A DNA stretch of 64,000 nucleotides from Anaerolineales bacterium (GTDB taxonomy: Bacteria > Chloroflexota > Anaerolineae > Anaerolineales > E44-bin32): positions 211,342 to 275,341 of the forward strand of contig DAOULU010000012.1 of NCBI GenBank assembly GCA_034417075.1, given 5' to 3'. Under the pieces are notes generated by a model that was given only the letters and a program-made list of their open reading frames with translations, searched no databases and was not told the DNA's origin. The translations under genes were made by a program, and so were the position numbers. Below, one piece after another: positions 1 to 64,000 of the stretch (positions within the stretch are counted from its first letter, which is position 1; each line of letters begins with the position of its first letter).

Positions 1-521
1 GTAAGGTGACGATGAAGTATCCCTCCTGCTACTTGATGGGACCACGGGCGCACGGCGAGATTCTATCGATGGCCTTCGCCGCCGACCATCAGCATCAGGA
101 TACTGGCGGCAAGGTGATCCATGTTGCGCCAAACACGACCAGCAAGATTACATCAAAGTCGATAAGCAAAGGCGGCGGCCGGGCTTCTTATCGCGGCTTG
201 CTGAAGGTGCACGATGGCGCTAAGAATTCGAAATCGAACGTGGTCTGTGATGCACTGCTGCTCGATGAGAATTCCCAATCGGATACCTATCCGTACATCG
301 AGATCGATGAAGAATTGGTAAACATCGGTCATGAAGCTTCGGTGAGCAAGGTGGGCGATGATCAACTCTTTTATTTGATGAGCCGTGGGTTGAGCGAAGA
401 GGAGGCGATCACCATGGTCGTCTCCGGTTTCATCGAACCGTTGGTCAAAGAACTGCCCATGGAATACGCCGTGGAGATGAATCGATTGATCCAACTCCAG
501 ATGGAAGGTTCGATCGGCTAA
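1..521 (+). CDS. sufB: Fe-S cluster assembly protein SufB, C-terminal part (gene begins upstream of window)
   Basis: Frame is open to the window edge. The tail ...[64 protein letters not shown] is the conserved SufB/SufD C-terminal signature. sufD-sufS-sufU follow. Confidence 0.9.
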
Positions 522-569
522 TCCCTTCATGCAGTGCACGAAGGATCAACGACAAGGATAACTTGCGAT

Positions 570-1934
570 ATGAGTACTCGTACGATTGTAAAACGTAAAC
601 AGCCAATTGTCAGGCGCGGGACGGCTGATTTCACCTTCTCGGAAGCGGATGTACGGAAGATTTCTGCGGATTTGAACGAACCGGATTGGCTTGCCGAGAA
701 ACGCTTGATGGCATGGAAGCGTTTCAGGGACATGCCGCTGCCGACCTTGAAAGATGAAGCTTGGCGCCGAACGGATATCCGCTCGCTTCCGGCCGATACG
801 TTTGAGCTAAAACCTGCAGACGACATGGATGTTAATCGTGCATTGTTGGAACCCCTCATCGCAGACCAACACGGTTCGCTGCTGGTTATCAAGCCGGGGC
901 ATCCGCCTCAATGGGAACACGATGCTGAGGTTGACAAACAAGGTGTGATCTTTACCGATTGGGCGACGGCGGTCAGCGAACATGCGTCGCTCCTGGAAAA
1001 ACATCTGGGTATGATCGTCGCTGCAGATGAAGGGAAGTTCTCGGCCCTGGCAGCATCATTGGCGAGAGACGGCGTGCTGCTATATGTACCCGAGAACGTT
1101 CATCTCGAACAACCTCTACACGCAGTAATCTGGCCCACGGGAGTCGAGACGGCGTTCTTCAGTCGTTTGTTGATCGTTCTCGAGCAAGGAGCTTCCGCGA
1201 CGTTCGTGCACGAAGTGGCCTCGCCGACACGGCAAGAAGGCGAAGGCATGCATGCCGGTATCGTAGAAATTTCTGTGGGAATAGGCGCAGAGTTGACGTT
1301 CGTCGAGGTGCAGAATCTGGGAAAGAATGTCTGGAATTTTTCCCACGAACGTGCAAAAATAAGGGGTGACGGACGCTTGAACTGGATCTACGCCGGCGTG
1401 GGCAGCCACCTGACGAAAAATTTCAGTGACATCGATCTTCTGGGAGAGGGTGCTGAAGCGCGTATGTCTGCTTTCTATTTTGCGAACGGCGAACAGCATC
1501 TGGATCACGACACCCAACAGAACCATCTGGCCCCCCACACGACCAGTGACTTACTCTTCAAGGGTGCGCTATTGGATCGCAGCCGTTCCGTTTGGCAGGG
1601 AATGATCTACGTCGCTCCGGGCGCGCAAATCACGGACGGCTACCAGGCGAACCGCAATCTGCTGTTGAGTGAAAATGCGCGCGCGGATTCGATTCCCGGA
1701 TTGGAAATTCTGGCGGACGATGTGCGCTGCACCCATGGGGCAACCGTCGGGCAGCTCGAAGCTGAACCGATCTTCTATCTCATGTCTCGCGGGCTCCCGC
1801 GGGACATGGCGGAGCGACTGGTCATCGATGGCTTTTTCACGCCCATTATGGAGCGCATTCCATTCGAGCGTGTTCGCCAGCGATTTAAAGGGATGATCGA
1901 CGAGAAACTAAACGGTGATTCGTTGCTTGCATGA
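570..1934 (+). CDS. sufD: Fe-S cluster assembly protein SufD
   Basis: The 466-aa ORF (534..1934) has a SufB/D-type C-terminal beta-helix signature ([34 protein letters not shown]) and lies directly after sufB. ATG at 570 is preferred over GTG at 534, but the start is uncertain. Confidence 0.85.
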   Translation: MSTRTIVKRKQPIVRRGTADFTFSEADVRKISADLNEPDWLAEKRLMAWKRFRDMPLPTLKDEAWRRTDIRSLPADTFELKPADDMDVNRALLEPLIADQHGSLLVIKPGHPPQWEHDAEVDKQGVIFTDWATAVSEHASLLEKHLGMIVAADEGKFSALAASLARDGVLLYVPENVHLEQPLHAVIWPTGVETAFFSRLLIVLEQGASATFVHEVASPTRQEGEGMHAGIVEISVGIGAELTFVEVQNLGKNVWNFSHERAKIRGDGRLNWIYAGVGSHLTKNFSDIDLLGEGAEARMSAFYFANGEQHLDHDTQQNHLAPHTTSDLLFKGALLDRSRSVWQGMIYVAPGAQITDGYQANRNLLLSENARADSIPGLEILADDVRCTHGATVGQLEAEPIFYLMSRGLPRDMAERLVIDGFFTPIMERIPFERVRQRFKGMIDEKLNGDSLLA

Positions 1935-1972
1935 ACAAGCAGCTCAGCTCAATGTAAAGGCGGGGTATTCAA

Positions 1973-2278
1973 GTGACGAAAAAAATGGTGAATCCTTTAA
2001 TAGACGGGCAAATTGCCCAGGAACAGTATCAGGTCGGAGATCGGGTCGAGGTTTTCTGCGATCACGACCGCGAGGGGCGCCGCGTGCGAGATTGGATGGA
2101 AGGCGTCGTCGTACAGGCCGAAGAGAAACGCGTTGCGGTTCAATTCGCCGAGGACGTCTACCTGACTGACGGCTGGATGGTTCCGGATCGCGTCCTGTGG
2201 TGTCCACAGGGCAGTGAGAAGATCCGTCCGGCGACGAAACGACGCTCGAGCAAGCGCCCCAAGTCGAAGAAGAAGTAA
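1973..2278 (+). CDS. small hypothetical protein with SH3/Tudor-like core and Lys/Arg-rich tail
   Basis: The 101-aa ORF exactly fills the sufD-sufS gap on the same strand. GTG start at 1973, alternative ATG at 1985. Tail is ATKRRSSKRPKSKKK. No recognised family. Confidence 0.5.
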   Translation: MTKKMVNPLIDGQIAQEQYQVGDRVEVFCDHDREGRRVRDWMEGVVVQAEEKRVAVQFAEDVYLTDGWMVPDRVLWCPQGSEKIRPATKRRSSKRPKSKKK

Positions 2279-2300
2279 GGAACTGCGGACAAGGATTTGA

Positions 2301-3548
2301 ATGGTGCAATCTCAGGTGAAGGTCTTCGACGTCGAACGAATTCGTGAACAATTCCCAATTATTTCGCGGGAAGTCTACCCCGGAACGAGATTGGTCTATC
2401 TCGATTCGGCGGCGACCTCACAAAAACCCAGGTTGGTGATCGATGCTTTGGTGGATTTTTATGAGCATCACAATTCGAACATCCATCGCGGTATTCATAA
2501 ATTGGCGGAAGAAGCTACGCAGGCTCACGAAGATGCCCGCCGGCGGATCGCGGATTTTATCGGCGCCAGTGCCGCGCGCGAGCTGGTTTTCACCCGCAAT
2601 GCGACCGAATCGATCAATTTGTTAGCCAATGCGTGGGGACGAGCGAATTTGAAACCCGGCGATCTCGTGTTGCTCACGGAAATGGAACACCATTCGAATC
2701 TCGTGCCGTGGTATTTGTTGGCCGAGGAAATCGGTTTTCGTTTGGAATTCGTGCCAGTAACGGATGATGGGAAATTGGATCTCGAAGCGTATCGAACGTT
2801 GCTGGAGGAAAGACCGCGTTTAGTCTCTTTCATTCACGTCTCCAACATGCTGGGTACGATCAATCCTGTGGCGCAGATGACGGACCTGGCGCATGATGCG
2901 GGTGCGTTGGTTTTAGTCGATGGTGCGCAATCTGTACCGCATATTGCCGTGAATGTGCGTGAATTGGATGTCGATTTTTACGCGTTCTCCGGTCACAAGA
3001 TGTGCGGCCCGACGGGAATCGGGGTCTTCTACGGGCGTGAAGCGCTTTTGGAAGCGATGCCGCCGTTCATGGGCGGCGGAGACATGATTAAACGAGTACA
3101 CCTCGATGGTTTTACGACCAACGATATTCCCTGGAAGTTCGAAGCGGGGACACCGGCGATCGCGCAGGCAATCGGATTGGGCGCCGCCGTCGATTTCCTG
3201 AACGAAGTGGGCATTGAAGATGTTCACGCGCATGAGCAAGTCCTGACGGGCTACGCTTTAGATCGCCTCAGCGAAGTCCCGGGCGTGACGATCTACGGAC
3301 CTGAATTGGAAGCGCGTGGCGGAGTCGTATCCTTTACCATGCAAGGTATCCATCCCCATGATATAGCCCAGATATTGGACCACGATGGGATCGCGGTGCG
3401 AGCCGGTCATCATTGCACCATGCCACTTCACGAGCGTCTCGATATCCCTGCTTCCGTGCGTGCTTCTTTTTATCTGTATAATACGACGGAGGAAATCGAT
3501 CGCTTGGTCGAAGGACTGCACAAAGTCATCAAGATGTTCGACATCTAG
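2301..3548 (+). CDS. sufS: cysteine desulfurase SufS (class V aminotransferase, group II)
   Basis: PLP-lysine motif SGHKMCGPTGIG, catalytic-Cys loop RAGHHCTMP, aagga RBS before the ATG, suf operon context. Confidence 0.93.
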   Translation: MVQSQVKVFDVERIREQFPIISREVYPGTRLVYLDSAATSQKPRLVIDALVDFYEHHNSNIHRGIHKLAEEATQAHEDARRRIADFIGASAARELVFTRNATESINLLANAWGRANLKPGDLVLLTEMEHHSNLVPWYLLAEEIGFRLEFVPVTDDGKLDLEAYRTLLEERPRLVSFIHVSNMLGTINPVAQMTDLAHDAGALVLVDGAQSVPHIAVNVRELDVDFYAFSGHKMCGPTGIGVFYGREALLEAMPPFMGGGDMIKRVHLDGFTTNDIPWKFEAGTPAIAQAIGLGAAVDFLNEVGIEDVHAHEQVLTGYALDRLSEVPGVTIYGPELEARGGVVSFTMQGIHPHDIAQILDHDGIAVRAGHHCTMPLHERLDIPASVRASFYLYNTTEEIDRLVEGLHKVIKMFDI

Positions 3549-3629
3549 TCAATAGATCAGAGCGCTTTGGCATCTCGTGGGTGGACGAATCACGAATTGG
3601 AAATTATGCGATATCATTAATATTAAGCC

Positions 3630-4028
3630 ATGGAAGATCTGTACCGGGAACAAATCATCGACCGATATAAAAACCCTCGCATGCGGGGATCACTCGACCC
3701 GCATGATTTTTCGTATGAGGACGACAATCCACTCTGCGGTGATCGAATTCGCATCGACCTGCGCGTAGACGAGGACGATTGCGTGACGGAGGCGGCTTTC
3801 ACCGGAACAGGCTGCGCCATCTCGATCGCCTCGGCAGACTTGCTTGTGGAATCGATCGTGGGCAAAAAGCTCGATGAAATCCGAAAGCTAAGCAAACAGG
3901 ACATACTCGATATGCTGGGGATCGAAGTGGGGCCTATTCGCTTAAAGTGCGCCTTGCTTTCTCTGAAAGTGTTGAAGGCGAGCGTTTACGGAATGGATAC
4001 CATCGAAGACGAGATCACGTTGGAGTAA
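3630..4028 (+). CDS. sufU: SufU/IscU-like Fe-S scaffold or sulfur-acceptor protein
   Basis: 132 aa with the three conserved Cys contexts (NPLCGD, GTGCAIS, RLKCALL) typical of the SufU/NifU N-terminal family. Lies directly after sufS. Confidence 0.85.
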   Translation: MEDLYREQIIDRYKNPRMRGSLDPHDFSYEDDNPLCGDRIRIDLRVDEDDCVTEAAFTGTGCAISIASADLLVESIVGKKLDEIRKLSKQDILDMLGIEVGPIRLKCALLSLKVLKASVYGMDTIEDEITLE

Positions 4029-4031
4029 CCG

Positions 4032-4388
4032 TTGACGTTCAATTACCGCGAATTTTCCGACGAAAAACTCGAATTCGTGGCCGTTGCGGAAGTCGCAGAC
4101 TTGGCAGATGGCGAGCGTCTGTTCCTGGAAATCGATAGCACCCCGATCGCGGTTTTCAACATCGCTGGGCAATACTTCGCCATAGACGACGTATGTTCAC
4201 ACGATAATGGGCCGGTTGCCGAAGGCGATCTCGTCGATCATTCGATCGAGTGTCCGCGGCATGGGGCTCGCTTCGATCTGGAAAGCGGAAAGGCACTCTC
4301 CATGCCGGCCGTGGTCGACATCGCGGCCTATCCCGTGCGCGTGGAAAGCGAGCAAATCCTGGTCGGGTTGCCCGTGGCACCATCCTGA
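4032..4388 (+). CDS. Rieske [2Fe-2S] ferredoxin-like protein
   Basis: Rieske motifs CSHDNGP (CxH) and CPRHGARF (CxxH). TTG start 6 nt after a ggag. Last gene of the suf operon. Confidence 0.85.
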   Translation: MTFNYREFSDEKLEFVAVAEVADLADGERLFLEIDSTPIAVFNIAGQYFAIDDVCSHDNGPVAEGDLVDHSIECPRHGARFDLESGKALSMPAVVDIAAYPVRVESEQILVGLPVAPS

Positions 4389-4466
4389 GCGGTAGAGAAA
4401 AGCAGTCAGACGTGTTTCCTCTCGTTCGGTCAGGCATACGTTGGATGTAAGCTGATAAATATGACG

Positions 4467-4496
4467 AAACGCCCCTGACGTCGGGGTGTTTTTGTA
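4467..4496 (+). terminator. putative intrinsic terminator after the suf operon
   Basis: Stem aaacgcccc (4467-4475) / ggggtgttt (4483-4491, one G-U pair), 7-nt loop, T-rich tail to 4496. Confidence 0.5.
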
Positions 4497-4607
4497 TTAT
4501 GATTATATATTGTGTGAGTGGCGCCGTGGCCGCGCAAGCAGCGGACGCGGCGCGGATATTGTTCCCTCGATAATACAAATACTCCATTCGGAGTTTGGAG
4601 GACTTAA

Positions 4608-7301
4608 ATGGCAAAAAAATGGGTTTTTATGTTCGACGAGGTTGATCAGGCTGAGAAGAAGGCCGGCTCCTGGGAAGGTGTACGTGGGTTGTTGGGAGGC
4701 AAAGGCGCCAACTTGGGGGATATGACTCGCATCGGCGCTCCCGTGCCTCCCGGATTTACGGTGACCACCGAAGCTTGTAATGCCTACCTGGATGCGGGAA
4801 ACAAATTTCCCGAGGGGCTGTGGGACCAAGAACTTGAAGCGATGAAGGAAGTGGAAAAAAAGACGGGTAAGAAGTTCGGGGACCCCCAGAACCCGCTTCT
4901 GGTTTCCAGCCGCTCCGGCGCCAAGTTCTCGATGCCGGGCATGATGGACACCGTACTCAACATCGGTCTCAACGACGAAACGGCCGACGGAATGATCGAG
5001 TTGACCAAAGATCCCCGCTTCGTCTACGACTCGTATCGACGGTTGGTGCAGATGTTCGGCACCGTGGTGATGGGTGTCTCGGACGAACCTTTCGAAGAGG
5101 TCATCACCGAGTACCGCAAGAAACGTGGTGTGGAAACCGACGCTGAGCTTACCGCCGAGGACTGGAAAGAGATCACCGATAAGTTCAAGAAAATCGTAAA
5201 AGAGAACACAGGCAAGGAATTCCCGACCGATCCATACGAACAGCTGCGCATGGCGACCGAAGCGGTATTTGCTTCCTGGAACGGAAAACGAGCCGTGGAC
5301 TATCGCAACGGCGCAGGCATTTCACACGATCTGGGAACGGGTGTGAACATTCAGACCATGGTCTTCGGCAACATGGGTGACGACTCGGGGACCGGAGTGG
5401 CCACAACGCGTAACATCACCGTGGGTACGAAAGATGTCGAAGGTGACTTCCTCATCAACGCCCAGGGAGAAGACGTGGTTGCGGGTATCCGCCAAACACT
5501 CGAGATCGAAGAGCTGAAGAAGCAGATGCCCAAGATTTACAAACAATTCGAAGACATCCTCCAGAATCTCGAAAATCATTACCGCGAGGTGCAGGACGTC
5601 GAATTCACCATCGAGCACGGCAAGCTGTGGATGCTGCAGACGCGCGACAGTAAACGCACCGCACAGGCCGCGGTCCGCATCGCCGTAGATCTAGCGAACG
5701 AAGGGTTGATCTCTAAGGAAGAGGCGGTAAAACGCGTTTCGCCGGATCAGGTGGATTTCTTCCTTCATCCCCAGTTCGACGCCAAGGCTAAAAAAGCAGC
5801 CGCCGAGGCCGGGAGGAAAATCGCAGAGGGCTTGAACGTCTCGCCCGGTGCAGCAGTAGGGCAGATTGCTTTCGACGCCGACACAGCCGAGAAGTGGGCC
5901 AAGGAAGACGGACTCGAAGTCATCATGGTGCGCCCCGAGACCAAGCCCGATGACGTACACGGCATGTTGGCGGCGAACGGCATCCTCACCAGCCGAGGCG
6001 GACGTACGAGTCACGCTGCGCTGGTCGCTCGCCAGTTCGGCAAGCCGGCCGTCGTCGGCTGTTCGGCGTTGGAACTCGACCTCTTTGAACGGCAGATGAC
6101 CGTCGATGGACAGGTGATTAAAGAGGGTGACTGGGTATCGATCGACGGAACACTTGGCGAGGTGTACCTCGGCCAGTTGGATACCGTCGTTCCCGATATC
6201 AATGATCCCTACCTGATTAAACTGCTCTCATGGGCGGACGATATTCGTCGACTGGGCGTATATGCCAACTCCGACTACCCGCGAGATGCACAACGCGCCC
6301 GCGATTATGGCGCGCAGGGTATCGGTCTGTGCCGCACGGAGCACATGTTCTTTGAAACAGAACGCTTGCCCTTTGTGCAGCAGATGATCTTGGCCAAGAC
6401 GGAAAAAGAACGCGAGGAGGCGTTGGCGAAATTGCTTCCGTTCCAGCGTTCCGATTTCGAAGGCTTGTTCCGAGTAATGGACGGCTTGCCGGTCATCATC
6501 CGCCTGATCGATCCGCCGCTCCACGAATTTCTTCCAAGTCACGATGAACTCCTGGTGGAAGTTACCGAATTGAGGATCAAGGGCGGCAACAAGAAAGAAC
6601 TGGCCGAGAAAGAGGAGATGCTGGAGGCCGTCGAATCCATGCGGGAAGCCAACCCGATGTTGGGACTGCGCGGCGTCCGCCTCGGTATTCACATGCCGGG
6701 TGTGACCAAGATGCAGGTACGCGCGATTTTCGAGGCGGCCTGCCTGGTGACCAAGGACGGCGTCGAAGTCCATCCCGAGGTGATGATCCCGCTTACCAGC
6801 CACGTGAACGAGCTGAAGGTCCAGCAAGCCACACTGGAAGAAGTCGCCAAGGCCGTGATGGAAGAGCAGGGCTGCGAAGTGGATTACATGTTCGGCACGA
6901 TGATCGAAATCCCTCGCGCTGCGCTGACGGCAGGACAGATTGCCGAGCACGCACAGTTCTTCTCCTTTGGCACGAATGATCTCACGCAAACGACCTTCGG
7001 CATCAGCCGCGACGATGCTGAGGCGGGATTCCTCATCGAGTATATCGAAAAAGGCATTTTACCGACCAACCCGTTCCAGACGATCGATCGCGATGGAGTG
7101 GGACGGTTGATGCGCATCGCAACCACGGAAGGCCGCGAGACTCGGCCCGAACTGGAAGTGGGTATCTGCGGCGAACACGGTGGAGATCCCGATTCGATCC
7201 GCCAGTGTCATGAGTACGGATTGAACTACGTGAGCTGCTCACCGTTCCGCGTGCCGATTGCACGACTGGCTGCAGCCCATGCGGCTTTGGAGCAGGCGTA
7301 A
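4608..7301 (+). CDS. ppdK: pyruvate, phosphate dikinase
   Basis: 897 aa. Phosphohistidine motif GGRTSHAALVARQFGKP, C-terminal PEP-utilising motif GICGEHGGDP, ggagg RBS before the ATG. Confidence 0.95.
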   Translation: MAKKWVFMFDEVDQAEKKAGSWEGVRGLLGGKGANLGDMTRIGAPVPPGFTVTTEACNAYLDAGNKFPEGLWDQELEAMKEVEKKTGKKFGDPQNPLLVSSRSGAKFSMPGMMDTVLNIGLNDETADGMIELTKDPRFVYDSYRRLVQMFGTVVMGVSDEPFEEVITEYRKKRGVETDAELTAEDWKEITDKFKKIVKENTGKEFPTDPYEQLRMATEAVFASWNGKRAVDYRNGAGISHDLGTGVNIQTMVFGNMGDDSGTGVATTRNITVGTKDVEGDFLINAQGEDVVAGIRQTLEIEELKKQMPKIYKQFEDILQNLENHYREVQDVEFTIEHGKLWMLQTRDSKRTAQAAVRIAVDLANEGLISKEEAVKRVSPDQVDFFLHPQFDAKAKKAAAEAGRKIAEGLNVSPGAAVGQIAFDADTAEKWAKEDGLEVIMVRPETKPDDVHGMLAANGILTSRGGRTSHAALVARQFGKPAVVGCSALELDLFERQMTVDGQVIKEGDWVSIDGTLGEVYLGQLDTVVPDINDPYLIKLLSWADDIRRLGVYANSDYPRDAQRARDYGAQGIGLCRTEHMFFETERLPFVQQMILAKTEKEREEALAKLLPFQRSDFEGLFRVMDGLPVIIRLIDPPLHEFLPSHDELLVEVTELRIKGGNKKELAEKEEMLEAVESMREANPMLGLRGVRLGIHMPGVTKMQVRAIFEAACLVTKDGVEVHPEVMIPLTSHVNELKVQQATLEEVAKAVMEEQGCEVDYMFGTMIEIPRAALTAGQIAEHAQFFSFGTNDLTQTTFGISRDDAEAGFLIEYIEKGILPTNPFQTIDRDGVGRLMRIATTEGRETRPELEVGICGEHGGDPDSIRQCHEYGLNYVSCSPFRVPIARLAAAHAALEQA

Positions 7302-7330
7302 AGCTATTAGGTATTTCGGATCGACAAGCG

Positions 7331-7367
7331 AAGGGTGCATCCTCTTGGGATGTACCCTTTGTATTTT
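7331..7367 (+). terminator. intrinsic terminator after ppdK
   Basis: 12-bp stem aagggtgcatcc / ggatgtaccctt (one G-U pair), 5-nt loop, followed by tgtatttt. Confidence 0.65.
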
Positions 7368-7469
7368 GCCGGGAAATCGAAAATAGTCGTAGTTTCTGGT
7401 TTCGTGTACAATGACGCGACGAGTGCATGGGGAATGTCGAAAAATAAGCCAGACCCGTAGGAGAGTTTT

Positions 7470-9782
7470 GTGAACGCCGAAATGGAACGTGCACAAAGAA
7501 GAGAAGATGTCACGTTGAGCCGTGACCTCAACTTATTCACCGTAACCATGATCGGTGTCGGTGGCATGGTGGGTGCGGGCATCTTCGTCCTCACGGGTAT
7601 CGCCGCCGGTATCGCAGGTCCGGCTTTGATACTTGTCTTCCTGCTCAACGGTCTCGTGACTTCGTTTACGGCGATGTCCTACGCGGAGCTTGGTTCTGCA
7701 TTTCCAGGTGCGGGAGGCGGCTACCAATGGATCAAAGAAGCACTCGGGGGGACGTTAGGGTTCTTGTCCGGTTGGATGAGTTGGTTTGCCCAGACCATAG
7801 CCGGCAGCTTGTATGCGCTGGCGTTCGGTCGTTTTGCAGCCGAATTGGTATTCCTCTTCAATATACCGGTTGCGGGATTGTCTGTAGAGCAATTGAGCCG
7901 GATTTTCATGACGCTCATTATCTTCTTGTTCATCGCTACCAATTACAGGGGTGCATCTGAAACAGCCGCAGTCGGTAATTTTCTCACGGTGACTAAAATC
8001 GCAATTCTAGGTTGTTTGGTAATCTTTGGTATCGCTGCCATGCTGCGGTCGGATTCCTGGTACACGCGCTTCACTGCTGATTTCTTCCCGAACGGCTTTT
8101 TCAGTGTATTCGTGGCAATGGGGTTGACCTTTATTGCCTTTGAGGGCTACGAGATTATCGCCCAATCGGGAGAGGAAGTCATCGATCCGAATCGCAACAT
8201 CCCGCGGGCAGTCTTTTATTCGATCGGTATCGCGGTCTTGATTTATGTATTGGTGGGTTTCGTAGCGATCGGTGCCGTCCAACCTCCGAACGATCAGGCG
8301 GGATATGCTTACCTTGGTCAGCAAGGTGAAATCGCTGTGATCCAAGTCGCTCAGCAAGTATTCCCATTAGGCATTGGCGGTCTGATCCTGCTGTTGAGCG
8401 GACTGGCGTCCACGACTTCAGCCTTAAACGCTACGACCTATGCTTCGTCTCGAGTCTCTTTTGCCATGGGCCGTGATCACAACCTACCGTCGTTTTTCGC
8501 CAAGATCCACCCCCAACGCCACACGCCGTATTTGGCCGTGTTGGCTACCGGCGGATTGATGGTCATCATGGCTTGGACCCTTCCCATCGAGGATGTCGCC
8601 TCTGCGGCGAGTATCATGTTCTTGCTGCTATTTTTAATGGTCAATCTCGCCGTGTTGTTCCTGCGGTTGCAGCGGCCCGAACTCGAGCGTGGTTTTATGG
8701 TGCCCTGGTTTCCGGTGCTACCGGTGCTCGCGATTCTCTCCAACGCAATTCTGGCGCTTTATGTGTTCCAATTCAGTGCCATTGCCTGGTATGCGACCCT
8801 CATCTGGGTGGTGATCGGTTTGCTTGCCTACGCATTTTATTTCTCGCGCGTCGAGGAGATGGAAAAACCCAAAGAAATCTTGCTCGAAGAAGTCTTGGTC
8901 AGCCGGGATTATTCCATCTTGGTTCCAGTGTCCACGAAGGAGGAAGCGCGGGTTCTGGGAGCCATTGGAGCGATCTTGGCTCAACAGCGACAGGGGGAAG
9001 TCCTGGCGCTTAACGTGGCCAAAGTGCCGCCGCAGCTAACACTGGGAGACGGGCGCTACCTGCTCCGCGAGGGCCGCGTACACCTGGAAGAAGTCATCGA
9101 GCAAGCCCGAAGCTACGATGTTCCCGTACACACCATTATCCGCCTCGGACGGAACGTGTCAGCGGCAATTCGTCAGACGGCGATGGAAAATGCTTCCGAC
9201 CTTATCGTTCTGGGGTGGCCTGGCTACACCCACACATCTGGCAGAGTATTCGGATCGGTGATCGATCCCATCGTGGATAATCCGCCGACGGACGTGGTCG
9301 TCGTGCGCTACCGTCAATGGCGTCCCTTGAAGAAAATTCTCGTGCCGGTTTCCGGGGGTCCGAACAGCCGGCGAGCGGTCAAATTGGCGGTGGACATGGC
9401 GTCGGCGGAGAAACCGGAGCCTGCGTTGGTCACTGCGCTGCACATCGTTCCCTTCCATGCCAAAGAGCAAGGTCACGTGCGCGGCTCCCGGGCGTTGCAA
9501 GACAGTGTCGACGGGATCGAGTTTGGGCACCTCGAAACGCGTGTCGTAAAAGGTTCCGATCTCGGGACGACGATCCTGGAGCAAGCGGAGGGCTACGACT
9601 TGATCGTCCTCGCCGCGAGCGAGGAGCCGGTGTTCAAGAATCTATTGGTCGGAACGATGACGGAACGCGTTGCCCGGCAAGCCGAAGTGACGGTGATGAT
9701 GGTAAAGCGGCGCAGCACTCCACTGCACAGCTTCGTGCGTCAGGCACTGCTGGAACCTACCGTTCCGAAACCATTGGATTGA
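7470..9782 (+). CDS. APC-family amino acid/polyamine permease fused to two C-terminal universal stress protein (UspA) domains
   Basis: About 12 hydrophobic segments in the first ~450 aa. Two Usp-like modules follow (YSILVPVSTKEEARVLG... and KKILVPVSGGPNSRRAVKLAVDMA...VTALHIVP). aggag RBS before GTG 7470. Confidence 0.85.
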   Translation: MNAEMERAQRREDVTLSRDLNLFTVTMIGVGGMVGAGIFVLTGIAAGIAGPALILVFLLNGLVTSFTAMSYAELGSAFPGAGGGYQWIKEALGGTLGFLSGWMSWFAQTIAGSLYALAFGRFAAELVFLFNIPVAGLSVEQLSRIFMTLIIFLFIATNYRGASETAAVGNFLTVTKIAILGCLVIFGIAAMLRSDSWYTRFTADFFPNGFFSVFVAMGLTFIAFEGYEIIAQSGEEVIDPNRNIPRAVFYSIGIAVLIYVLVGFVAIGAVQPPNDQAGYAYLGQQGEIAVIQVAQQVFPLGIGGLILLLSGLASTTSALNATTYASSRVSFAMGRDHNLPSFFAKIHPQRHTPYLAVLATGGLMVIMAWTLPIEDVASAASIMFLLLFLMVNLAVLFLRLQRPELERGFMVPWFPVLPVLAILSNAILALYVFQFSAIAWYATLIWVVIGLLAYAFYFSRVEEMEKPKEILLEEVLVSRDYSILVPVSTKEEARVLGAIGAILAQQRQGEVLALNVAKVPPQLTLGDGRYLLREGRVHLEEVIEQARSYDVPVHTIIRLGRNVSAAIRQTAMENASDLIVLGWPGYTHTSGRVFGSVIDPIVDNPPTDVVVVRYRQWRPLKKILVPVSGGPNSRRAVKLAVDMASAEKPEPALVTALHIVPFHAKEQGHVRGSRALQDSVDGIEFGHLETRVVKGSDLGTTILEQAEGYDLIVLAASEEPVFKNLLVGTMTERVARQAEVTVMMVKRRSTPLHSFVRQALLEPTVPKPLD

Positions 9783-9804
9783 ATCCAGAAGAAATTACGC
9801 TCAT

Positions 9805-9834
9805 AAAAAACAAGCTCCCCATATTGGGGAGCTT
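9805..9834 (-). terminator. intrinsic terminator between convergent genes (best on the minus strand)
   Basis: Perfect 9-bp stem aagctcccc / ggggagctt with 5-nt loop. On the minus strand it is followed by gtttttt. Confidence 0.65.
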
Positions 9835-9855
9835 ATAGTTATGGCTCTCAATGGT

Positions 9856-11025
9856 TTATGGTATAGGCACGGATGGCGGTTTGTCAGGACGGTACGCGTC
9901 GCCACCGCAGTTCCAATTCCAATCGGCGATGACGATGTTCTCGACGCTGCCGTTCGGTGGTACGGTTACGGTTTTCAGGGCCTTTCCACAGGATGGGTTG
10001 CTGCCGGTGTATCCGCCGGCAACGTAAGGAACGCCACCGACGCCCTTGGCGTAAGCCACGACGTGATAGTTCCCCGGAGGAACCGTCATGCTGTAATACG
10101 GGTGAGTCGGGGTGGTGTGGATCCACCACCACGTGTTATCGTCCAGATTGAAGAACATGACCACGACGGGAGACTCGCCACCCGTGTAGGAGTCCTTGAG
10201 GTACGGAGGTGCGGACGCCATGTCGACCATCCCCGATATCGTACCCGGCGTGCCGCTCGATGTGCTGGGAAGAGATGTGGTTGCCGTGGCGACGACGACG
10301 GGAACGGGTTGCTCAGCATTGGGATCTCGTTGGACATAAGGACTGATCCAAATTGGATTGTACAGATTACGATCACCTGAAGTACGCACAACGAGTACAA
10401 ATTCCACCGTCTGTCCGGTAAGCGAGCTGAGATCGACTTCGACTTCAGTATGTGCGCCGCTGGTGGCATCATGGTCGGAGATCGGTCGTGGTCCGAGGTC
10501 AGGCGGAAGGTCGTGGAAGGTGCCACTGGCGTCGAAGTAACTGAGACCGAAATCAACATCGCAAGCAATGGCGGAAGGTTTGCACGCCAGAATTGCGTGA
10601 AAGGTATCACCTTCCCAGACCTGCATGGCCGGATAATGGCCGAAAATACCAGCGAATCTGTCGTACGCCGGGATAGTAATCAGCGAGGGCGACTCGACCA
10701 GGATGTCACCTGAAACGATCGTGTTATCCAGACGTTCAACGTAACCAGCGCCCGTGTCGTTTGGGTCCCCTGGGCAGGGCAAGTATTCGCCGTTGTTCGA
10801 CCATTCGGCAGTGCACATGGCAGTGACGAAATCGAGCACGACGGTCGATGGGTCTGGCATGGTGACATCGAGCACTTGCGGCGTCGCGGTGCTCGTAGGC
10901 TCAGGGGTGTTCGTTTCAGTGGGAGGCGGAGGGATCGTGATCGTTGGTGATGGTGAGACATTCACCGGCGCATTGCAGGCGGCCAGTGTGAAAATGGTGG
11001 CGAGGATGAGCAGGAAGTGTTTCAA
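9856..11025 (-). CDS. secreted lipoprotein, hypothetical, with Thr/Pro-rich linkers and a carboxypeptidase-regulatory-like C-terminal domain
   Basis: Lipobox signal MKHFLLILATIFTLAAC. aaggag RBS 6 nt before the TTG start. C-terminal MTVPPGNYHVVAYAKG... resembles CarboxypepD_reg-type beta-sandwiches. Confidence 0.7.
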   Translation of the reverse strand: MKHFLLILATIFTLAACNAPVNVSPSPTITIPPPPTETNTPEPTSTATPQVLDVTMPDPSTVVLDFVTAMCTAEWSNNGEYLPCPGDPNDTGAGYVERLDNTIVSGDILVESPSLITIPAYDRFAGIFGHYPAMQVWEGDTFHAILACKPSAIACDVDFGLSYFDASGTFHDLPPDLGPRPISDHDATSGAHTEVEVDLSSLTGQTVEFVLVVRTSGDRNLYNPIWISPYVQRDPNAEQPVPVVVATATTSLPSTSSGTPGTISGMVDMASAPPYLKDSYTGGESPVVVMFFNLDDNTWWWIHTTPTHPYYSMTVPPGNYHVVAYAKGVGGVPYVAGGYTGSNPSCGKALKTVTVPPNGSVENIVIADWNWNCGGDAYRPDKPPSVPIP

Positions 11026-11194
11026 GGCGAACTCCTTTATGCTGCAGTGTTATCGGTCCATGGTGCGGAAATAGACCGGCGCCTACTCTATCGCGCAAGA
11101 TGGCTTGTGTCAATCCGGGCGGAAGGTACTGGTTGCGTATAGCCATAAACTTAACGATTGTTTTTTTACTTGGCATCTTCGAACAGGAGCAATT

Positions 11195-12463
11195 ATGTGG
11201 GATAATGTCGAGTTGGTTGCGACGAGAGACCGGCTGAATGTAAGGATTCTTAAGAAGATGAAGATAGTTGTTCCAGCCATTGGATCGCGAGGTGATGTTC
11301 AACCATACATCAACCTTTGTCAGGCGCTGACCGCGGCGAAGCACAATGTGGTCATTGCCACCAATCCAACGTTGTGTGATCTGGTTCTCGAGCATGGTGT
11401 GGCGTGTGTCCCTGTCGGTTCTCCAATCGACATGGGCGTCGAAGGTGCGCGGCTCCTCGAACGATCATTTAACAATATATACATTGGCATGATCCGGGTA
11501 ATGCAACTTGCTATGCGCTTGGTCGAAGAAGCATTTGACGATGTTCTAGGAGCTTGTCGCAGTGCGGACCTCGTCATCGTTTCGGATACCGGCAGTGGTA
11601 TGGCTGAGGCAGATAAGTTGGGGATACCATGGATCAGTGTAACGCTGCAGCCTGCGAGAATCCCTGCCGAACGCCAGGTCCCATTAAATGTCTTTCAACG
11701 TATACTCTGGGGATTGATCGGAAGAATAATGGTCCTGCCGATCAATCGTTTCCGGAAAAGGGTGGGAGCTCCCCTCGTTTCTGATGTCGCCAGTATGCAA
11801 TCGCAACGAATGCTTCTATTGCCTGTTAACCAGCATGTCGCACCGCCCGATCCAAATTGGCCGGATTACGTTCATCAAACAAATTTCTGGTTTGCCCAAC
11901 CACAGAAAGATTGGAGGCCACCGAGGGATTTGATTGAATTCCTTCATGCGGGAGAGACACCGATAGCGGTGAGCCTTGGTGTGATGAGTATGCACGGACA
12001 CAAAGCTCAAGTAAGTGCGAAAGTGATACTTGAAGCGATTAAGCAGGTGGGAGTACGGGCGATAATTCAGGGATGGAATGAAATTTATCAAGAGGAAATA
12101 TCACACACAGATATCTATTTCACAGGTTCCATGCCACATGATTGGTTATTCGATCAGGTTCAGGCAGTCATACACCATGGAGGCTTTGGTACAACGGCGG
12201 CTGTTCTACGAGCTGGTGTCCCCGGAATTGTAATTCCGCACGTTATTGACCAATTCTATTGGGGTCAGCGAGTAGCTCAACTTGGAACGGGTCCGAAACC
12301 CATTCGACGCAGTAAAATCAATGTTGCCAATATTAGGGAGGCGTTATCACAGGCAATGTTTAATGTTGCTATACGAGAAAATGCACGCCGGATGGGAGAA
12401 TATATAAGATCCGATCCCGATGGGGTGAAAACGGCTGTATCAATCATAGAGAGCGAAATTTGA
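11195..12463 (+). CDS. GT1-family glycosyltransferase (UDP-glycosyltransferase / MGT type)
   Basis: N-terminal GSRGDVQPY motif and C-terminal UDPGT signature HHGGFGTTAAVLRAGVPGIVIPHVIDQFYWG. ATG 11195 has an aggag RBS; alternative starts at 11105 and 11258. Confidence 0.85.
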   Translation: MWDNVELVATRDRLNVRILKKMKIVVPAIGSRGDVQPYINLCQALTAAKHNVVIATNPTLCDLVLEHGVACVPVGSPIDMGVEGARLLERSFNNIYIGMIRVMQLAMRLVEEAFDDVLGACRSADLVIVSDTGSGMAEADKLGIPWISVTLQPARIPAERQVPLNVFQRILWGLIGRIMVLPINRFRKRVGAPLVSDVASMQSQRMLLLPVNQHVAPPDPNWPDYVHQTNFWFAQPQKDWRPPRDLIEFLHAGETPIAVSLGVMSMHGHKAQVSAKVILEAIKQVGVRAIIQGWNEIYQEEISHTDIYFTGSMPHDWLFDQVQAVIHHGGFGTTAAVLRAGVPGIVIPHVIDQFYWGQRVAQLGTGPKPIRRSKINVANIREALSQAMFNVAIRENARRMGEYIRSDPDGVKTAVSIIESEI

Positions 12464-12544
12464 TCATCAGGTATATAAACCGGATGAGATTAACGGACAA
12501 ACTACTCCATCGTTTTCTAATTACGGCATATCCGATCTTGGCAC

Positions 12545-13555
12545 TTGCGGCAGTGTGGGTTTTACGTGGCAGACCGGGGTGTTTCCAACCATGTGGCCAC
12601 AGCTTTCTCGTTGGCCTCATCGATGAACATGGATTACATCCAGGATCTCGGAATTGATCTTCCGCCCGGAACCTACCCGGGACCGCTCGTCGATCCAATC
12701 CAGCACAGCATCGTTCGAGCGGATCTTGAGTCGTTGGGTTACTCCACCGTTGCTCTCACGAGCGGATGGGCAACGACGACCATTATCGATGCGGATTACT
12801 TCCTCTCTCCGGACACGCTGGAGTCAGAATCGGGGAACAAATATGGGGAACTTTGGTTGAACGATTTTGAGACACTGCTCATCGGCACCACGGTGTTGGT
12901 CGTTCCTCTCGATTACATCGAACGCGAAGGAATACGTGACAATCTGCGAGGGCTTGCCAATTTCTCTGGCTGGGAGGGCCAATGCCAGATCGTCCTTGCG
13001 GCTTTTGAACAGCTTAAATCCGTACCTTCCATACCAGGACCGAAATTTACTTTTGCCCACATCATCTCCCCGCATCGTCCCGATCTTTTCGGTCCAAATG
13101 GGGGAAGGATCGTCCAATCTGGGCCGACGACTCTGGATGATGTCGGTTCTCAACTCGAAGCAAAAGAAGAAGTCAGCTACTACTACGATCAGATGCAGTA
13201 CATCAATAAACTGACGCTGCAGACCATCGACAGCATCTTGGCGAACTCGGCGCGCAAGCCCGTTATCATCCTTCAATCGGACACCGGTCCTGCGTTCGAC
13301 ATGAATTGGGCGGAGCCTGACCCCATCAACCTGAAGACGAAGATCGCCATTCTGGCTGCGTTTAATTTCCCCGATGGATGTGAGCGATTGTTGTACCCCG
13401 AGATCTCTCCCGTGAATGAATTCCGGATTCTTTTCGACTGCTATTTTGGCGGTGATTACGAGATGCTGTCGGACAGAACATTCTACACCGACCATCACAG
13501 CAAGACGGGGTATGAGTTCATCCCGGTCGAGACGCTCTTGGAAGATAATCCGTAA
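12545..13555 (+). CDS. sulfatase-like (alkaline phosphatase superfamily) protein, apparently N-terminally truncated; possible pseudogene
   Basis: Matches only the middle and C-terminal parts of membrane sulfatase / phosphoethanolamine-type transferases (SLASSMNMDY, FTFAHIISPHRP). The nucleophile-containing N-terminal region is absent. A short TM-like ORF (12460..12657) sits in another frame. Confidence 0.5.
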   Translation: MRQCGFYVADRGVSNHVATAFSLASSMNMDYIQDLGIDLPPGTYPGPLVDPIQHSIVRADLESLGYSTVALTSGWATTTIIDADYFLSPDTLESESGNKYGELWLNDFETLLIGTTVLVVPLDYIEREGIRDNLRGLANFSGWEGQCQIVLAAFEQLKSVPSIPGPKFTFAHIISPHRPDLFGPNGGRIVQSGPTTLDDVGSQLEAKEEVSYYYDQMQYINKLTLQTIDSILANSARKPVIILQSDTGPAFDMNWAEPDPINLKTKIAILAAFNFPDGCERLLYPEISPVNEFRILFDCYFGGDYEMLSDRTFYTDHHSKTGYEFIPVETLLEDNP

Positions 13556-13604
13556 CGTGCGTGGAAGGCATCAAATTGTGCTGCATTTTCAATAATCCCT
13601 GCCC

Positions 13605-14150
13605 ATGATCACCATCCGACGAGCCGTTCCCCGGGATGCGGAAATTCTGGCCGAATTCGCCTCCAGGACCTACGCAGAGACATTCGGCGAGTTCACCGAC
13701 CCCCGCGATTTAGAAGAATTCCTATCTTCACAGTACGGTACTCGCCAGCAACGAGTAGAAATAACGAGCAGCGAAATCCGAACGTTAATCGTTGAAAACG
13801 AAGACCAGATGATCGGCTACGCACAGGTCAGGCGAGGGCCTGTGCCAGAGTGTGTCTCTGGCGAGTTTCCGCTAGAGCTCTGGCGTTTCTATATCGACAG
13901 ACCTTGGCAAGGCAAGGGGGCTGCGCAGGATTTAATGAAAGCGGCGAAAGCATCTGCGATTGAACTCGGCGGAAGGACTCTCTGGCTTGGGGTCTGGGAG
14001 GACAACAGCCGGGCGATTGCTTTTTACGCGCGGCACGGCTTTCGAATAGCGGGAACGAAAGATTTCTGGGTCGGAAAGGACCGTCAAAGGGATCAGGTGA
14101 TGATTTGCGATCTGACAAACAGCATCGAGTTCGACAGCGAAAGAACGTAG
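13605..14150 (+). CDS. GNAT-family N-acetyltransferase
   Basis: 181 aa with acetyl-CoA binding motif RPWQGKGAAQDLM and C-terminal AIAFYARHGF. Confidence 0.85.
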   Translation: MITIRRAVPRDAEILAEFASRTYAETFGEFTDPRDLEEFLSSQYGTRQQRVEITSSEIRTLIVENEDQMIGYAQVRRGPVPECVSGEFPLELWRFYIDRPWQGKGAAQDLMKAAKASAIELGGRTLWLGVWEDNSRAIAFYARHGFRIAGTKDFWVGKDRQRDQVMICDLTNSIEFDSERT

Positions 14151-14170
14151 AAAAGGAAACGGTAAACCGA

Positions 14171-15103
14171 TCAGCGGATACTTTGTGGGGAGATGATGTT
14201 CGTTAGTTTGCGGAATAAATGGCGCAGCGTAACGCTGATCCCTATCCAACCAATTTTCAAATGGGTGGTAATACTCCGCCTTTCGTTGTACACCTCGCGT
14301 AAGATGTAGTCATCCCTTTCGATCGAGTCCAGCACGCCCTCGAATCGTGCACAATACCAATAACCGACGATTTTACAACGTAGAACATCCAGACGATCCA
14401 GATATCTTTTACCTTCATTAAACTGCTGGCGAGCCAATTCTACTCGACCCTTTACCCACGCTCGAAACGCTTGAGTCGTGTAGTCGTTGGGATCAATATT
14501 GTGCGCCTGCAAATATTCCATCGGTATATTGATGAAGCCATCTGCGATATCCAAAAGCATATCACGGAGAAGGTGAGTGATATGCGCTGCGGTGGCGGCC
14601 AAATATTGTTCCCTTGTTTTGGAATATGGATGGCCGTGACCGATGAAGTATTGGATTCCATCAGTGACAGAGATTCCCAACCGTTCTGTATACCAAGCAA
14701 GTTCGTTTCGTTTGATGAGGCGCCCCTTACGGTGTGCATCGAAATCGATGATCGCCAGCATGTTGCGTATAAAAGATGCCAATCCCTCATCTCTCGTCGA
14801 ACGATGTCGAATGAGGTCGGCGATTATCGATTCTTCTTCTGATAAATCTTCGAACGTCTCGCCATTAAAAAGCCCTTCGATAACTATTTTCTGGCGTTCC
14901 ATGAAAGCGATACGTTCTTGATCGGACCGTGAATAAACATCGATCACATCATCGACCCAACGGAAATACGCGTATGCACTGAGGAAGTCGTCCACAAGCT
15001 CCCTATCTACCATCAAACGCGCTGTGACGTACGTTTGTTTGCTTCCGTTTCGAGTGATCGACCGAGCGAGTTCCGCGGTTTTCATGATCCTGCTAAATCC
15101 CAT
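14171..15103 (-). CDS. squalene/phytoene synthase family protein
   Basis: Asp-rich motifs YAYFRWVDDVID and LLRDMLLDIADG match class-1 head-to-head isoprenoid synthases. Confidence 0.8.
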   Translation of the reverse strand: MGFSRIMKTAELARSITRNGSKQTYVTARLMVDRELVDDFLSAYAYFRWVDDVIDVYSRSDQERIAFMERQKIVIEGLFNGETFEDLSEEESIIADLIRHRSTRDEGLASFIRNMLAIIDFDAHRKGRLIKRNELAWYTERLGISVTDGIQYFIGHGHPYSKTREQYLAATAAHITHLLRDMLLDIADGFINIPMEYLQAHNIDPNDYTTQAFRAWVKGRVELARQQFNEGKRYLDRLDVLRCKIVGYWYCARFEGVLDSIERDDYILREVYNERRSITTHLKIGWIGISVTLRHLFRKLTNIISPQSIR

Positions 15104-15332
15104 GATGGGCTATTATATCAACTTCGACGATTCGCAATAGTCACGTGAAATCAGGTTTTCGGACGCAAGCGGAAAGTCAAATTGGGATCTCATGTCTGCC
15201 TCAGAAGATCATTTATAATGGGTTGATTTCTGTGCGTATACTCTAGTCGTACGAGATGTCAAAGGTGCCTGGACTGAAACTGCCAGGCTGTCACTGAAGG
15301 CGATTTGCGGCGGACAAGGAGAGAGATGGCTG

Positions 15333-16232
15333 ATGCTGACGCCTCGTCAATTGAAAACGCTGTACGAGCAGGGAAGGAACATCAGTGAAATTCTGCGCGA
15401 AGAATTGGACGTTGAGCACAACACGGATGAGATTATCGAAATTTCATACGATTTACAGGCAGGAAGCTACACGGATGCGCAGAAGAACGACGACGTCGCA
15501 CAGCGTAAACGGAATTATTGTGCCGAAATAGTCAAGACAATCCAATCTCTATGTGCGCCTGGATCGCTTTTAGAAGCGGGCGTGGGGGAAGCCACGACGT
15601 ATTCCGGCGTTCTGCTCGGCCTCGAAAAGTCGATACCAAGTTACGCCTTTGACTTGAGTTGGTCCCGGGTTGCGTATGCGCGAAGATGGCTAGAAAATGC
15701 TGGGATCAGGGATGCGACCCTGTGTACAGGTAGTTTGCTTCACCTGCCGTATGCGGATAATTCGATCGACGTCGTTTATACCTCTCATTCGATCGAGCCC
15801 AACGGAGGATATGAAGAGGCCATTCTCAAGGAGCTTCATCGAGTTGCGATGCGGTACGTCATTCTCCTTGAACCTGGATACGAATTGGCCAGCGACGAAG
15901 CCAGGCGGCGGATGGATGCACACGGGTATTGTAAGAATTTAGCAGGCACATCCGAATCGCTTGGATATACCGTCATCGAGCATACTTTGTTTCCAGTTAC
16001 CTCGAATCCCTTGAACCCGACGGCCCTCACGATTATTAAGAAGGGCGAACGAGCGTCGTCCTCGAGCCACGTCCTGGCATGCCCGAAGTACAAGACGCCG
16101 TTGGAAGAGGTCGGTGGAATGATGTTCAGCCCGGAGGCCTTGGTGGTTTATCCAATCATCGGCGGCATTCCATGCCTGCGCATTGAAAATGGTGTGTTTG
16201 CCAGTAAATATCTCGAGATCATGCAATTCTGA
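15333..16232 (+). CDS. class I SAM-dependent methyltransferase with Trm112-like C-terminal zinc-ribbon-like tail
   Basis: Methyltransferase motif LLEAGVGEATT plus PYADNSIDVVYTSH. Tail CPKYKTPLEE...YPIIGGIPCL resembles Trm112p-like domains. Confidence 0.75.
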   Translation: MLTPRQLKTLYEQGRNISEILREELDVEHNTDEIIEISYDLQAGSYTDAQKNDDVAQRKRNYCAEIVKTIQSLCAPGSLLEAGVGEATTYSGVLLGLEKSIPSYAFDLSWSRVAYARRWLENAGIRDATLCTGSLLHLPYADNSIDVVYTSHSIEPNGGYEEAILKELHRVAMRYVILLEPGYELASDEARRRMDAHGYCKNLAGTSESLGYTVIEHTLFPVTSNPLNPTALTIIKKGERASSSSHVLACPKYKTPLEEVGGMMFSPEALVVYPIIGGIPCLRIENGVFASKYLEIMQF

Positions 16233-16293
16233 CCCTACAGACTTAAGGGAATATGTATTTCGTTCGATTTGGAACGACGTGACGCAAAGGAGG

Positions 16294-16824
16294 ATGAAAG
16301 TGAAACGAATGATTCTCGTTTGCATATTAGCTTGGACGTTGTTTTCAGGCTGCTCGCTGCTGCAGGGAGAAGACGTAGTCAAGCGGGAAGGGGAACCCGA
16401 TGTGTACCGCGTCGCCTCCGAAGATGAGGATATGAACGCAGCCATCGAGCAAGCCCAAGCGACTCTGGGCACGTTTATTGAGTCCTTAATTTCGCCAAGA
16501 CCCGGACAGACTCATTTTTCGATCAAGGCGAAATTTGCGACGACGGATGAACCTGCTTCCTTCGAACACATCTGGTTGTACGATGTTACCTACGATGGGG
16601 AGAAGTTTTCGGGACGAATTGGGAATCAGCCTTTGGACGTCACGTACTTGAGCGTCGATGAAAAAGTGCAAGTACCTCGGGACGACGTGACGGATTGGAT
16701 GATCATCGAGGACGGCATTTTGATCGGAGGATACACTTTACGCGTGTTAGTGGATCGTATGAGTGCGGAGGAAAAGGAGACGTTCTTGGAAAGCATCGAC
16801 TTTGAGATTCCTGAAGAAGAGTAG
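16294..16824 (+). CDS. DUF2314-family lipoprotein
   Basis: Signal and lipobox MILVCILAWTLFSGC. The core FEHIWLYDVTYDGEKFSGRIGNQP...DWMIIEDGILIGGYTLRVL matches DUF2314. aaggagg RBS; start could be 16294, 16300 (GTG) or 16309. Confidence 0.7.
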   Translation: MKVKRMILVCILAWTLFSGCSLLQGEDVVKREGEPDVYRVASEDEDMNAAIEQAQATLGTFIESLISPRPGQTHFSIKAKFATTDEPASFEHIWLYDVTYDGEKFSGRIGNQPLDVTYLSVDEKVQVPRDDVTDWMIIEDGILIGGYTLRVLVDRMSAEEKETFLESIDFEIPEEE

Positions 16825-16896
16825 ATTGCGTGTAGCCAATAATGTTCTCGATTTCTGTGCTAGAAATCAAAGGATCAGGATAATAGGGGACCTCGG

Positions 16897-17334
16897 ATGT
16901 CATCTTCATCATTACTGACGTTGCTGAAGTCAAAATTGGGTGGGAAGTTCGAAAATTATCAGATTCCACCACCAGTGTTTGTGGACATGCAGGGAGAGTT
17001 CGTTCATTTCGATGCTGAAGAAGGTTGCATAGTAACCCGTTTCCCGATTCTCGAGCGCTACTGCAATCCATACGGCACAATGCAGGGAGGCATGCTTGCA
17101 GCAGCCATCGACAACACACTTGGCCCATTAAGCATGCTTGTTGCTCGACCTAACGTCACGCGCAGACTAGAAATTACTTACAATAGATCTATTTCGCCGG
17201 AGATGGGTCACATCACGATCGAGGCGCAATTCATCGATGCAGATGAAAAGAAGTTGCATTTTACGGCGCGTGTTCGTGATCTTGAGGGGAATTTGTTGGC
17301 GCGGGCACGTGCGACCCACTGGATCGTCACATAA
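16897..17334 (+). CDS. PaaI-family hotdog-fold thioesterase
   Basis: 145 aa with NPYGTMQGGMLAAAIDNTLG, the typical PaaI/YdiI motif. Confidence 0.8.
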   Translation: MSSSSLLTLLKSKLGGKFENYQIPPPVFVDMQGEFVHFDAEEGCIVTRFPILERYCNPYGTMQGGMLAAAIDNTLGPLSMLVARPNVTRRLEITYNRSISPEMGHITIEAQFIDADEKKLHFTARVRDLEGNLLARARATHWIVT

Positions 17335-17599
17335 AACGATAAATCAAGCGACGCGAGAGATTTATGCCGCTGCACAGGCAGGTAAGAATTCAGATGCTCG
17401 GCGGTTCATCTATAGAAACACCGTTTCTGTCCTCCTGTTGATGTCGTCTTGAATTAATGCCTATCATGGCTTTTATCCTTTGGGTGTTTTTCTGGAACAC
17501 GATTCCACCGTTTCGGGGTTAAACAGGGCAGTGCGGTTCTCACATTCATTTTCGGTGCGAGAAGTCTGGGTCGATTCGCTGAGAAAGGTATAGGACCTC

Positions 17600-18085
17600 A
17601 TGGCTGAAGTGGAACACCCGTATCAAAGAGGTTTGTACTTCGATGAATTTGAAATCGGTCAGGAAATTCTTAGTGTAGGACGAACGGTCACAGAGGCAGA
17701 CGTTGTAGGATTTGCGAGCGTAACGGGGGATTGGACGAGGATACACACGGATGCAATTTTCGCCTCGCAGCACCTGCTCGGTCAACGCGTGGCGCATGGA
17801 TTACTCGGTCTCTCCATCGCCGTTTCCTTAGCCACACGCACGGGATTCATCGAGGGAACAGTGTTGGCGTTCCGTGAAATCGAAAATTGGAAATTTCGAT
17901 CGCCGATCTACTTCGGAGACACCATTTCGATGCGGGCTACAGTTACCGACACCAAACTCGTACGTCAATTGGGTGGAGGGTTGGTATTTTTTAAAGTAGA
18001 TCTACTAAACCAGGAGCGCAGCGTCGTGCAACAGGGTAAATGGGCTTTACTGGTGATGAGTAGACCAGAGGGTGAGCTTGAATGA
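17600..18085 (+). CDS. MaoC-like (R)-specific enoyl-CoA hydratase/dehydratase
   Basis: 161 aa with the hydratase-2 motif SVTGDWTRIHTDAIFA and hotdog-fold length. Confidence 0.85.
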   Translation: MAEVEHPYQRGLYFDEFEIGQEILSVGRTVTEADVVGFASVTGDWTRIHTDAIFASQHLLGQRVAHGLLGLSIAVSLATRTGFIEGTVLAFREIENWKFRSPIYFGDTISMRATVTDTKLVRQLGGGLVFFKVDLLNQERSVVQQGKWALLVMSRPEGELE

Positions 18086-18543
18086 TAAGAATCGAAGAGG
18101 CTAAGCAAGCCAGCGATGAGCTTTGGAAGGCTTTCTGCTCTCTCATTCCGCAGCTTACGAAGGCGTCCGAGGTGCCAACTCGCGAGGACCTTCAGATCAT
18201 CATCGAGGCGGAGGCAACGAAATTGTTGCTGGCGATTGACGATACGCGAGGTGCCCGGAGGATCGTCGGCGTCTTGACTCTGATCATTTACTGTATTCCC
18301 ACAAGGAAGGTGGCGCGCATCGAAGACGTTGTTGTCGAGCAAGATGCACGCAGGCAGGGTATCGCAGAGCTGCTCGTGCAGCATGCGTTAGAACTCGCCA
18401 GGAATGCGGGAGCAGATTCCGTCGATCTTACTTCCAATCCTGACCGTGTGGCGGCTATTCAATTGTATTCCAAGCTTGGCTTCGTTAAGTGGAACACCAA
18501 TTTATTCCGCTTTTCATCTGACACGACGAATTTGGAAACGTGA
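18082..18543 (+). CDS. GNAT-family N-acetyltransferase
   Basis: ATGA overlap with the preceding gene. Motif VEQDARRQGIAELLVQHALELAR. Confidence 0.8.
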   Translation: MIRIEEAKQASDELWKAFCSLIPQLTKASEVPTREDLQIIIEAEATKLLLAIDDTRGARRIVGVLTLIIYCIPTRKVARIEDVVVEQDARRQGIAELLVQHALELARNAGADSVDLTSNPDRVAAIQLYSKLGFVKWNTNLFRFSSDTTNLET

Positions 18544-18580
18544 CACACACAATGTTTTGGTTTGCACGATAGGCATTATG

Positions 18581-18606
18581 AGAAAACGAGAGCGGAAACC
18601 GCTCTC
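18581..18606 (-). terminator. putative terminator downstream of the minus-strand supercluster
   Basis: 8-bp stem gagagcgg / ccgctctc with 3-nt loop. On the minus strand it is followed by gttttct. Lies between convergent genes. Confidence 0.45.
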
Positions 18607-18655
18607 ATAATTACACATGTTGTCGCTGGAAAGTGAGACCTACTAGTTCTGAGGT

Positions 18656-19687
18656 TTAGGCGGCTGACTTTTTCGATTTCTCTTTGCCAGTATCCCCGGT
18701 GAAATTCGTGGGGACGATTCCATTCTTCTGTGCTTCGTCAAACGATATCAATGTGGGTGGCGTTTTTTCTTCCGTTTCGTCGGAAGATTTATCCTGGCTA
18801 TCTTCCTGCAGCATCTCTTCCAATTCATCGGAAATCGAATTTCGAAGTTGGGCTAGGATTTCCGATTGATCTTCGGAAATATCCAGGTCCATCATGATAT
18901 CGAGCAATTCTGCAATCGTCCGTTTCGCGCTGAACCATACCATCCCGATCGGTGTTTGGGCACGATCACGTTCAAACACGATGACCAGGAATAGATCCTT
19001 ACATAAGCTTGTGGAGAAAGTATTCCATTTCGAACCTTCGTTATACATTAGGTTAAAAACACAATCTTCCGACATATTGCGAGCCAGCTCGAAAAACGAA
19101 GCGTGTCCTGCGCCTATCAGTGCGGTGGTTATGGGGACATCGAATTCTTCAACGTATCCCGAATAAGTTATCGGTTTTCCCTCTGCGTTCGCCAGGATGA
19201 TGCAGTGTGCGGATATTTCTTGTCGAAGAGCATCCAACTTGAGGGTGATATTTTGTATTTTTTCCTTGATATCACACGCGATAGGCTCACGAGTTTCACT
19301 GCTCGTGCTGAGAACTTCTCGGGTGGCGTCGATCAAATCATCGATATCAATTGGCTTCGCCATGTAGCGGGCGACGTTGAGCTGTTTTGCTTTGGCCTTT
19401 ACGTCTTCGGAACCATATGCGGTCATGAGAATCATGCGGGTGTTGATCCCGTTGGAACGGATTTTTTCCATCAACTCGAGGCCGTCGACTTGCGGCATAC
19501 GTAGATCGGTGATCACCAGCTCATACACGATCTTCTGTATTTTATTCCAAGCAATGGAACCGTTATCGGCCGTGTCGACAACGTATCCCTCACCAAGGCC
19601 TTGAAGGGTATCAGCGATCGCGGTAGTAAACGTCAATTCGTCATCGACCACCAATACACGAGGAGGTTGTTCCTGGCGTTCACCCAT
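18656..19687 (-). CDS. response-regulator receiver domain fused to a Roadblock/LC7-like domain
   Basis: REC motifs VLVVDDE, ELVITDLRMPQVDG, MTAYG, AKP. The C-terminal half (CIILANAEGKPITYSG...LFLVIVFERD) resembles the Roadblock/LC7 (MglB-like) fold. ggagag RBS before the ATG. Confidence 0.8.
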   Translation of the reverse strand: MGERQEQPPRVLVVDDELTFTTAIADTLQGLGEGYVVDTADNGSIAWNKIQKIVYELVITDLRMPQVDGLELMEKIRSNGINTRMILMTAYGSEDVKAKAKQLNVARYMAKPIDIDDLIDATREVLSTSSETREPIACDIKEKIQNITLKLDALRQEISAHCIILANAEGKPITYSGYVEEFDVPITTALIGAGHASFFELARNMSEDCVFNLMYNEGSKWNTFSTSLCKDLFLVIVFERDRAQTPIGMVWFSAKRTIAELLDIMMDLDISEDQSEILAQLRNSISDELEEMLQEDSQDKSSDETEEKTPPTLISFDEAQKNGIVPTNFTGDTGKEKSKKSAA

Positions 19688-19846
19688 AGTATTACTCTCC
19701 AGAATCTGCCTGGTGAAAATCGCACATGAGTTCTTATCATCGTATCAAATGTTCGACCCTGTTTCGGCTTTCAGTTTCCTTACAGTCTCCTATAGGCGCG
19801 GTGACGCACTATTTTCGAATCGAACGGATGAATGATCCCTCTGGGA

Positions 19847-22800
19847 TTAAGCGTTGAGGATTTTCTGAATAGAGTTGGCAAGCGTTTTTTTATCGACAGG
19901 TTTTTGTACCCACGAAACGAGGTTGCTTTCGAGTAGCTCTCGGGTTCCTTCGTCCAACGGATAGCCGGTAATCAGTAGCATTTTAATCCCGGGTTGCTTT
20001 TCATTCAAAGTGCGGAAAAGTGTAGGTCCACTCAATCCCGGCATTATCACGTCACTCAGTACGAGGTCGACTTTTTCGCCTCCATTATCGAAATGGCGGA
20101 GGGCTTCTATCCCATCCGAGGCGGTGATTACGCGATAATTCAATGACTGCAGCACGCGGCTTAATGCATCGCGGACTTCAGATTCATCTTCGACCAGCAG
20201 AAGTGTCTCTAGATTTCCTTCCAGCGCATCGAAATCGTCGTCATCGAGAATGGTGGAAGCCTGTGTGTTCAACACGGGCAGGTAGATTGTGAAAGTCGTT
20301 CCCTTGCCCTTGCTGCTTTCAACGTCGATATATCCATCGTGCTGCTTTATGATGCCGTAGACTTGCGAAAGACCAAGCCCCGTACCCTGGCCTACGGGTT
20401 TGGTCGTAAAGAAGGGCTCGAAGATATGTGGTAGGACATCGGATGGAATGCCAAATCCGGTGTCGATAATCCGCAGACGCAACCAGGCCCCGGGTTTCAT
20501 GTCGCGATAGGGAGGTCTCTTGTTTGGATGTACAGTGAGTGTCGAAATATCAAAGGTCAACTGTCCGCCATCACTCATGGCATCTCTGGCGTTGATTGCC
20601 AGGTTGATCAGTACTTGTTGAAGTCGACCGGGGTCAGCACGAATCACGACCTGTTCTTCGCAAGGTTTATGTACGACGTGGATGTTTTCAGGAAGCATGC
20701 GATTGATGAGGGTGATGAAATCCTCGAAGAAGTCACGCAGGTTGACTTCAACGGGAGACATGACTCCTTTACGGCTGAAATCCAGAAATTGTTGTGTTAC
20801 AGAAGTGGCTCGTTGTGAAAGGCTGAGGATGGTCTTTACCCATTCCTGAGCTTCTGAACGTAGCGTGGGCTCTTCAAGCAGCATTTCACTATACAGCGTG
20901 ACTGGAACCAGGATGTTGTTGAAGTCGTGCGCGATTCCTGCAGCCATTTGACCCACCGCAGCAAGGCGTTCTTGCAGGTAGACTCGTCTTTGGGTTTCAC
21001 GTTCCTGGGTAACGTCTCGAATGACCAGAACCCATCCCTCAGATTGGACTCCGGTATCCAATGGGCGAGCGATAACTTCGTAAGATTGATTCTCTATTCC
21101 GATTTGTTGCCAAGGGTCCTGACTGGGAGCGTTGAAAATTTGCCGTATGGACACATCCCCGAGATGAGTCAGCGTATCGCCCAACTGGGCATTAGCCAAA
21201 GTCTTTAAATCATTCTTGCCCGCAGGATTGGCGAGTATAACATTTCCAGTCTGGTCGAGGAGTAACACACCCTCCGGTACGGTGTCGATTATTTGCTGAA
21301 CTTGACGCATTTGTTCTTGGATTCGTTCCAACAACCGGAGGCGTTGTGCAGTTGTACCCAATTGCTGGCCGACGGCTTCGGCTAGTGCGATCTCTTCGTC
21401 CGACCAGATACGTGGTACTTGGGCAGTGAGACTGATGCCACCGATGCGGCGATTTTCCTCCGCCACGATCTGTACGGTCAGCGAGGAACGCATGCCGTGT
21501 TCGATGAGAAGATCGGTGAAGGGTAACGGGGGATTCTCCGAATCGGTTGTGGCTTGCCAATCCTCAACAGCCAGTGTTCCAGGAATCTCCAACCCCTTGC
21601 TGGCTCGTATAGCTTCGGTGATACGATCTTTTATTTTGGAAGACATTCCCCGCGTCGCTACATATGGATGAATCCAGATACTTCCTACCTCCAGGCTTAG
21701 GGCATGAAGGGAGCGTTCTAAAGCAATTTCGAGAAGTTGGGGGAGGTCAGTCGCTGCATTTGCAGCGGCGATGATCGAGTTTAGCGCTTCAAAGTGTGTC
21801 GCACGGCGCGTTATTTCTTTTTCCGCTTTTTTACGCTTGTCGATGTCTCTGGAGATTCCCAACGTACCAGCTACGTTGCCATCTTTGTCGAGTAGAGGTA
21901 GTTTAGTCGTCGATACCCAAGCTTCACGACCGTCGGGCCAAATTTCCCGCTCTTCCTTGTCTGAAATTGTATCGCCGGTCTCGATCAATCGCTTCTCGTC
22001 CTCAAAAGCAACCTTTGCATGGTCCTCAGCAAAGAAATCGAAGTCCGTCTTTCCGATCGCCTGGTCTGGATCGGACAACTCGAATTTTTCTGCGAGTGCC
22101 GCGTTGATCTTGATGAACCGACTGTCTAGGTCTTTGAAGTAAATATAATTTGGGGAGTAGTCCATGAGAGATCGCAGGAGATGCTGTTCCCGAGATAGTG
22201 CTTCCTTTGTTTGATTTCTTTCCACGATCTCTTGCTGTAACTCTGTCGTTCTCTCTACGACTTGTTTTTCGATCGCAGCGTAGGCATTCCTGAGTGCATC
22301 TTCTTCTTTTTCCCGTTCCTGACGCAGCAGAGTCTTCTCGACGGCGCTGCTGATTTGCTCTTGTAGGATGTTGCACAATCGCCCTTCCGGGGGATCGACC
22401 TCGAACACGATTATCCCCAATTGCTTCTTTCCACGGAACAGCGTTTCGATGACAAATGAATATCGGCTTTTTCTTGAAGCGAGTTTTACATGGTTCAGAA
22501 GTTCGGTCGTGGGAAACGAATTTCGTTCCTTGAGTTTTGTACGTCCTTTTTCATCGAACGCCAAGATCATCTGCGAAACATCCATATTAACTCGCGGTTC
22601 GCCATCCGCCGGATCCCAGAACCGCTCGTATAGAGAAATGTAACAGCTTCTTATGCCTAATCGAGGCAATCCGAGATATAGGGCATTCGCCAATTCATTA
22701 AGATCGAAAGCAGTGTACAACGCATTGGTGATTTCAAGGAATTTCACGTACTGACGTTCGGTGATCGTCTTCTGATTAAGTCCGGCTTGTTGAAGTTTTT

Positions 22801-24103
22801 CGCTGATCAGCACACGGGCTTGTCCACAGATATCTTCCGCACGCACTAAGATCGACTCGTCGCTGTATTGCGTACGTGCATAGCGGCGCAGCGAGGACAC
22901 TGCGTTTTGCCAAATCCCGATTTCACCATCTCCTGCGATTGTGTCATTAATGAACTGTTCAAGGGTTTGTAGGAACTCTCCTGTCGAACCATTCCTGATC
23001 TCGGCGAGGAAAGTATTAAATAATGCTTCTACGCTTTCCTCCCCCAAATCTTCGATGGCAACATTTACGATGTTGACGAGCTCCAATACCGTCGTATTGG
23101 GTTGTGCGTTCGATTTACTCGAGAACTCCATCTCGGGATGATGCATCGTAGCTGCACGTTTTATTGCCGAGGATGAACACCCGCACGATTCGCGGATGAA
23201 GAGCGTAGTTGGAACGATCACGCGCTCGGGCACTTCCACGCCCTGCAGCATTTGAAGTGCCATGTTCACCGCTTTTCGGCACTGTTCTCGAAAAGGTTGA
23301 TGCACCGTCGTGAGAGGAGGAAGCGTGGCTTTGGTTGTAATTCGATCGTCGAAGCCCGCCACTGCGATGTCATTCGGGACGGATTGCCCATATTCTTTCA
23401 AGGTCCAAGTTACACCAAGCGCTATACTGTCGTTCGCGCCTACTACGGCTTCGAAGTGTTCATTGCGTTGATCGATGAACAAACGAATTGCATTTCCGCC
23501 TGTATATTCGTCCCATGCGCCTGGTGGTGAGATTAGATTGGGATTGATTTCAATCCCCGATTCTCGTAGGACGTCCTTATAAGCTTTAAACCTTTCTTCC
23601 GCACCAATCTGCGATTCCGGACCTCGAATGAAAGCGATGCGACGGAAACCATGATCTTGAACCAGATGAACGATGAGGTTGCGCATACCGAGGTAATCAT
23701 CGGTTGTCACGGTCGGTATTCCTGACACTTCATGACCAATGTTGATCATGGGTTTTGATTCGAACCTTCTACAGAATTCGATGAATGGTTCTTGTGAGAC
23801 GCAGTTGCTGATTGAAGCGTCCCATATTACCAGGGCGTCGATGATTGCGTCGTTCCCTATTGTGAAGATATCGCTGCCATCGGATCGATTTTCGCTCGAA
23901 TCACACAATTCAGCCCCTGCGATACAGATGAGGTTTGCGTTTTGTTCCTGAGCGGCTTTCGCGACAGCGCGCCACATCACCAAGCGATGCGGCTCAGCTA
24001 CGCATGACGTCAGGAAACCTATGGTTGGCCGTTTTCGAAATGCTTTCACCAAGTCATTCCCTAGTTTCTTAAGTTCCTTTATCTCCGCCGCTGACATCGC
24101 CAC
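19847..24103 (-). CDS. soluble hybrid sensor histidine kinase: LacI-type binding-protein-fold domain, GAF-like, PAS, GAF, PAS, HisKA, HATPase, REC
   Basis: 1418 aa with no TM or signal peptide. N-terminus resembles LacI/GalR ligand-binding cores (AVAGFDD...PPLTTVHQP...[10 protein letters not shown]). H-box [13 protein letters not shown]-box [19 protein letters not shown] / [13 protein letters not shown]. Confidence 0.9.
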
Positions 24104-24183
24104 TCCACATGAGTGGTCGTTTTGTCAGTTGTTAACGAATGACCGATGTCCCTTGGCAGGAGGACGTCTATCGTGGGGCTGCC

Positions 24184-27100
24184 TCATTCATTGTCTAGCG
24201 CATTACGAATCGCATCAGCCAAGAGATCCACGTCGTAAGGTTTGTGAATCACGGCGGCCACTCCAGCTTGCCGCAGATGATCCAGGTCCTCGGCGATGAT
24301 GTGGCCCGTAACCGCGACCGCCTTGATGGTAGACCCCAATTGACGCAATTCACGCAGTAATGCAGCTCCTCCGATCTCTGGCATAACGACGTCAGTAAAG
24401 AGCAGGTCGATATCACCGTTTGTTTTATAGACTTCCAATGCCTCCTTGCCGTTCGATGCAGATAGAACGTGGTACCCCAAGTCTTCCAGTATCTGCTGGC
24501 CGACTTCACGCATCTTTTCATTGTCCTCCACCAGTAGGATGGTTTCCCCGTTTCCCTGCGGGATGGATGAAAACACACCGTCCTGCGAAGACAGATGTTT
24601 TTCAGGTTTACACAGTGGTAGGTATACATGAAATGTCGTGCCCTTTCCCACCTCTGTATCCACATTGACTTGACCGTTATGCTGTTTCACGATTCCATAT
24701 ACTTGCGACAACCCCAGTCCGGTTCCCTTGCCGGTGTCTTTGGTCGTGAAGAAAGGTTCGAATATGTGCGGCAGCACTTCTGGTGGAATGCCGGTACCGG
24801 TGTCGGAAACGGAAATGCGGAGCCAGTTTCCCGGAACCATGCCCGCAGTCGGTGGATCTTCGTGTTCTTCGAGATGCAAACTGGACAACTTGATCCGCAG
24901 TGTCCCGCCCTTCGGCATTGCGTCGCGAGCGTTGACCACTAAATTCATAAGGACTTGCTGAATTCGAGTGGGGTCGGAATCGACGATGTACTCATCCGGA
25001 TCGATCTCCAGGGTAAGGGAGATATTTTCCGGGATCGTGCGCTTCAGAACTCGCACCGTTTCCTTTATGAACGGCCCAAGATCCACCAAACTCGTCTCGA
25101 TCGGCGATCGGCGACTGAAATCCAAGATTTGCTGCACCAGGTTGGCAGCATGCTTCGATTCTTTGAGGATCGTCTCGAGTGACTTTTTGATATCTTCGTT
25201 CACTTCATGTTTACGTAGCGGTCGTTGCGCGTAAAGCATGATCGTGGTTAACATGTTGTTGAAGTCGTGTGCAATCCCACCGGCCAACTGTCCAACCGCT
25301 GCGAGTCTTTCTTGCTGGTGGATGCGTTTTTGAGTCTCACGTTCTTTGGTCACATCTCGCAAGACCAGGACCCAACCCTTGGATTGCGTTCCTTTTTCTA
25401 ATTCCTTCGCGATGGCTTCAAAGAACCGCTCTTTGAATATAATCCGGCACCAAGGATTCTTCGGATCACGATCCAATACATCTGTAAGAGGGCGATTGCC
25501 GAGTTGTGAGAGGGTATCGCCAAATCCCATTTCAGCAAGAAGTTCGAGGTCCCGTTCTCCTGTCGGATTGGCAAGCAGGATCAATCCATCTTTATCGAGC
25601 AGGATAACTCCTTCGGGGACCGTGTCGATTATTTGCTGTACCTGGCGCATTTGTTCCTGAATCCGTTCCAACAGGCGCAGACGTTCTGTTGCAGTCCCTA
25701 ATTGTTGGCCGACGGCAATCACGAGATCGATTTCCTCTTTCGGCCACGAGCGTGGCTGCATGGCCGAGAGAATCAGCCCGCCGATGAAGATTCCATTCTC
25801 GGCCATGATGGGCGCAACGATTGAGGCGCCAACACCCTGCCGAGTCATGATCGAGGAAATCGGTGCGAGTGATTCGTTCTCGGATTCATGTGACCAATCA
25901 TCGATGGCGATCGGATTCGTGATCCGTGTTCCTTCGTGGGTCAGAATGTCGCGTGTGACGCTGTCGACAATGCCCTCCGGAATGCCGCGCGTGACGACGT
26001 TGGGTGGAATCCAGATACTTCCGATCTCCAAGTCGATGGCTCGGAGCGTATGGTCAAGGGCGGTTTCCAGTAATTGATCGAGATCCGCTTCTGTTGCAGC
26101 GGCGGATATGATCGTGTTCAACGCTTCTACCTGAACTGAACGGCGACGGATCTTCTCATCCGCTTCCCTTAGTTCCTGAAAAGCATTTGCTCCTTGGATT
26201 GCGGCGCTGATTTGGGTGGACAAAGTCTCGCACATTTCTGTATCGAGGTTATGCATCCCAAGAACCAAATACCCAAAGAGTTCGTCGCGGAAGTAGAGCG
26301 AATTGACCACGAGTTCATGTCTACGGTCGTTTAGTAGGAATCCTTCTGGAAATAGATTAACGGCCGGGAATGATTGTCTGACGTCATCGGCCGTGTCTAT
26401 TCTTCCTTCTATGTTGTAGGACAGCATTAGCCTGGCGTTTTTTCTGCTTTGATTTGGGCCATCAAAGAGGCATATAACACAACTATGAATTCCGATGCTT
26501 GGAAAATGATCCCAAATCGTTTCCATTAAGTTCGTCATGTCGTACGTGGTCAGCAATGCTTGGTTCGTATAACGTAATGGCTCAGCGATGTGCTCCTCTT
26601 GCAGTCTCAAATAGGAAGTGGATAGGGCTCCAATTTTACCCAGCAGTAAATTTGCTCGCCGCCAGAGCTCCGCCGTCCGTCTGGAGGATTCAATATCCTT
26701 GACGAGTGGCATAGTGAGCTGATTGAGAGTCGACATCGCATATTGCCACCGATATGCGTCGGTTCCATCAATCAAGCCGCGACGTAATATCTTCTCCAGC
26801 AATATTATGAATTCATCGGGATCGCTTTGATTGGTAAGCGCGTTGAAAAAGATGTCAACCAATTCCGATGTGTTTCTCGTGATCAAGTCTTCTTGTGAAT
26901 AAGACGGGTTATATGCTTCGACGACCTTTTGGACAACATAATCTCGCTGTGCGGTATGATCGTCAGACATCAGAAGCACTTTATCTTCTTGTAGAGAGCC
27001 TTCGGATTTCGGTTCCGGCTCACATGCACAACTCAGGCGCCGGACCAAAGTTGTTGGCATCAATTCACAATCCGGCACTTCTCCGCCTTCCAAAATCGTT

Positions 27101-27972
27101 ATGAGGAATTCCACAGCGCGCTTTCCGATCTCGTACATCGGTTGTCGTACCGTGGTTAGTGGTGGATTGGAAATATTGGCATCCATGACATCGTCATAAC
27201 CGATGATGGCGACGTCATCCGGAACATCAATACCACGAGTTTGAATGGCTTCCATGGCAGCCAGCGCCATGGTATCGTTTGCGCCAACCAACGCGTCGAA
27301 TTCTACCTTGCGCTCATCCAGAAGGACGCGTACCGCTTTCGTTCCCGAATCTCGGAAAAAATCTCCTTCAATGACCAGACTGGGGTCCAATGGAATGCCA
27401 TACTTCTCGAGTGTGTCGAGATAGGCCTGGTATCGCCGATGTGCTTCGGCACTTCCATCAGGACCACGAATGAAAGCGATTTTTCTCCGATTATGTTTCT
27501 GGATAAGATGGGCGATTGCATCTTGCATGCCTGTGAGGTCGTCGGCTAATATGCTGGGAACTCCTGCGACTTCTAATCCAATGCTGACAGTTGGAAGTGG
27601 AAGGTATCGACGGCAGAATGTGGTCAACTCTTCAAAGTTAACACATTGACCGATCACACCTGCTCCGATGATCAGACCATCAACTTGTTTCTCTGGAATT
27701 AATTCATAGATTTCGTTGCGTTGGTATTCGTAATTATCGAAATTCATCGTGGCATTCAAACAGCCACCGGTGTAACAAATCACACTCGCATCATGGTTGC
27801 GCGCAGCTTCGATGATTCCTCGCCATACTTCGAATTGGTATCCGCTCGTGCCGAGAATTCGATCGACCAGAAACGCAATTGTTGGGCGCGTGCTAAAATT
27901 TTGGGAATAGTGCGTGTACTTGCGATTTCCATTTGGTATAGGCATCGACACGCTTTCTACAGCAGGCTCCAC
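24184..27972 (-). CDS. soluble hybrid sensor histidine kinase paralog lacking the first PAS module
   Basis: 1262 aa with the same order of domains as its neighbours, but ~155 aa (coiled coil + PAS) are missing between the GAF-like module and the GAF domain. H-box [23 protein letters not shown] / [13 protein letters not shown]. Confidence 0.9.
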   Translation of the reverse strand: MEPAVESVSMPIPNGNRKYTHYSQNFSTRPTIAFLVDRILGTSGYQFEVWRGIIEAARNHDASVICYTGGCLNATMNFDNYEYQRNEIYELIPEKQVDGLIIGAGVIGQCVNFEELTTFCRRYLPLPTVSIGLEVAGVPSILADDLTGMQDAIAHLIQKHNRRKIAFIRGPDGSAEAHRRYQAYLDTLEKYGIPLDPSLVIEGDFFRDSGTKAVRVLLDERKVEFDALVGANDTMALAAMEAIQTRGIDVPDDVAIIGYDDVMDANISNPPLTTVRQPMYEIGKRAVEFLITILEGGEVPDCELMPTTLVRRLSCACEPEPKSEGSLQEDKVLLMSDDHTAQRDYVVQKVVEAYNPSYSQEDLITRNTSELVDIFFNALTNQSDPDEFIILLEKILRRGLIDGTDAYRWQYAMSTLNQLTMPLVKDIESSRRTAELWRRANLLLGKIGALSTSYLRLQEEHIAEPLRYTNQALLTTYDMTNLMETIWDHFPSIGIHSCVICLFDGPNQSRKNARLMLSYNIEGRIDTADDVRQSFPAVNLFPEGFLLNDRRHELVVNSLYFRDELFGYLVLGMHNLDTEMCETLSTQISAAIQGANAFQELREADEKIRRRSVQVEALNTIISAAATEADLDQLLETALDHTLRAIDLEIGSIWIPPNVVTRGIPEGIVDSVTRDILTHEGTRITNPIAIDDWSHESENESLAPISSIMTRQGVGASIVAPIMAENGIFIGGLILSAMQPRSWPKEEIDLVIAVGQQLGTATERLRLLERIQEQMRQVQQIIDTVPEGVILLDKDGLILLANPTGERDLELLAEMGFGDTLSQLGNRPLTDVLDRDPKNPWCRIIFKERFFEAIAKELEKGTQSKGWVLVLRDVTKERETQKRIHQQERLAAVGQLAGGIAHDFNNMLTTIMLYAQRPLRKHEVNEDIKKSLETILKESKHAANLVQQILDFSRRSPIETSLVDLGPFIKETVRVLKRTIPENISLTLEIDPDEYIVDSDPTRIQQVLMNLVVNARDAMPKGGTLRIKLSSLHLEEHEDPPTAGMVPGNWLRISVSDTGTGIPPEVLPHIFEPFFTTKDTGKGTGLGLSQVYGIVKQHNGQVNVDTEVGKGTTFHVYLPLCKPEKHLSSQDGVFSSIPQGNGETILLVEDNEKMREVGQQILEDLGYHVLSASNGKEALEVYKTNGDIDLLFTDVVMPEIGGAALLRELRQLGSTIKAVAVTGHIIAEDLDHLRQAGVAAVIHKPYDVDLLADAIRNALDNE

Positions 27973-28049
27973 TGGTCGTAATTGTTAGAGAAATCCTTTC
28001 GGTGATGTAGTCGCACGGAATGCGGACGGCCTATTTCTTGTTGCGATTA

Positions 28050-31000
28050 TCACTTACCGTCTAAGACCTTCCGAATTTCATCGGCCACTTCTTTCACTTC
28101 CAAAGGTTTGAATATGATCCCCGAAACGCCGTCATTTCGCAGTTCTTGAAGATCCTTGGCAAGCATATGTCCAGTTACTGCAATGGTTTTAACTGTGGAG
28201 CCCATATCACGCAGGGAGTGTAATAAAGCAACGCCGCCGACTTCCGGCATGACGACGTCGGTAAAAACGAGATCGAAATCTCCGTTCTGGCTGAAGAGAT
28301 CCAGAGCTTCACGACCATTTTTTGCAGCCACAACCTCATAGCCCAAGTCACGTAGCATTTCTTCGCTCACCTCTCGTACGTGTTGGCTGTCCTCGACGAG
28401 GAGGATGCGTTCGCCTGTGCCTTTGGGGATATCGATGTTGTCGGTGGGTAAAATTTCGAATTTTTCGGCTGACTGATGGATCGGAAGATAGACGAGGAAT
28501 TCAGTGCCTTCACCGACCGTGGAATCCACTTTAATGAAACCCTCGTGCTGTTTGACGATGCCCCAAACCTGAGACAAGCCCAATCCCGTTCCCTTGCCGG
28601 CGGCTTTCGTGGTGAAGAAAGGCTCGAAAATATGCGGCAAGATATCCTCGGGTATACCTGTTCCTGTGTCTTTAACGGACAGGCAGAACCACTTTCCTGG
28701 TGTTATGCCAGGAACTGGAACATCATCATCGCTATCTTCTTCATGAACGATCACGCTTGACACGCCGACTCGCAATACTCCACCTTCTGACATAGCGTCT
28801 CGCGCATTCACAACCAGGTTCATCAGGACCTGTTGAATGCGAGTCGGATCTGATTCGACGAGGTACTCATCTGGGTCGATCTCGATGTACAACGAGATGT
28901 TCTCGGGAATAGTTCGTTGTAGTACACGCACGGCTTCTTTCACGAACGGTCCAAGATCGATGGGATGTCGTTCGATCGGTGCGTGTCGGCTGAAATCGAG
29001 GATCTGTTGAACCAAATCTGCTGCCTTACGAGACTCGCTGAGGATCGTCTCGAGGGGTTTTTTCAGATCATTCGGCAGCTGTTGTTTGCGTAAGGGCATT
29101 TGAGCATAAAGCATGATTGTCGTAAGGAGGTTGTTGAAGTCGTGGGCTATTCCACCAGCGAGCTGGCCGACAGCTGCCAGGCGTTCCTGTTGTTGCACTT
29201 GGCGCTGTGTTTCACGTTCATGGGTCACATCTCGAATCACAACGACCCAATTTTTTGATGCACCAGGGGTATTGATGGGTTGTGCGATGATTTCAAAAAT
29301 TCGGTTGCTGGCATTGACCTCATGCCAGGGGACATCCGATTCTTCTTGAAGGATTTTAGAAATGGGATAACCACCGAGGTGGGAAATTTCAGTGCCGACG
29401 GATGTTTTCGCCAGTACATGTAAGTCTCGTGTCCCCGCGGGATTGGCTAGGATCACACGATTGTTCGAGTCAAGTAGTAGCACACCGTCTGGTACGGTGT
29501 CTGTGATTTGCTGCACTTGCTTCATTTGTTCATGGATCTGTTCCATAAGTCTAAGCCGTTCGGCTGCTATTCCTACTTGATAGCCAACCGCTTGCAAGAG
29601 AGTGGTTTCTTCTGTGGTCCACTCAAATGCATTGGGAGAAGCGATACATAGACCTCCGATGCGATTTCCTCCCTCGGTTTTTATCGGAACGGTGATCGAA
29701 GTCCGAACGTCATGTGGTTTGAGAATGGCCTCAAAGAAGCCATAACGCGGGTCTTCTTCCGCTACTTCTTGCCAATCATTGACAATGACGATTTCCGGCA
29801 GATTATTACTTTCAGGATCGTAATGGTAGTGTGGTGATTCATTCTCCGATGGTAACAATTCTCGGAAAACCGCGTGTGGATGGATCCAAATAAGACCCAT
29901 ATCCAAATCAAGTGCGTGGAGGGATAAATCCAAAGCAATTTTCAATAACTCTTGGAAATCGACTGCAGTTGAAGTCAAGCTGATAATCGTGTTGATCGCT
30001 TCTAGGTGGGCGGCGTGGCGTCGAAGTTCTTGCTCCGCTCGCTTGGATTCAGTAATGTCTCTGGAAATACCGAATGTGCCGGTGATTTTTCCCTTCTCAT
30101 CTCGTATAGGTAATTTGGTTGTCGAGACCCACGTTTCGTGTCCGTCCGGCCAGGTCTCTTTTTCTTCTTTCCCGATAATCGGTTCTCCAGTATCGAGCAA
30201 ACGCACTTCGTCTTTAAAAGCTTCCTGTGCATGTTCCTCGGTGTACAAATCAAATACGGTTAATCCCAGCATTTCGTCGGGAGATTCTTTCCCGTGTATC
30301 TTGGCACACACTGGATTGACCTTAATAAACCTACCCTCTTGGTCTTTAAAGTAGATGACATCCGTCGTTTGATCCATTAACAAGTGTAATAAGTATTGTT
30401 CCCGAGTTAATGCTTGTTGGGCCTGCTCACGGTCTACGATCTCGAATTCTAGCTCGATGGCTTTTTCGATAACCTGTTCCTCAGCTTCCGTGTAGGCTTG
30501 CTGCAGCAGTTCATGCTCTTGTTGTCGCGCTCGGAGTAGTAATGCGTAGTTGAGGGAACTGCTTATTTGTTCTTGCAGCATGTCACAGGCTCTTCCATCC
30601 GGTGGATATATTTCGAAAAGTACTACTCCGAGAGGTTCATCAGCGCTTTCGAGGGCTTTAACCACAAAAGAACTTATCTTCTTTCGGGAACCAATTTCTT
30701 TACGAGGAAGGATAGTCGCTGAAGGAGCAATCGCATCAGTTTCCAGCGCCAATCGACCGTTCTCATCGAACGCCAGTATCATCCTTAATAAACTTGGTTC
30801 CGTCTGCAAATCGTCTTCCTGCAGTGCATATGCACCTTCGTAGAGGGACAGATAGCAACTCCGAATTCCGAAACGAGGTAGATTTCGATGGAGGATCTCG
30901 AGTAAATCATCGAGTTCGTGCGCTGTCGACAAAGCTCTGGTAGTCTCACGCATATTCGCGTATTGTCGATCGTAGATCAACGATTGACGCGTTTCGATCT

Positions 31001-32315
31001 GTTGGACCGTCTCACCGATCAACACACGAGATTGATGGACGAGTTCCTCAATTCGTTCCGTTGTTGTTTTATCTTTAAATTGCAGGAGTGAAAAATGACG
31101 AAGTAAAGAAACCACTTTTTGCCATTCGTTGATTTCAGTCTCTACCGATACCGTCTCTTCGAAACATTGAGCGAGGTCCTTTAGGAAATTGCCGGAACCA
31201 TTATTTTCGATATCCGTAATGAAAGATTCGAATAGCCGCTTGCTCCAGTTTGTGATCGATCCTTCGACCGTAGAGTCAACGATTTGTGCGATCGCTTTAA
31301 TTCCATCTTCGGGATTCGTATTTGATGTATCGGACTCGACAGGATCGATAATCGTTTTTGTGATCGCACGTCCAACGGCAGATGATGTACAGCCGCATGA
31401 TTGACGGATGCATAGTTCTGTGGGGATATTGACGAGATCTGGGACAACGCCACCCTGCAATTTGGTTAGTACGATGTTAACTGCATGTCTGCACTGCTCT
31501 TTTAAATGTTGGCGGACTGTGGATAATGGTGGAGTAGCAGCTTTTGCAATTGCTTGGCCATCAAATCCAGCTATGGCTACATCACCAGGGACTTCTAGTC
31601 CCCGGTTTCTCAATGCCCACATCGCAGCGAGGGCAATCGAGTCGTTTACACTTACAATCGCGTCAAAATCTACATTTCGCTCATCGACGAATAGTCGTAC
31701 GGCATCTTCGCCTGTAGCTGCATCCCAACTACCTGGCTGCGAGAGTAGATCTAGGTCTAGTTGGATGTTGGATTCTGAAAGCGCATCTTTATATGCCTGG
31801 AATCTCGTTTCTGCTCCGATCTGTCCTTCAGGTCCCCGGATGAAAGCGATACGTCGATAGCCATGATCTACGATTAGATGACGTACCAAATTGTGCATGC
31901 CGACGTAGTTGTCGGAAAGGACCGTCGGGATGCCATCGACCTGCTGGCCGATGCTGACAATCGGTTTGGATATGAACTGGTGGCAAAATTCACGAAACGT
32001 GTTCTGTGGGACAGAAGTTCCAAGTCTTGCTCCATAGATTATGATGGCGTCGATGACATCTTCGCTCGCAGCTCGAAATAAGGAACCGATTGGATTGGTG
32101 TTCCCATGCGATTCATCGATTAAATCGACCGCGATCGTCACAACATTGGCGTTTCGCTCATGCGCAGCTTCAACAACCGCAGTCCACATGGCCAAACCGA
32201 AATGGTCTTCCATTGCGGCAGTGAGGAAGGCAATGGTAGGCAGCGAGATTGAAGATTGGTTTTTGTCGCCATTGTTAGCTGGACGGTCTTGTTTCATATT
32301 TGGTGCCACTAACAT
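28050..32315 (-). CDS. soluble hybrid sensor histidine kinase paralog: LacI-type domain, GAF-like, PAS, GAF, PAS, HisKA, HATPase, REC
   Basis: 1421 aa, co-linear with 19847..24103. H-box [23 protein letters not shown] / [13 protein letters not shown]. Confidence 0.9.
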
Positions 32316-32337
32316 TTCTCCATTCCGCTAGCTTATG

Positions 32338-32787
32338 CTATTCCTCATCCAGTGCTTGTCGAACTGCGACGGCTAAGATATCAACGTCGTATGGTTTGTG
32401 AATGATCGTTTTAACGCCGGCTTCCTTTAATTGATCCAAATCCTCAGCCAATATGTGGCCCGTCACTGCAAGCGCTTTCACCTGCGACCCAGATTGGCGT
32501 ATCTTTTGAAGCATAGCTGCGCCGCCAACTTCAGGCATCACGACGTCAGTAAATATCAGATCGATATCCTCTGACTGGTTAAAAACTTTAAGTGCTTCTA
32601 GACCGTTCGATGCACAAAGAACTTGATATCCTAAATCCTCTAAAATCTGCATTCCGACTTCACGCATCAAGTCATTGTCCTCCACAAACAAGATGGTTTC
32701 CCCTTTTCCTTGTGGGACGCCTCTAATTGTTTCTTCTTCTTGAAGATTGAAATCAGGCTTTTCCATAGAAAGTGGAGGTTCACTCAT
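32338..32787 (-). CDS. stand-alone receiver (CheY-like) domain protein, homologous to the C-terminus of the adjacent hybrid kinases
   Basis: [21 protein letters not shown] and HKPYDVDILAVAVRQALDEE closely match the REC of 24184..27972. ATG 32787 overlaps the stop of the upstream transposase-like ORF by 8 nt; the ORF track starts at TTG 32829. Confidence 0.75.
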   Translation of the reverse strand: MSEPPLSMEKPDFNLQEEETIRGVPQGKGETILFVEDNDLMREVGMQILEDLGYQVLCASNGLEALKVFNQSEDIDLIFTDVVMPEVGGAAMLQKIRQSGSQVKALAVTGHILAEDLDQLKEAGVKTIIHKPYDVDILAVAVRQALDEE

Positions 32788-34018
32788 TAAAAAATCCTTT
32801 TCCCTTGTAAACCCACCAGGCGTGAGCAATCATTGATAAAGTAAAATGACGATGCCAGCTGTTCCAGCGACGGACTCCATAGTCGTCCATCTTAAAAAAT
32901 GTGCAAGCTTCTGCTACCATTTGTTTTAAACTTCCAAGTGCATTGGTAATCGTTGCGAGATTTGTCAATGACGAGTCTTCTGTGGCGTTCGATATAAAGT
33001 ACGCAGTTTCACAGCGTTGACTTACCGATCGGCGCGCTAGCAGCCACACTTCATGGGAGGTGTCCCCATCAGGGTGTTCAACGACGCGATCTGATGCCCA
33101 ATCGAAGACACAAAGTTCATCGTCATTGGTGCCGCCAATCAAGCGTTTCCATTTTTGCTCGGGCCAAGAAGAGACGATTTTGAAAATTGTGGGTTCGACA
33201 GATCCATTTTCCCCTTTGTCCGATATTTGCGAATCGTCATCGGGATCGGTCTGCCGGTAAGTAGAATCGGTTTTTCGGCCGGGAAGAATGTAATTCATAC
33301 CTGTCGCCTGGATGACGATGCGCAAATTCGGATCGTCGCAAAAAGGTTCCGCACCAACAATCCACTGCATCGGTGTTCCAATGGCATGAACCGACTGAAG
33401 CATATCCAGGGTGAGATCGGATTTGCTTCGATATTCAATGTTCTCGGGAATTTTCGCTTCTCGTCTTCGCTTGTGATCTTCAGCCCATTCCACGGGGAGA
33501 TAGAGACGACGGTCGAGGAATGTTGAACCTTTGGCGGAGGTGTAGCCTAAGAATAAGCAGACCTGGCAATTCTGTTCTCTGTTGATTTTGTGGTTGAATT
33601 GTGGCTGCACACCGACGGTCTTTGCCCCTTTTTTCGGAAAATATGTAACTCCGATGAGACAAATGCCATCCTCGTCCCCTAATTCTGATACGATGAATTC
33701 CTGAAGACGAGAATGAACGGCTTCATCGTCCCATTGCGCACCAAAAAACAATCTTTGGGCGGCTTTGGATGATTTATTATTGTTGGAAGTTAATGGATTT
33801 CTTCCGCGAGACTTGCGCTCCGCATTTTGGAGTAGAGACTGTACATAATGCAGTGCTTGTTGTCGCGTTTCGGTCCGCGCGAAATATTCATCGAATTGAT
33901 CGTGGAAAAATTCTTCGAACTCGGACCATTCACACGATCGGTCGACCGTTGAAAGAGAATTGATACCAACTTCTGAAATACTTCCGCCTCTTCCGTTCAT
34001 CACCCAAATACTTTTCAC
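32780..34018 (-). CDS. IS701-family (DDE) transposase-like protein, possibly catalytically degenerate
   Basis: Co-linear with the IS701 consensus as I recall it: FARTETRQQALHYVQSLL..ERK, FPKKGAKTVGVQ, NCQVCLFLGY, LYLPVEWAEDHKRRREAKIP, WNSWHRHFTLSMIAHAW. No terminal inverted repeats found. Only 27-45 nt separate it from the upstream gene. Confidence 0.7.
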   Translation of the reverse strand: MKSIWVMNGRGGSISEVGINSLSTVDRSCEWSEFEEFFHDQFDEYFARTETRQQALHYVQSLLQNAERKSRGRNPLTSNNNKSSKAAQRLFFGAQWDDEAVHSRLQEFIVSELGDEDGICLIGVTYFPKKGAKTVGVQPQFNHKINREQNCQVCLFLGYTSAKGSTFLDRRLYLPVEWAEDHKRRREAKIPENIEYRSKSDLTLDMLQSVHAIGTPMQWIVGAEPFCDDPNLRIVIQATGMNYILPGRKTDSTYRQTDPDDDSQISDKGENGSVEPTIFKIVSSWPEQKWKRLIGGTNDDELCVFDWASDRVVEHPDGDTSHEVWLLARRSVSQRCETAYFISNATEDSSLTNLATITNALGSLKQMVAEACTFFKMDDYGVRRWNSWHRHFTLSMIAHAWWVYKGKGFFNE

Positions 34019-34045
34019 AAATCACGGATCAATCAACCTTCAAAA

Positions 34046-34438
34046 TCAAGATAGGAATTCAACGATTTGTTTAATGGCCTGATTCGTCATGCGTCGGTAG
34101 CTGTGGTCTGGTGGTGCAATAACCGCAAGAATCATTTCCTCGCCGCCGGCTTTTAAATATCGACAAACCAAACGCATCCGATTGGAATCAAGAATGGAAA
34201 ATTCATCAATTTCTGCGAGCGGAAATTGATCACGTACCTCTTTGCTCATTCTTTTAAGCATCGCAATCATGGCTGCGGCTTTATCAGTATCGAAATTCGC
34301 AGGTACGGTTGCGATCGGCAACCCTTCACCGCTGGCAAGAACGGCGGTCTCAAATTGACCTTGTTCGTGCAAGGTGAGCAGCAATTCGTCAAGCGTTACT
34401 GGTTGGTACGTGGCCGAATCAACTTGTTGATAATTCAT
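34046..34438 (-). CDS. Roadblock/LC7 (MglB-like) domain protein
   Basis: 130 aa, single-domain size, with FETAVLASGEGLPIATV...MRLVCRYLKAGGEEMILAVIAP, the typical Roadblock pattern. Confidence 0.8.
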   Translation of the reverse strand: MNYQQVDSATYQPVTLDELLLTLHEQGQFETAVLASGEGLPIATVPANFDTDKAAAMIAMLKRMSKEVRDQFPLAEIDEFSILDSNRMRLVCRYLKAGGEEMILAVIAPPDHSYRRMTNQAIKQIVEFLS

Positions 34439-34471
34439 TGTAACCTTCCTAAAGCCACAAATTATCGAATG

Positions 34472-34963
34472 CTAATTTTCGCCAAACAGACTCTCAATTT
34501 CCGTGGTCAATGCTTGCCCAAATTCATCATCGACAATGCGTCCCTGTTCCTTTTGTACGCGTTCGAACTCCGCAGCAAGCGGGAGCAAGTTCTTCACGGC
34601 TTGGCCTGTGAAAAGGCGTACAAGACCGATCTGGACTTTTGTGCTGAATAAGACGACGAGCAAAAAACTACCGGCAACGTTCGAAAGATAGATATTCTGA
34701 TCGTCCCCTTCGTGGAACATGAGTTTGAAGGGATTTTCCTCACCGATCTGGCGGGCAATCTCTGCCGTGGCAGCCATGTTGCTGGCGGTTAAAGCAGAAA
34801 GGATCACTGGATCAAAGGTCTTCGTAAACCCTTGTTGGCAGATCAGCTGTCCGCTGATGTCTGCCAATAAGACGCAGCAGGCTTGGGTTTTCTCCAGCAA
34901 TTGCGATAAGATCTTGATGATCTTCGTCATCAGAGCTGGGGGTATGACTACTTTATCTGACAT
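34472..34963 (-). CDS. Roadblock/LC7 (MglB-like) domain protein
   Basis: ATG 34963 is preceded by a gggagg RBS. ACCVLLADISGQLICQQG...FLLVVLFSTKVQIGLV fits the Roadblock pattern. The longer ORF to 35086 is unlikely. Confidence 0.8.
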   Translation of the reverse strand: MSDKVVIPPALMTKIIKILSQLLEKTQACCVLLADISGQLICQQGFTKTFDPVILSALTASNMAATAEIARQIGEENPFKLMFHEGDDQNIYLSNVAGSFLLVVLFSTKVQIGLVRLFTGQAVKNLLPLAAEFERVQKEQGRIVDDEFGQALTTEIESLFGEN

Positions 34964-35144
34964 TGGGTACCTCCCGAGATTGGTTGGCGTTGACTTTCGA
35001 GTTCGAAGCTCTGCAGGTTTCGTTGGAAGTCCCGCCGAATTTCCGATGGAGCGACAGAATTTGGATGTGTCCAAAGGTCGTCCCATCGTCTAGTTTGTGA
35101 CGGGTATAGTTTAAATTCCCAGGAAACATGCTCGTAACACATGG

Positions 35145-35927
35145 TTATGTTCTTCTCCGCAATCGTTCGATTGCAGCTTTCAGGCTGACTCTCATTCGCT
35201 CAATCGATCGAGCAAGATCCTCCATCTCGTCGCCAGTGTCGGCAACAATGGGGCTGTCTAAATCGCCTCGACTGATGCTCTCGGCTGCCGAGCTGAGGTA
35301 TAAAGCTGCACTCGTCAAGCCACGACTGATCGTCAGGGCGCTCAAAATGCCGATAATGATGCCAATGGCAACGACGATAATTGCGATTCTCATGATGTTG
35401 GTGATCTGACTCCCAATAACGTTGAGAAGTTGGTTCTGCTCGACTTCAACCACAGAGAGTAATTCATCCATCGCAGGTCTTACAATTTGAATGAAGAAAA
35501 TATCGGCTTCATCGATGTCAAGTAATGTGCTGGTAATGTCATTCGGATTAGATTCATAGGCCGATTGTGCATTCTCAAGATATTGGTGGTAGATCGCGAC
35601 CGCTTGTTCGATGTCCGATAAATAATCTGAATATTGAGCGCTTGAATTTTCGACTATGTTTGTCCACTGTTGGTTGTATTCTTCTCGAAGATCAGCGAGC
35701 GCTGTTTCTTCTCCGGTTGCAATATGATGACTCAATGATGTCCGTTCCATCAGCAAGAGTCTCATACCTCTTTCGACAAATTCAATGGTTTGCAGCGCTG
35801 TGATTGAATCTCGCGTTGCGTTGGTTAGCGTGTTTAATCCGAGGAAGACCCCAACCCCGATCAAGACTAGCAAGACCAGAGGGATTCCGAGACCAATTCC
35901 CAATTTTCTCCCGATGGTCAATCTCAT
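35145..35927 (-). CDS. membrane protein: two TM helices, helical extracytoplasmic domain and HAMP domain, with no output domain
   Basis: TM1 [25 protein letters not shown]2 [27 protein letters not shown]-like [50 protein letters not shown]. The ORF ends ~15 aa later. Confidence 0.8.
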
Positions 35928-36012
35928 CTTTATTTAGATCTCCTTAATCCTTGTCGTAGAACGGACTCTTACCCTTATACCCGATATGGCAGACCGCTGC
36001 GTTTCAACTGTG

Positions 36013-36801
36013 TTAAATACTTCGCAACAAATCTAGCATGATCTGTTGAAAACGCATGCGTTGATCTGAGTCCTCAATTTCCGTGCTCACCTGTTCCACC
36101 AGGTCAGCAACTTTGTTTCGCGGAAAGGATTCTCTGGTTTCATTCAAGTCGGCGATTTTTTCATCAATTATCACCGGCCCCATTGGGCCGATCACTTCAA
36201 TGAATTCGTCATTAAGTCGATCGAAAAACTCGTTGTCGATGGCAGTTATGGGCAACGACTTCGATTCTTCGACGATCTCTAGCAGTCCCGTCTTTACAAG
36301 CCCGGCAAGGACGTTTGCGGCTTTAAAGTCTTCCCATCCCAAGGATTCGGCGATGTCGTCGATTGTGCGTACTCCGTTTACCTGCGCCAAGACCTTCCAT
36401 TCGTCCGGTTCCAAGTTGATCGCCCCCGTCGTTCCTTGGGCAAGGTTGAAAACCGCCTCCATCGATGGAATGACGTCCTTAATTTCGGACCATCCCTTGA
36501 TTCGTTTTTCCCCTTCACTGAGGAGCACCTCTGTTGACGTCGAAATGGACTCCTCTGGTGGTTCAATACCGCTCACGAAATTGAAGTTCCCATGCAGCCA
36601 TGATAGTAGGAAATAGAAAGCTTCTTCTCCCATTTGTGTCCCGGTGATGACATGAACGATGTTGCCATTCCGTAAGAAAATCTCACCGGTATTGCTCCCA
36701 TCCGATAAATCAAGTTTTCCCGTTTGACGCCCTGATTTTAATAATTGAATGATATTCGGGAGTGACAATTGGTTTAGATCACCCCGTAGAGCTTCTGCCA
36801 T
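36013..36801 (-). CDS. PATAN (DUF4388) domain protein
   Basis: N-terminus LRGDLNQLSLPNIIQLLKSGRQTGKLDLSDGSNTGEIFLRNGNIVHVITGTQMGEEAFYFLLSWLHGNFNF is the DUF4388/PATAN signature. ATG 36801 overlaps the upstream stop (TGATG). Confidence 0.8.
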   Translation of the reverse strand: MAEALRGDLNQLSLPNIIQLLKSGRQTGKLDLSDGSNTGEIFLRNGNIVHVITGTQMGEEAFYFLLSWLHGNFNFVSGIEPPEESISTSTEVLLSEGEKRIKGWSEIKDVIPSMEAVFNLAQGTTGAINLEPDEWKVLAQVNGVRTIDDIAESLGWEDFKAANVLAGLVKTGLLEIVEESKSLPITAIDNEFFDRLNDEFIEVIGPMGPVIIDEKIADLNETRESFPRNKVADLVEQVSTEIEDSDQRMRFQQIMLDLLRSI

Positions 36802-37238
36802 CACACGACTCCCTCATTAATGGTTATGTACAAACGCCAGGATATTTCATCGACATCGTCTTCCTGCACGATCCGGATGACCTGTTCTTTTGGTGCAATA
36901 TTGCCTAGTTGTGTTTCGAATTCCGGTCCGGATAAGTTTACATTCAATGTCAGTCGAAGAAGGGCGATGTCCACATTTGATTTGCAGATTACGACGAGCA
37001 AAGCCTGGTTGAGGTCGCGAATCAACACCCGGATTCCTTCATACGTCAGATCAAGTTCTTGAATCCCGTTCTGTATCCTGGCAGCGATTGCTTGCGTCAC
37101 TTGACGGCTGATTCCACGCAAAACCGCGATATTCAGGTTCCCGGGAACAGCGTTCACGATCACGTTGCCGTGATTGTCACAGATGAACGATCCGAGTACA
37201 CCGTCCAGTGCGTTGATTTCAGCGAGTACTTGGTCCAT
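36801..37238 (-). CDS. Roadblock/LC7 (MglB-like) domain protein
   Basis: 145 aa with LDGVLGSFICDNHGNVIVNAV...ALLVVICKSNVDIALLRL, the Roadblock pattern. Begins 9 nt after the upstream gene. Confidence 0.8.
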   Translation of the reverse strand: MDQVLAEINALDGVLGSFICDNHGNVIVNAVPGNLNIAVLRGISRQVTQAIAARIQNGIQELDLTYEGIRVLIRDLNQALLVVICKSNVDIALLRLTLNVNLSGPEFETQLGNIAPKEQVIRIVQEDDVDEISWRLYITINEGVV

Positions 37239-37247
37239 GTTGATCTC

Positions 37248-38258
37248 TTAGTCGGCCGTGAAACCAAGGATGAATGGACCTAAGCCCAGGCGCTTGATTG
37301 TGTCGTCGTATTTATCCTTTACCGCCTTCATTTCGGTCTGGATTCTATGTTCCAGATCCGCGGCTGCCGGTTGGGAGGCCAGCTGCTCGATTGTCGTGCT
37401 CAGGCAGTCGCTGAGACCTTTACTCAAATTCTTGGCATCGCCGCTGTATTGGATTATGCCGTCCTTGTATTGGAACAAACCGGCGAAGGGATCCAGAAAT
37501 GGATATTCGTTGGCCTTCTCGATCATGACGTATTTGAATGTCTCGAGGAACTGGCCTGCGCCGATTGTAGAGTCCGACATTTTCTCGATCGTACCAATCG
37601 TCTCACCCCACACGGCAAGCAAGCGTGGGAGATCGAAACCAGCTTCGATCTCTTCGCTCTCGGCAAACGAAGCTTCAATGGCCGCGTTGTAAACGTTGAA
37701 GTCCGCTCCCAAAGCTGAAGCATTCTCGACGATGTGAGGCAGAATCGCATCTCCGGATATCGCCTCATCCTGCATCGAGAGGATGCTCTCGACGACTTCA
37801 CCGTTTTCGAGGAAGACAATCGCGACGCCATCACCGCCTGTCATCCTAACCTCGATGTAGCCGGTGTGCCCCTCATTCTTCAGTTTCGAGATGAGTTTTT
37901 CGAGGCTGGTGAAGTCTGTGTTGAGATCCTTGTAGCGTACCTCGCTTCTCACGGTACTGGCGAGCATGGTTACCTTCTTTGGTGAGAGGCCATACACGCT
38001 GATGGAACCGTCTTTTTGGTTGACTTTTGTCGTAATGCTGCCGACGGCATCGTGGCTGGTCTTTCGTTTCCCGCTCACCTCTTCGATGGCATTGATGATG
38101 TTCCCATTGTCCATGAAAAGTGCGGCTTCGTAATCCCAAAAACTGATGTGAACGTATCCGGTGAAGCTGTTGGACTTGAGATCCAGCAATAATTTACCGA
38201 AACTTGTAAAAGAGGTATTCAGATTCTCGTAGATTGGTTTTCCCTTTGGTAATAACAT
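37248..38258 (-). CDS. hypothetical protein with two divergent PATAN/DUF4388-like repeats and a helical C-terminal region
   Basis: Repeats FGKLLLDLKSNSFTGYVHISFWDYEAALFMDNGNIINAIEE and LEKLISKLKNEGHTGYIEVRMTGGDGVAIVFLENGEVVESI. ATG 38258 has an aggag RBS. Domain call is tentative. Confidence 0.6.
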   Translation of the reverse strand: MLLPKGKPIYENLNTSFTSFGKLLLDLKSNSFTGYVHISFWDYEAALFMDNGNIINAIEEVSGKRKTSHDAVGSITTKVNQKDGSISVYGLSPKKVTMLASTVRSEVRYKDLNTDFTSLEKLISKLKNEGHTGYIEVRMTGGDGVAIVFLENGEVVESILSMQDEAISGDAILPHIVENASALGADFNVYNAAIEASFAESEEIEAGFDLPRLLAVWGETIGTIEKMSDSTIGAGQFLETFKYVMIEKANEYPFLDPFAGLFQYKDGIIQYSGDAKNLSKGLSDCLSTTIEQLASQPAAADLEHRIQTEMKAVKDKYDDTIKRLGLGPFILGFTAD

Positions 38259-38351
38259 TGTGTTTCTCCTATGAGAGCTAATCTTTGTCGAAACGGTTGC
38301 CTTCATTCGACGATTGCTCGAATAGTAGCATCCGGATTTTTCCTCAACGCA

Positions 38352-39062
38352 TCAATCTTTATCCTTTCGATGCCTTCTCTTCGTGACTTGTATTGAATTG
38401 GCTGTGGCACTTACTGGGATTTTTGGATCCATGGACAAAACCGTAAGCTGTTTTTCGGACGGAAAGACGATCATTCTCCAACCCTCGCCGGACATGGTGA
38501 TTTGCTGAAGCGCTCCGGCGTTTAAAAGGATACCTAATTCTTCTGCGCGTCTCCCGGTAAAAGCAGTGAGAGCCGCCGTCGCTTTGGGATCCTTCGTTGA
38601 CTCGAAACCTATGATGTCACCGTATTTCGATGCAACGAGTGCACTTTCGATGCCATTGATGCGTGTGAAATCTTTTACCATCCGTACAGCAGCTTCATGT
38701 TCGGCTTTCTTTTTTTCCCGATCGGCATCTTCATCGTCACTGCTTTTCATCAGGGTCTGCTCGTCGATGCGTCGCAGCCCTTCCAACAGCAAATGGGACC
38801 AGTTGGTATCTACGCTGCGTTTCGGCGCGCGTATGTCTTTCGTTAATTCGAACGTCCCATCTTCCCAGGTTAGAAGTTCGAAGATCACGTCTTCTCCTTC
38901 TTGCGAACCCAGCGTCATGTGGACGATGTCCCCCTCATCGAAAAACAAGGTTCCCTCTTGATCCCGATGTTTCACAAGGAGACGTGCTTGATTCATCTCA
39001 TTGCAATTAATGCTGATCAGACTGGATAGACTGATGTCAATTAAATTCCCCTGAACTGCCAT
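38352..39062 (-). CDS. PATAN (DUF4388) domain fused to a Roadblock/LC7-like domain
   Basis: N-terminus QGNLIDISLSSLISINCNEMNQARLLVKHRDQEGTLFFDEGDIVHMTLGSQEGEDVIFELLTWEDGTFEL (PATAN). C-terminus INGIESALVASKYGDIIGFES...WRMIVFPSEKQLTVLSM (Roadblock-like). ATG 39062 avoids overlap with the GTPase gene. Confidence 0.75.
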   Translation of the reverse strand: MAVQGNLIDISLSSLISINCNEMNQARLLVKHRDQEGTLFFDEGDIVHMTLGSQEGEDVIFELLTWEDGTFELTKDIRAPKRSVDTNWSHLLLEGLRRIDEQTLMKSSDDEDADREKKKAEHEAAVRMVKDFTRINGIESALVASKYGDIIGFESTKDPKATAALTAFTGRRAEELGILLNAGALQQITMSGEGWRMIVFPSEKQLTVLSMDPKIPVSATANSIQVTKRRHRKDKD

Positions 39063-39088
39063 AAGCGATTGCCTTTGTTTCCTATGAT

Positions 39089-39661
39089 TTAAAGTTGTCG
39101 GACCACGAGATTTATGATGGCTTTCAAAGTATCGAATACGCCATGTCCCTTGATCGCGGACGAGCCCATACAAGGGACGCCATTGACATTCATCTGCGTC
39201 TTTAAATCATCGGGTTTGATCACGTCGGGAAGGTCCTGCTTGTTGAATTGAATAACGCAGGGAAATGAATCGATCGGCGTCCCTAGCTGCATCAAGTAGT
39301 TTTCGAGCGCTTTGAGATCATTGACGTTATCGGTTAGACGATCACGCTGCGAATCGGCAACGAATACGACTCCATCGGATCCTTGAAGGACGAGTTTTCG
39401 GCTTGCTTCGTAATACACCTGCCCGGGTACGGTATACAGACTGAATTTTGGTTTCAGACCATTGATACTCCCGAGTTCTAATTGCATGAAATCGAAGAAT
39501 ATCGTTCGATCTTCACGCGTTTTCAAAGAAACCAATTCCCCGCGCGATTTGGGGTTGATGTGTCCGTGGATGAATTGTAGGTTTGTCGTTTTTCCACTGC
39601 GAGCAGGGCCATAATATACAATCTTGATATGTAGCTCGCCCAGCTTCTGGTTTATGTACAT
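39089..39661 (-). CDS. mglA: MglA-family Ras-like small GTPase
   Basis: 190 aa, co-linear with Myxococcus/Thermus MglA as I recall them: KIVYYGPARSGKTTNLQ (P-loop), EDRTIFFDF (intrinsic Arg), LYTVPGQVYY (switch II with Thr in place of Asp), NKQD (G4). ggagga RBS. Confidence 0.92.
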   Translation of the reverse strand: MYINQKLGELHIKIVYYGPARSGKTTNLQFIHGHINPKSRGELVSLKTREDRTIFFDFMQLELGSINGLKPKFSLYTVPGQVYYEASRKLVLQGSDGVVFVADSQRDRLTDNVNDLKALENYLMQLGTPIDSFPCVIQFNKQDLPDVIKPDDLKTQMNVNGVPCMGSSAIKGHGVFDTLKAIINLVVRQL

Positions 39662-39757
39662 CTTGGTAGTTCCTCCATCATAAGCTTAAATATACTTTAA
39701 TTCACCGACACTTCAAACTCAACAAATAAGCATGAACCTCATTCTTTGAAAACACCG

Positions 39758-40759
39758 CTATTTCGCCTTTTTAGTTTCTTTCAACTCAGATGGAACAAGC
39801 CCGGCATTCATTGCGTCTTCAAAGTTGATTAATTCTCCTGTACCGATATCCAGCAGGATCTCGTCGTCTAGCAATTGATCGAGTTCGGCATTCATTGCTT
39901 CCGCCAGGTTGTCGGAATCGATCTCCGCATCCTTCTGATCGGCGATCAGTGGAGCCAGTTCGGCGGCCGTTTGTTTGGTGTAATGCCATACCGCACCGGG
40001 TTTGGTTTCCGAACCGAAGATTACCGCTAAAAGGAAGTCTCCATCCACATCGTGCGCATAGATGTTGTATTCCGGCCCTTCATGGAAACTGGATTTAAAA
40101 ACCGAATCGCTTTTCAGGATTCTGGCCAATTCGGATGAAGCTGCGAAATTCGCAGCTACAAGTGCACTGATGTTTGATGTATCCATTCCGCTCGTCACAC
40201 CCGCTGTTTCAACCATATATCCATTGGCACTCAACAGTAATACGCATGAGGCTCCGGAGTCGGCCTGTAATTTATTCAATTTTTCACGCAGCGGTTCGCC
40301 AAGATCTCGCATCTCGGGCTGTTCATCGCTATTCATCGAGCCGATTGCTTTTTCAACGATCTCTCGAATCTGCGTCATGCTGAAGGGTTTATCGATAAAG
40401 CCTTCGAGATTCAATTCCTCGACGGATGAACGCAACTCCTTATTTCCATACGCCGTAATAAGGACTACTTTCGTATCCGGGGAGATTTCACGAACGGCTT
40501 TTGCTAAATCCAAGCCGTTCATGGTCGGCATCATATAGTCGGTTATGATCAGTTCGTAGGAACCGCTTTTAACCTTTTCAAGGGCAGCCGCGCCGCTATT
40601 TGCCGTATCGACAGTATACTCATCGCAAAGTTTGCTCAAGTAATTTGTCAAGGCTTTCAAGATTTCATGCTCATCGTCTACGATGAGCAAATGCCTGGTA
40701 TCTGCATCTTGAGTCGTCAAGTCGATTCTCCCAATACGCTTACCTTCCTGGATTGCCAA
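39758..40759 (-). CDS. response-regulator receiver domain fused to a Roadblock/LC7-like domain
   Basis: REC motifs LLIVDDEHE, ELIITDYMMPTMNG, ITAYG, DKP. C-terminal half ASCVLLLSANGYMVETAG...DFLLAVIFGSETKPGAV is Roadblock-like. TTG start at 40759, or TTG 40720 with a gggaga RBS. Confidence 0.8.
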   Translation of the reverse strand: MAIQEGKRIGRIDLTTQDADTRHLLIVDDEHEILKALTNYLSKLCDEYTVDTANSGAAALEKVKSGSYELIITDYMMPTMNGLDLAKAVREISPDTKVVLITAYGNKELRSSVEELNLEGFIDKPFSMTQIREIVEKAIGSMNSDEQPEMRDLGEPLREKLNKLQADSGASCVLLLSANGYMVETAGVTSGMDTSNISALVAANFAASSELARILKSDSVFKSSFHEGPEYNIYAHDVDGDFLLAVIFGSETKPGAVWHYTKQTAAELAPLIADQKDAEIDSDNLAEAMNAELDQLLDDEILLDIGTGELINFEDAMNAGLVPSELKETKKAK

Positions 40760-41106
40760 TGAATCTAAGATAAGGGTACATCATAAGTGAGAAAGTAGAC
40801 CTTTCATTTGGCTTGCAAAGTCACCTCAATATCTGCCTAGGGGTATGAAAAGACACCTGATGGCATTCTGGGAAACGTGCTCGAATTCGCATTCCTATGG
40901 TTTGTGACGTGACGTGCGTGAACCACAATTATATTCCGCTTCATGATTTGTGCAAAATGGTCTGGATAACTCTGATTTATGCTCTTTCGATCTTGCCTGA
41001 TTCGGTCCTCTGGATTTTGCTGGTCGTCTATTGTGGTGTAGATTAAGCGGGTAGTTGGGTTCGCCGTTTTTCGAAAGATGCACAATTCGCTGGAGGAGGT
41101 GTTGTT

Positions 41107-42090
41107 ATGCAATATCGCAGTTTGGGCCGCACGGGATGGCAGGTGTCTGCAATAAGCTTTGGAGCATGGGCAATTGGAGGCACCTGGGGTCCCGTCGATG
41201 ATCATGATTCTTTGGCCGCATTGCATCGAGCCGTCGACTTGGGTGTGAACTTCTTCGACACCGCCGACGTTTATGGGGACGGGCGCAGCGAGACTCTGCT
41301 CGCAGAGTTGCGCAAACAACGTGACGAGACTATATACATCGCCACCAAGGCGGGGCGTCGTTTAGACCCCCACACAGCCGATGGATACAACCGCAAGAAC
41401 TTGACGAAATTTGTAGACAGAAGTCTGAAGAATCTCCGGGTTGAGACGATTGACTTGCTTCAGCTCCATTGTCCACCTACGGAAGTTTTCTACATGCCGG
41501 ACGTCTTTGGAATCCTCGACGATCTGGTCGCGACCGGAAAGCTTCATTATTACGGCGTGAGTGTGGAAAAGGTGGAGGAAGCACTGAAAGCTATCGAATA
41601 TCCGAATGTGCAGAGCATCCAGATCATTTTCAACATGTTCCGCCATCGGCCCGCGGAGCTGTTTTTCGAACAAGCGCAGAAACGACAAGTGGGGATTCTG
41701 GCTCGAGTGCCGCTCGCATCCGGTTTGCTGACCGGTAAGATGAGCGCCGACACGACTTTCAATAGCGACGATCATCGCGCCTTCAATCGCGACGGAGAGG
41801 CATTCGATCGCGGCGAAACGTTTTCCGGCGTTGATTACCAAACCGGGCTGAAAGCCGTCGAGGAATTGAAAGACATCGTCCCCGAAGGAATGAGCTTGGT
41901 CCAGATGGCATTGCGTTGGATATTGATGTTCGATGCGGTAACGTGCACCATTCCTGGGGCAAAGCGGATCTCACAGGTCGAAGAAAATATGGCTGCCGCG
42001 GACTTGCCCGAGCTCTCCGACGATGTGATGCGCAAGGTGAACGAAATCTACCAAAGAAATATTCGGCAGCTCGTCCATCAGTTGTGGTGA
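41107..42090 (+). CDS. aldo/keto reductase family oxidoreductase
   Basis: 327 aa. N-terminus MQYRSLGRTGWQVSAISFGAW..GG.WG, plus FFDTADVYGDGRSE. ggaggagg RBS. Confidence 0.9.
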   Translation: MQYRSLGRTGWQVSAISFGAWAIGGTWGPVDDHDSLAALHRAVDLGVNFFDTADVYGDGRSETLLAELRKQRDETIYIATKAGRRLDPHTADGYNRKNLTKFVDRSLKNLRVETIDLLQLHCPPTEVFYMPDVFGILDDLVATGKLHYYGVSVEKVEEALKAIEYPNVQSIQIIFNMFRHRPAELFFEQAQKRQVGILARVPLASGLLTGKMSADTTFNSDDHRAFNRDGEAFDRGETFSGVDYQTGLKAVEELKDIVPEGMSLVQMALRWILMFDAVTCTIPGAKRISQVEENMAAADLPELSDDVMRKVNEIYQRNIRQLVHQLW

Positions 42091-42111
42091 TCAAGATCAC
42101 TTGAGCCGAAG

Positions 42112-43242
42112 ATGCGAAATTCGCAGATAGCTTTGTATTCATTCATCCTTATACTTGGTCTGTCAAGCTGCAGCACGGCAGCTTCCACGGTAGCTGCCGT
42201 TCAAACAAAAGTGAGGGTTTCTGATACCCCTGTCACCGAAACGGAAAAGCCAAATTCATTCCAGCCAACGGAGACTGAGAACGTATCAACCCCTACACCG
42301 GATTGGGATAAACTATGGGCGCCCTCGAGTTTCCCTGGCGACCATGTCATGATCCTGGATGAAAACAAGCCTTATTCCGTTGAACTGCCGTTTCATATGG
42401 GTGAGTTTTACGATTATAGTTCCGTGAGTCATCGCATGCTTTTTGCGCTCGACTTTCCGGATCGCGGTGCAGGCCCGGGTGGTGTGGCTGTTAGTGATCT
42501 CACGATTTCGAATTTTGATAATGGCGAGATCGAGACATTGATCGCAGATGATATCGTGGAGGCACTTTGGTTTCCGGATGGCGAAGCTTTTGCCTACATT
42601 CGAGCTACCAATCAAACCTACGAATTGCACTGGCGATCGCTCGACGGTGTGGATCGGATCCTTGCGGAGGACGTAACATTCACGTGGAGCATTGCACCCT
42701 CCGGTCAGGCTGTTGCCTTCACTCGTGAGTCCGGCTACGGCATGGAAATTACACCAGGACTCTATATTGTGAATTTAGATACGGAGGAAGAACTGCTGCT
42801 TGCCGAAGTGGATCTTCACGGCGCGGGGAGTGTGCCCGATCAACCATTCTGGTCGCCGGACAGTAGCGAGGTCATTCTGTCGGACTGGGCTGGTCCGGAA
42901 GAGAACAGGTTGATCCTGGCGCGGGTTGATGGAACGGCTTCATTCGATCTGGTCTTGAATCCGCAGCTCGAGGATGAATGGTGGTCGACGATACGGATTC
43001 CGAATATCGTTTGGTACCCTGATGGTGATCACTTGGTTGGTGCTTCAACAATCATCTATGAAATGGATGGCCCCGATGCGCTTGTATATTATCGCATCGA
43101 TCGTGATACATACACGTTGGTAGAAGGTAAGTTGCTTGCTGAGCTCGCTGATTACGAAAATCTGATCGGTTGGGCGAAACCCGGTATCTCGGTGTGGGCT
43201 TTCGTTGTCGGCGAAGGGCTTACAGAGGTATTCGTGCCGTAG
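42112..43242 (+). CDS. lipoprotein with TolB/PD40-like beta-propeller repeats
   Basis: Lipobox LILGLSSCS. Repeated WFPDGEAFAY, IAPSGQAVAF, FWSPDSSEVI, VWYPDGDHLV motifs. Confidence 0.7.
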   Translation: MRNSQIALYSFILILGLSSCSTAASTVAAVQTKVRVSDTPVTETEKPNSFQPTETENVSTPTPDWDKLWAPSSFPGDHVMILDENKPYSVELPFHMGEFYDYSSVSHRMLFALDFPDRGAGPGGVAVSDLTISNFDNGEIETLIADDIVEALWFPDGEAFAYIRATNQTYELHWRSLDGVDRILAEDVTFTWSIAPSGQAVAFTRESGYGMEITPGLYIVNLDTEEELLLAEVDLHGAGSVPDQPFWSPDSSEVILSDWAGPEENRLILARVDGTASFDLVLNPQLEDEWWSTIRIPNIVWYPDGDHLVGASTIIYEMDGPDALVYYRIDRDTYTLVEGKLLAELADYENLIGWAKPGISVWAFVVGEGLTEVFVP

Positions 43243-43288
43243 ATCGCATACTTGGTGAACATATTATGGACTTTGGAGGGAGGATGCA

Positions 43289-43807
43289 ATGACGGAATTA
43301 ATTCCAGAAAGAATACCCGACTGTGCAGCACGACTACTTGCTCGGGCCGAGTGGTATGTGGATCCGGGCGTCGTGCGGCGGGCGAAACTCAAGCTGGCGA
43401 GCGGTTTGGCGGCATTTCTGAGCAGCGAAAGATTTTCAAAAGGCAAGATGGCAGCAATTACGCTCGGAAAGACTATTCATTTCTGTGGTGCAGATCAATT
43501 TCAGCCGCATACTGCGAACGGCTTGGCGCTGATCGCTCATGAGTTAAAACACGTCGAACAGTACGAAAGATACAAGCTGGTCAAGTTCTACGCTAAATAT
43601 CTATGGGGGTTTATCCGGCATGGCTATGGAAAGGAGATCGACCTCGAGTCGACGGCGTATGCGCTCCAGGCGGCCGTGAAAACGCATCTGCAAAACGAAT
43701 TTAACGCGAATGCGGGTCGCGATCCTTGCCTGCAGATGGGTGAACCACATACGCCGAATCTCGAATTTGTGATGACCGTGCCTGCAGTATTCGAGGATGA
43801 TTTATGA
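43289..43807 (+). CDS. DUF4157-domain (HExxH metallopeptidase-like) protein
   Basis: GLALIAHELKHVEQYER matches the DUF4157 signature. Strong ggaggg RBS. Confidence 0.7.
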   Translation: MTELIPERIPDCAARLLARAEWYVDPGVVRRAKLKLASGLAAFLSSERFSKGKMAAITLGKTIHFCGADQFQPHTANGLALIAHELKHVEQYERYKLVKFYAKYLWGFIRHGYGKEIDLESTAYALQAAVKTHLQNEFNANAGRDPCLQMGEPHTPNLEFVMTVPAVFEDDL

Positions 43808-44003
43808 GAGTGCATTGATCAACGGCTGAAGGAGGGACAGCGCCTCCGTGCTTCAATAGTGCGCTGGCATGAAGTGCGAGGTGGCCTTCGAGATAGTGGG
43901 TGTCTATCTGGTTCGATCGAGGCTGCTAAAGCACGGCCTAACCTGCGCGGTATTATGATGATAGAGACGCGTTCGTTTCATTTTGAGACGGGAGTGGTAT
44001 GCA

Positions 44004-44576
44004 ATGAAAAAAGATAATGTTGGTAAGCTGGGCGAGTCAAAAAATTACGAAGTCGCCACAATTGGAGGTGGGTGTTTCTGGTGTTTGGAGGCCGTGTTTC
44101 AAGATTTAGAAGGCGTGAAGCAGGTCGTTTCCGGCTACGCAGGTGGCGATGTCGCTGAACCGACGTACGAGCAAGTCTGTACCGGCTCCACGGGTCACGC
44201 CGAGGTCGTTCAAGTCACATACGATCCACAAAAAGTCAGCTACGAGTTCCTGTTGGACGTTTTCTTCAGCATTCACGATCCGACGACGTTGAATCGTCAG
44301 GGGGCGGACGTCGGCACACAGTACCGCTCTGTGATTTTCTATCACAATGAGAAGCAGGAAGAGGCCGCCAAACGAAAGATCCAAGAAATCGGAGACGAGG
44401 GAATCTGGGATCGAGCCATCGTTACACAATTGGAGCCGTTGGAGCAATTTTATCCGGCTGAGGAATACCATCAAAATTACTTCAAAAAGAACCCCTTTGC
44501 GGGATATTGCCGCGCCGTAATATCTCCCAAGGTCGTCAAGTTCCGGGCAAAATTTGCCGAAAAATTAAGACAATAA
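44004..44576 (+). CDS. msrA: peptide-methionine (S)-S-oxide reductase MsrA
   Basis: Active-site [12 protein letters not shown], then GYAGG...[26 protein letters not shown] 44004 is preferred over TTG 43983. Confidence 0.92.
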
Positions 44577-44627
44577 TGGGAGATTTACAATCGTGCATGA
44601 TGGTTCAAATCCGATCTTCATACCAGG

Positions 44628-45221
44628 TTGAACGAAAGGACACGAATTTTGAGCTCAATTACGGAGTGGCTTTCGGACGGCGATTTGCGATCCGATGGCG
44701 CGGCGAACGAAGTCGCCGACCTCGTGCTGCAGAATCCAGCCTTGATCTCAGATTTGTTGGCAGGATTGCGCCATGACGATAAAATCGTGCGCGGCCATGC
44801 GGCGGATGCCCTAGAAAAAGTCTCGCGTTCCTCTCCGGAGTTAATCGTCAATCGCGTCGATTCAATTGTGGACATCGCGATGCACGATGATGTCGCTATG
44901 GTTCGATGGCACCTGGCGATGATCCTCGGTTATTTGTCGATTTTTACGGCCCATGTCGAGAAAATCACAGAAACGCTGTTCCATCTGCTTGCTGATGAGA
45001 GTGCCTTTGTTCAATCGTGGTCGATCGTCAGTCTATGTATCGTAGCCCGTAAATATCCGCAGTACTGTAGTGAGATCCTGGTAAGAATCGAGCGCTTAAA
45101 ACAAAGCGAAAGCGCTGCTATCCGCACGAAGGTTCGTCAATCACTGAATCTGCTAACAGATCCTAACCGAACGTTTCCGAAAGGTTGGATAAAAAGTCCG
45201 CATTTGGACCAGCTCGAATGA
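44628..45221 (+). CDS. HEAT-repeat protein (DNA-alkylation-repair-like fold)
   Basis: Helical repeats with the RGHAADALEKV / VRWHLAMILGYL pattern. TTG start with a weak RBS. Confidence 0.6.
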   Translation: MNERTRILSSITEWLSDGDLRSDGAANEVADLVLQNPALISDLLAGLRHDDKIVRGHAADALEKVSRSSPELIVNRVDSIVDIAMHDDVAMVRWHLAMILGYLSIFTAHVEKITETLFHLLADESAFVQSWSIVSLCIVARKYPQYCSEILVRIERLKQSESAAIRTKVRQSLNLLTDPNRTFPKGWIKSPHLDQLE

Positions 45222-45291
45222 TTGGTTCAGCAGTTGCGGCACATCGAAGTCCTCAGTTTTGGGTTTTCATGGATGGAACAGGAGGAATGTC

Positions 45292-45963
45292 ATGCCTGAT
45301 GTGGAATCGCAGACTCGCATACAGAACAGCTTCTTGGATCCCATCGAGCGTCGCGTTTTACACTGGTTCGCTGAGAGGACCCCGCAGCGATTTACACCGG
45401 ACACCTTGACAATCATCGGCATCGCAGGATCACTGCTCATATTTGCGGGATACGCTCTTACAAAAGCCTCGCCGGCTTTCTTGTGGCTGGCGAGTCTTGG
45501 TTTCGTCATCAATTGGTACGGCGACAGTTTGGATGGGACGCTGGCGCGGTATCGCAAGATCGAGAGGCCGAAATTTGGCTTCTACATCGATCATATCGTC
45601 GATGCGTTCAGTCAAGTTGTTGTCTTCACCGGCCTTGGCTTATCGTCTTATGCTCGCCTGGATATCGCATGTCTTGCGCTGAGTGGCTACTTGCTGCTAT
45701 CGATCCTGGCGTACGTCTATGCTTTTGTCACCGGTGTCTTTCGCATATCGTACGCTAAGGTCGGTCCCACTGAAGTGCGGCTGATCGCCATCCTCGCTAA
45801 CACGCTGGTCTTTTTCTTCGGTAACCCGAAGTACGAGATACTGGGCATCGCAATCACGCCCTTCGATTCGTTGATTCTCGTTATTGCATTGCTGTTGTTC
45901 ACTCTCTTTTTAAGCACTTCCATCCGCTATGGTCGTGAACTCGTCGGCGTCGATTCGCACTAG
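45292..45963 (+). CDS. CDP-alcohol phosphatidyltransferase family protein
   Basis: Signature GDSLDGTLARYRKIERPKFGFYIDHIVD (D-x2-DG-x2-AR...D-x3-D) and multiple TM segments. ATG 45292 has an aggagg RBS; the track start is TTG 45259. Confidence 0.8.
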   Translation: MPDVESQTRIQNSFLDPIERRVLHWFAERTPQRFTPDTLTIIGIAGSLLIFAGYALTKASPAFLWLASLGFVINWYGDSLDGTLARYRKIERPKFGFYIDHIVDAFSQVVVFTGLGLSSYARLDIACLALSGYLLLSILAYVYAFVTGVFRISYAKVGPTEVRLIAILANTLVFFFGNPKYEILGIAITPFDSLILVIALLLFTLFLSTSIRYGRELVGVDSH

Positions 45964-45993
45964 ACCTTGATCGCATAAATCAATTGGCAATGG

Positions 45994-46035
45994 AAAAAAG
46001 GTCCTCCGCAGGTTTGGATGGACCTTTTCTTTTCG
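45994..46035 (+). terminator. intrinsic terminator between convergent genes
   Basis: Stem aaaaggtcc (45996-46004) / ggacctttt (46020-46028), followed by cttttc. The A-run upstream allows bidirectional use. Confidence 0.55.
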
Positions 46036-46075
46036 ATGGAACTGGATTGAAATCTCTGAGTGCGTCGTCTCTCGA

Positions 46076-46951
46076 TCAGTTGTCGATCAGTTGAGCTGCA
46101 ACATGGCGAATGACGTCCATCGGATTCGATCCATGATATCTTTCGACGATGTCGTTGAACGTCATCGGCGGTGAATAATTGAGTCTCGGCGCAATCGCAA
46201 GCGTGCGGGGAAGGAAAAGATGTTGAACCGCCTGACTGATTTCTGCAATGACCTGTTTATCGTGTATGCTTTTACGAAGGCGGGTAAGCGGGTTTCTGAT
46301 CGACCAGGATGACAATACACCTCGAATGATGGTAACCGATAGATTTGCTTGTGGGACGCGCCGCAGCATGACCTCGAGGCTGGGGGACCAGCGTGACAGA
46401 GATTCAGTCGCACCACTCAATACCTGCGGGTCGGGTTCGATTAAACCGCGCGGGAAGATCAGTACAGCACCACCTTCTTGCAAGTGTCGAATCACAGAAC
46501 GTACGACAGCGAGGCGTTCGAACGTGTTGCGCGAGACGAGGATGAAATGATCTCGCATTGCCTTCAGGTTGGCGAAGAGGGGCATGGCGCTGGCAACGAT
46601 CTTCAAGTCGGGACGCGGCAGGCTTGCGGCGACCAACAAGCCGTCAACCATACCGGGATGATTGGAGGCGATGAGCAAGGGACCGCTGGTCGGAACATCT
46701 TCGAGCCCTTCGACTTCAAAGTAGCGGACGAAGCGATCGAGCATTCGCCGGGATGCTTCGTGTAGCCCGGAACCCGCCACAAGTTGATCGAAGCTCTGTA
46801 CGAGCTCGGCGAGCCGCATTGCGGGTGATGCAAGCACGCCGCCAATGAGTTTCCCGGACACGGTGTCGTGGGAAAGATGCAGGAATCTCAAAGCTTCCTT
46901 GATGACTTGATCCCGCAGTTGGGTTACTTGCTCTCTAAATCCTGGTGCCAT
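46076..46951 (-). CDS. lysophospholipid (1-acyl-sn-glycerol-3-phosphate) acyltransferase family protein
   Basis: HxxxxD motif SNHPGMVDG and downstream IFPRG motif of the PlsC family. Confidence 0.8.
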   Translation of the reverse strand: MAPGFREQVTQLRDQVIKEALRFLHLSHDTVSGKLIGGVLASPAMRLAELVQSFDQLVAGSGLHEASRRMLDRFVRYFEVEGLEDVPTSGPLLIASNHPGMVDGLLVAASLPRPDLKIVASAMPLFANLKAMRDHFILVSRNTFERLAVVRSVIRHLQEGGAVLIFPRGLIEPDPQVLSGATESLSRWSPSLEVMLRRVPQANLSVTIIRGVLSSWSIRNPLTRLRKSIHDKQVIAEISQAVQHLFLPRTLAIAPRLNYSPPMTFNDIVERYHGSNPMDVIRHVAAQLIDN

Positions 46952-47196
46952 TCATCCGTCTCCTTGTGGATATATATATAATTTTATCCCGAAAATCGTT
47001 GCTTCGTCTATTGCTCGTTTTCGCTCTTGGGATCGACATCGAAAATGGTTGCTCGATCCCAACGAAATGACATGTTATTTTCAACGATTGATCGCGTATA
47101 TAATCTTACGCGGAGTTGATGCTTACCAAGCGATAGAATCTTGGCTGTTTTCTCTGCGTGATTCCTTGACGATTGCTGTGAATTGATGGAATAGCG

Positions 47197-48183
47197 ATGC
47201 CTACAAATCTTCCCCCTGACTATTTCGAGGTTGAAGCGCGTTTTCGTTCTGCGAGCACGCCGGAGGAAAAGGTGGCCTGCCTCGAAGAAATGCTTACCAA
47301 GATCCCCAAACACAAGGGAACCGATAAACTTCGCGGTGATCTGCGTAAGAAATTATCCAAATTGAAATCAACTGCCCAGGCCCGAAAAACTGTGAGCCGG
47401 CAGGAATCTGCTTTTCACATCGACAAAGAAGGTGCGGGACAAATCGCTGTGATCGGACACGCCAACGTTGGCAAGTCCATGCTCGTTTCGACACTCACCA
47501 ACGCCAAACCCGAAGTCTCTGAATATCCTTTCACAACGTGGAAGCCAACCCCCGGGATGATGCGCTACGAAAACGTGCAATTCCAACTGATCGACACTCC
47601 TCCGACCAATCGTGAATTCATCGAACCCGAATTGATCGAACTCATTCGCCGGGCTGACCTTGTTCTCATCGTGGTAGACATACGTACCGATCCATTGTCA
47701 CAATTACATTCCGTTACTGATTTACTGCAGGAAAACAGAATCATCCCGGAGCATCTTTACCAAGAGGAAGCAACCGCTCAGGTCCTTTCGGCAAAACCCG
47801 TTCTCGTTCTGGCTAATAAAAACGATGATGAAGGCACGGACGAAAACGTAGAGATCTTCAAAACATTGCTCGAACAGGATTGGCCGCTTCTGCCCGTCTC
47901 TGCGAAAACGGGACGGAATCTGGACCGTTTGAAGGAGATCATCTTCGAGCGGTTGGACATCATACGCGTATATTCGAAGGCTCCTGGAAAGGAACCCGAT
48001 TATGAATCTCCGTTCATCCTCGATCGTGGGTGTACGGTGGATGAATTTTCCGGTAAAGTGCATCAAGATTTCTATAACCGGTTCAAGAGCGCGCGTGTTT
48101 GGGGCAGTGCAGAACACGACGGCATCATGGTTGGGCGTGACTATGTCTTGCAGGATGGTGACGTCGTAGAACTCCGCATCTAG
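47197..48183 (+). CDS. DRG/Obg-like GTP-binding protein with C-terminal TGS domain
   Basis: G1 GHANVGKS, G2 YPFTT, G4 NKND. C-terminal RVYSKAPGKEPDYESPFIL...VWGSAEHDGIMVGRDYVLQDGDVVELRI is a DRG-type TGS domain. Confidence 0.8.
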   Translation: MPTNLPPDYFEVEARFRSASTPEEKVACLEEMLTKIPKHKGTDKLRGDLRKKLSKLKSTAQARKTVSRQESAFHIDKEGAGQIAVIGHANVGKSMLVSTLTNAKPEVSEYPFTTWKPTPGMMRYENVQFQLIDTPPTNREFIEPELIELIRRADLVLIVVDIRTDPLSQLHSVTDLLQENRIIPEHLYQEEATAQVLSAKPVLVLANKNDDEGTDENVEIFKTLLEQDWPLLPVSAKTGRNLDRLKEIIFERLDIIRVYSKAPGKEPDYESPFILDRGCTVDEFSGKVHQDFYNRFKSARVWGSAEHDGIMVGRDYVLQDGDVVELRI

Positions 48184-48237
48184 TATTGCGCATAGCCAAA
48201 ACAACGTGATGCTCTAGTTAAATCAAGGAAATGGGAC

Positions 48238-49020
48238 ATGAGACGTGTGCGTTTGATTCATTGGAACGACGTTGAAGCGAGAGCATGTGTGGAACGGATA
48301 CGTAAGGAAGGTTTCAAACCCGAATTCGAGATATTCTCTCGAAAAACATTGCGCAATATCCAGAAGAATGTTCCAGACGTAATCGTAATCGATTTGAGCC
48401 GGTTACCGTCCCAAGGACGCGATATCGGTTTCACGCTGCGAAAAACAAAGGCGACGAGGCACGTTCCTCTCGTATTTTGCGGGGGTTCAAAAGAGAAGGT
48501 AGAGAAAATTAGAGACCACTTACCGGATGCAGTATTCTCTTCGTGGAGCGCGGTCCGAACAGCGATCGAACAGGCCGTTGCCAATCAGCCAGAGTCGCCT
48601 GTCGTTCCCGAAAGCGTGTTCGAAGCGTATAAGGGAACTCCGCTGCCCAGGAAACTGGGGATTAAATCCAATTCGAGCATACTTCTGATTGACGCTCCAG
48701 AGGGTTTCGAACACACGCTGGAGAAGTTACCGGAAGGTGTGAGAATTCAACGGGGCGATGTATCTTCGGCGGATCTCACCCTTTGGTTTGTTCGCTCCAG
48801 AGATCGGCTCGAGCGAAGGATCGGGGAGATGCTACCTTTTTCCGTCAGCGGAGGACTTTGGATTGTCTGGCCCAAGAAATCCTCCGGTGTGAAAAGCGAC
48901 GTCACACAGAACGTTGTCCGTGATGTGGGTTTGGCAGCCGGAATGGTTGACTACAAAATTTGCTCGATCGACGCAGTCTGGTCTGGTTTGCGCTTTACGC
49001 AGAGAAAAGAAGCGGGATGA
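48238..49020 (+). CDS. hypothetical protein with receiver-like N-terminal half and DUF3052-like C-terminal half
   Basis: C-terminus LLIDAPEGFEHTLEKLPEGV...LWIVWPKKSSG resembles DUF3052. The N-terminal flavodoxin-like pattern VIVIDLSRLPSQGRD...VPLVF lacks an obvious acidic pocket. Confidence 0.55.
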   Translation: MRRVRLIHWNDVEARACVERIRKEGFKPEFEIFSRKTLRNIQKNVPDVIVIDLSRLPSQGRDIGFTLRKTKATRHVPLVFCGGSKEKVEKIRDHLPDAVFSSWSAVRTAIEQAVANQPESPVVPESVFEAYKGTPLPRKLGIKSNSSILLIDAPEGFEHTLEKLPEGVRIQRGDVSSADLTLWFVRSRDRLERRIGEMLPFSVSGGLWIVWPKKSSGVKSDVTQNVVRDVGLAAGMVDYKICSIDAVWSGLRFTQRKEAG

Positions 49021-49124
49021 AGCTATTCTGCGATGGTTTGCTGTCATGAGATCTCCAGCCTTCGAGAGATGAGGAGAGAGCGAATATAATAGTTAATGGT
49101 GTTTCAAGACAAAAGAAGGGCTTA

Positions 49125-50006
49125 ATGGGTCAGCATCAACATCAACACCCGGATACTGCCGCCGGGATGCGAACAGCGTTTATTCTCAATCTGGTGTTCA
49201 CCATCATCGAGATCGTCGGTGGGATTCTTACCAATAGCCTAGCAATCTTGTCGGATGCCATGCACGATTTAGGGGACGCTGTGTCTCTCGGGTTGGGGTG
49301 GTACTTAGAGAGCTTCTCTCAAAGAGAGAGCGACCGTCGTTATACCTATGGATACCGTCGGTTCTCACTTCTTGGCGCATTGATCAACACGATTATTCTC
49401 ATCGTTGGAGCCCTTTATATTTCAATCGAGGCGGTCCCGAGGCTGTTTGCTCCGGAAAGACCCGATGCGCAGGGCATGATCATCTTGGCCGTGGTTGGAA
49501 TCATCGTCAATGGGATCGCTGCATTTCGGCTTCGACGGGACAGCTCTTTCAATGCCAGAACGATCGGCTGGCATTTTATCGAAGATGTGCTCGGTTGGAT
49601 CGCGGTGCTTGTTGTCAGCATCATCCTCTTGTTCGCAGATCTTTATTTTCTCGATCCCTTGTTGTCGATTCTGATTTCTGTTTATGTGTTATACAACGTG
49701 ATAAGAAATTTGAGACAAACCCTCAGCCTCTTTCTTCAGGCCGTACCTGCACGATATGAAATTGAGAACATCGAAAGGCGCTTGCTTCAAATCGAGAATG
49801 TGGAGTCGATCCATCACACGCACATCTGGTCGCTGGATGGCATCAACCACGTTTTGACAACCCACGTCGTCGTCAGCAAGGACACACCAAGGGAAAGCGT
49901 GATATGTGTCAAGCAAGATATTCGCGATCTAATAAAAGAATTGAACGTCTCTCACATCACGATCGACATCGAGTACGGCGAGACGGACTGCATGATGTCG
50001 TCGTAG
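49125..50006 (+). CDS. cation diffusion facilitator (CzcD/ZitB-type) metal efflux transporter
   Basis: His-rich N-terminus, TM2 motif LSDAMHDLGDAVS, six TM segments, C-terminal cytoplasmic domain. Confidence 0.9.
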   Translation: MGQHQHQHPDTAAGMRTAFILNLVFTIIEIVGGILTNSLAILSDAMHDLGDAVSLGLGWYLESFSQRESDRRYTYGYRRFSLLGALINTIILIVGALYISIEAVPRLFAPERPDAQGMIILAVVGIIVNGIAAFRLRRDSSFNARTIGWHFIEDVLGWIAVLVVSIILLFADLYFLDPLLSILISVYVLYNVIRNLRQTLSLFLQAVPARYEIENIERRLLQIENVESIHHTHIWSLDGINHVLTTHVVVSKDTPRESVICVKQDIRDLIKELNVSHITIDIEYGETDCMMSS

Positions 50007-50108
50007 GGAGTTATCAAGTTTTAGGTGGAGATTGAATATTTGTTGTTTAGTATCATGAAGGAGAGTTGAGTTCATTGTTTCCTTCTTCTCGATCATGGAG
50101 AGTGATTG

Positions 50109-51275
50109 ATGGCTACCATTGAGTTAACGGGGATTTCCAAGAGTTACAAGCGTCGTTCTCGGAGTTTTTTCAACGGCATTTTTTCATTGAGGAACTTAGA
50201 TGATGATACGCGAGATAATCATCGATCTGCGGCTCGAAAGGATCCACGCGATGTCGATTTCGAGATAAATGATTTAAACCTGATCATCCCGGATAAAAAG
50301 ACCGTCGTCCTTTTAGGACCAAGCGGCTGCGGGAAGACGACTTTACTTCGAATTATTTCCGGGTTGACGATGCCCGATTCGGGGAGCGTGCGCTATGATG
50401 GCGTCGATGTGGAAGGAATCTCTCCCGCAGAGCGGCAGATTGGTATCGTTTTCCAGCAATACGCACTCTATCCGTCGCTCACTGCGAAACAGAACATATT
50501 GTCTTATTTCTTATTCAAGAGACAAACTCCCGAATTGACTAAAATCGCGCAGGAAAAATTCGAGCAAACCAGTCGGCTTCTGGGTGTCGAAATCGAATAT
50601 CTATTGGATCGTAAGCCCGATAACCTTTCTCATGGGGAGAAACAGAGGGTAGCCCTAGGCCGTTGTATCACGAGAGATCCAAAAGTCATTCTTCTTGATG
50701 AGCCTATTTCGAATCTCGACCAACAACTACGTTTGCGGTACCGAGTGGAATTGAAGAAGCTGCTGCGGCAGTACGGCGTGACCGCCGTTTACGTTACGCA
50801 CGATCAGCAAGAGGCAATGATGATGGCCGATTTAGTGGCAGTCATGAACATCGGCACGGTGGAGCAAGTGGCTTCCTACGACCGTATCTACCGGAATCCA
50901 GAAAACGTTTTCGTGGCCGAATTTCTAAACATGGATATGGATACACCGGCGATCAACATAATCGAAGGTGCATCGGTATCTCCGTCGATCGGAGAATACA
51001 TGGCCGGTATTCGGCCGGAAGCTTTTCTCCCGGCAGACGATACAACCTCCGAGTTCGCAGTCAAAGGCATCGTAACCGACGTTCTTGAGATGCCAGTGAA
51101 GGGGGTAAACATCGCTACGTTGCGTGTCGGAAATGACCAGATTGTTGCGCGATTTCCCCAAAACCGGTTGCTCCGAACCGATACGGAGATGTACATGGTT
51201 CCGAATGAGATCCACCTTTTCACGCGAGATACGAAAAGACGGGTCCGATCGATTCGGCCTCAACTCGATGGATAG
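50109..51275 (+). CDS. ABC transporter ATP-binding protein (MalK/UgpC-like with C-terminal regulatory domain)
   Basis: Walker A GPSGCGKTT, signature LSHGEKQRVALGR, Walker B ILLDEPISNLD, H-loop VTHD. Confidence 0.88.
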   Translation: MATIELTGISKSYKRRSRSFFNGIFSLRNLDDDTRDNHRSAARKDPRDVDFEINDLNLIIPDKKTVVLLGPSGCGKTTLLRIISGLTMPDSGSVRYDGVDVEGISPAERQIGIVFQQYALYPSLTAKQNILSYFLFKRQTPELTKIAQEKFEQTSRLLGVEIEYLLDRKPDNLSHGEKQRVALGRCITRDPKVILLDEPISNLDQQLRLRYRVELKKLLRQYGVTAVYVTHDQQEAMMMADLVAVMNIGTVEQVASYDRIYRNPENVFVAEFLNMDMDTPAINIIEGASVSPSIGEYMAGIRPEAFLPADDTTSEFAVKGIVTDVLEMPVKGVNIATLRVGNDQIVARFPQNRLLRTDTEMYMVPNEIHLFTRDTKRRVRSIRPQLDG

Positions 51276-51284
51276 GCGAAAGGC

Positions 51285-51599
51285 ATGTCAAATATTCGGC
51301 AATTTCTGTACACGATCCGACCGGCCCGGCGGGAGATGCTAACCGAAGGTTTCACGGAAGAAGAAAGCGAAATCATCGCCCGCCATTTCGAATATCTATC
51401 GGATCTGGCGGCGAAGGGTATTGTTGCATTTGCCGGCCGCACAGATACGCATGATGAACGGACTTTCGGCATCGTGGTTTTCCAAGCAACCTCCAATGAA
51501 GAGGCAGTAGAGATTATGCGGTCGGATCCCGCTGTTGCGGAAGGCGTCATGGATCCAGAATTATTTCCATTTCGCCTCGCAGTCCGCGCCTCGAATTAA
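51285..51599 (+). CDS. YciI-family protein
   Basis: 104 aa. EEESEIIARHFEYLSDLAAKGIVAFAGR...SDPAVAEGV fits the YciI-like pattern. Confidence 0.7.
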   Translation: MSNIRQFLYTIRPARREMLTEGFTEEESEIIARHFEYLSDLAAKGIVAFAGRTDTHDERTFGIVVFQATSNEEAVEIMRSDPAVAEGVMDPELFPFRLAVRASN

Positions 51600-51715
51600 G
51601 ACGCAACACCAATCTGAGATTCCACGATCATCTCGTTGTGAATTTGCAATTTCACATATACACTACCGTCAGGAGCTGCCTAACGAAACAGCACTCCATT
51701 TGATCGAGGTGCGTC

Positions 51716-52075
51716 ATGGAAGAGATTAGCTATAAAGTAATCAGCTACGTCGTTGAATTTTTTGGTGACAGTGAAACCGCAGAGGATCAGGATTTGCGTG
51801 CACAGATCATGCTTTTCGGTGATGATGTCAAAGGTGTTGCGGCGGAATTGCGTTTTTACCAACCGCAAAAGCTTTGGACAAAGAAGGATTCGCTGCGTAC
51901 TCCTTCGAGTCCCAAGCCAACTCTTGTTTGTCATTTGTCCACGGACGAAATTGTGTCTGTTCTCGATACCCTTCGTAATGAAAAACCGATATACATCGCT
52001 TGGTCGCCCAAGGAAGAACGTGTCTCGCTGCGAACGTACCTCGAACCGGTAGGGGAGGACGAAGGAAACGGGTAG
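51716..52075 (+). CDS. hypothetical protein
   Basis: 119-aa ORF on the same strand as its neighbours. No recognisable motif. Confidence 0.4.
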   Translation: MEEISYKVISYVVEFFGDSETAEDQDLRAQIMLFGDDVKGVAAELRFYQPQKLWTKKDSLRTPSSPKPTLVCHLSTDEIVSVLDTLRNEKPIYIAWSPKEERVSLRTYLEPVGEDEGNG

Positions 52076-52093
52076 CTGACGTTCCTAAAAGTT

Positions 52094-52672
52094 ATGTTGA
52101 GTAGAAAAATGATCGATAGCATCAACCCAGCATTGGTGGCGAAAATCCTCGAAAGCTACACTCTGCCGACCTTCGGTACACACGGGATTCGGCACTGGGC
52201 ACGTGTGTATGAAAACGGCATGAGATTGGGGAAGGAAAACGAGGCCAATTTAACGGTCGTGGGTTTGTTCGCAGTCTTTCACGACTCTCGTCGGGAAAAC
52301 GAAGGTGTCGATTTGGGTCACGGCAAGCGTGCTGCGGAATTCATGCGTACCTTGTGGGGATCCTGGTTCGAGATTTCGGATGATGAATTCGCATTACTTT
52401 ACACTGCATGCGCCCATCACACCGATGAACAAACGCATAAAAACATCTCCGTGCAAACGTGCTATGACGCAGATCGGCTGGATTTGGCACGAGCGGGTAT
52501 TCGTGTCGATCCGCAGCGATTGTGTACACCTGCAGCGAAGAATTCCAGGATCATCAAATGGGCAAACAAGCGCAGTTTAAACGACCATTGCCCGGATTTT
52601 GTCCACGATATATGGCTAGATTCGATAAGCAGAATTCCACCATCGAAAGATACCGGAGCGTTGGAATCCTGA
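52094..52672 (+). CDS. HD-superfamily phosphohydrolase-like protein
   Basis: His/Asp pattern HGIRHWARV...FAVFHDSRR...GHGKRAA...AHHTD...DADRLDL is consistent with an HD-type metal site. Tentative. Confidence 0.5.
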   Translation: MLSRKMIDSINPALVAKILESYTLPTFGTHGIRHWARVYENGMRLGKENEANLTVVGLFAVFHDSRRENEGVDLGHGKRAAEFMRTLWGSWFEISDDEFALLYTACAHHTDEQTHKNISVQTCYDADRLDLARAGIRVDPQRLCTPAAKNSRIIKWANKRSLNDHCPDFVHDIWLDSISRIPPSKDTGALES

Positions 52673-52688
52673 TACTCGGAGGTGTGTG

Positions 52689-53045
52689 ATGAGCTCACGA
52701 GATTCGGAGCAGGAGCGACTAAAAAGGATTCGCGACCGACAGATCCAACTTCGTGATCCCCAAAAGAAAGTCAACGATCTTCAACACTCGATCGCCGGAC
52801 GTCGTAAAAGGTCCGTTACGAGTTTCTCCTTGCGCACGATGGTGAGGGAGATGCCGAACAAGTACTTGGGCTTCGTTCTCGGCTTGACCATCGGGGTCAT
52901 CGTGTTGATCGTCGTGCCCGACTTTGTCGAGCCTCCATGGGGGGATGTCATCGGATTTGCATCGATAATATTTCTAGCGATTCTGGGTTTAATGCTCGGT
53001 CAAGCCATGGATACCCGGGATCGAATCAAGGAATGGATCGAATAG
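52689..53045 (+). CDS. small membrane protein, hypothetical
   Basis: ggagg RBS 6 nt before the ATG. Two hydrophobic segments (LGFVLGLTIGVIVLIVV, IGFASIIFLAILGLMLG). Confidence 0.45.
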   Translation: MSSRDSEQERLKRIRDRQIQLRDPQKKVNDLQHSIAGRRKRSVTSFSLRTMVREMPNKYLGFVLGLTIGVIVLIVVPDFVEPPWGDVIGFASIIFLAILGLMLGQAMDTRDRIKEWIE

Positions 53046-53148
53046 ACCGACTCGAAGTTGGTAATTTCATAACCCTGCGACATCATTATGAAGCACAGGG
53101 TTCCTGATACCGCCGAGAGAATTTGGCGCGTTCGAAGTCCATTTTAGA

Positions 53149-54516
53149 TCAGGATTCCTCACCCTTCTCCTCGACACTCATCTTTGCCTTCATCGACAAT
53201 TTCAGCGCTTGACGATACCGATTACGCACTCGATCGGCGTTTTCTTGATCACCGTTTTCCGTCAAGCGATCTGCGGTTGCCATCAATGCGGACAATACCT
53301 GCTCGTTGATTTGTCCAACGGAAGTCTGTAGAAGTTGAAGCGCTTCCTCGTCGTCTTCGATGTTGATGAGCTTCTGAGCAAAGCGGAGCTCTTCCGGGAC
53401 GGCTTCTTCGGCAATGGATTGTAATTTATCCCGAATCTCGTTGAATTTCTCAAGGGCTTTCGCGTCGTCCCTTTCTTCTGCTGCCTGGATGTTTGCTTGC
53501 AGGATTCCCAGGAAATAGTCGTCCACGACGGGCAAGGCAGCCTTTATGGCCTGATCGAGGTCTTCCGCTTGTATCAGTGATTGCAGTAAGGAAGCCGCTT
53601 GCGTAGCGCGAGCTTCCTGGACTTTGTCGATCTCCTGGCTAATTTCAAGTATGCGGTCGCGGAGTGCAGAGAGTTTCTCTTTTTGTTCTGCATCGCTCGC
53701 TTCCATGCGATCCGTTAGCAGTTGAAAAAATCCATAATCCAACGCTGGCCGCAGGAGATTGACAATGGCGAGTACGCGGTCGTCGTTTGGAGCTTGGATC
53801 AGTAAATCCAGGATGTTTTCGCGGGTCACATCCTTCCCGAGCTCGTTGATGCTTTCGATGGCTTGTTTGAATTCATTTTCTTGGGCTTGAATCCTGCGGC
53901 CAAACGTGCTTTCTTGAACGGATTTTTCGTAGCGCTGGGTAACGGCTTCTTTCGTGTCCGTATCCGTTATCGAACCAATCGCCATTGCAGCGATCTGGAA
54001 GAATGCAGAGTCCATTTCTTCGTCGTGCTCCTTTATGAACTTATCGAGATCTTCTTCACGGATTTGGATCAGCTCTTCAAAGAGGCGCATTCGAGCGCGC
54101 TGCTCTTCGATTTCTTCCTTGGAAATCCCGTCTGCTTCCAATATCCGTTCCAACATTCCCTGCATCGTGAGGGTTGTCTGGGGTTGAAAAAGGTACGCCT
54201 TTCGTTGTTCTGGCGGAAGACTATCCGTGATCTTATTGATCATCTTGCCAATCACGCGTTCTTGTTCGTCTTTGGGAATGTTGAGTTCGACGGGCATGAA
54301 CGTCAACAACAACTCCTTTTCGGGATCGTGATACACGAGCGGCGTTGCGATCTGGCCTTCGAAGCCACAGGAAGGACACCTGATGCGGTTTATACTACCG
54401 GAAAGTAATCTGGCCTTTGCGCCTGGGTCTTGGCCGACGTCGATGAGTTGTTCGATGGAGGCCGTTATCGGCGCTTTGCAGTTTGGGCATTGGATTTGAG
54501 TCATCGATTGGGTCAT
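53149..54516 (-). CDS. CpXC-domain protein with long helical C-terminal region
   Basis: N-terminus CPNCKAPI...IRCPSCGFEG (two CxxC pairs) as in CpXC domains. Confidence 0.7.
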   Translation of the reverse strand: MTQSMTQIQCPNCKAPITASIEQLIDVGQDPGAKARLLSGSINRIRCPSCGFEGQIATPLVYHDPEKELLLTFMPVELNIPKDEQERVIGKMINKITDSLPPEQRKAYLFQPQTTLTMQGMLERILEADGISKEEIEEQRARMRLFEELIQIREEDLDKFIKEHDEEMDSAFFQIAAMAIGSITDTDTKEAVTQRYEKSVQESTFGRRIQAQENEFKQAIESINELGKDVTRENILDLLIQAPNDDRVLAIVNLLRPALDYGFFQLLTDRMEASDAEQKEKLSALRDRILEISQEIDKVQEARATQAASLLQSLIQAEDLDQAIKAALPVVDDYFLGILQANIQAAEERDDAKALEKFNEIRDKLQSIAEEAVPEELRFAQKLINIEDDEEALQLLQTSVGQINEQVLSALMATADRLTENGDQENADRVRNRYRQALKLSMKAKMSVEEKGEES

Positions 54517-54538
54517 GGAAAATTATTGTCCTTTGAAA

Positions 54539-56104
54539 TTATTCTCGAGTGTGATGTCGAGGAAGTGCGAAACAGATTCTTGTACCGTGTTTATTTTCTT
54601 CGTCCACCCAGATTCGTCCCTCGTGGGCTTCGATTACCGCTTTGGCCAGGAAGAGTCCCAACCCTGCTCCCTTTGTCTTTCGCGCTGCTTCTTTCGACCG
54701 GTAGAAACGATCGAATACACGCGGTACGTCTTCTAGAGCGATCCCCGTACCTTCGTCTTGCACACAGACTACGATTTCATTTTTAAGGACTCGTCCGCTG
54801 ATTGTCACCTGGCCGCCATCGGGCGAGAATTTAACGGCGTTCGAAAGAAGATTGGTAAGGACTTGTGTCAATCGGTCTTCATCCGCATAAACCGTGGGAA
54901 AGTCGTCAGGCAATTCGACGACAAAAGTGTGCGCAGTGGATTGAGTCCCAAACCGTTTTGTCAATCTCTCGGCCAACTCCTTAATTCCCACTTCGGAAAA
55001 GTTCAAAGAGAGGGCGCCTGCCGCAAGCCGTGAGGCGTCGAGCAGGTCGTCGATCAAATCCGCCAGTCGATCGGATTCTTCTTCGATTACTGCTAAACTA
55101 TCGTGCACAATGTCTGGGTCCCATTCCGCATCTTCTCTGCGCAGGGTGCCTACATACCCCTTGATCAAGGCAACGGGTGTCCGCAATTCATGGCTGATGA
55201 TGGAGATGAAAGTGTCCTTCAATTCTTCGGCTTCCCGAAATTTGGTGATATCGCGCACGTTAGCGACGATACTCCTCAATTTCCCTTCCGGGGAGACCGT
55301 TGGCGCATAGCGGATGCCCACGCTTATCGCCTCTTTATTTTTCTTGATTAGATCCCCCTCGACATAGAGCACAGCTTGGGCCGAAAGCGGCCAACCACCG
55401 GCTTCAGCCTCTTCCAAAGACAGACCGGGCTCGCGTCGCAGCCAGCGGATGATTTCCGCGTGCGGTTTCCCGATAGTCTCTTCGGGTTCGTATCCGGTGA
55501 GACGTGCACAGGCACGATTAAAACGAACGAAGCAGAAACTCGGGTCGAGAATAAAGATGCCATCGGCCGAGGATTCGAGCACCGCATCGATGTGCTGCTT
55601 TTGCTGCGAGAGTTCCGTATATAGTCTTGCATTGTGAACTGCAATTGCGGCTTGCGAAGCAAATGCCTGCAGCAGCTTCCGATCTTCGTTAGAAAAACGA
55701 CCCGGATAGGAACGGAAGACGAAAATAACACCCACGATCTCCGAATGGGCAATCATCGGCAAACCGACGCCGGTCAACAAACCCATGCTCGTCGACGCTG
55801 TGATGCGTTGTAGCCGGCGGTTAATTTCTGGGAGTGCGAAACGTGCGGGGTCACCTTGATCGGGGATATCGGCGAGTAGGGGTTCGAGATTCTTCAGGAA
55901 TTCGGCATTAATTCCGTAAGAGGAGGCGATCCGCCAACCGCCACCTTCGTCGCGCAGCGCAATGATTCCGGCATGGCCTGCGAGAAGCTCGGCGGAAACG
56001 CGCACGATGCGTGTAAGTACACGATTGAGCTCAAGTTCCTCCGTGATGACACGGGATATCTCGAGCAGGTAATCGCGTTGGCGAACACGAAAATCAGGCA
56101 GCAT
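54539..56104 (-). CDS. sensor histidine kinase (GAF-PAS-HisKA-HATPase), cytoplasmic
   Basis: H-box FISIISHELRTPVALIKGY, N-box LSNAVKFSP, G-boxes QDEGTGI and GAGLGL. ATG directly abuts the stop of the upstream gene. Confidence 0.9.
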   Translation of the reverse strand: MLPDFRVRQRDYLLEISRVITEELELNRVLTRIVRVSAELLAGHAGIIALRDEGGGWRIASSYGINAEFLKNLEPLLADIPDQGDPARFALPEINRRLQRITASTSMGLLTGVGLPMIAHSEIVGVIFVFRSYPGRFSNEDRKLLQAFASQAAIAVHNARLYTELSQQKQHIDAVLESSADGIFILDPSFCFVRFNRACARLTGYEPEETIGKPHAEIIRWLRREPGLSLEEAEAGGWPLSAQAVLYVEGDLIKKNKEAISVGIRYAPTVSPEGKLRSIVANVRDITKFREAEELKDTFISIISHELRTPVALIKGYVGTLRREDAEWDPDIVHDSLAVIEEESDRLADLIDDLLDASRLAAGALSLNFSEVGIKELAERLTKRFGTQSTAHTFVVELPDDFPTVYADEDRLTQVLTNLLSNAVKFSPDGGQVTISGRVLKNEIVVCVQDEGTGIALEDVPRVFDRFYRSKEAARKTKGAGLGLFLAKAVIEAHEGRIWVDEENKHGTRICFALPRHHTRE

Positions 56105-57427
56105 TCAATCCAACTCTTCTCGCTCGGCTTCTTGAATGGCGTGGTCGAGGATCTCCAGGCCTTCGTCGATCAATTGCGTCGTAATGTTGAGCGCCGGTGC
56201 AATGCGCAGTGTGCTTTCACCGCATCCCATGGTTAATAAGCCTTTGTGAAACGCATGCAGCTCTACGCTTTTACGCAGGGATTGTGCCGGCTCGCGAGTT
56301 TGGAGATCCTTGACGAATTCGACGCCAATCATCAAGCCTTTGCCTCGGACTTCACCGATGCTCGGATGGTGTGCCTGCAGTTCCGCCAAGGCATCTAACG
56401 CGTATTGGCCGACTTCCGCCGCGTTTTGCATCATACCGTCTTCGATCAATTCCAGCGTTGCCAATGCGGCAGCGCATGCGATCGGATTGCCCCCGTAGGT
56501 GTTTCCATGCGCTCCACTAGGCCAATTCATGACGCTTTCCCTGGCGATGATGCCTCCGAGGGGAATACCGGATGCAATGCCTTTCGCCGTGCATACGATG
56601 TCCGGTTCGACGTTCCAATGTTCGACAGCCCACCATTTGCCCGTTCGTCCGACACCCGATTGAACTTCATCCACAATGAGCAGGATGCCGTGTTGATTAC
56701 ACAATTCACGCAACGCCGGGAAAAAACCGTCCGTTGGTAGGACGTAGCCGCCTTCGCCCTGGATCGGTTCAACGAGGATGCCGGCGCAGTTCTCCGGGGG
56801 CAGCATCTTTTGGAAGACGACATCGCGAATATACTGCACTACGGTCTCCCCGTAATCTTCGTTTGTCGAGGCAAGCAGCGGTCGGTAGGGATTTGGATAC
56901 GGGACATGCGTCACACCGTCCATGACCGGGAAGAACCCCCGGCGGTAGGTGGGTTTACTCGCGGTGAATGCCAAAGAACCCAACGTACGGCCGTGAAAAC
57001 CACCAATGAAGCCAATAAATTGCTGGCGGCCGGTGTGATAACGGGCCAATTTAATCGCCGCTTCTACGGCTTCCGTTCCGGAATTTCCCAGGAAGATTTT
57101 TGCCGGTTCCCGGAATGGAGCCGTCGAAGCAAGTCTTTCTGAGTACTCTATCCAGATTGGATGATAGAAGTCAGAAGATATATGAAGGTACCGCTCTGAT
57201 TGTTTTCGTATCGCTTCTACCACTTTCGGATGGCAGTGGCCAGTCGAGCAAACTGCAATGCCCGAGGTGAAATCGACGTAGCGATTGCCATCGACGTCCC
57301 AAACTTCAGACCCCAGGCCATGATCCATCATGAACGGGTAAACACGTGGATAGGAAGGAGAAATCACCTTTTCGTCGCGCTTGAGGTAGCGTTTCGCTTG
57401 CTTTCCCGGTACAGGAAGATTCCGCAT
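56105..57427 (-). CDS. class-III PLP-dependent aminotransferase (GABA/acetylornithine aminotransferase-like)
   Basis: Motifs GNSGTEAVE, DEVQSGVGRTGKWWA and PLP-lysine context TAKGIASG. Confidence 0.9.
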   Translation of the reverse strand: MRNLPVPGKQAKRYLKRDEKVISPSYPRVYPFMMDHGLGSEVWDVDGNRYVDFTSGIAVCSTGHCHPKVVEAIRKQSERYLHISSDFYHPIWIEYSERLASTAPFREPAKIFLGNSGTEAVEAAIKLARYHTGRQQFIGFIGGFHGRTLGSLAFTASKPTYRRGFFPVMDGVTHVPYPNPYRPLLASTNEDYGETVVQYIRDVVFQKMLPPENCAGILVEPIQGEGGYVLPTDGFFPALRELCNQHGILLIVDEVQSGVGRTGKWWAVEHWNVEPDIVCTAKGIASGIPLGGIIARESVMNWPSGAHGNTYGGNPIACAAALATLELIEDGMMQNAAEVGQYALDALAELQAHHPSIGEVRGKGLMIGVEFVKDLQTREPAQSLRKSVELHAFHKGLLTMGCGESTLRIAPALNITTQLIDEGLEILDHAIQEAEREELD

Positions 57428-57609
57428 CCTTTTTCACCTCCAAGTGAAAATATGCTTTACCGTTTAAATGGTTCAACTCGACTCTCCTCTACTAAGAGAG
57501 GGCCACTTTCGTAATTATATCATTCCGATTTTGCGTCTATTCAGTTCCGTTGTATAAAGAGTATAGAGGATCCGACCCTTCACGATTGAGCGATCGAAGG
57601 AGAGTGGTG

Positions 57610-59301
57610 ATGATGAAAGAACATCCTTGGTTTAAGTTCTATGATGAGGGGGTACCAAAACATATCGACTACCCAAAGATCAATCTCCAGCACATTCTTA
57701 CAGAATCGGCACAAGCGTATCCCCAACGGGCTTGCACCATTTTCAAAGGCGCAGAAATCACCTACGCTGAGATGGACGAACTCTCGGATCGACTCGCAGC
57801 CGGTCTGACGGATCTTGGCGTCAGGAAGGGCGCACCGGTCGGCATATTCATGGTGAACTTACCCCAATACGTACTTGCCTTCTATGCCATTCTGAAAGCG
57901 GGAGGCGTCGTCGTCGCTTTTAATCCCCTGTATAAGGCACGCGAGATCGTGCATCAGGTCAATGATTCTGGCATCGAGATCATGATTGCCGCGAGTATGT
58001 ATTACGAGAAAATCAAGGCCGTGCGAGATCAGACCACCCTGAAAACCCTCGTGGTGACCAACCTGAAAGAAGCGTTGCCCGGATTACTGCGATTCCTGTT
58101 TACGCTAACCATGGAAAAGAAGGGCGGACATCGCGTCACTCTCGATGAAGAAGATGTGTGGATGCGCGATCTGATCGATAGACACACTCCCGATGATATC
58201 CCGAAGGTGGATGTAGGTACGGATGACGTTGCCTTGTATCAATATAGCGGAGGAACCACCGGTCTTTCGAAAGCGGCCATCGCCTTGCACCGAAATCTCG
58301 TCGCAAATACGCTCCAGATTCGGGCTTTCAATCCCAATTTGAGGATGGGTGAAGAGGTCGTATTGATGGCAATCCCGATGTTTCACGTCTATGGATTGGT
58401 GGCGGGCATGACGTTTGGTATTTCATCGGGCGCTACGTTGGTGATTCAACCCGATCCGCGTGAAACGGATGAAATACTTGCTTTGATATCCAAATACAGG
58501 CCAACGATTTACCCAGGCGTACCTGCGATGTACAACGCCATCAACAATCACCCGGATGTGCAGGCAGGGAAGACGGATGTGAGTTCGATACAGGCTTGTA
58601 TTTCGGGATCGGCACCCTTAATGCGAGAGACTAAAACGCTTTTCGAGAAACAGACCGGCGGAAAACTGGTCGAGGGCTATGGCCTCTCGGAGGCGCCGAC
58701 GGCAACCCACTGTAATCCTCTTTACGGGCTGAATAAGGAGGGTTCGATTGGGTTGCCGCTGCCCGACGTCGATGCGCGTATCATTTCCCTCGACGATGAA
58801 ACGACGGTGCTTGGCCCCGGCGAAGTCGGCGAGTTGGTGATCCAAGGACCGCAGGTCATGAAGGGCTATCACAACATGCCCACAGAGACGGCGAACGCGC
58901 TGCGGGATGGTTGGTTGTATACCGGTGATATCGCTCGCATGGATGAGGATGGATATTTCTTCATCGTCGACCGCAAGAAAGAGTTGATTAAACCGAGTGG
59001 GTATCAGGTTTGGCCGCGTGAGGTCGAGGAGGTCATTTCCGAGCACCCGGGCGTTTTGGAAGTAGGCGTGGCAGGCATTCCAGACGCCTATCGAGGAGAA
59101 ACGGTCAAGGCGTGGGTGGTGCTCAAACCCGGTGAGACGACTTCGGTCGACGACATTCGAGCCTGGTGTAAGGAGAGAATGGCGGCGTACAAGGTGCCCA
59201 CGCAAGTCGAATTTCGGGACGAGCTACCGAAAACGACGGTCGGAAAAATCCTGCGCCGGGAACTGGTCCGTCAACACCGGGAGAGTGAGGAAAAAGCGTA
59301 G
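57610..59301 (+). CDS. long-chain fatty acid--CoA ligase (AMP-binding family)
   Basis: AMP motif YQYSGGTTGLSKAA, plus GYGLSEA, YTGDIARMDEDGYFFIVDRKK and C-terminal GKILRREL. ATG 57610 follows a gaaggagag RBS; the track start is TTG 57550. Confidence 0.9.
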   Translation: MMKEHPWFKFYDEGVPKHIDYPKINLQHILTESAQAYPQRACTIFKGAEITYAEMDELSDRLAAGLTDLGVRKGAPVGIFMVNLPQYVLAFYAILKAGGVVVAFNPLYKAREIVHQVNDSGIEIMIAASMYYEKIKAVRDQTTLKTLVVTNLKEALPGLLRFLFTLTMEKKGGHRVTLDEEDVWMRDLIDRHTPDDIPKVDVGTDDVALYQYSGGTTGLSKAAIALHRNLVANTLQIRAFNPNLRMGEEVVLMAIPMFHVYGLVAGMTFGISSGATLVIQPDPRETDEILALISKYRPTIYPGVPAMYNAINNHPDVQAGKTDVSSIQACISGSAPLMRETKTLFEKQTGGKLVEGYGLSEAPTATHCNPLYGLNKEGSIGLPLPDVDARIISLDDETTVLGPGEVGELVIQGPQVMKGYHNMPTETANALRDGWLYTGDIARMDEDGYFFIVDRKKELIKPSGYQVWPREVEEVISEHPGVLEVGVAGIPDAYRGETVKAWVVLKPGETTSVDDIRAWCKERMAAYKVPTQVEFRDELPKTTVGKILRRELVRQHRESEEKA

Positions 59302-59341
59302 GCAGGTTATCGTCATAGCTTTCGACACTCATCGAAAAACG

Positions 59342-59382
59342 AAAAAGGCTGTCCGTTTGGATCATCGGACAGCCTTTCGTTT
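59342..59382. terminator. bidirectional intrinsic terminator between the acyl-CoA ligase gene and ftsH
   Basis: Perfect 12-bp stem aaaggctgtccg (59344-59355) / cggacagccttt (59366-59377), A-run upstream, T-rich downstream. Confidence 0.7.
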
Positions 59383-59403
59383 AAGTAGACTGCTATTGGC
59401 TTG

Positions 59404-61278
59404 CTAATCGCCGGCAGCAGGCAGGGGTATCGGAGTTCCACTGTTCTTCGGTAGAACTGGTTCTGCGAACATTTGGGAAAATTCATCGCGATCCAGTGTT
59501 TCCACCTCGATGAGGCGCAGCGCGATGGTTTCGAGCTGATCCCGGTATTTCGTGAGAATGTCACGCGCGCGCGTGTGTGCCTCCCGGACCAATTGACGAA
59601 CCTCGTCATCGATCAATTCGGCGATGTTTTCAGAGTAGTCTCGTTGTTCGCCGATCTCACGTCCGAGGAACACCAGTTCCTCTTTCTGACCATAGACCAT
59701 CGGACCAAGAGAATCGCTCATCCCCAGGCGGGTGACCATCGAGCGGGCCAGCTTGGTAACCCGCTCGAGATCGTTGGACGCCCCGGATGTGATGTCGTTG
59801 AATACGATCTCTTCCGCGGCACGCCCACCGAGCCCGAATGCGAGATCAGCCTTCATCTTGTTTTTCGAAATCAGCGTGCGATCTTCTTCCGGAAGCGCCA
59901 AGGTGTAGCCGCCCATCATGCCTCGTGCGATGATGCTCACCTTGTGCACGGGATCCGCTTCCGGGATGACGTGGGCGATGATTGCGTGTCCCGCTTCGTG
60001 ATAGGCGACGATGCGTTTTTCTTCTTCACTGATGATACGGCTCTTTCTTTCCGGACCGGCGATGACGCGTTCGATCGACTCTTCGAACTCCGATTGTCCA
60101 ATCGTGCGCTTGTCTCGTCGAGCGGCAAGGATCGCGGCTTCGTTGACCAAATTCTCAAGGTCGGCGCCAACAAAACCGGGAGTGGATTTGGCGATAATGT
60201 TGAGATCGACATCGACTTCCAACGGCTTCCCTTTCGTGTGGACCTTCAGGATCGCCTCACGCCCTCGCATATCCGGACGATCGAGAACGACACGCCGGTC
60301 GAATCTTCCGGGACGGAGCAGGGCGGGGTCTAGAATATCAGGTCGGTTGGTAGCCGCCATGATGATTACGTTGGTGTCAGTGTCGAAACCGTCCATTTCG
60401 ACCAGCATCTGATTGAGCGTTTGTTCTCGCTCGTCATGACTACCGCCGAGACCCGCGCCGCGGTGGCGGCCGACGGCGTCGATTTCATCGACGAAGACGA
60501 TGCACGGGGAGTGCCGCTTGGCTTGATCGAAGAGGTCGCGGACTCGGCTCGCACCGACGCCGACGAACATTTCGACGAATTCAGAACCTGAGATCGAGAA
60601 GAAAGGCACGCCCGCCTCGCCGGATACCGCTTTCGCCATCATGGTCTTTCCGGTGCCTGGAGCACCGATCAGAAGAACGCCTTTCGGTATCCGTGCGCCA
60701 AGGGTGATGAACTTTTCGGGTTCCTTGAGAAATTCTACAACCTCTTGTAGCTCTTCCTTGGCTTCCTCGACTCCTGCGACGTCCTCAAATGTGATCGTCG
60801 GTTGATCACCGGTGAACATGCGCGCACGGCTCTTGCCAAACGACAGCGCCTGGTTGTTGCTACCTTGCGCTTGGCGCAGCATGAACCAGATCAATCCCAC
60901 AACAAGCAGAGCTGGTAGGATGTACGTTATCAGACTGAGGACTGTGTTCCAATCACTCGGTTCTTTGATTTCGAGTTCAAAGGGATTCTCTGCTAGAAAT
61001 TCAGGCGTGAGTCCGAAATCGATTAACTGACCCACGAGTGTTTTCGTGGGCTCCTTGCGGCTGATGGCCGTCTTTCCCGGTTGGTTGTATTCCACCTCGA
61101 GATCGTTGTCATTGACAACGATCTTGGCGACTTCACCGGCTTTAATCTTATCGACCAGTTCATTGAACGACAACCGCTCAGGTTGGTTGTTGCTATCACG
61201 CATGAAAAAAAGCAATACGACGATACTCAACAGCAGGAGTATAAAAAAAACTGAATTCCTGCTTCGGGGAGCATTCAC
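59404..61278 (-). CDS. ftsH: ATP-dependent zinc metalloprotease FtsH
   Basis: N-terminal TM segments, Walker A GAPGTGKT, Walker [12 protein letters not shown] region, zinc site HEAGHAI. Confidence 0.95.
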
Positions 61279-61435
61279 ATCAACCTCCTACAAAACGACG
61301 CGAACTTGTACTAACCCAATTCTTCCGAATTATATCATCTAACAAATCGTGCGTGGATGTGTACGTGGCACGTGGAGCGGAAATTAACGCGATCATTCCC
61401 TTTTATCGGAGCGCAGGACAAGTATGCGGTACTTA

Positions 61436-62479
61436 CTATGGAGAATTGAGCGGACAGGAAGGATAAAGCAAACATACCCATAACCAAAGCGGTATCAAGC
61501 CTCCGACGGCGACAAAGGCGAGAAGTGCGAGGATGACGGTAGCCCAATCGATGCGTGCCGGTGAGGGAGACGCTATCTCTGAAGTAAACGCATCGGGGTC
61601 ATTTTCGGCCGGAGGCGGCATTTGGTAGGATCGAGCAGGTAGCGACTGCAGTTGTTCGGCATAGGTCATTAAAACACGACCGAATTGGTCTGCAGTGCGA
61701 TAGCGTGCAGATGGTTCCTTCGAGAGTACTTTCGCCGTTATACGCTCGAGGACTTCGGGGATGTCTGGACGGAGTTGGCTTATACGCGGAGGTTTTGCAC
61801 TCTGGTGAAGCAGGGCAAGTTCGTTAGCGTCGTCCGCCTGGAAGGGGGTGCGGTTGGTTAGAATCTCGAAGAACGTGACGCCGAGTGCATACACGTCGGA
61901 AGCGAATGTTGGCGGACGACCGGCAGCCTGCTCTGGGGCGATATACAAAGGGCTACCCCAAACGACCTCGCTGTGCTCATCTGGCTGAATGGATGCGAGT
62001 GCACGGGCGATGCCGAAATCGGTTATTTTGGCTACGCCGTCGTTGCCCACCAATACGTTTTGTGGTTTGAGATCGCAATGGATGAGGCCGGCGCGGTGCG
62101 CATAGCCAACCCCGGCACAGATTTGAATCATCAAGTCGACCGCTTCCGGGATAGGCAGGGCGCCTCGTCGTCGGATGAGAGTCTTGAGATCCGTGCCAGG
62201 AACCAATTCCAATACGATGAAGTATCGATCCGAGTCAATACCGAAATCGAATATCGTGACAATGTTGGGGTGGGCCAGGTTGGCTGCTGCTCTCGCCTCA
62301 TGAAGGAAGCTTGCCTGGAAGGCGGGGTCGGAAGTGAGATCATCGCGCAATAGCTTGATGGCGACTTCCCGTTGGAGGCTCAAATCACGGGCGCGATAAA
62401 CTTCAGCCATGCCTCCACGGCCGAGTGAGCCAATGATTTCGTATCTTCGTCCCAGTGGTGCTCCAAAATTGTTGATCAT
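61436..62479 (-). CDS. Ser/Thr protein kinase (Hanks type) with C-terminal membrane anchor
   Basis: GRGGMAEVY...AIK, catalytic loop HCDLKPQNVL, DFG, APE. C-terminal TM VILALLAFVAVGGLIPLWLWV. Confidence 0.9.
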   Translation of the reverse strand: MINNFGAPLGRRYEIIGSLGRGGMAEVYRARDLSLQREVAIKLLRDDLTSDPAFQASFLHEARAAANLAHPNIVTIFDFGIDSDRYFIVLELVPGTDLKTLIRRRGALPIPEAVDLMIQICAGVGYAHRAGLIHCDLKPQNVLVGNDGVAKITDFGIARALASIQPDEHSEVVWGSPLYIAPEQAAGRPPTFASDVYALGVTFFEILTNRTPFQADDANELALLHQSAKPPRISQLRPDIPEVLERITAKVLSKEPSARYRTADQFGRVLMTYAEQLQSLPARSYQMPPPAENDPDAFTSEIASPSPARIDWATVILALLAFVAVGGLIPLWLWVCLLYPSCPLNSP

Positions 62480-62622
62480 CGTCTCTCCCGTTGGGAATTC
62501 TAATCATGCCGCCCACTTTCGGCAACCATTATGGCATACCATTAGGTTATAATCGTGCACATCTGTAGGCAGGCTGAAATTCTAATCAGCGTTTCTCAAT
62601 CAATGGCGAGGCGTTAGCTCCG

Positions 62623-63135
62623 ATGCAAAATCGTTTTTTCCTCGAATTCAAGCTTTTTCTACAGCGAAATTGGCGTTGGTTTGTATTAGGGACAGGCTTG
62701 GGCGTGCTCGTGTTTATCATTGCGTTGATCCAAGGGTACGTCTCGCGGATTTCGAACATGGGTCAAGTCTCTGTGTTGCCGGGTCTGACCGTCGTGGCCA
62801 TTCCGACCGATACGCCACCCAATCCAACATCCCAGGCTACGCAAGCATCGACTGCAACGCAGTCTCCCACTTTGCTCCCTTCAACGGACGTGGAGATCGA
62901 CGTCGGGGAATGGGTCATCGTTGCGGATACGGATGGAGACCGGCTCAGAATTCGAACGCAACCGGGTCTATCGAGTGAAGTCGAATTTCTGGCTTACGAA
63001 AACGATGTCTTTCAGGTCGAAGGTGGGCCCGAGGATCGGGACGGTTATGTCTGGTGGTTTCTCGTCAATCCGTATGACAGCTCGAAATCTGGTTGGGCGG
63101 TGGCGAACTATCTGCGCAGGATGGAGAATCCTTGA
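62623..63135 (+). CDS. membrane-anchored bacterial SH3-domain protein
   Basis: N-terminal TM WFVLGTGLGVLVFIIALI, Thr/Pro/Gln linker. SH3b-like VIVADTDGDRLRIRTQPGLSSEV...GYVWWFLV...SGWAVANYL. Confidence 0.7.
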   Translation: MQNRFFLEFKLFLQRNWRWFVLGTGLGVLVFIIALIQGYVSRISNMGQVSVLPGLTVVAIPTDTPPNPTSQATQASTATQSPTLLPSTDVEIDVGEWVIVADTDGDRLRIRTQPGLSSEVEFLAYENDVFQVEGGPEDRDGYVWWFLVNPYDSSKSGWAVANYLRRMENP

Positions 63136-63193
63136 GTGGACGCCGGCTGATGAATGGGAGCGGAAGTCCATCTTTGTTCTCTGGAGAGGTTAG

Positions 63194-63538
63194 ATGGGAT
63201 CCAGGCCGATAAACATCACCCTGCGGCGCTCCGATGATGTACTCGTCATCGAATGGGACGATGGGCAGCGGGTGGAATACCCCCTCGCTGGTTTACGGGC
63301 AGCATGCCCGTGTGCCGAATGTCGACTGGCGCGTGAAGATAGAGATGCCACAGAATCGCCCAATTACCTCGAGATGCCTATCCCGCCCGAGGCCTCGGCT
63401 GAAATCCGCAGCATCGAGAAGGTGGGTAATTACGCAGTTCGTTTGATCTGGGATGATGGGCATGCGTATGGAATCTACTCGTGGGAATACCTGAAGGCGC
63501 TGTCTCCCGGAGAGCCAGCAGAGGGTAAACGGCAATGA
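63194..63538 (+). CDS. DUF971-family protein (gamma-butyrobetaine hydroxylase-like N-terminal domain)
   Basis: LVIEWDDGQRVEYPLAGLRAACPCAEC...VGNYAVRLIWDDGHAYGIYSWEYL matches the DUF971 pattern. Confidence 0.75.
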   Translation: MGSRPINITLRRSDDVLVIEWDDGQRVEYPLAGLRAACPCAECRLAREDRDATESPNYLEMPIPPEASAEIRSIEKVGNYAVRLIWDDGHAYGIYSWEYLKALSPGEPAEGKRQ

Positions 63539-64000
63539 GTCGAAAGCTTGACGATCTTCTCCGTCTGGCAGAGCAATCGTATATCCGCTTGGAAGCGGAA
63601 TTGCTGATCAGTTCCTGTGTGCACGATGGTGATCTATCTCCCATCAACGAATTGCTCCATGAATTGGTCGCAGCCGGGCCGGCGTCTTTGTTTGTGCTAC
63701 GAGACTTGCTGCAAATCATACGTATTTTGAAAGCGAACCTGAATCAGGAAAGCCTAAACGTTCGCCAGGATTTCAAGCAAGCACTCACGGATTTTGGTGT
63801 CCGCTTGCCAGACGTTATTTTCACCAGTGATCTCGGATCCTGGTGGCGGGATCAAGATCTCGCCCACGAAGCGCAAACTGCTGCCCTGAAATTAGGGCAT
63901 AACCGGGTTGTTTTGGTCGAAGAAATTTGTATTGAGACCGGCGACAAGGTCTCTCAATTGACCAGCAGGCTTGATCTGGTGGATGAATTGGAACACGCCG
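63535..64000 (+). CDS. hypothetical protein, 5' part (runs off the window end)
   Basis: ATG at 63535 overlaps the DUF971 stop (ATGA). My manual translation (MSRKLDDLLRLAEQSYIRLEAELL...) stays open to position 64000. Not in the supplied ORF track, presumably because it has no stop. Confidence 0.5.
   Translation, partial: MSRKLDDLLRLAEQSYIRLEAELLISSCVHDGDLSPINELLHELVAAGPASLFVLRDLLQIIRILKANLNQESLNVRQDFKQALTDFGVRLPDVIFTSDLGSWWRDQDLAHEAQTAALKLGHNRVVLVEEICIETGDKVSQLTSRLDLVDELEHA

Follow-up and report, generated by a model that had tools for sequence, protein, structure and literature searches.

A receiver/MglB-type Roadblock fusion beside mglA in an Anaerolineales bacterium: a probable link between phosphorylation and the polarity GTPase switch

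Known regulators of MglA and the fusion gene

The GAP/exchange factor of the small GTPase MglA is the Roadblock protein MglB (M. xanthus MXAN_1926 and T. thermophilus), which has a free N-terminal strand and whose gene lies directly upstream of mglA in the mglBA operon. Its Ct-helix functions as an allosteric exchange element (PMC6785124). In Myxococcus, the receiver proteins RomR and FrzX are coupled to MglA and MglB in trans and, as an earlier note on this DNA rightly stated, receiver proteins and MglB are separate polypeptides in the characterized system (PMC6785124, PMC10329633, PMC13408092). In RomR the receiver is followed first by a linker and then by an acidic C-terminal helix, which is able to replace the MglB Ct-helix (PMC6785124). 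The adaptor MglC, which joins RomR to MglB, is an MglB paralog encoded alongside MglB; it is a single domain that neither binds MglA nor has GAP activity (PMC4719450). In the conservons of actinobacteria a histidine kinase (CvnA), a Roadblock protein (CvnB), CvnC and a GTPase of the MglA family (CvnD) are encoded together, with a group-2 MglA and no response regulator (PMC4316618); they thereby connect a small GTPase to two-component signaling.

The whole stretch of DNA analyzed here, a window of 64,000 nucleotides, likewise encodes kinases, Roadblock proteins and an MglA-family GTPase together, but with a group-1 GTPase and with a receiver covalently joined to a Roadblock domain, the latter being absent from RomR. 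The architecture is not a discovery: Pfam and automated JGI names already include it, and it was first noted in the 2014 survey of Wuichet and Sogaard-Andersen (PMC4316618). That survey put receiver-MglB fusions apart from its 58 single-domain MglB matches, and no text naming its five receiver-MglB sequences was found in the supplements. The gene and the elements around it are as follows.

39758..40720, minus strand: receiver-MglB-like fusion gene, 320 aa, with a TTG start at 40720 and the stop codon at 39758-39760
40780..40807, minus strand: promoter-like site ATGAAA-16-TATGAT, a consensus match only
39089..39661, minus strand: mglA, a group-1 MglA small GTPase, full length against M. xanthus MglA (E 1.5e-56)

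An open reading frame spanning 39758..40759 on the minus strand is present in the window and encodes 333 aa from an upstream TTG at 40759. The choice between the two TTG codons, given as ambiguous in the earlier note, is settled by conservation and homolog lengths in favor of TTG 40720. This codon and its upstream GGGAG ribosome-binding site are invariant in four orthologous loci (L001-L004). TTG 40759 lacks conservation across these loci, and indels between the two codons have lengths not divisible by three. The closest homologs of the protein are 318-323 aa long. At 320 aa, and with an N-terminal receiver, the protein does not fit the size of single-domain MglB (about 130-180 aa). The promoter-like site lies within a leader of ~75 nt that is near-invariant in five orthologous loci; a search of the window against Rfam gave no match, so the leader does not belong to any known RNA family. 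As in an mglBA operon, mglA follows directly, beginning 96 bp downstream of the fusion gene, and the intervening sequence was free of terminator-like sites on the coding strand.

The receiver, the Roadblock domain and the tail

40322..40696, minus strand: receiver (REC) domain, residues 9-133, from Pfam and the AF2 fold
39923..40309, minus strand: MglB-type Roadblock/LC7 domain, residues 138-266, from phmmer and Foldseek
40115..40183, minus strand: Roadblock helix alpha2, residues 180-202, corresponding to the MglA-binding two-helix face of MglB
39860..39919, minus strand: acidic helical tail segment DSDNLAEAMNAELDQLLDDE, from the tail alignment of 73 homologs
39782..39832, minus strand: conserved C-terminal motif LINFEDAMNAGLVPSEL, family-wide, behind a variable linker

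The fusion is real. Pfam matches to Response_reg (PF00072; residues 25-135 in the 333-aa numbering; E 2.5e-26; 92.5 bits, cut-off 30.2) and Robl_LC7 (residues 161-248 in the same numbering; E 2.2e-7; 31 bits, cut-off 23) fall within one open reading frame. All of the receiver motifs that had been claimed (VDDE, ITDYMMP, ITAYG and DKP) and both Roadblock motifs, CVLLLSANGYMVETAG and FLLAVIFGSETKPG, were located in it. The acidic pair D15/D16, the phospho-acceptor D61 (codon 40538-40540), T89 and K111, which precedes P112, are invariant in 73 homologs. The aromatic switch is F108 in the fusion protein; at this position 60 of the homologs have Y and 13 have F. Invariance of the five catalytic residues together with a switch that is always Y or F argues against a pseudo-receiver, and that reading was rejected. 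The AF2 model shows a (beta-alpha)5 receiver of five strand-helix units with pLDDT of about 86-97, the mean over 10-residue blocks being 78-97 over most of residues 11-120. Sequence matches of the receiver in the PDB were to RR468, CheY and Spo0F, with E values between 1e-16 and 1e-11; RomR was not among the matches listed, which are the best 60 of 287 and are CheY-, Spo0F- and RR468-like.

Among proteins of solved structure, M. xanthus MglB is most closely related to the fused Roadblock domain. Searched against PDB sequences with phmmer, the domain matched M. xanthus MglB at E 3.5e-14 with 30-32% identity and T. thermophilus MglB at E ~2e-6; MglB entries were the only matches below E 0.1, and no non-MglB Roadblock entry was found at E <= 1. 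The AF2 model (mean pLDDT 82) aligned to MglB 6hjm in Foldseek with a target-normalised TM of 0.88 and an rmsd of 1.7-1.8 A over ~120 residues, and its 25 best matches were MglB chains without exception, with TM values of up to 0.88. The proposal that the C-terminal half adopts a Roadblock fold was thus borne out by the structural comparison with MglB, and the assignment is much stronger than the Pfam score implies. The pTM of the model is only 0.48, meaning that the placement of the two domains relative to each other is not defined.

Fold and recognizable sequence similarity are shared with MglB; the alpha2 face is conserved within the family, and the tail contains an acidic helical motif resembling that of MglB. 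Helix alpha2 is the most conserved Roadblock segment of the family and corresponds to the main MglA contact in MglA-MglB crystal structures (PMC3199381, PMC6785124). L187, A189, N191, F192 and A194 are family-invariant and are aligned with L58, A60, N62, V63 and A65 of MglB, and the alpha2 residues in common with M. xanthus MglB are D51, L58, A60, N62, A64, A65, L69 and A70. Within the same helix lies the hydrophobic MglA-binding patch of MglB, which is A64/G68 in M. xanthus and A68/A72 in T. thermophilus. The A64 position is A in the fusion protein and M, A or L across the family; at the G68 position 69 of the 73 homologs have Glu, and the same Glu occurs in solo Chloroflexota MglB.

Differences from MglB are found elsewhere in the domain and at both of its ends. 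R98 is replaced by Asp, and N37 is retained in the fusion protein, though variable across the family. The KRK patch on the four-helix side (K14/R115/K120) is not kept: R115 is replaced by W245 (71/73 homologs) and K120 by Q250 (66/73); K14 was not alignable. The free N-terminal strand of MglB gives way to the receiver in the fusion protein. Following the Roadblock domain, most of the 73 homologs carry a D/E-rich helix with an LDxLF consensus that resembles the MglB Ct-helix DDDIDNLF (IDNLF motif). The final motif, of the LINFEDAMNAGLVPSEL type and with the pattern LxFEEAxxxGLVP, is an addition relative to MglB; when the 52 loci described below were searched with its pattern, 28 of the 29 matches were C-termini of receiver-Roadblock proteins.

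Gene cluster and family

The remaining genes of the cluster lie downstream on the same strand.

38352..39173, minus strand: PATAN/DUF4388 protein (Pfam), real start probably ATG 39065
37248..38306, minus strand: DUF2226/PATAN-like protein (Pfam)
36801..37238, minus strand: 145-aa protein without family, part of the conserved module
36013..36804, minus strand: PATAN protein (Pfam)
35145..35927, minus strand: HAMP-domain protein (Pfam)
34472..35086, minus strand: stand-alone MglB ortholog, 204 aa, with the Ct-helix-like end TTEIESLFGE
34046..34438, minus strand: divergent Roadblock protein (Pfam)
32338..32829, minus strand: single-domain receiver protein, 163 aa (Pfam, E 3.9e-22), directly upstream of the kinases and conserved in L001, L003 and L004
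19847..32315, minus strand: three paralogous hybrid histidine kinases (Peripla_BP-PAS-GAF-HisKA-HATPase-REC; Pfam), candidate phosphodonors
18656..19687, minus strand: second receiver-Roadblock paralog of 343 aa, located distally in the cluster

The neighboring GTPase, previously described as MglA-like, is a true MglA on the strength of its full-length match. It carries the P-loop GPARSGKT, EDRT (with the equivalent of Arg53), TVPGQ (with the equivalent of Gln82) and NKQD, and retains the MglB-binding beta2 residues IFFDF; within these motifs the alignment to the M. xanthus protein has no gaps. K181 is kept and Asn stands at the K185 position. This MglA is the probable target of the fusion protein.

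Gene order in the module 34046..39173 is the same in L001-L004, at 71-98% identity. The solo MglB encoded within it matches residues 6-159 of M. xanthus MglB (phmmer E 1.1e-18, as compared to 3.5e-14 for the fused Roadblock domain) in an alignment that runs through the Ct-helix. An HMM built from the fused Roadblock domain gave the solo MglB 95.7 bits and, apart from the distant second paralog, found just two MglB-type proteins in the cluster. Since the solo MglB is closer to MglB and has a Ct-helix, the fusion protein is a paralog and not the sole candidate GAP, and its earlier description as the GAP joined to a receiver does not hold. The second receiver-Roadblock paralog is 30% identical to the fusion protein over its full length (E 7e-50) and shares the tail motifs, including the LINFEDAMNAGLVPSEL-type C-terminal motif; Pfam picks up only its REC domain. 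Roadblock domains were also sought with hhalign in the 145-aa protein and in the C-terminal region (38352..38690) of the PATAN protein; neither showed similarity to the fusion family in comparisons that relied on shallow alignments (Neff about 1.4), and neither is counted here as a Roadblock protein. A recent IS insertion splitting the operon was rejected as the DDE_5 gene is syntenic and has diverged as much as its neighbors.

The three kinases had been called neighboring. They do belong to the same conserved cluster on the same strand, and the position of the first is conserved in L001, L003 and L004, but they are not adjacent, lying 7.4-21 kb downstream of the fusion gene at the far end of the cluster. 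All three are hybrid kinases and no open reading frame in or near the cluster has an Hpt-like HxxKG motif, the single match in the window (156..545) being on the opposite side from the cluster.

The fusion protein belongs to a large, functionally uncharacterized family of the Chloroflexota. Of the nearest 150 representatives at 50% identity, 81 carry a receiver domain, so that at least 81 clusters have the fusion architecture, and every organism-named member of the receiver-Roadblock family is from the Chloroflexota, where the architecture occurs in 52 genome loci. A survey of this architecture next to mglA, as the earlier note had proposed, found mglA downstream in 31 of 47 assessable loci (at no more than 300 bp in 11, no more than 3 kb in 19 and 3.1 kb in 1). 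The other 16 have no mglA within 3 kb or more downstream, and many of these are tandem receiver-Roadblock pairs of Caldilineaceae. A histidine-kinase core lies at most 5 kb away in 25 of the 52 loci. In most related loci a solo MglB gene lies between the fusion gene and mglA; in the clade of the window it is 4.7 kb from the fusion gene and not adjacent. Linkage to mglA, MglB and PATAN genes persists across diverged Anaerolineae. The earlier note had allowed that the architecture might prove common and already characterized: it is common, and in print since the 2014 survey, but no functional study of a receiver-MglB fusion was found in a literature search.

Proposed function and alternatives

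In one way or another, the fusion protein very likely regulates the MglA/MglB module under the control of phosphorylation. Its most likely specific function, to which we assign a probability of about one half, is that of a phosphorylation-gated, MglB-like regulator that binds MglA directly. A histidine kinase of the cluster would phosphorylate Asp61 of the receiver, altering the presentation of the C-terminal Roadblock domain either by driving or re-registering dimerization or by releasing an intramolecular block. Receiver alpha5 leads through a short linker into Roadblock alpha1, at the N-terminal site where MglB extends a strand to beta0 of MglA. The Roadblock dimer would then bind MglA-GTP via its conserved two-helix (alpha2) face, with the acidic LDxLF tail helix working like the MglB Ct-helix. 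Like MglB, the Roadblock domain would contribute no catalytic residue and would instead stabilize the Arg and Gln of MglA for hydrolysis or exchange. The outcome would be a signal-dependent layer of control on the MglA cycle beside the constitutive solo MglB. Phosphorylation, in whichever direction it acts, may switch GAP/GEF activity, as had been suggested, or may affect only binding or localization. The cellular output is probably polarity, or a surface machine acting via the PATAN proteins.

Speaking for this mechanism are the invariant REC residues, the specific likeness of the Roadblock domain to MglB, the conserved alpha2, the MglB-binding beta2 residues, Arg53 and Gln82 kept in the neighboring GTPase, the linkage to mglA and to kinases, the lack of a terminator-like site before mglA, and a precedent in trans: RomR sequesters MglB and dissociates MglA-MglB (PMC13408092), and a RomR/MglC/MglB complex forms (PMC10329633). 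By analogy, the fusion is most likely a cis version of the control exerted by RomR/FrzX on MglB in Myxococcus. The mechanism is weakened by the loss of R98, R115, K120 and G68, by the absence of a nearby mglA in 16 of the 47 loci, by the low pTM of the model, and by the hybrid nature of all three kinases in a cluster where no Hpt-like reading frame was found. The presence of a solo MglB with a Ct-helix in the cluster also counts against it, as a second GAP is not obviously needed.

An adaptor role we regard as possible but somewhat unlikely. The fusion protein would then bind the solo MglB, or other Roadblock or PATAN proteins, in place of MglA, and phosphorylation would tune the availability or localization of MglB indirectly. 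The cluster has a canonical MglB gene of its own, which in the family usually adjoins the fusion gene; about a third of assessable loci have no mglA nearby. The near-invariant VWxYTKQ that replaces the KRK patch on the four-helix side suggests another partner surface, and the family has a specific C-terminal motif that is conserved. Precedent is given by MglC and RomR in Myxococcus (PMC4719450, PMC10329633, PMC13408092). The fusion resembles MglC in being an MglB paralog encoded alongside MglB and may act on the same module. In contrast to MglC, however, the Roadblock domain of the fusion protein is like MglB itself: conservation is found on the two-helix side formed by alpha2, with which MglB binds MglA, the sequence likeness is to MglB to the exclusion of other Roadblock entries in the PDB (E <= 1), and the acidic Ct-helix-like motif is kept.

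The fused Roadblock domain could alternatively be one half of an obligate heterodimer with the solo MglB or the second paralog, an unlikely arrangement in which GAP-side contacts would come from one protomer and the exchange function (N-terminal strand and Ct-helix) from its partner, with phosphorylation choosing the mode. The M. xanthus MglB dimer is itself asymmetric, MglB1 serving exchange and MglB2 GAP activity (PMC11016934). The gene order fusion - solo mglB - mglA is recurrent, although the solo gene is 4.7 kb away in the clade of the window; tandem receiver-Roadblock pairs recur in Caldilineaceae, and the window encodes two paralogs. Rag/Gtr proteins pair through their Roadblock domains and act as heterodimers. 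Like the fusion protein they have an alpha/beta switch domain followed by a Roadblock domain, and whole-chain Foldseek comparison gave a loose likeness over about 290-320 aligned columns to Gtr1/Gtr2 and RagA/RagC. Their switch domain is a GTPase and not a phospho-receiver, and the resemblance is weak overall (TM 0.31-0.36), the arrangements not superposing (rmsd about 10 A), so that it serves as an analogy only. It is quite unlikely that an obligate asymmetric heterodimer hard-wires the MglB1/MglB2 division of labor, with phosphorylation of Asp61 flipping between GAP and exchange modes. If true, Rag-type Roadblock dimers would have a counterpart driven by phosphorylation, and two-component sensing would be wired directly to a Ras-like GTPase. 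A phosphate sink, or a regulator unrelated to MglA whose Roadblock domain merely dimerizes or binds a ligand in another pathway, would suit the loci lacking mglA and the many contexts in which Roadblock domains are found, but is highly improbable given the MglB-specific similarity and the linkage to mglA, MglB and PATAN genes across diverged Anaerolineae.

With a phosphorylation-gated regulator of MglA as the preferred reading, the fusion probably links phosphorylation to the polarity GTPase switch. The Anaerolineae are mostly uncultured and filamentous, and they carry elaborate MglA modules. In Myxococcus, the action of FrzX, FrzZ and RomR on MglB/MglA in polarity inversion is still debated, and recent papers are split on direct RomR-MglB binding. 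A receiver and an MglB-like domain covalently joined in nature, encoded near canonical MglA and MglB genes and represented by hundreds of homologs, would offer a simpler model of such control.

Gene boundaries and the receiver domain

A receiver domain fused to a Roadblock/LC7 domain had been claimed in the earlier note, and this stands: the ORF 39758..40759(-) is present and Pfam finds both domains with solid statistics, Response_reg at residues 25-135 (E 2.5e-26) and Robl_LC7 at residues 161-248 (E 2.2e-7, 31 bits vs a gathering score of 23), both in 333-aa numbering. The start, previously left ambiguous between TTG 40759 and TTG 40720, was settled from upstream conservation and homolog lengths. 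In the alignment of four orthologous loci (L001-L004; fusion proteins at 80-92% identity) TTG 40759 is replaced by GCG, CGA, ATA and ATG and indels with lengths that are not multiples of three lie between the two codons, whereas TTG 40720 never varies, nor does a GGGAG site a few bases before it. As the closest homologs are also 318-323 aa long, the gene is 39758..40720(-), encoding 320 aa, and this numbering is used below. A leader of ~75 nt, at about 40765..40840(-), is nearly invariant in the window and L001-L004, its conservation exceeding that of adjacent coding DNA. Within it lies a promoter-like ATGAAA-16-TATGAT, and Rfam gave no match; it may act as a promoter with an operator or as an undescribed leader element.

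In an alignment of 73 full-length fusion homologs the receiver residues D15, D16, D61, T89, K111 and P112 are invariant, and the aromatic switch at position 108 is Y in 60 and F in 13. Because the catalytic residues never vary and position 108 is always Y or F, the domain reads as a canonical, phosphorylatable receiver; the same conservation argues against a pseudo-receiver.

The gene cluster around the fusion

The conserved cluster continues past mglA on the same strand.

Genes of the cluster, in order from the fusion gene
39089..39661 (-): mglA, genuine group-1, 96 bp downstream of the fusion gene
after mglA (-): three PATAN (DUF4388) / DUF2226-type proteins
38352..39173 (-): PATAN protein, one of these three; the ORF as listed overlaps mglA by 85 nt
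36801..37238 (-): 145-aa protein
between the 145-aa protein and solo MglB (-): HAMP-domain protein
34472..35086 (-): solo MglB, a stand-alone Roadblock protein of 204 aa
after solo MglB (-): divergent Roadblock protein, 130 aa
32780..34018 (-): DDE_5 transposase-like gene, flanked by the small Roadblock gene and the gene for the 163-aa receiver
between the DDE_5 gene and the kinases (-): single-domain receiver, 163 aa
19847..32315 (-): three tandem paralogous hybrid histidine kinases, 1262-1421 aa
18656..19687 (-): second receiver-Roadblock paralog, 343 aa, beyond the kinases

The neighbouring GTPase, earlier called MglA-like, proved to be a true MglA of group 1: its alignment with M. xanthus MglA spans the full length (E 1.5e-56), and it keeps the P-loop, the Arg53 equivalent (EDRT), the beta2 phenylalanines, TVPGQ and NKQD. 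The overlapping PATAN protein probably starts at 39065, since its Pfam domain begins only at residue 41 and ATG 39065 lies 24 nt past the mglA stop. No detectable family was found for its C-terminal ~110 residues or for the 145-aa protein. PATAN genes sometimes adjoin group 1 and group 5 mglA genes (PMC4316618).

Solo MglB matches M. xanthus MglB at E 1.1e-18, aligned to MglB residues 6-159, and its Ct-helix aligns as TTEIESLFGE with DDDIDNLFSE. It is thus nearer to MglB than the fusion is, Ct-helix included, and the cluster has a canonical MglB of which the fusion is a paralog.

In each kinase a LacI-type periplasmic-binding-protein-like domain stands first, and PAS, GAF, HisKA, HATPase and REC come after it. 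The second paralog shares 30% identity with the fusion along its whole length (E 7e-50), and Pfam recognises only the receiver in it; the MglA / PATAN / kinase cluster as a whole is bracketed by the two. The DDE_5 gene is syntenic in four related genomes (including L001 16695..17909, L003 16728..17948 and L004 16725..17942) at 70-74% protein identity. As it keeps its position and diverges about as much as the flanking genes, vertical inheritance and possibly domestication are suggested rather than recent insertion.

The Roadblock domain and tail compared with MglB

The C-terminal half is more than a generic Roadblock domain. In phmmer searches of PDB sequences it matched M. xanthus MglB (6izw/6h5b/6hjm) at E 3.5e-14 and T. 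thermophilus MglB at E ~2e-6, and below E 0.1 only MglB entries were matched. An AlphaFold2 model built on the 73-homolog alignment (mean pLDDT 82) gave a (beta-alpha)5 receiver at residues 9-133, a short low-confidence linker, a Roadblock domain at residues 138-266 (10-residue block means 87-97) and a poorly ordered tail. The receiver is joined exactly at the Roadblock N-terminus, alpha5 leading through the linker into Roadblock alpha1; with pTM at only 0.48, the model does not define how the domains sit relative to each other. The top Foldseek match in the PDB was M. xanthus MglB (target-normalised TM 0.88, rmsd 1.7-1.8 A, ~30% identity), followed by T. thermophilus MglB. Gtr1/Gtr2 and RagA/RagC were also aligned to the two-domain model over ~290-320 columns (E ~1e-9), at TM 0.31-0.36 and rmsd ~10 A; Rag GTPases likewise place a switch domain before a Roadblock domain, an architectural parallel that is analogy only.

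In MglA-MglB crystal structures, MglA strand beta2 is contacted mainly, and hydrophobically, by the alpha2 pair on the two-helix side of dimeric MglB, and no MglB residue enters the MglA active site (PMC3199381; PMC6785124). No other Roadblock segment of the fusion family is as conserved as alpha2 (residues 180-202), where L187, A189, F192 and A194 are invariant and V188, A190 and N191 nearly so; D51, L58, A60, N62, A64, A65, L69 and A70 are common to M. xanthus MglB and the fusion. The position of MglB G68 is Glu in 69 of the 73 homologs; solo MglB has the same Glu, so the change seems typical of the phylum rather than a sign of lost function. N37 and R98 of M. xanthus MglB give modest support to GAP activity (PMC11016934); the former position varies across the fusion family and the latter is Asp or Glu. 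[quoted passage not shown]

Two elements are conserved in the family tail, and the linker between them varies greatly in length. The first is an acidic helix, LDxLF, resembling the MglB Ct-helix DDDIDNLF; the second, [LM]x[FL][DE][DE]Ax3G[LIV][VIL]P, also stands at homolog C-termini in L001-L032, after a linker of 0 to more than 80 residues.

39782..39832 (-): C-terminal motif of the fusion, LINFEDAMNAGLVPSEL

The second paralog has both elements, ending in a LISFDEAQKNGIVP motif. In 52 related loci 28 of 29 matches to the pattern were at receiver-Roadblock protein ends, and AlphaFold2 confidence there is moderate (10-residue block means ~60-75).

Distribution and proposed role

The architecture is common and was already noted in 2014 by Wuichet & Sogaard-Andersen; Pfam contains Response_reg + Robl_LC7 fusions, some of which its model misses (PMC4316618). 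An exhaustive Roadblock-only phmmer search of 1.84 billion 50%-identity representatives gave 1038 matches at E <= 1e-3 and 175 at E <= 1e-10. Among the best 150 of the 1038 the domain starts at residue >= 130 in 86, of which 81 carry Response_reg and only 55 are recognised by the Robl_LC7 model. The full-length fusion had 1289 matches at E <= 1e-5. The best 120 all scored >= 258 bits; precomputed annotation gave both domains in 101 and the receiver only in the rest, and members with an organism name were Anaerolineae. Named members of ten distant clusters were all Chloroflexota, annotated simply 'response regulator'. No functional study of a receiver-Roadblock fusion or of Chloroflexota MglA was found in the journals searched.

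A scan of one genome per GTDB species gave 52 Chloroflexota loci in Anaerolineales, Caldilineaceae, Ardenticatenales, Promineifilaceae and others.

Position of mglA downstream of the fusion gene, same strand
start within 300 bp: 11 loci
start within 3 kb: 19 loci
start at 3.1 kb: 1 locus
absent, >= 3 kb of sequence available: 16 loci
not assessable, too little sequence: 5 loci

Gaps of 520-730 bp in the within-3-kb group usually hold a stand-alone MglB-like gene by HMM search, so the commonest order is fusion, solo mglB, mglA, small Roadblock, PATAN protein. Of the 52 loci, 25 have a histidine-kinase catalytic core no further than 5 kb away, and in 21 of these it is upstream. Neighbour-joining of 96 Roadblock domains placed the fused ones in a single clade apart from solo MglB-like proteins, which suggests a single fusion event followed by duplications, only indicatively as the tree has no support values. 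That MglA modules were duplicated and rewired within the phylum is shown by a related Anaerolineae locus (L010 4586..18623), where two mglA genes, each with a small Roadblock gene after it, are interspersed with a GAF-kinase, an OmpR-type regulator, a REC-kinase and two genes each of the receiver-Roadblock and PATAN types.

Where mglA is absent, the locus is in many cases a tandem receiver-Roadblock pair of Caldilineaceae. Adjacent pairs occur in L036, L038-L041, L044, L046 and L049, in genomes labelled Caldilineaceae or Anaerolineales, at ~8400-11700 in most and 2200-5300 in L041 and L044. No mglA was found in their downstream sequence, up to 10 kb, L049 having none assessable; neighbours in L038 are unrelated (a Cas4-like nuclease, an ILEI-domain protein). 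Such pairs hint at heterodimers or an MglA-independent role.

The Myxococcus MglB dimer binds one MglA; one protomer provides an N-terminal strand and the Ct-helix for exchange, the other switch-I contacts for GAP function (PMC11016934). Receiver proteins are also known to act on this module in trans: RomR binds MglB weakly and dissociates MglA-MglB (PMC13408092), and RomR, MglC and MglB form a complex (PMC10329633). That the fusion, in one way or another, regulates the MglA/MglB module under the control of phosphorylation is in our view likely (probability about 0.8). Phosphorylation of D61 would alter dimerisation or access to the two-helix face and N-terminal segment, and this would gate MglA binding and its GAP or exchange effect, constitutive activity being supplied by solo MglB. 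The earlier proposal that phosphorylation switches GAP/GEF-like activity or GTPase binding was reasonable but overstated in two respects: the fusion is a paralog coexisting with a normal MglB, and its architecture is neither rare nor newly noticed. That it binds MglA directly, as a regulated MglB, has about even odds. The cluster kinases are candidate phosphodonors. All three are hybrid, and a search of the 64-kb window for ORFs with an Hpt-like HxxKG motif gave none in or near the cluster.

An adaptor role, like that of MglC or RomR, is a weaker candidate. Obligate heterodimerisation with solo MglB or the second paralog, to which the tandem pairs may speak, is improbable, and a role unrelated to the MglA/MglB module highly so. 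The fusion would offer a handy natural setting in which to ask how receiver phosphorylation acts on MglB-type regulators.
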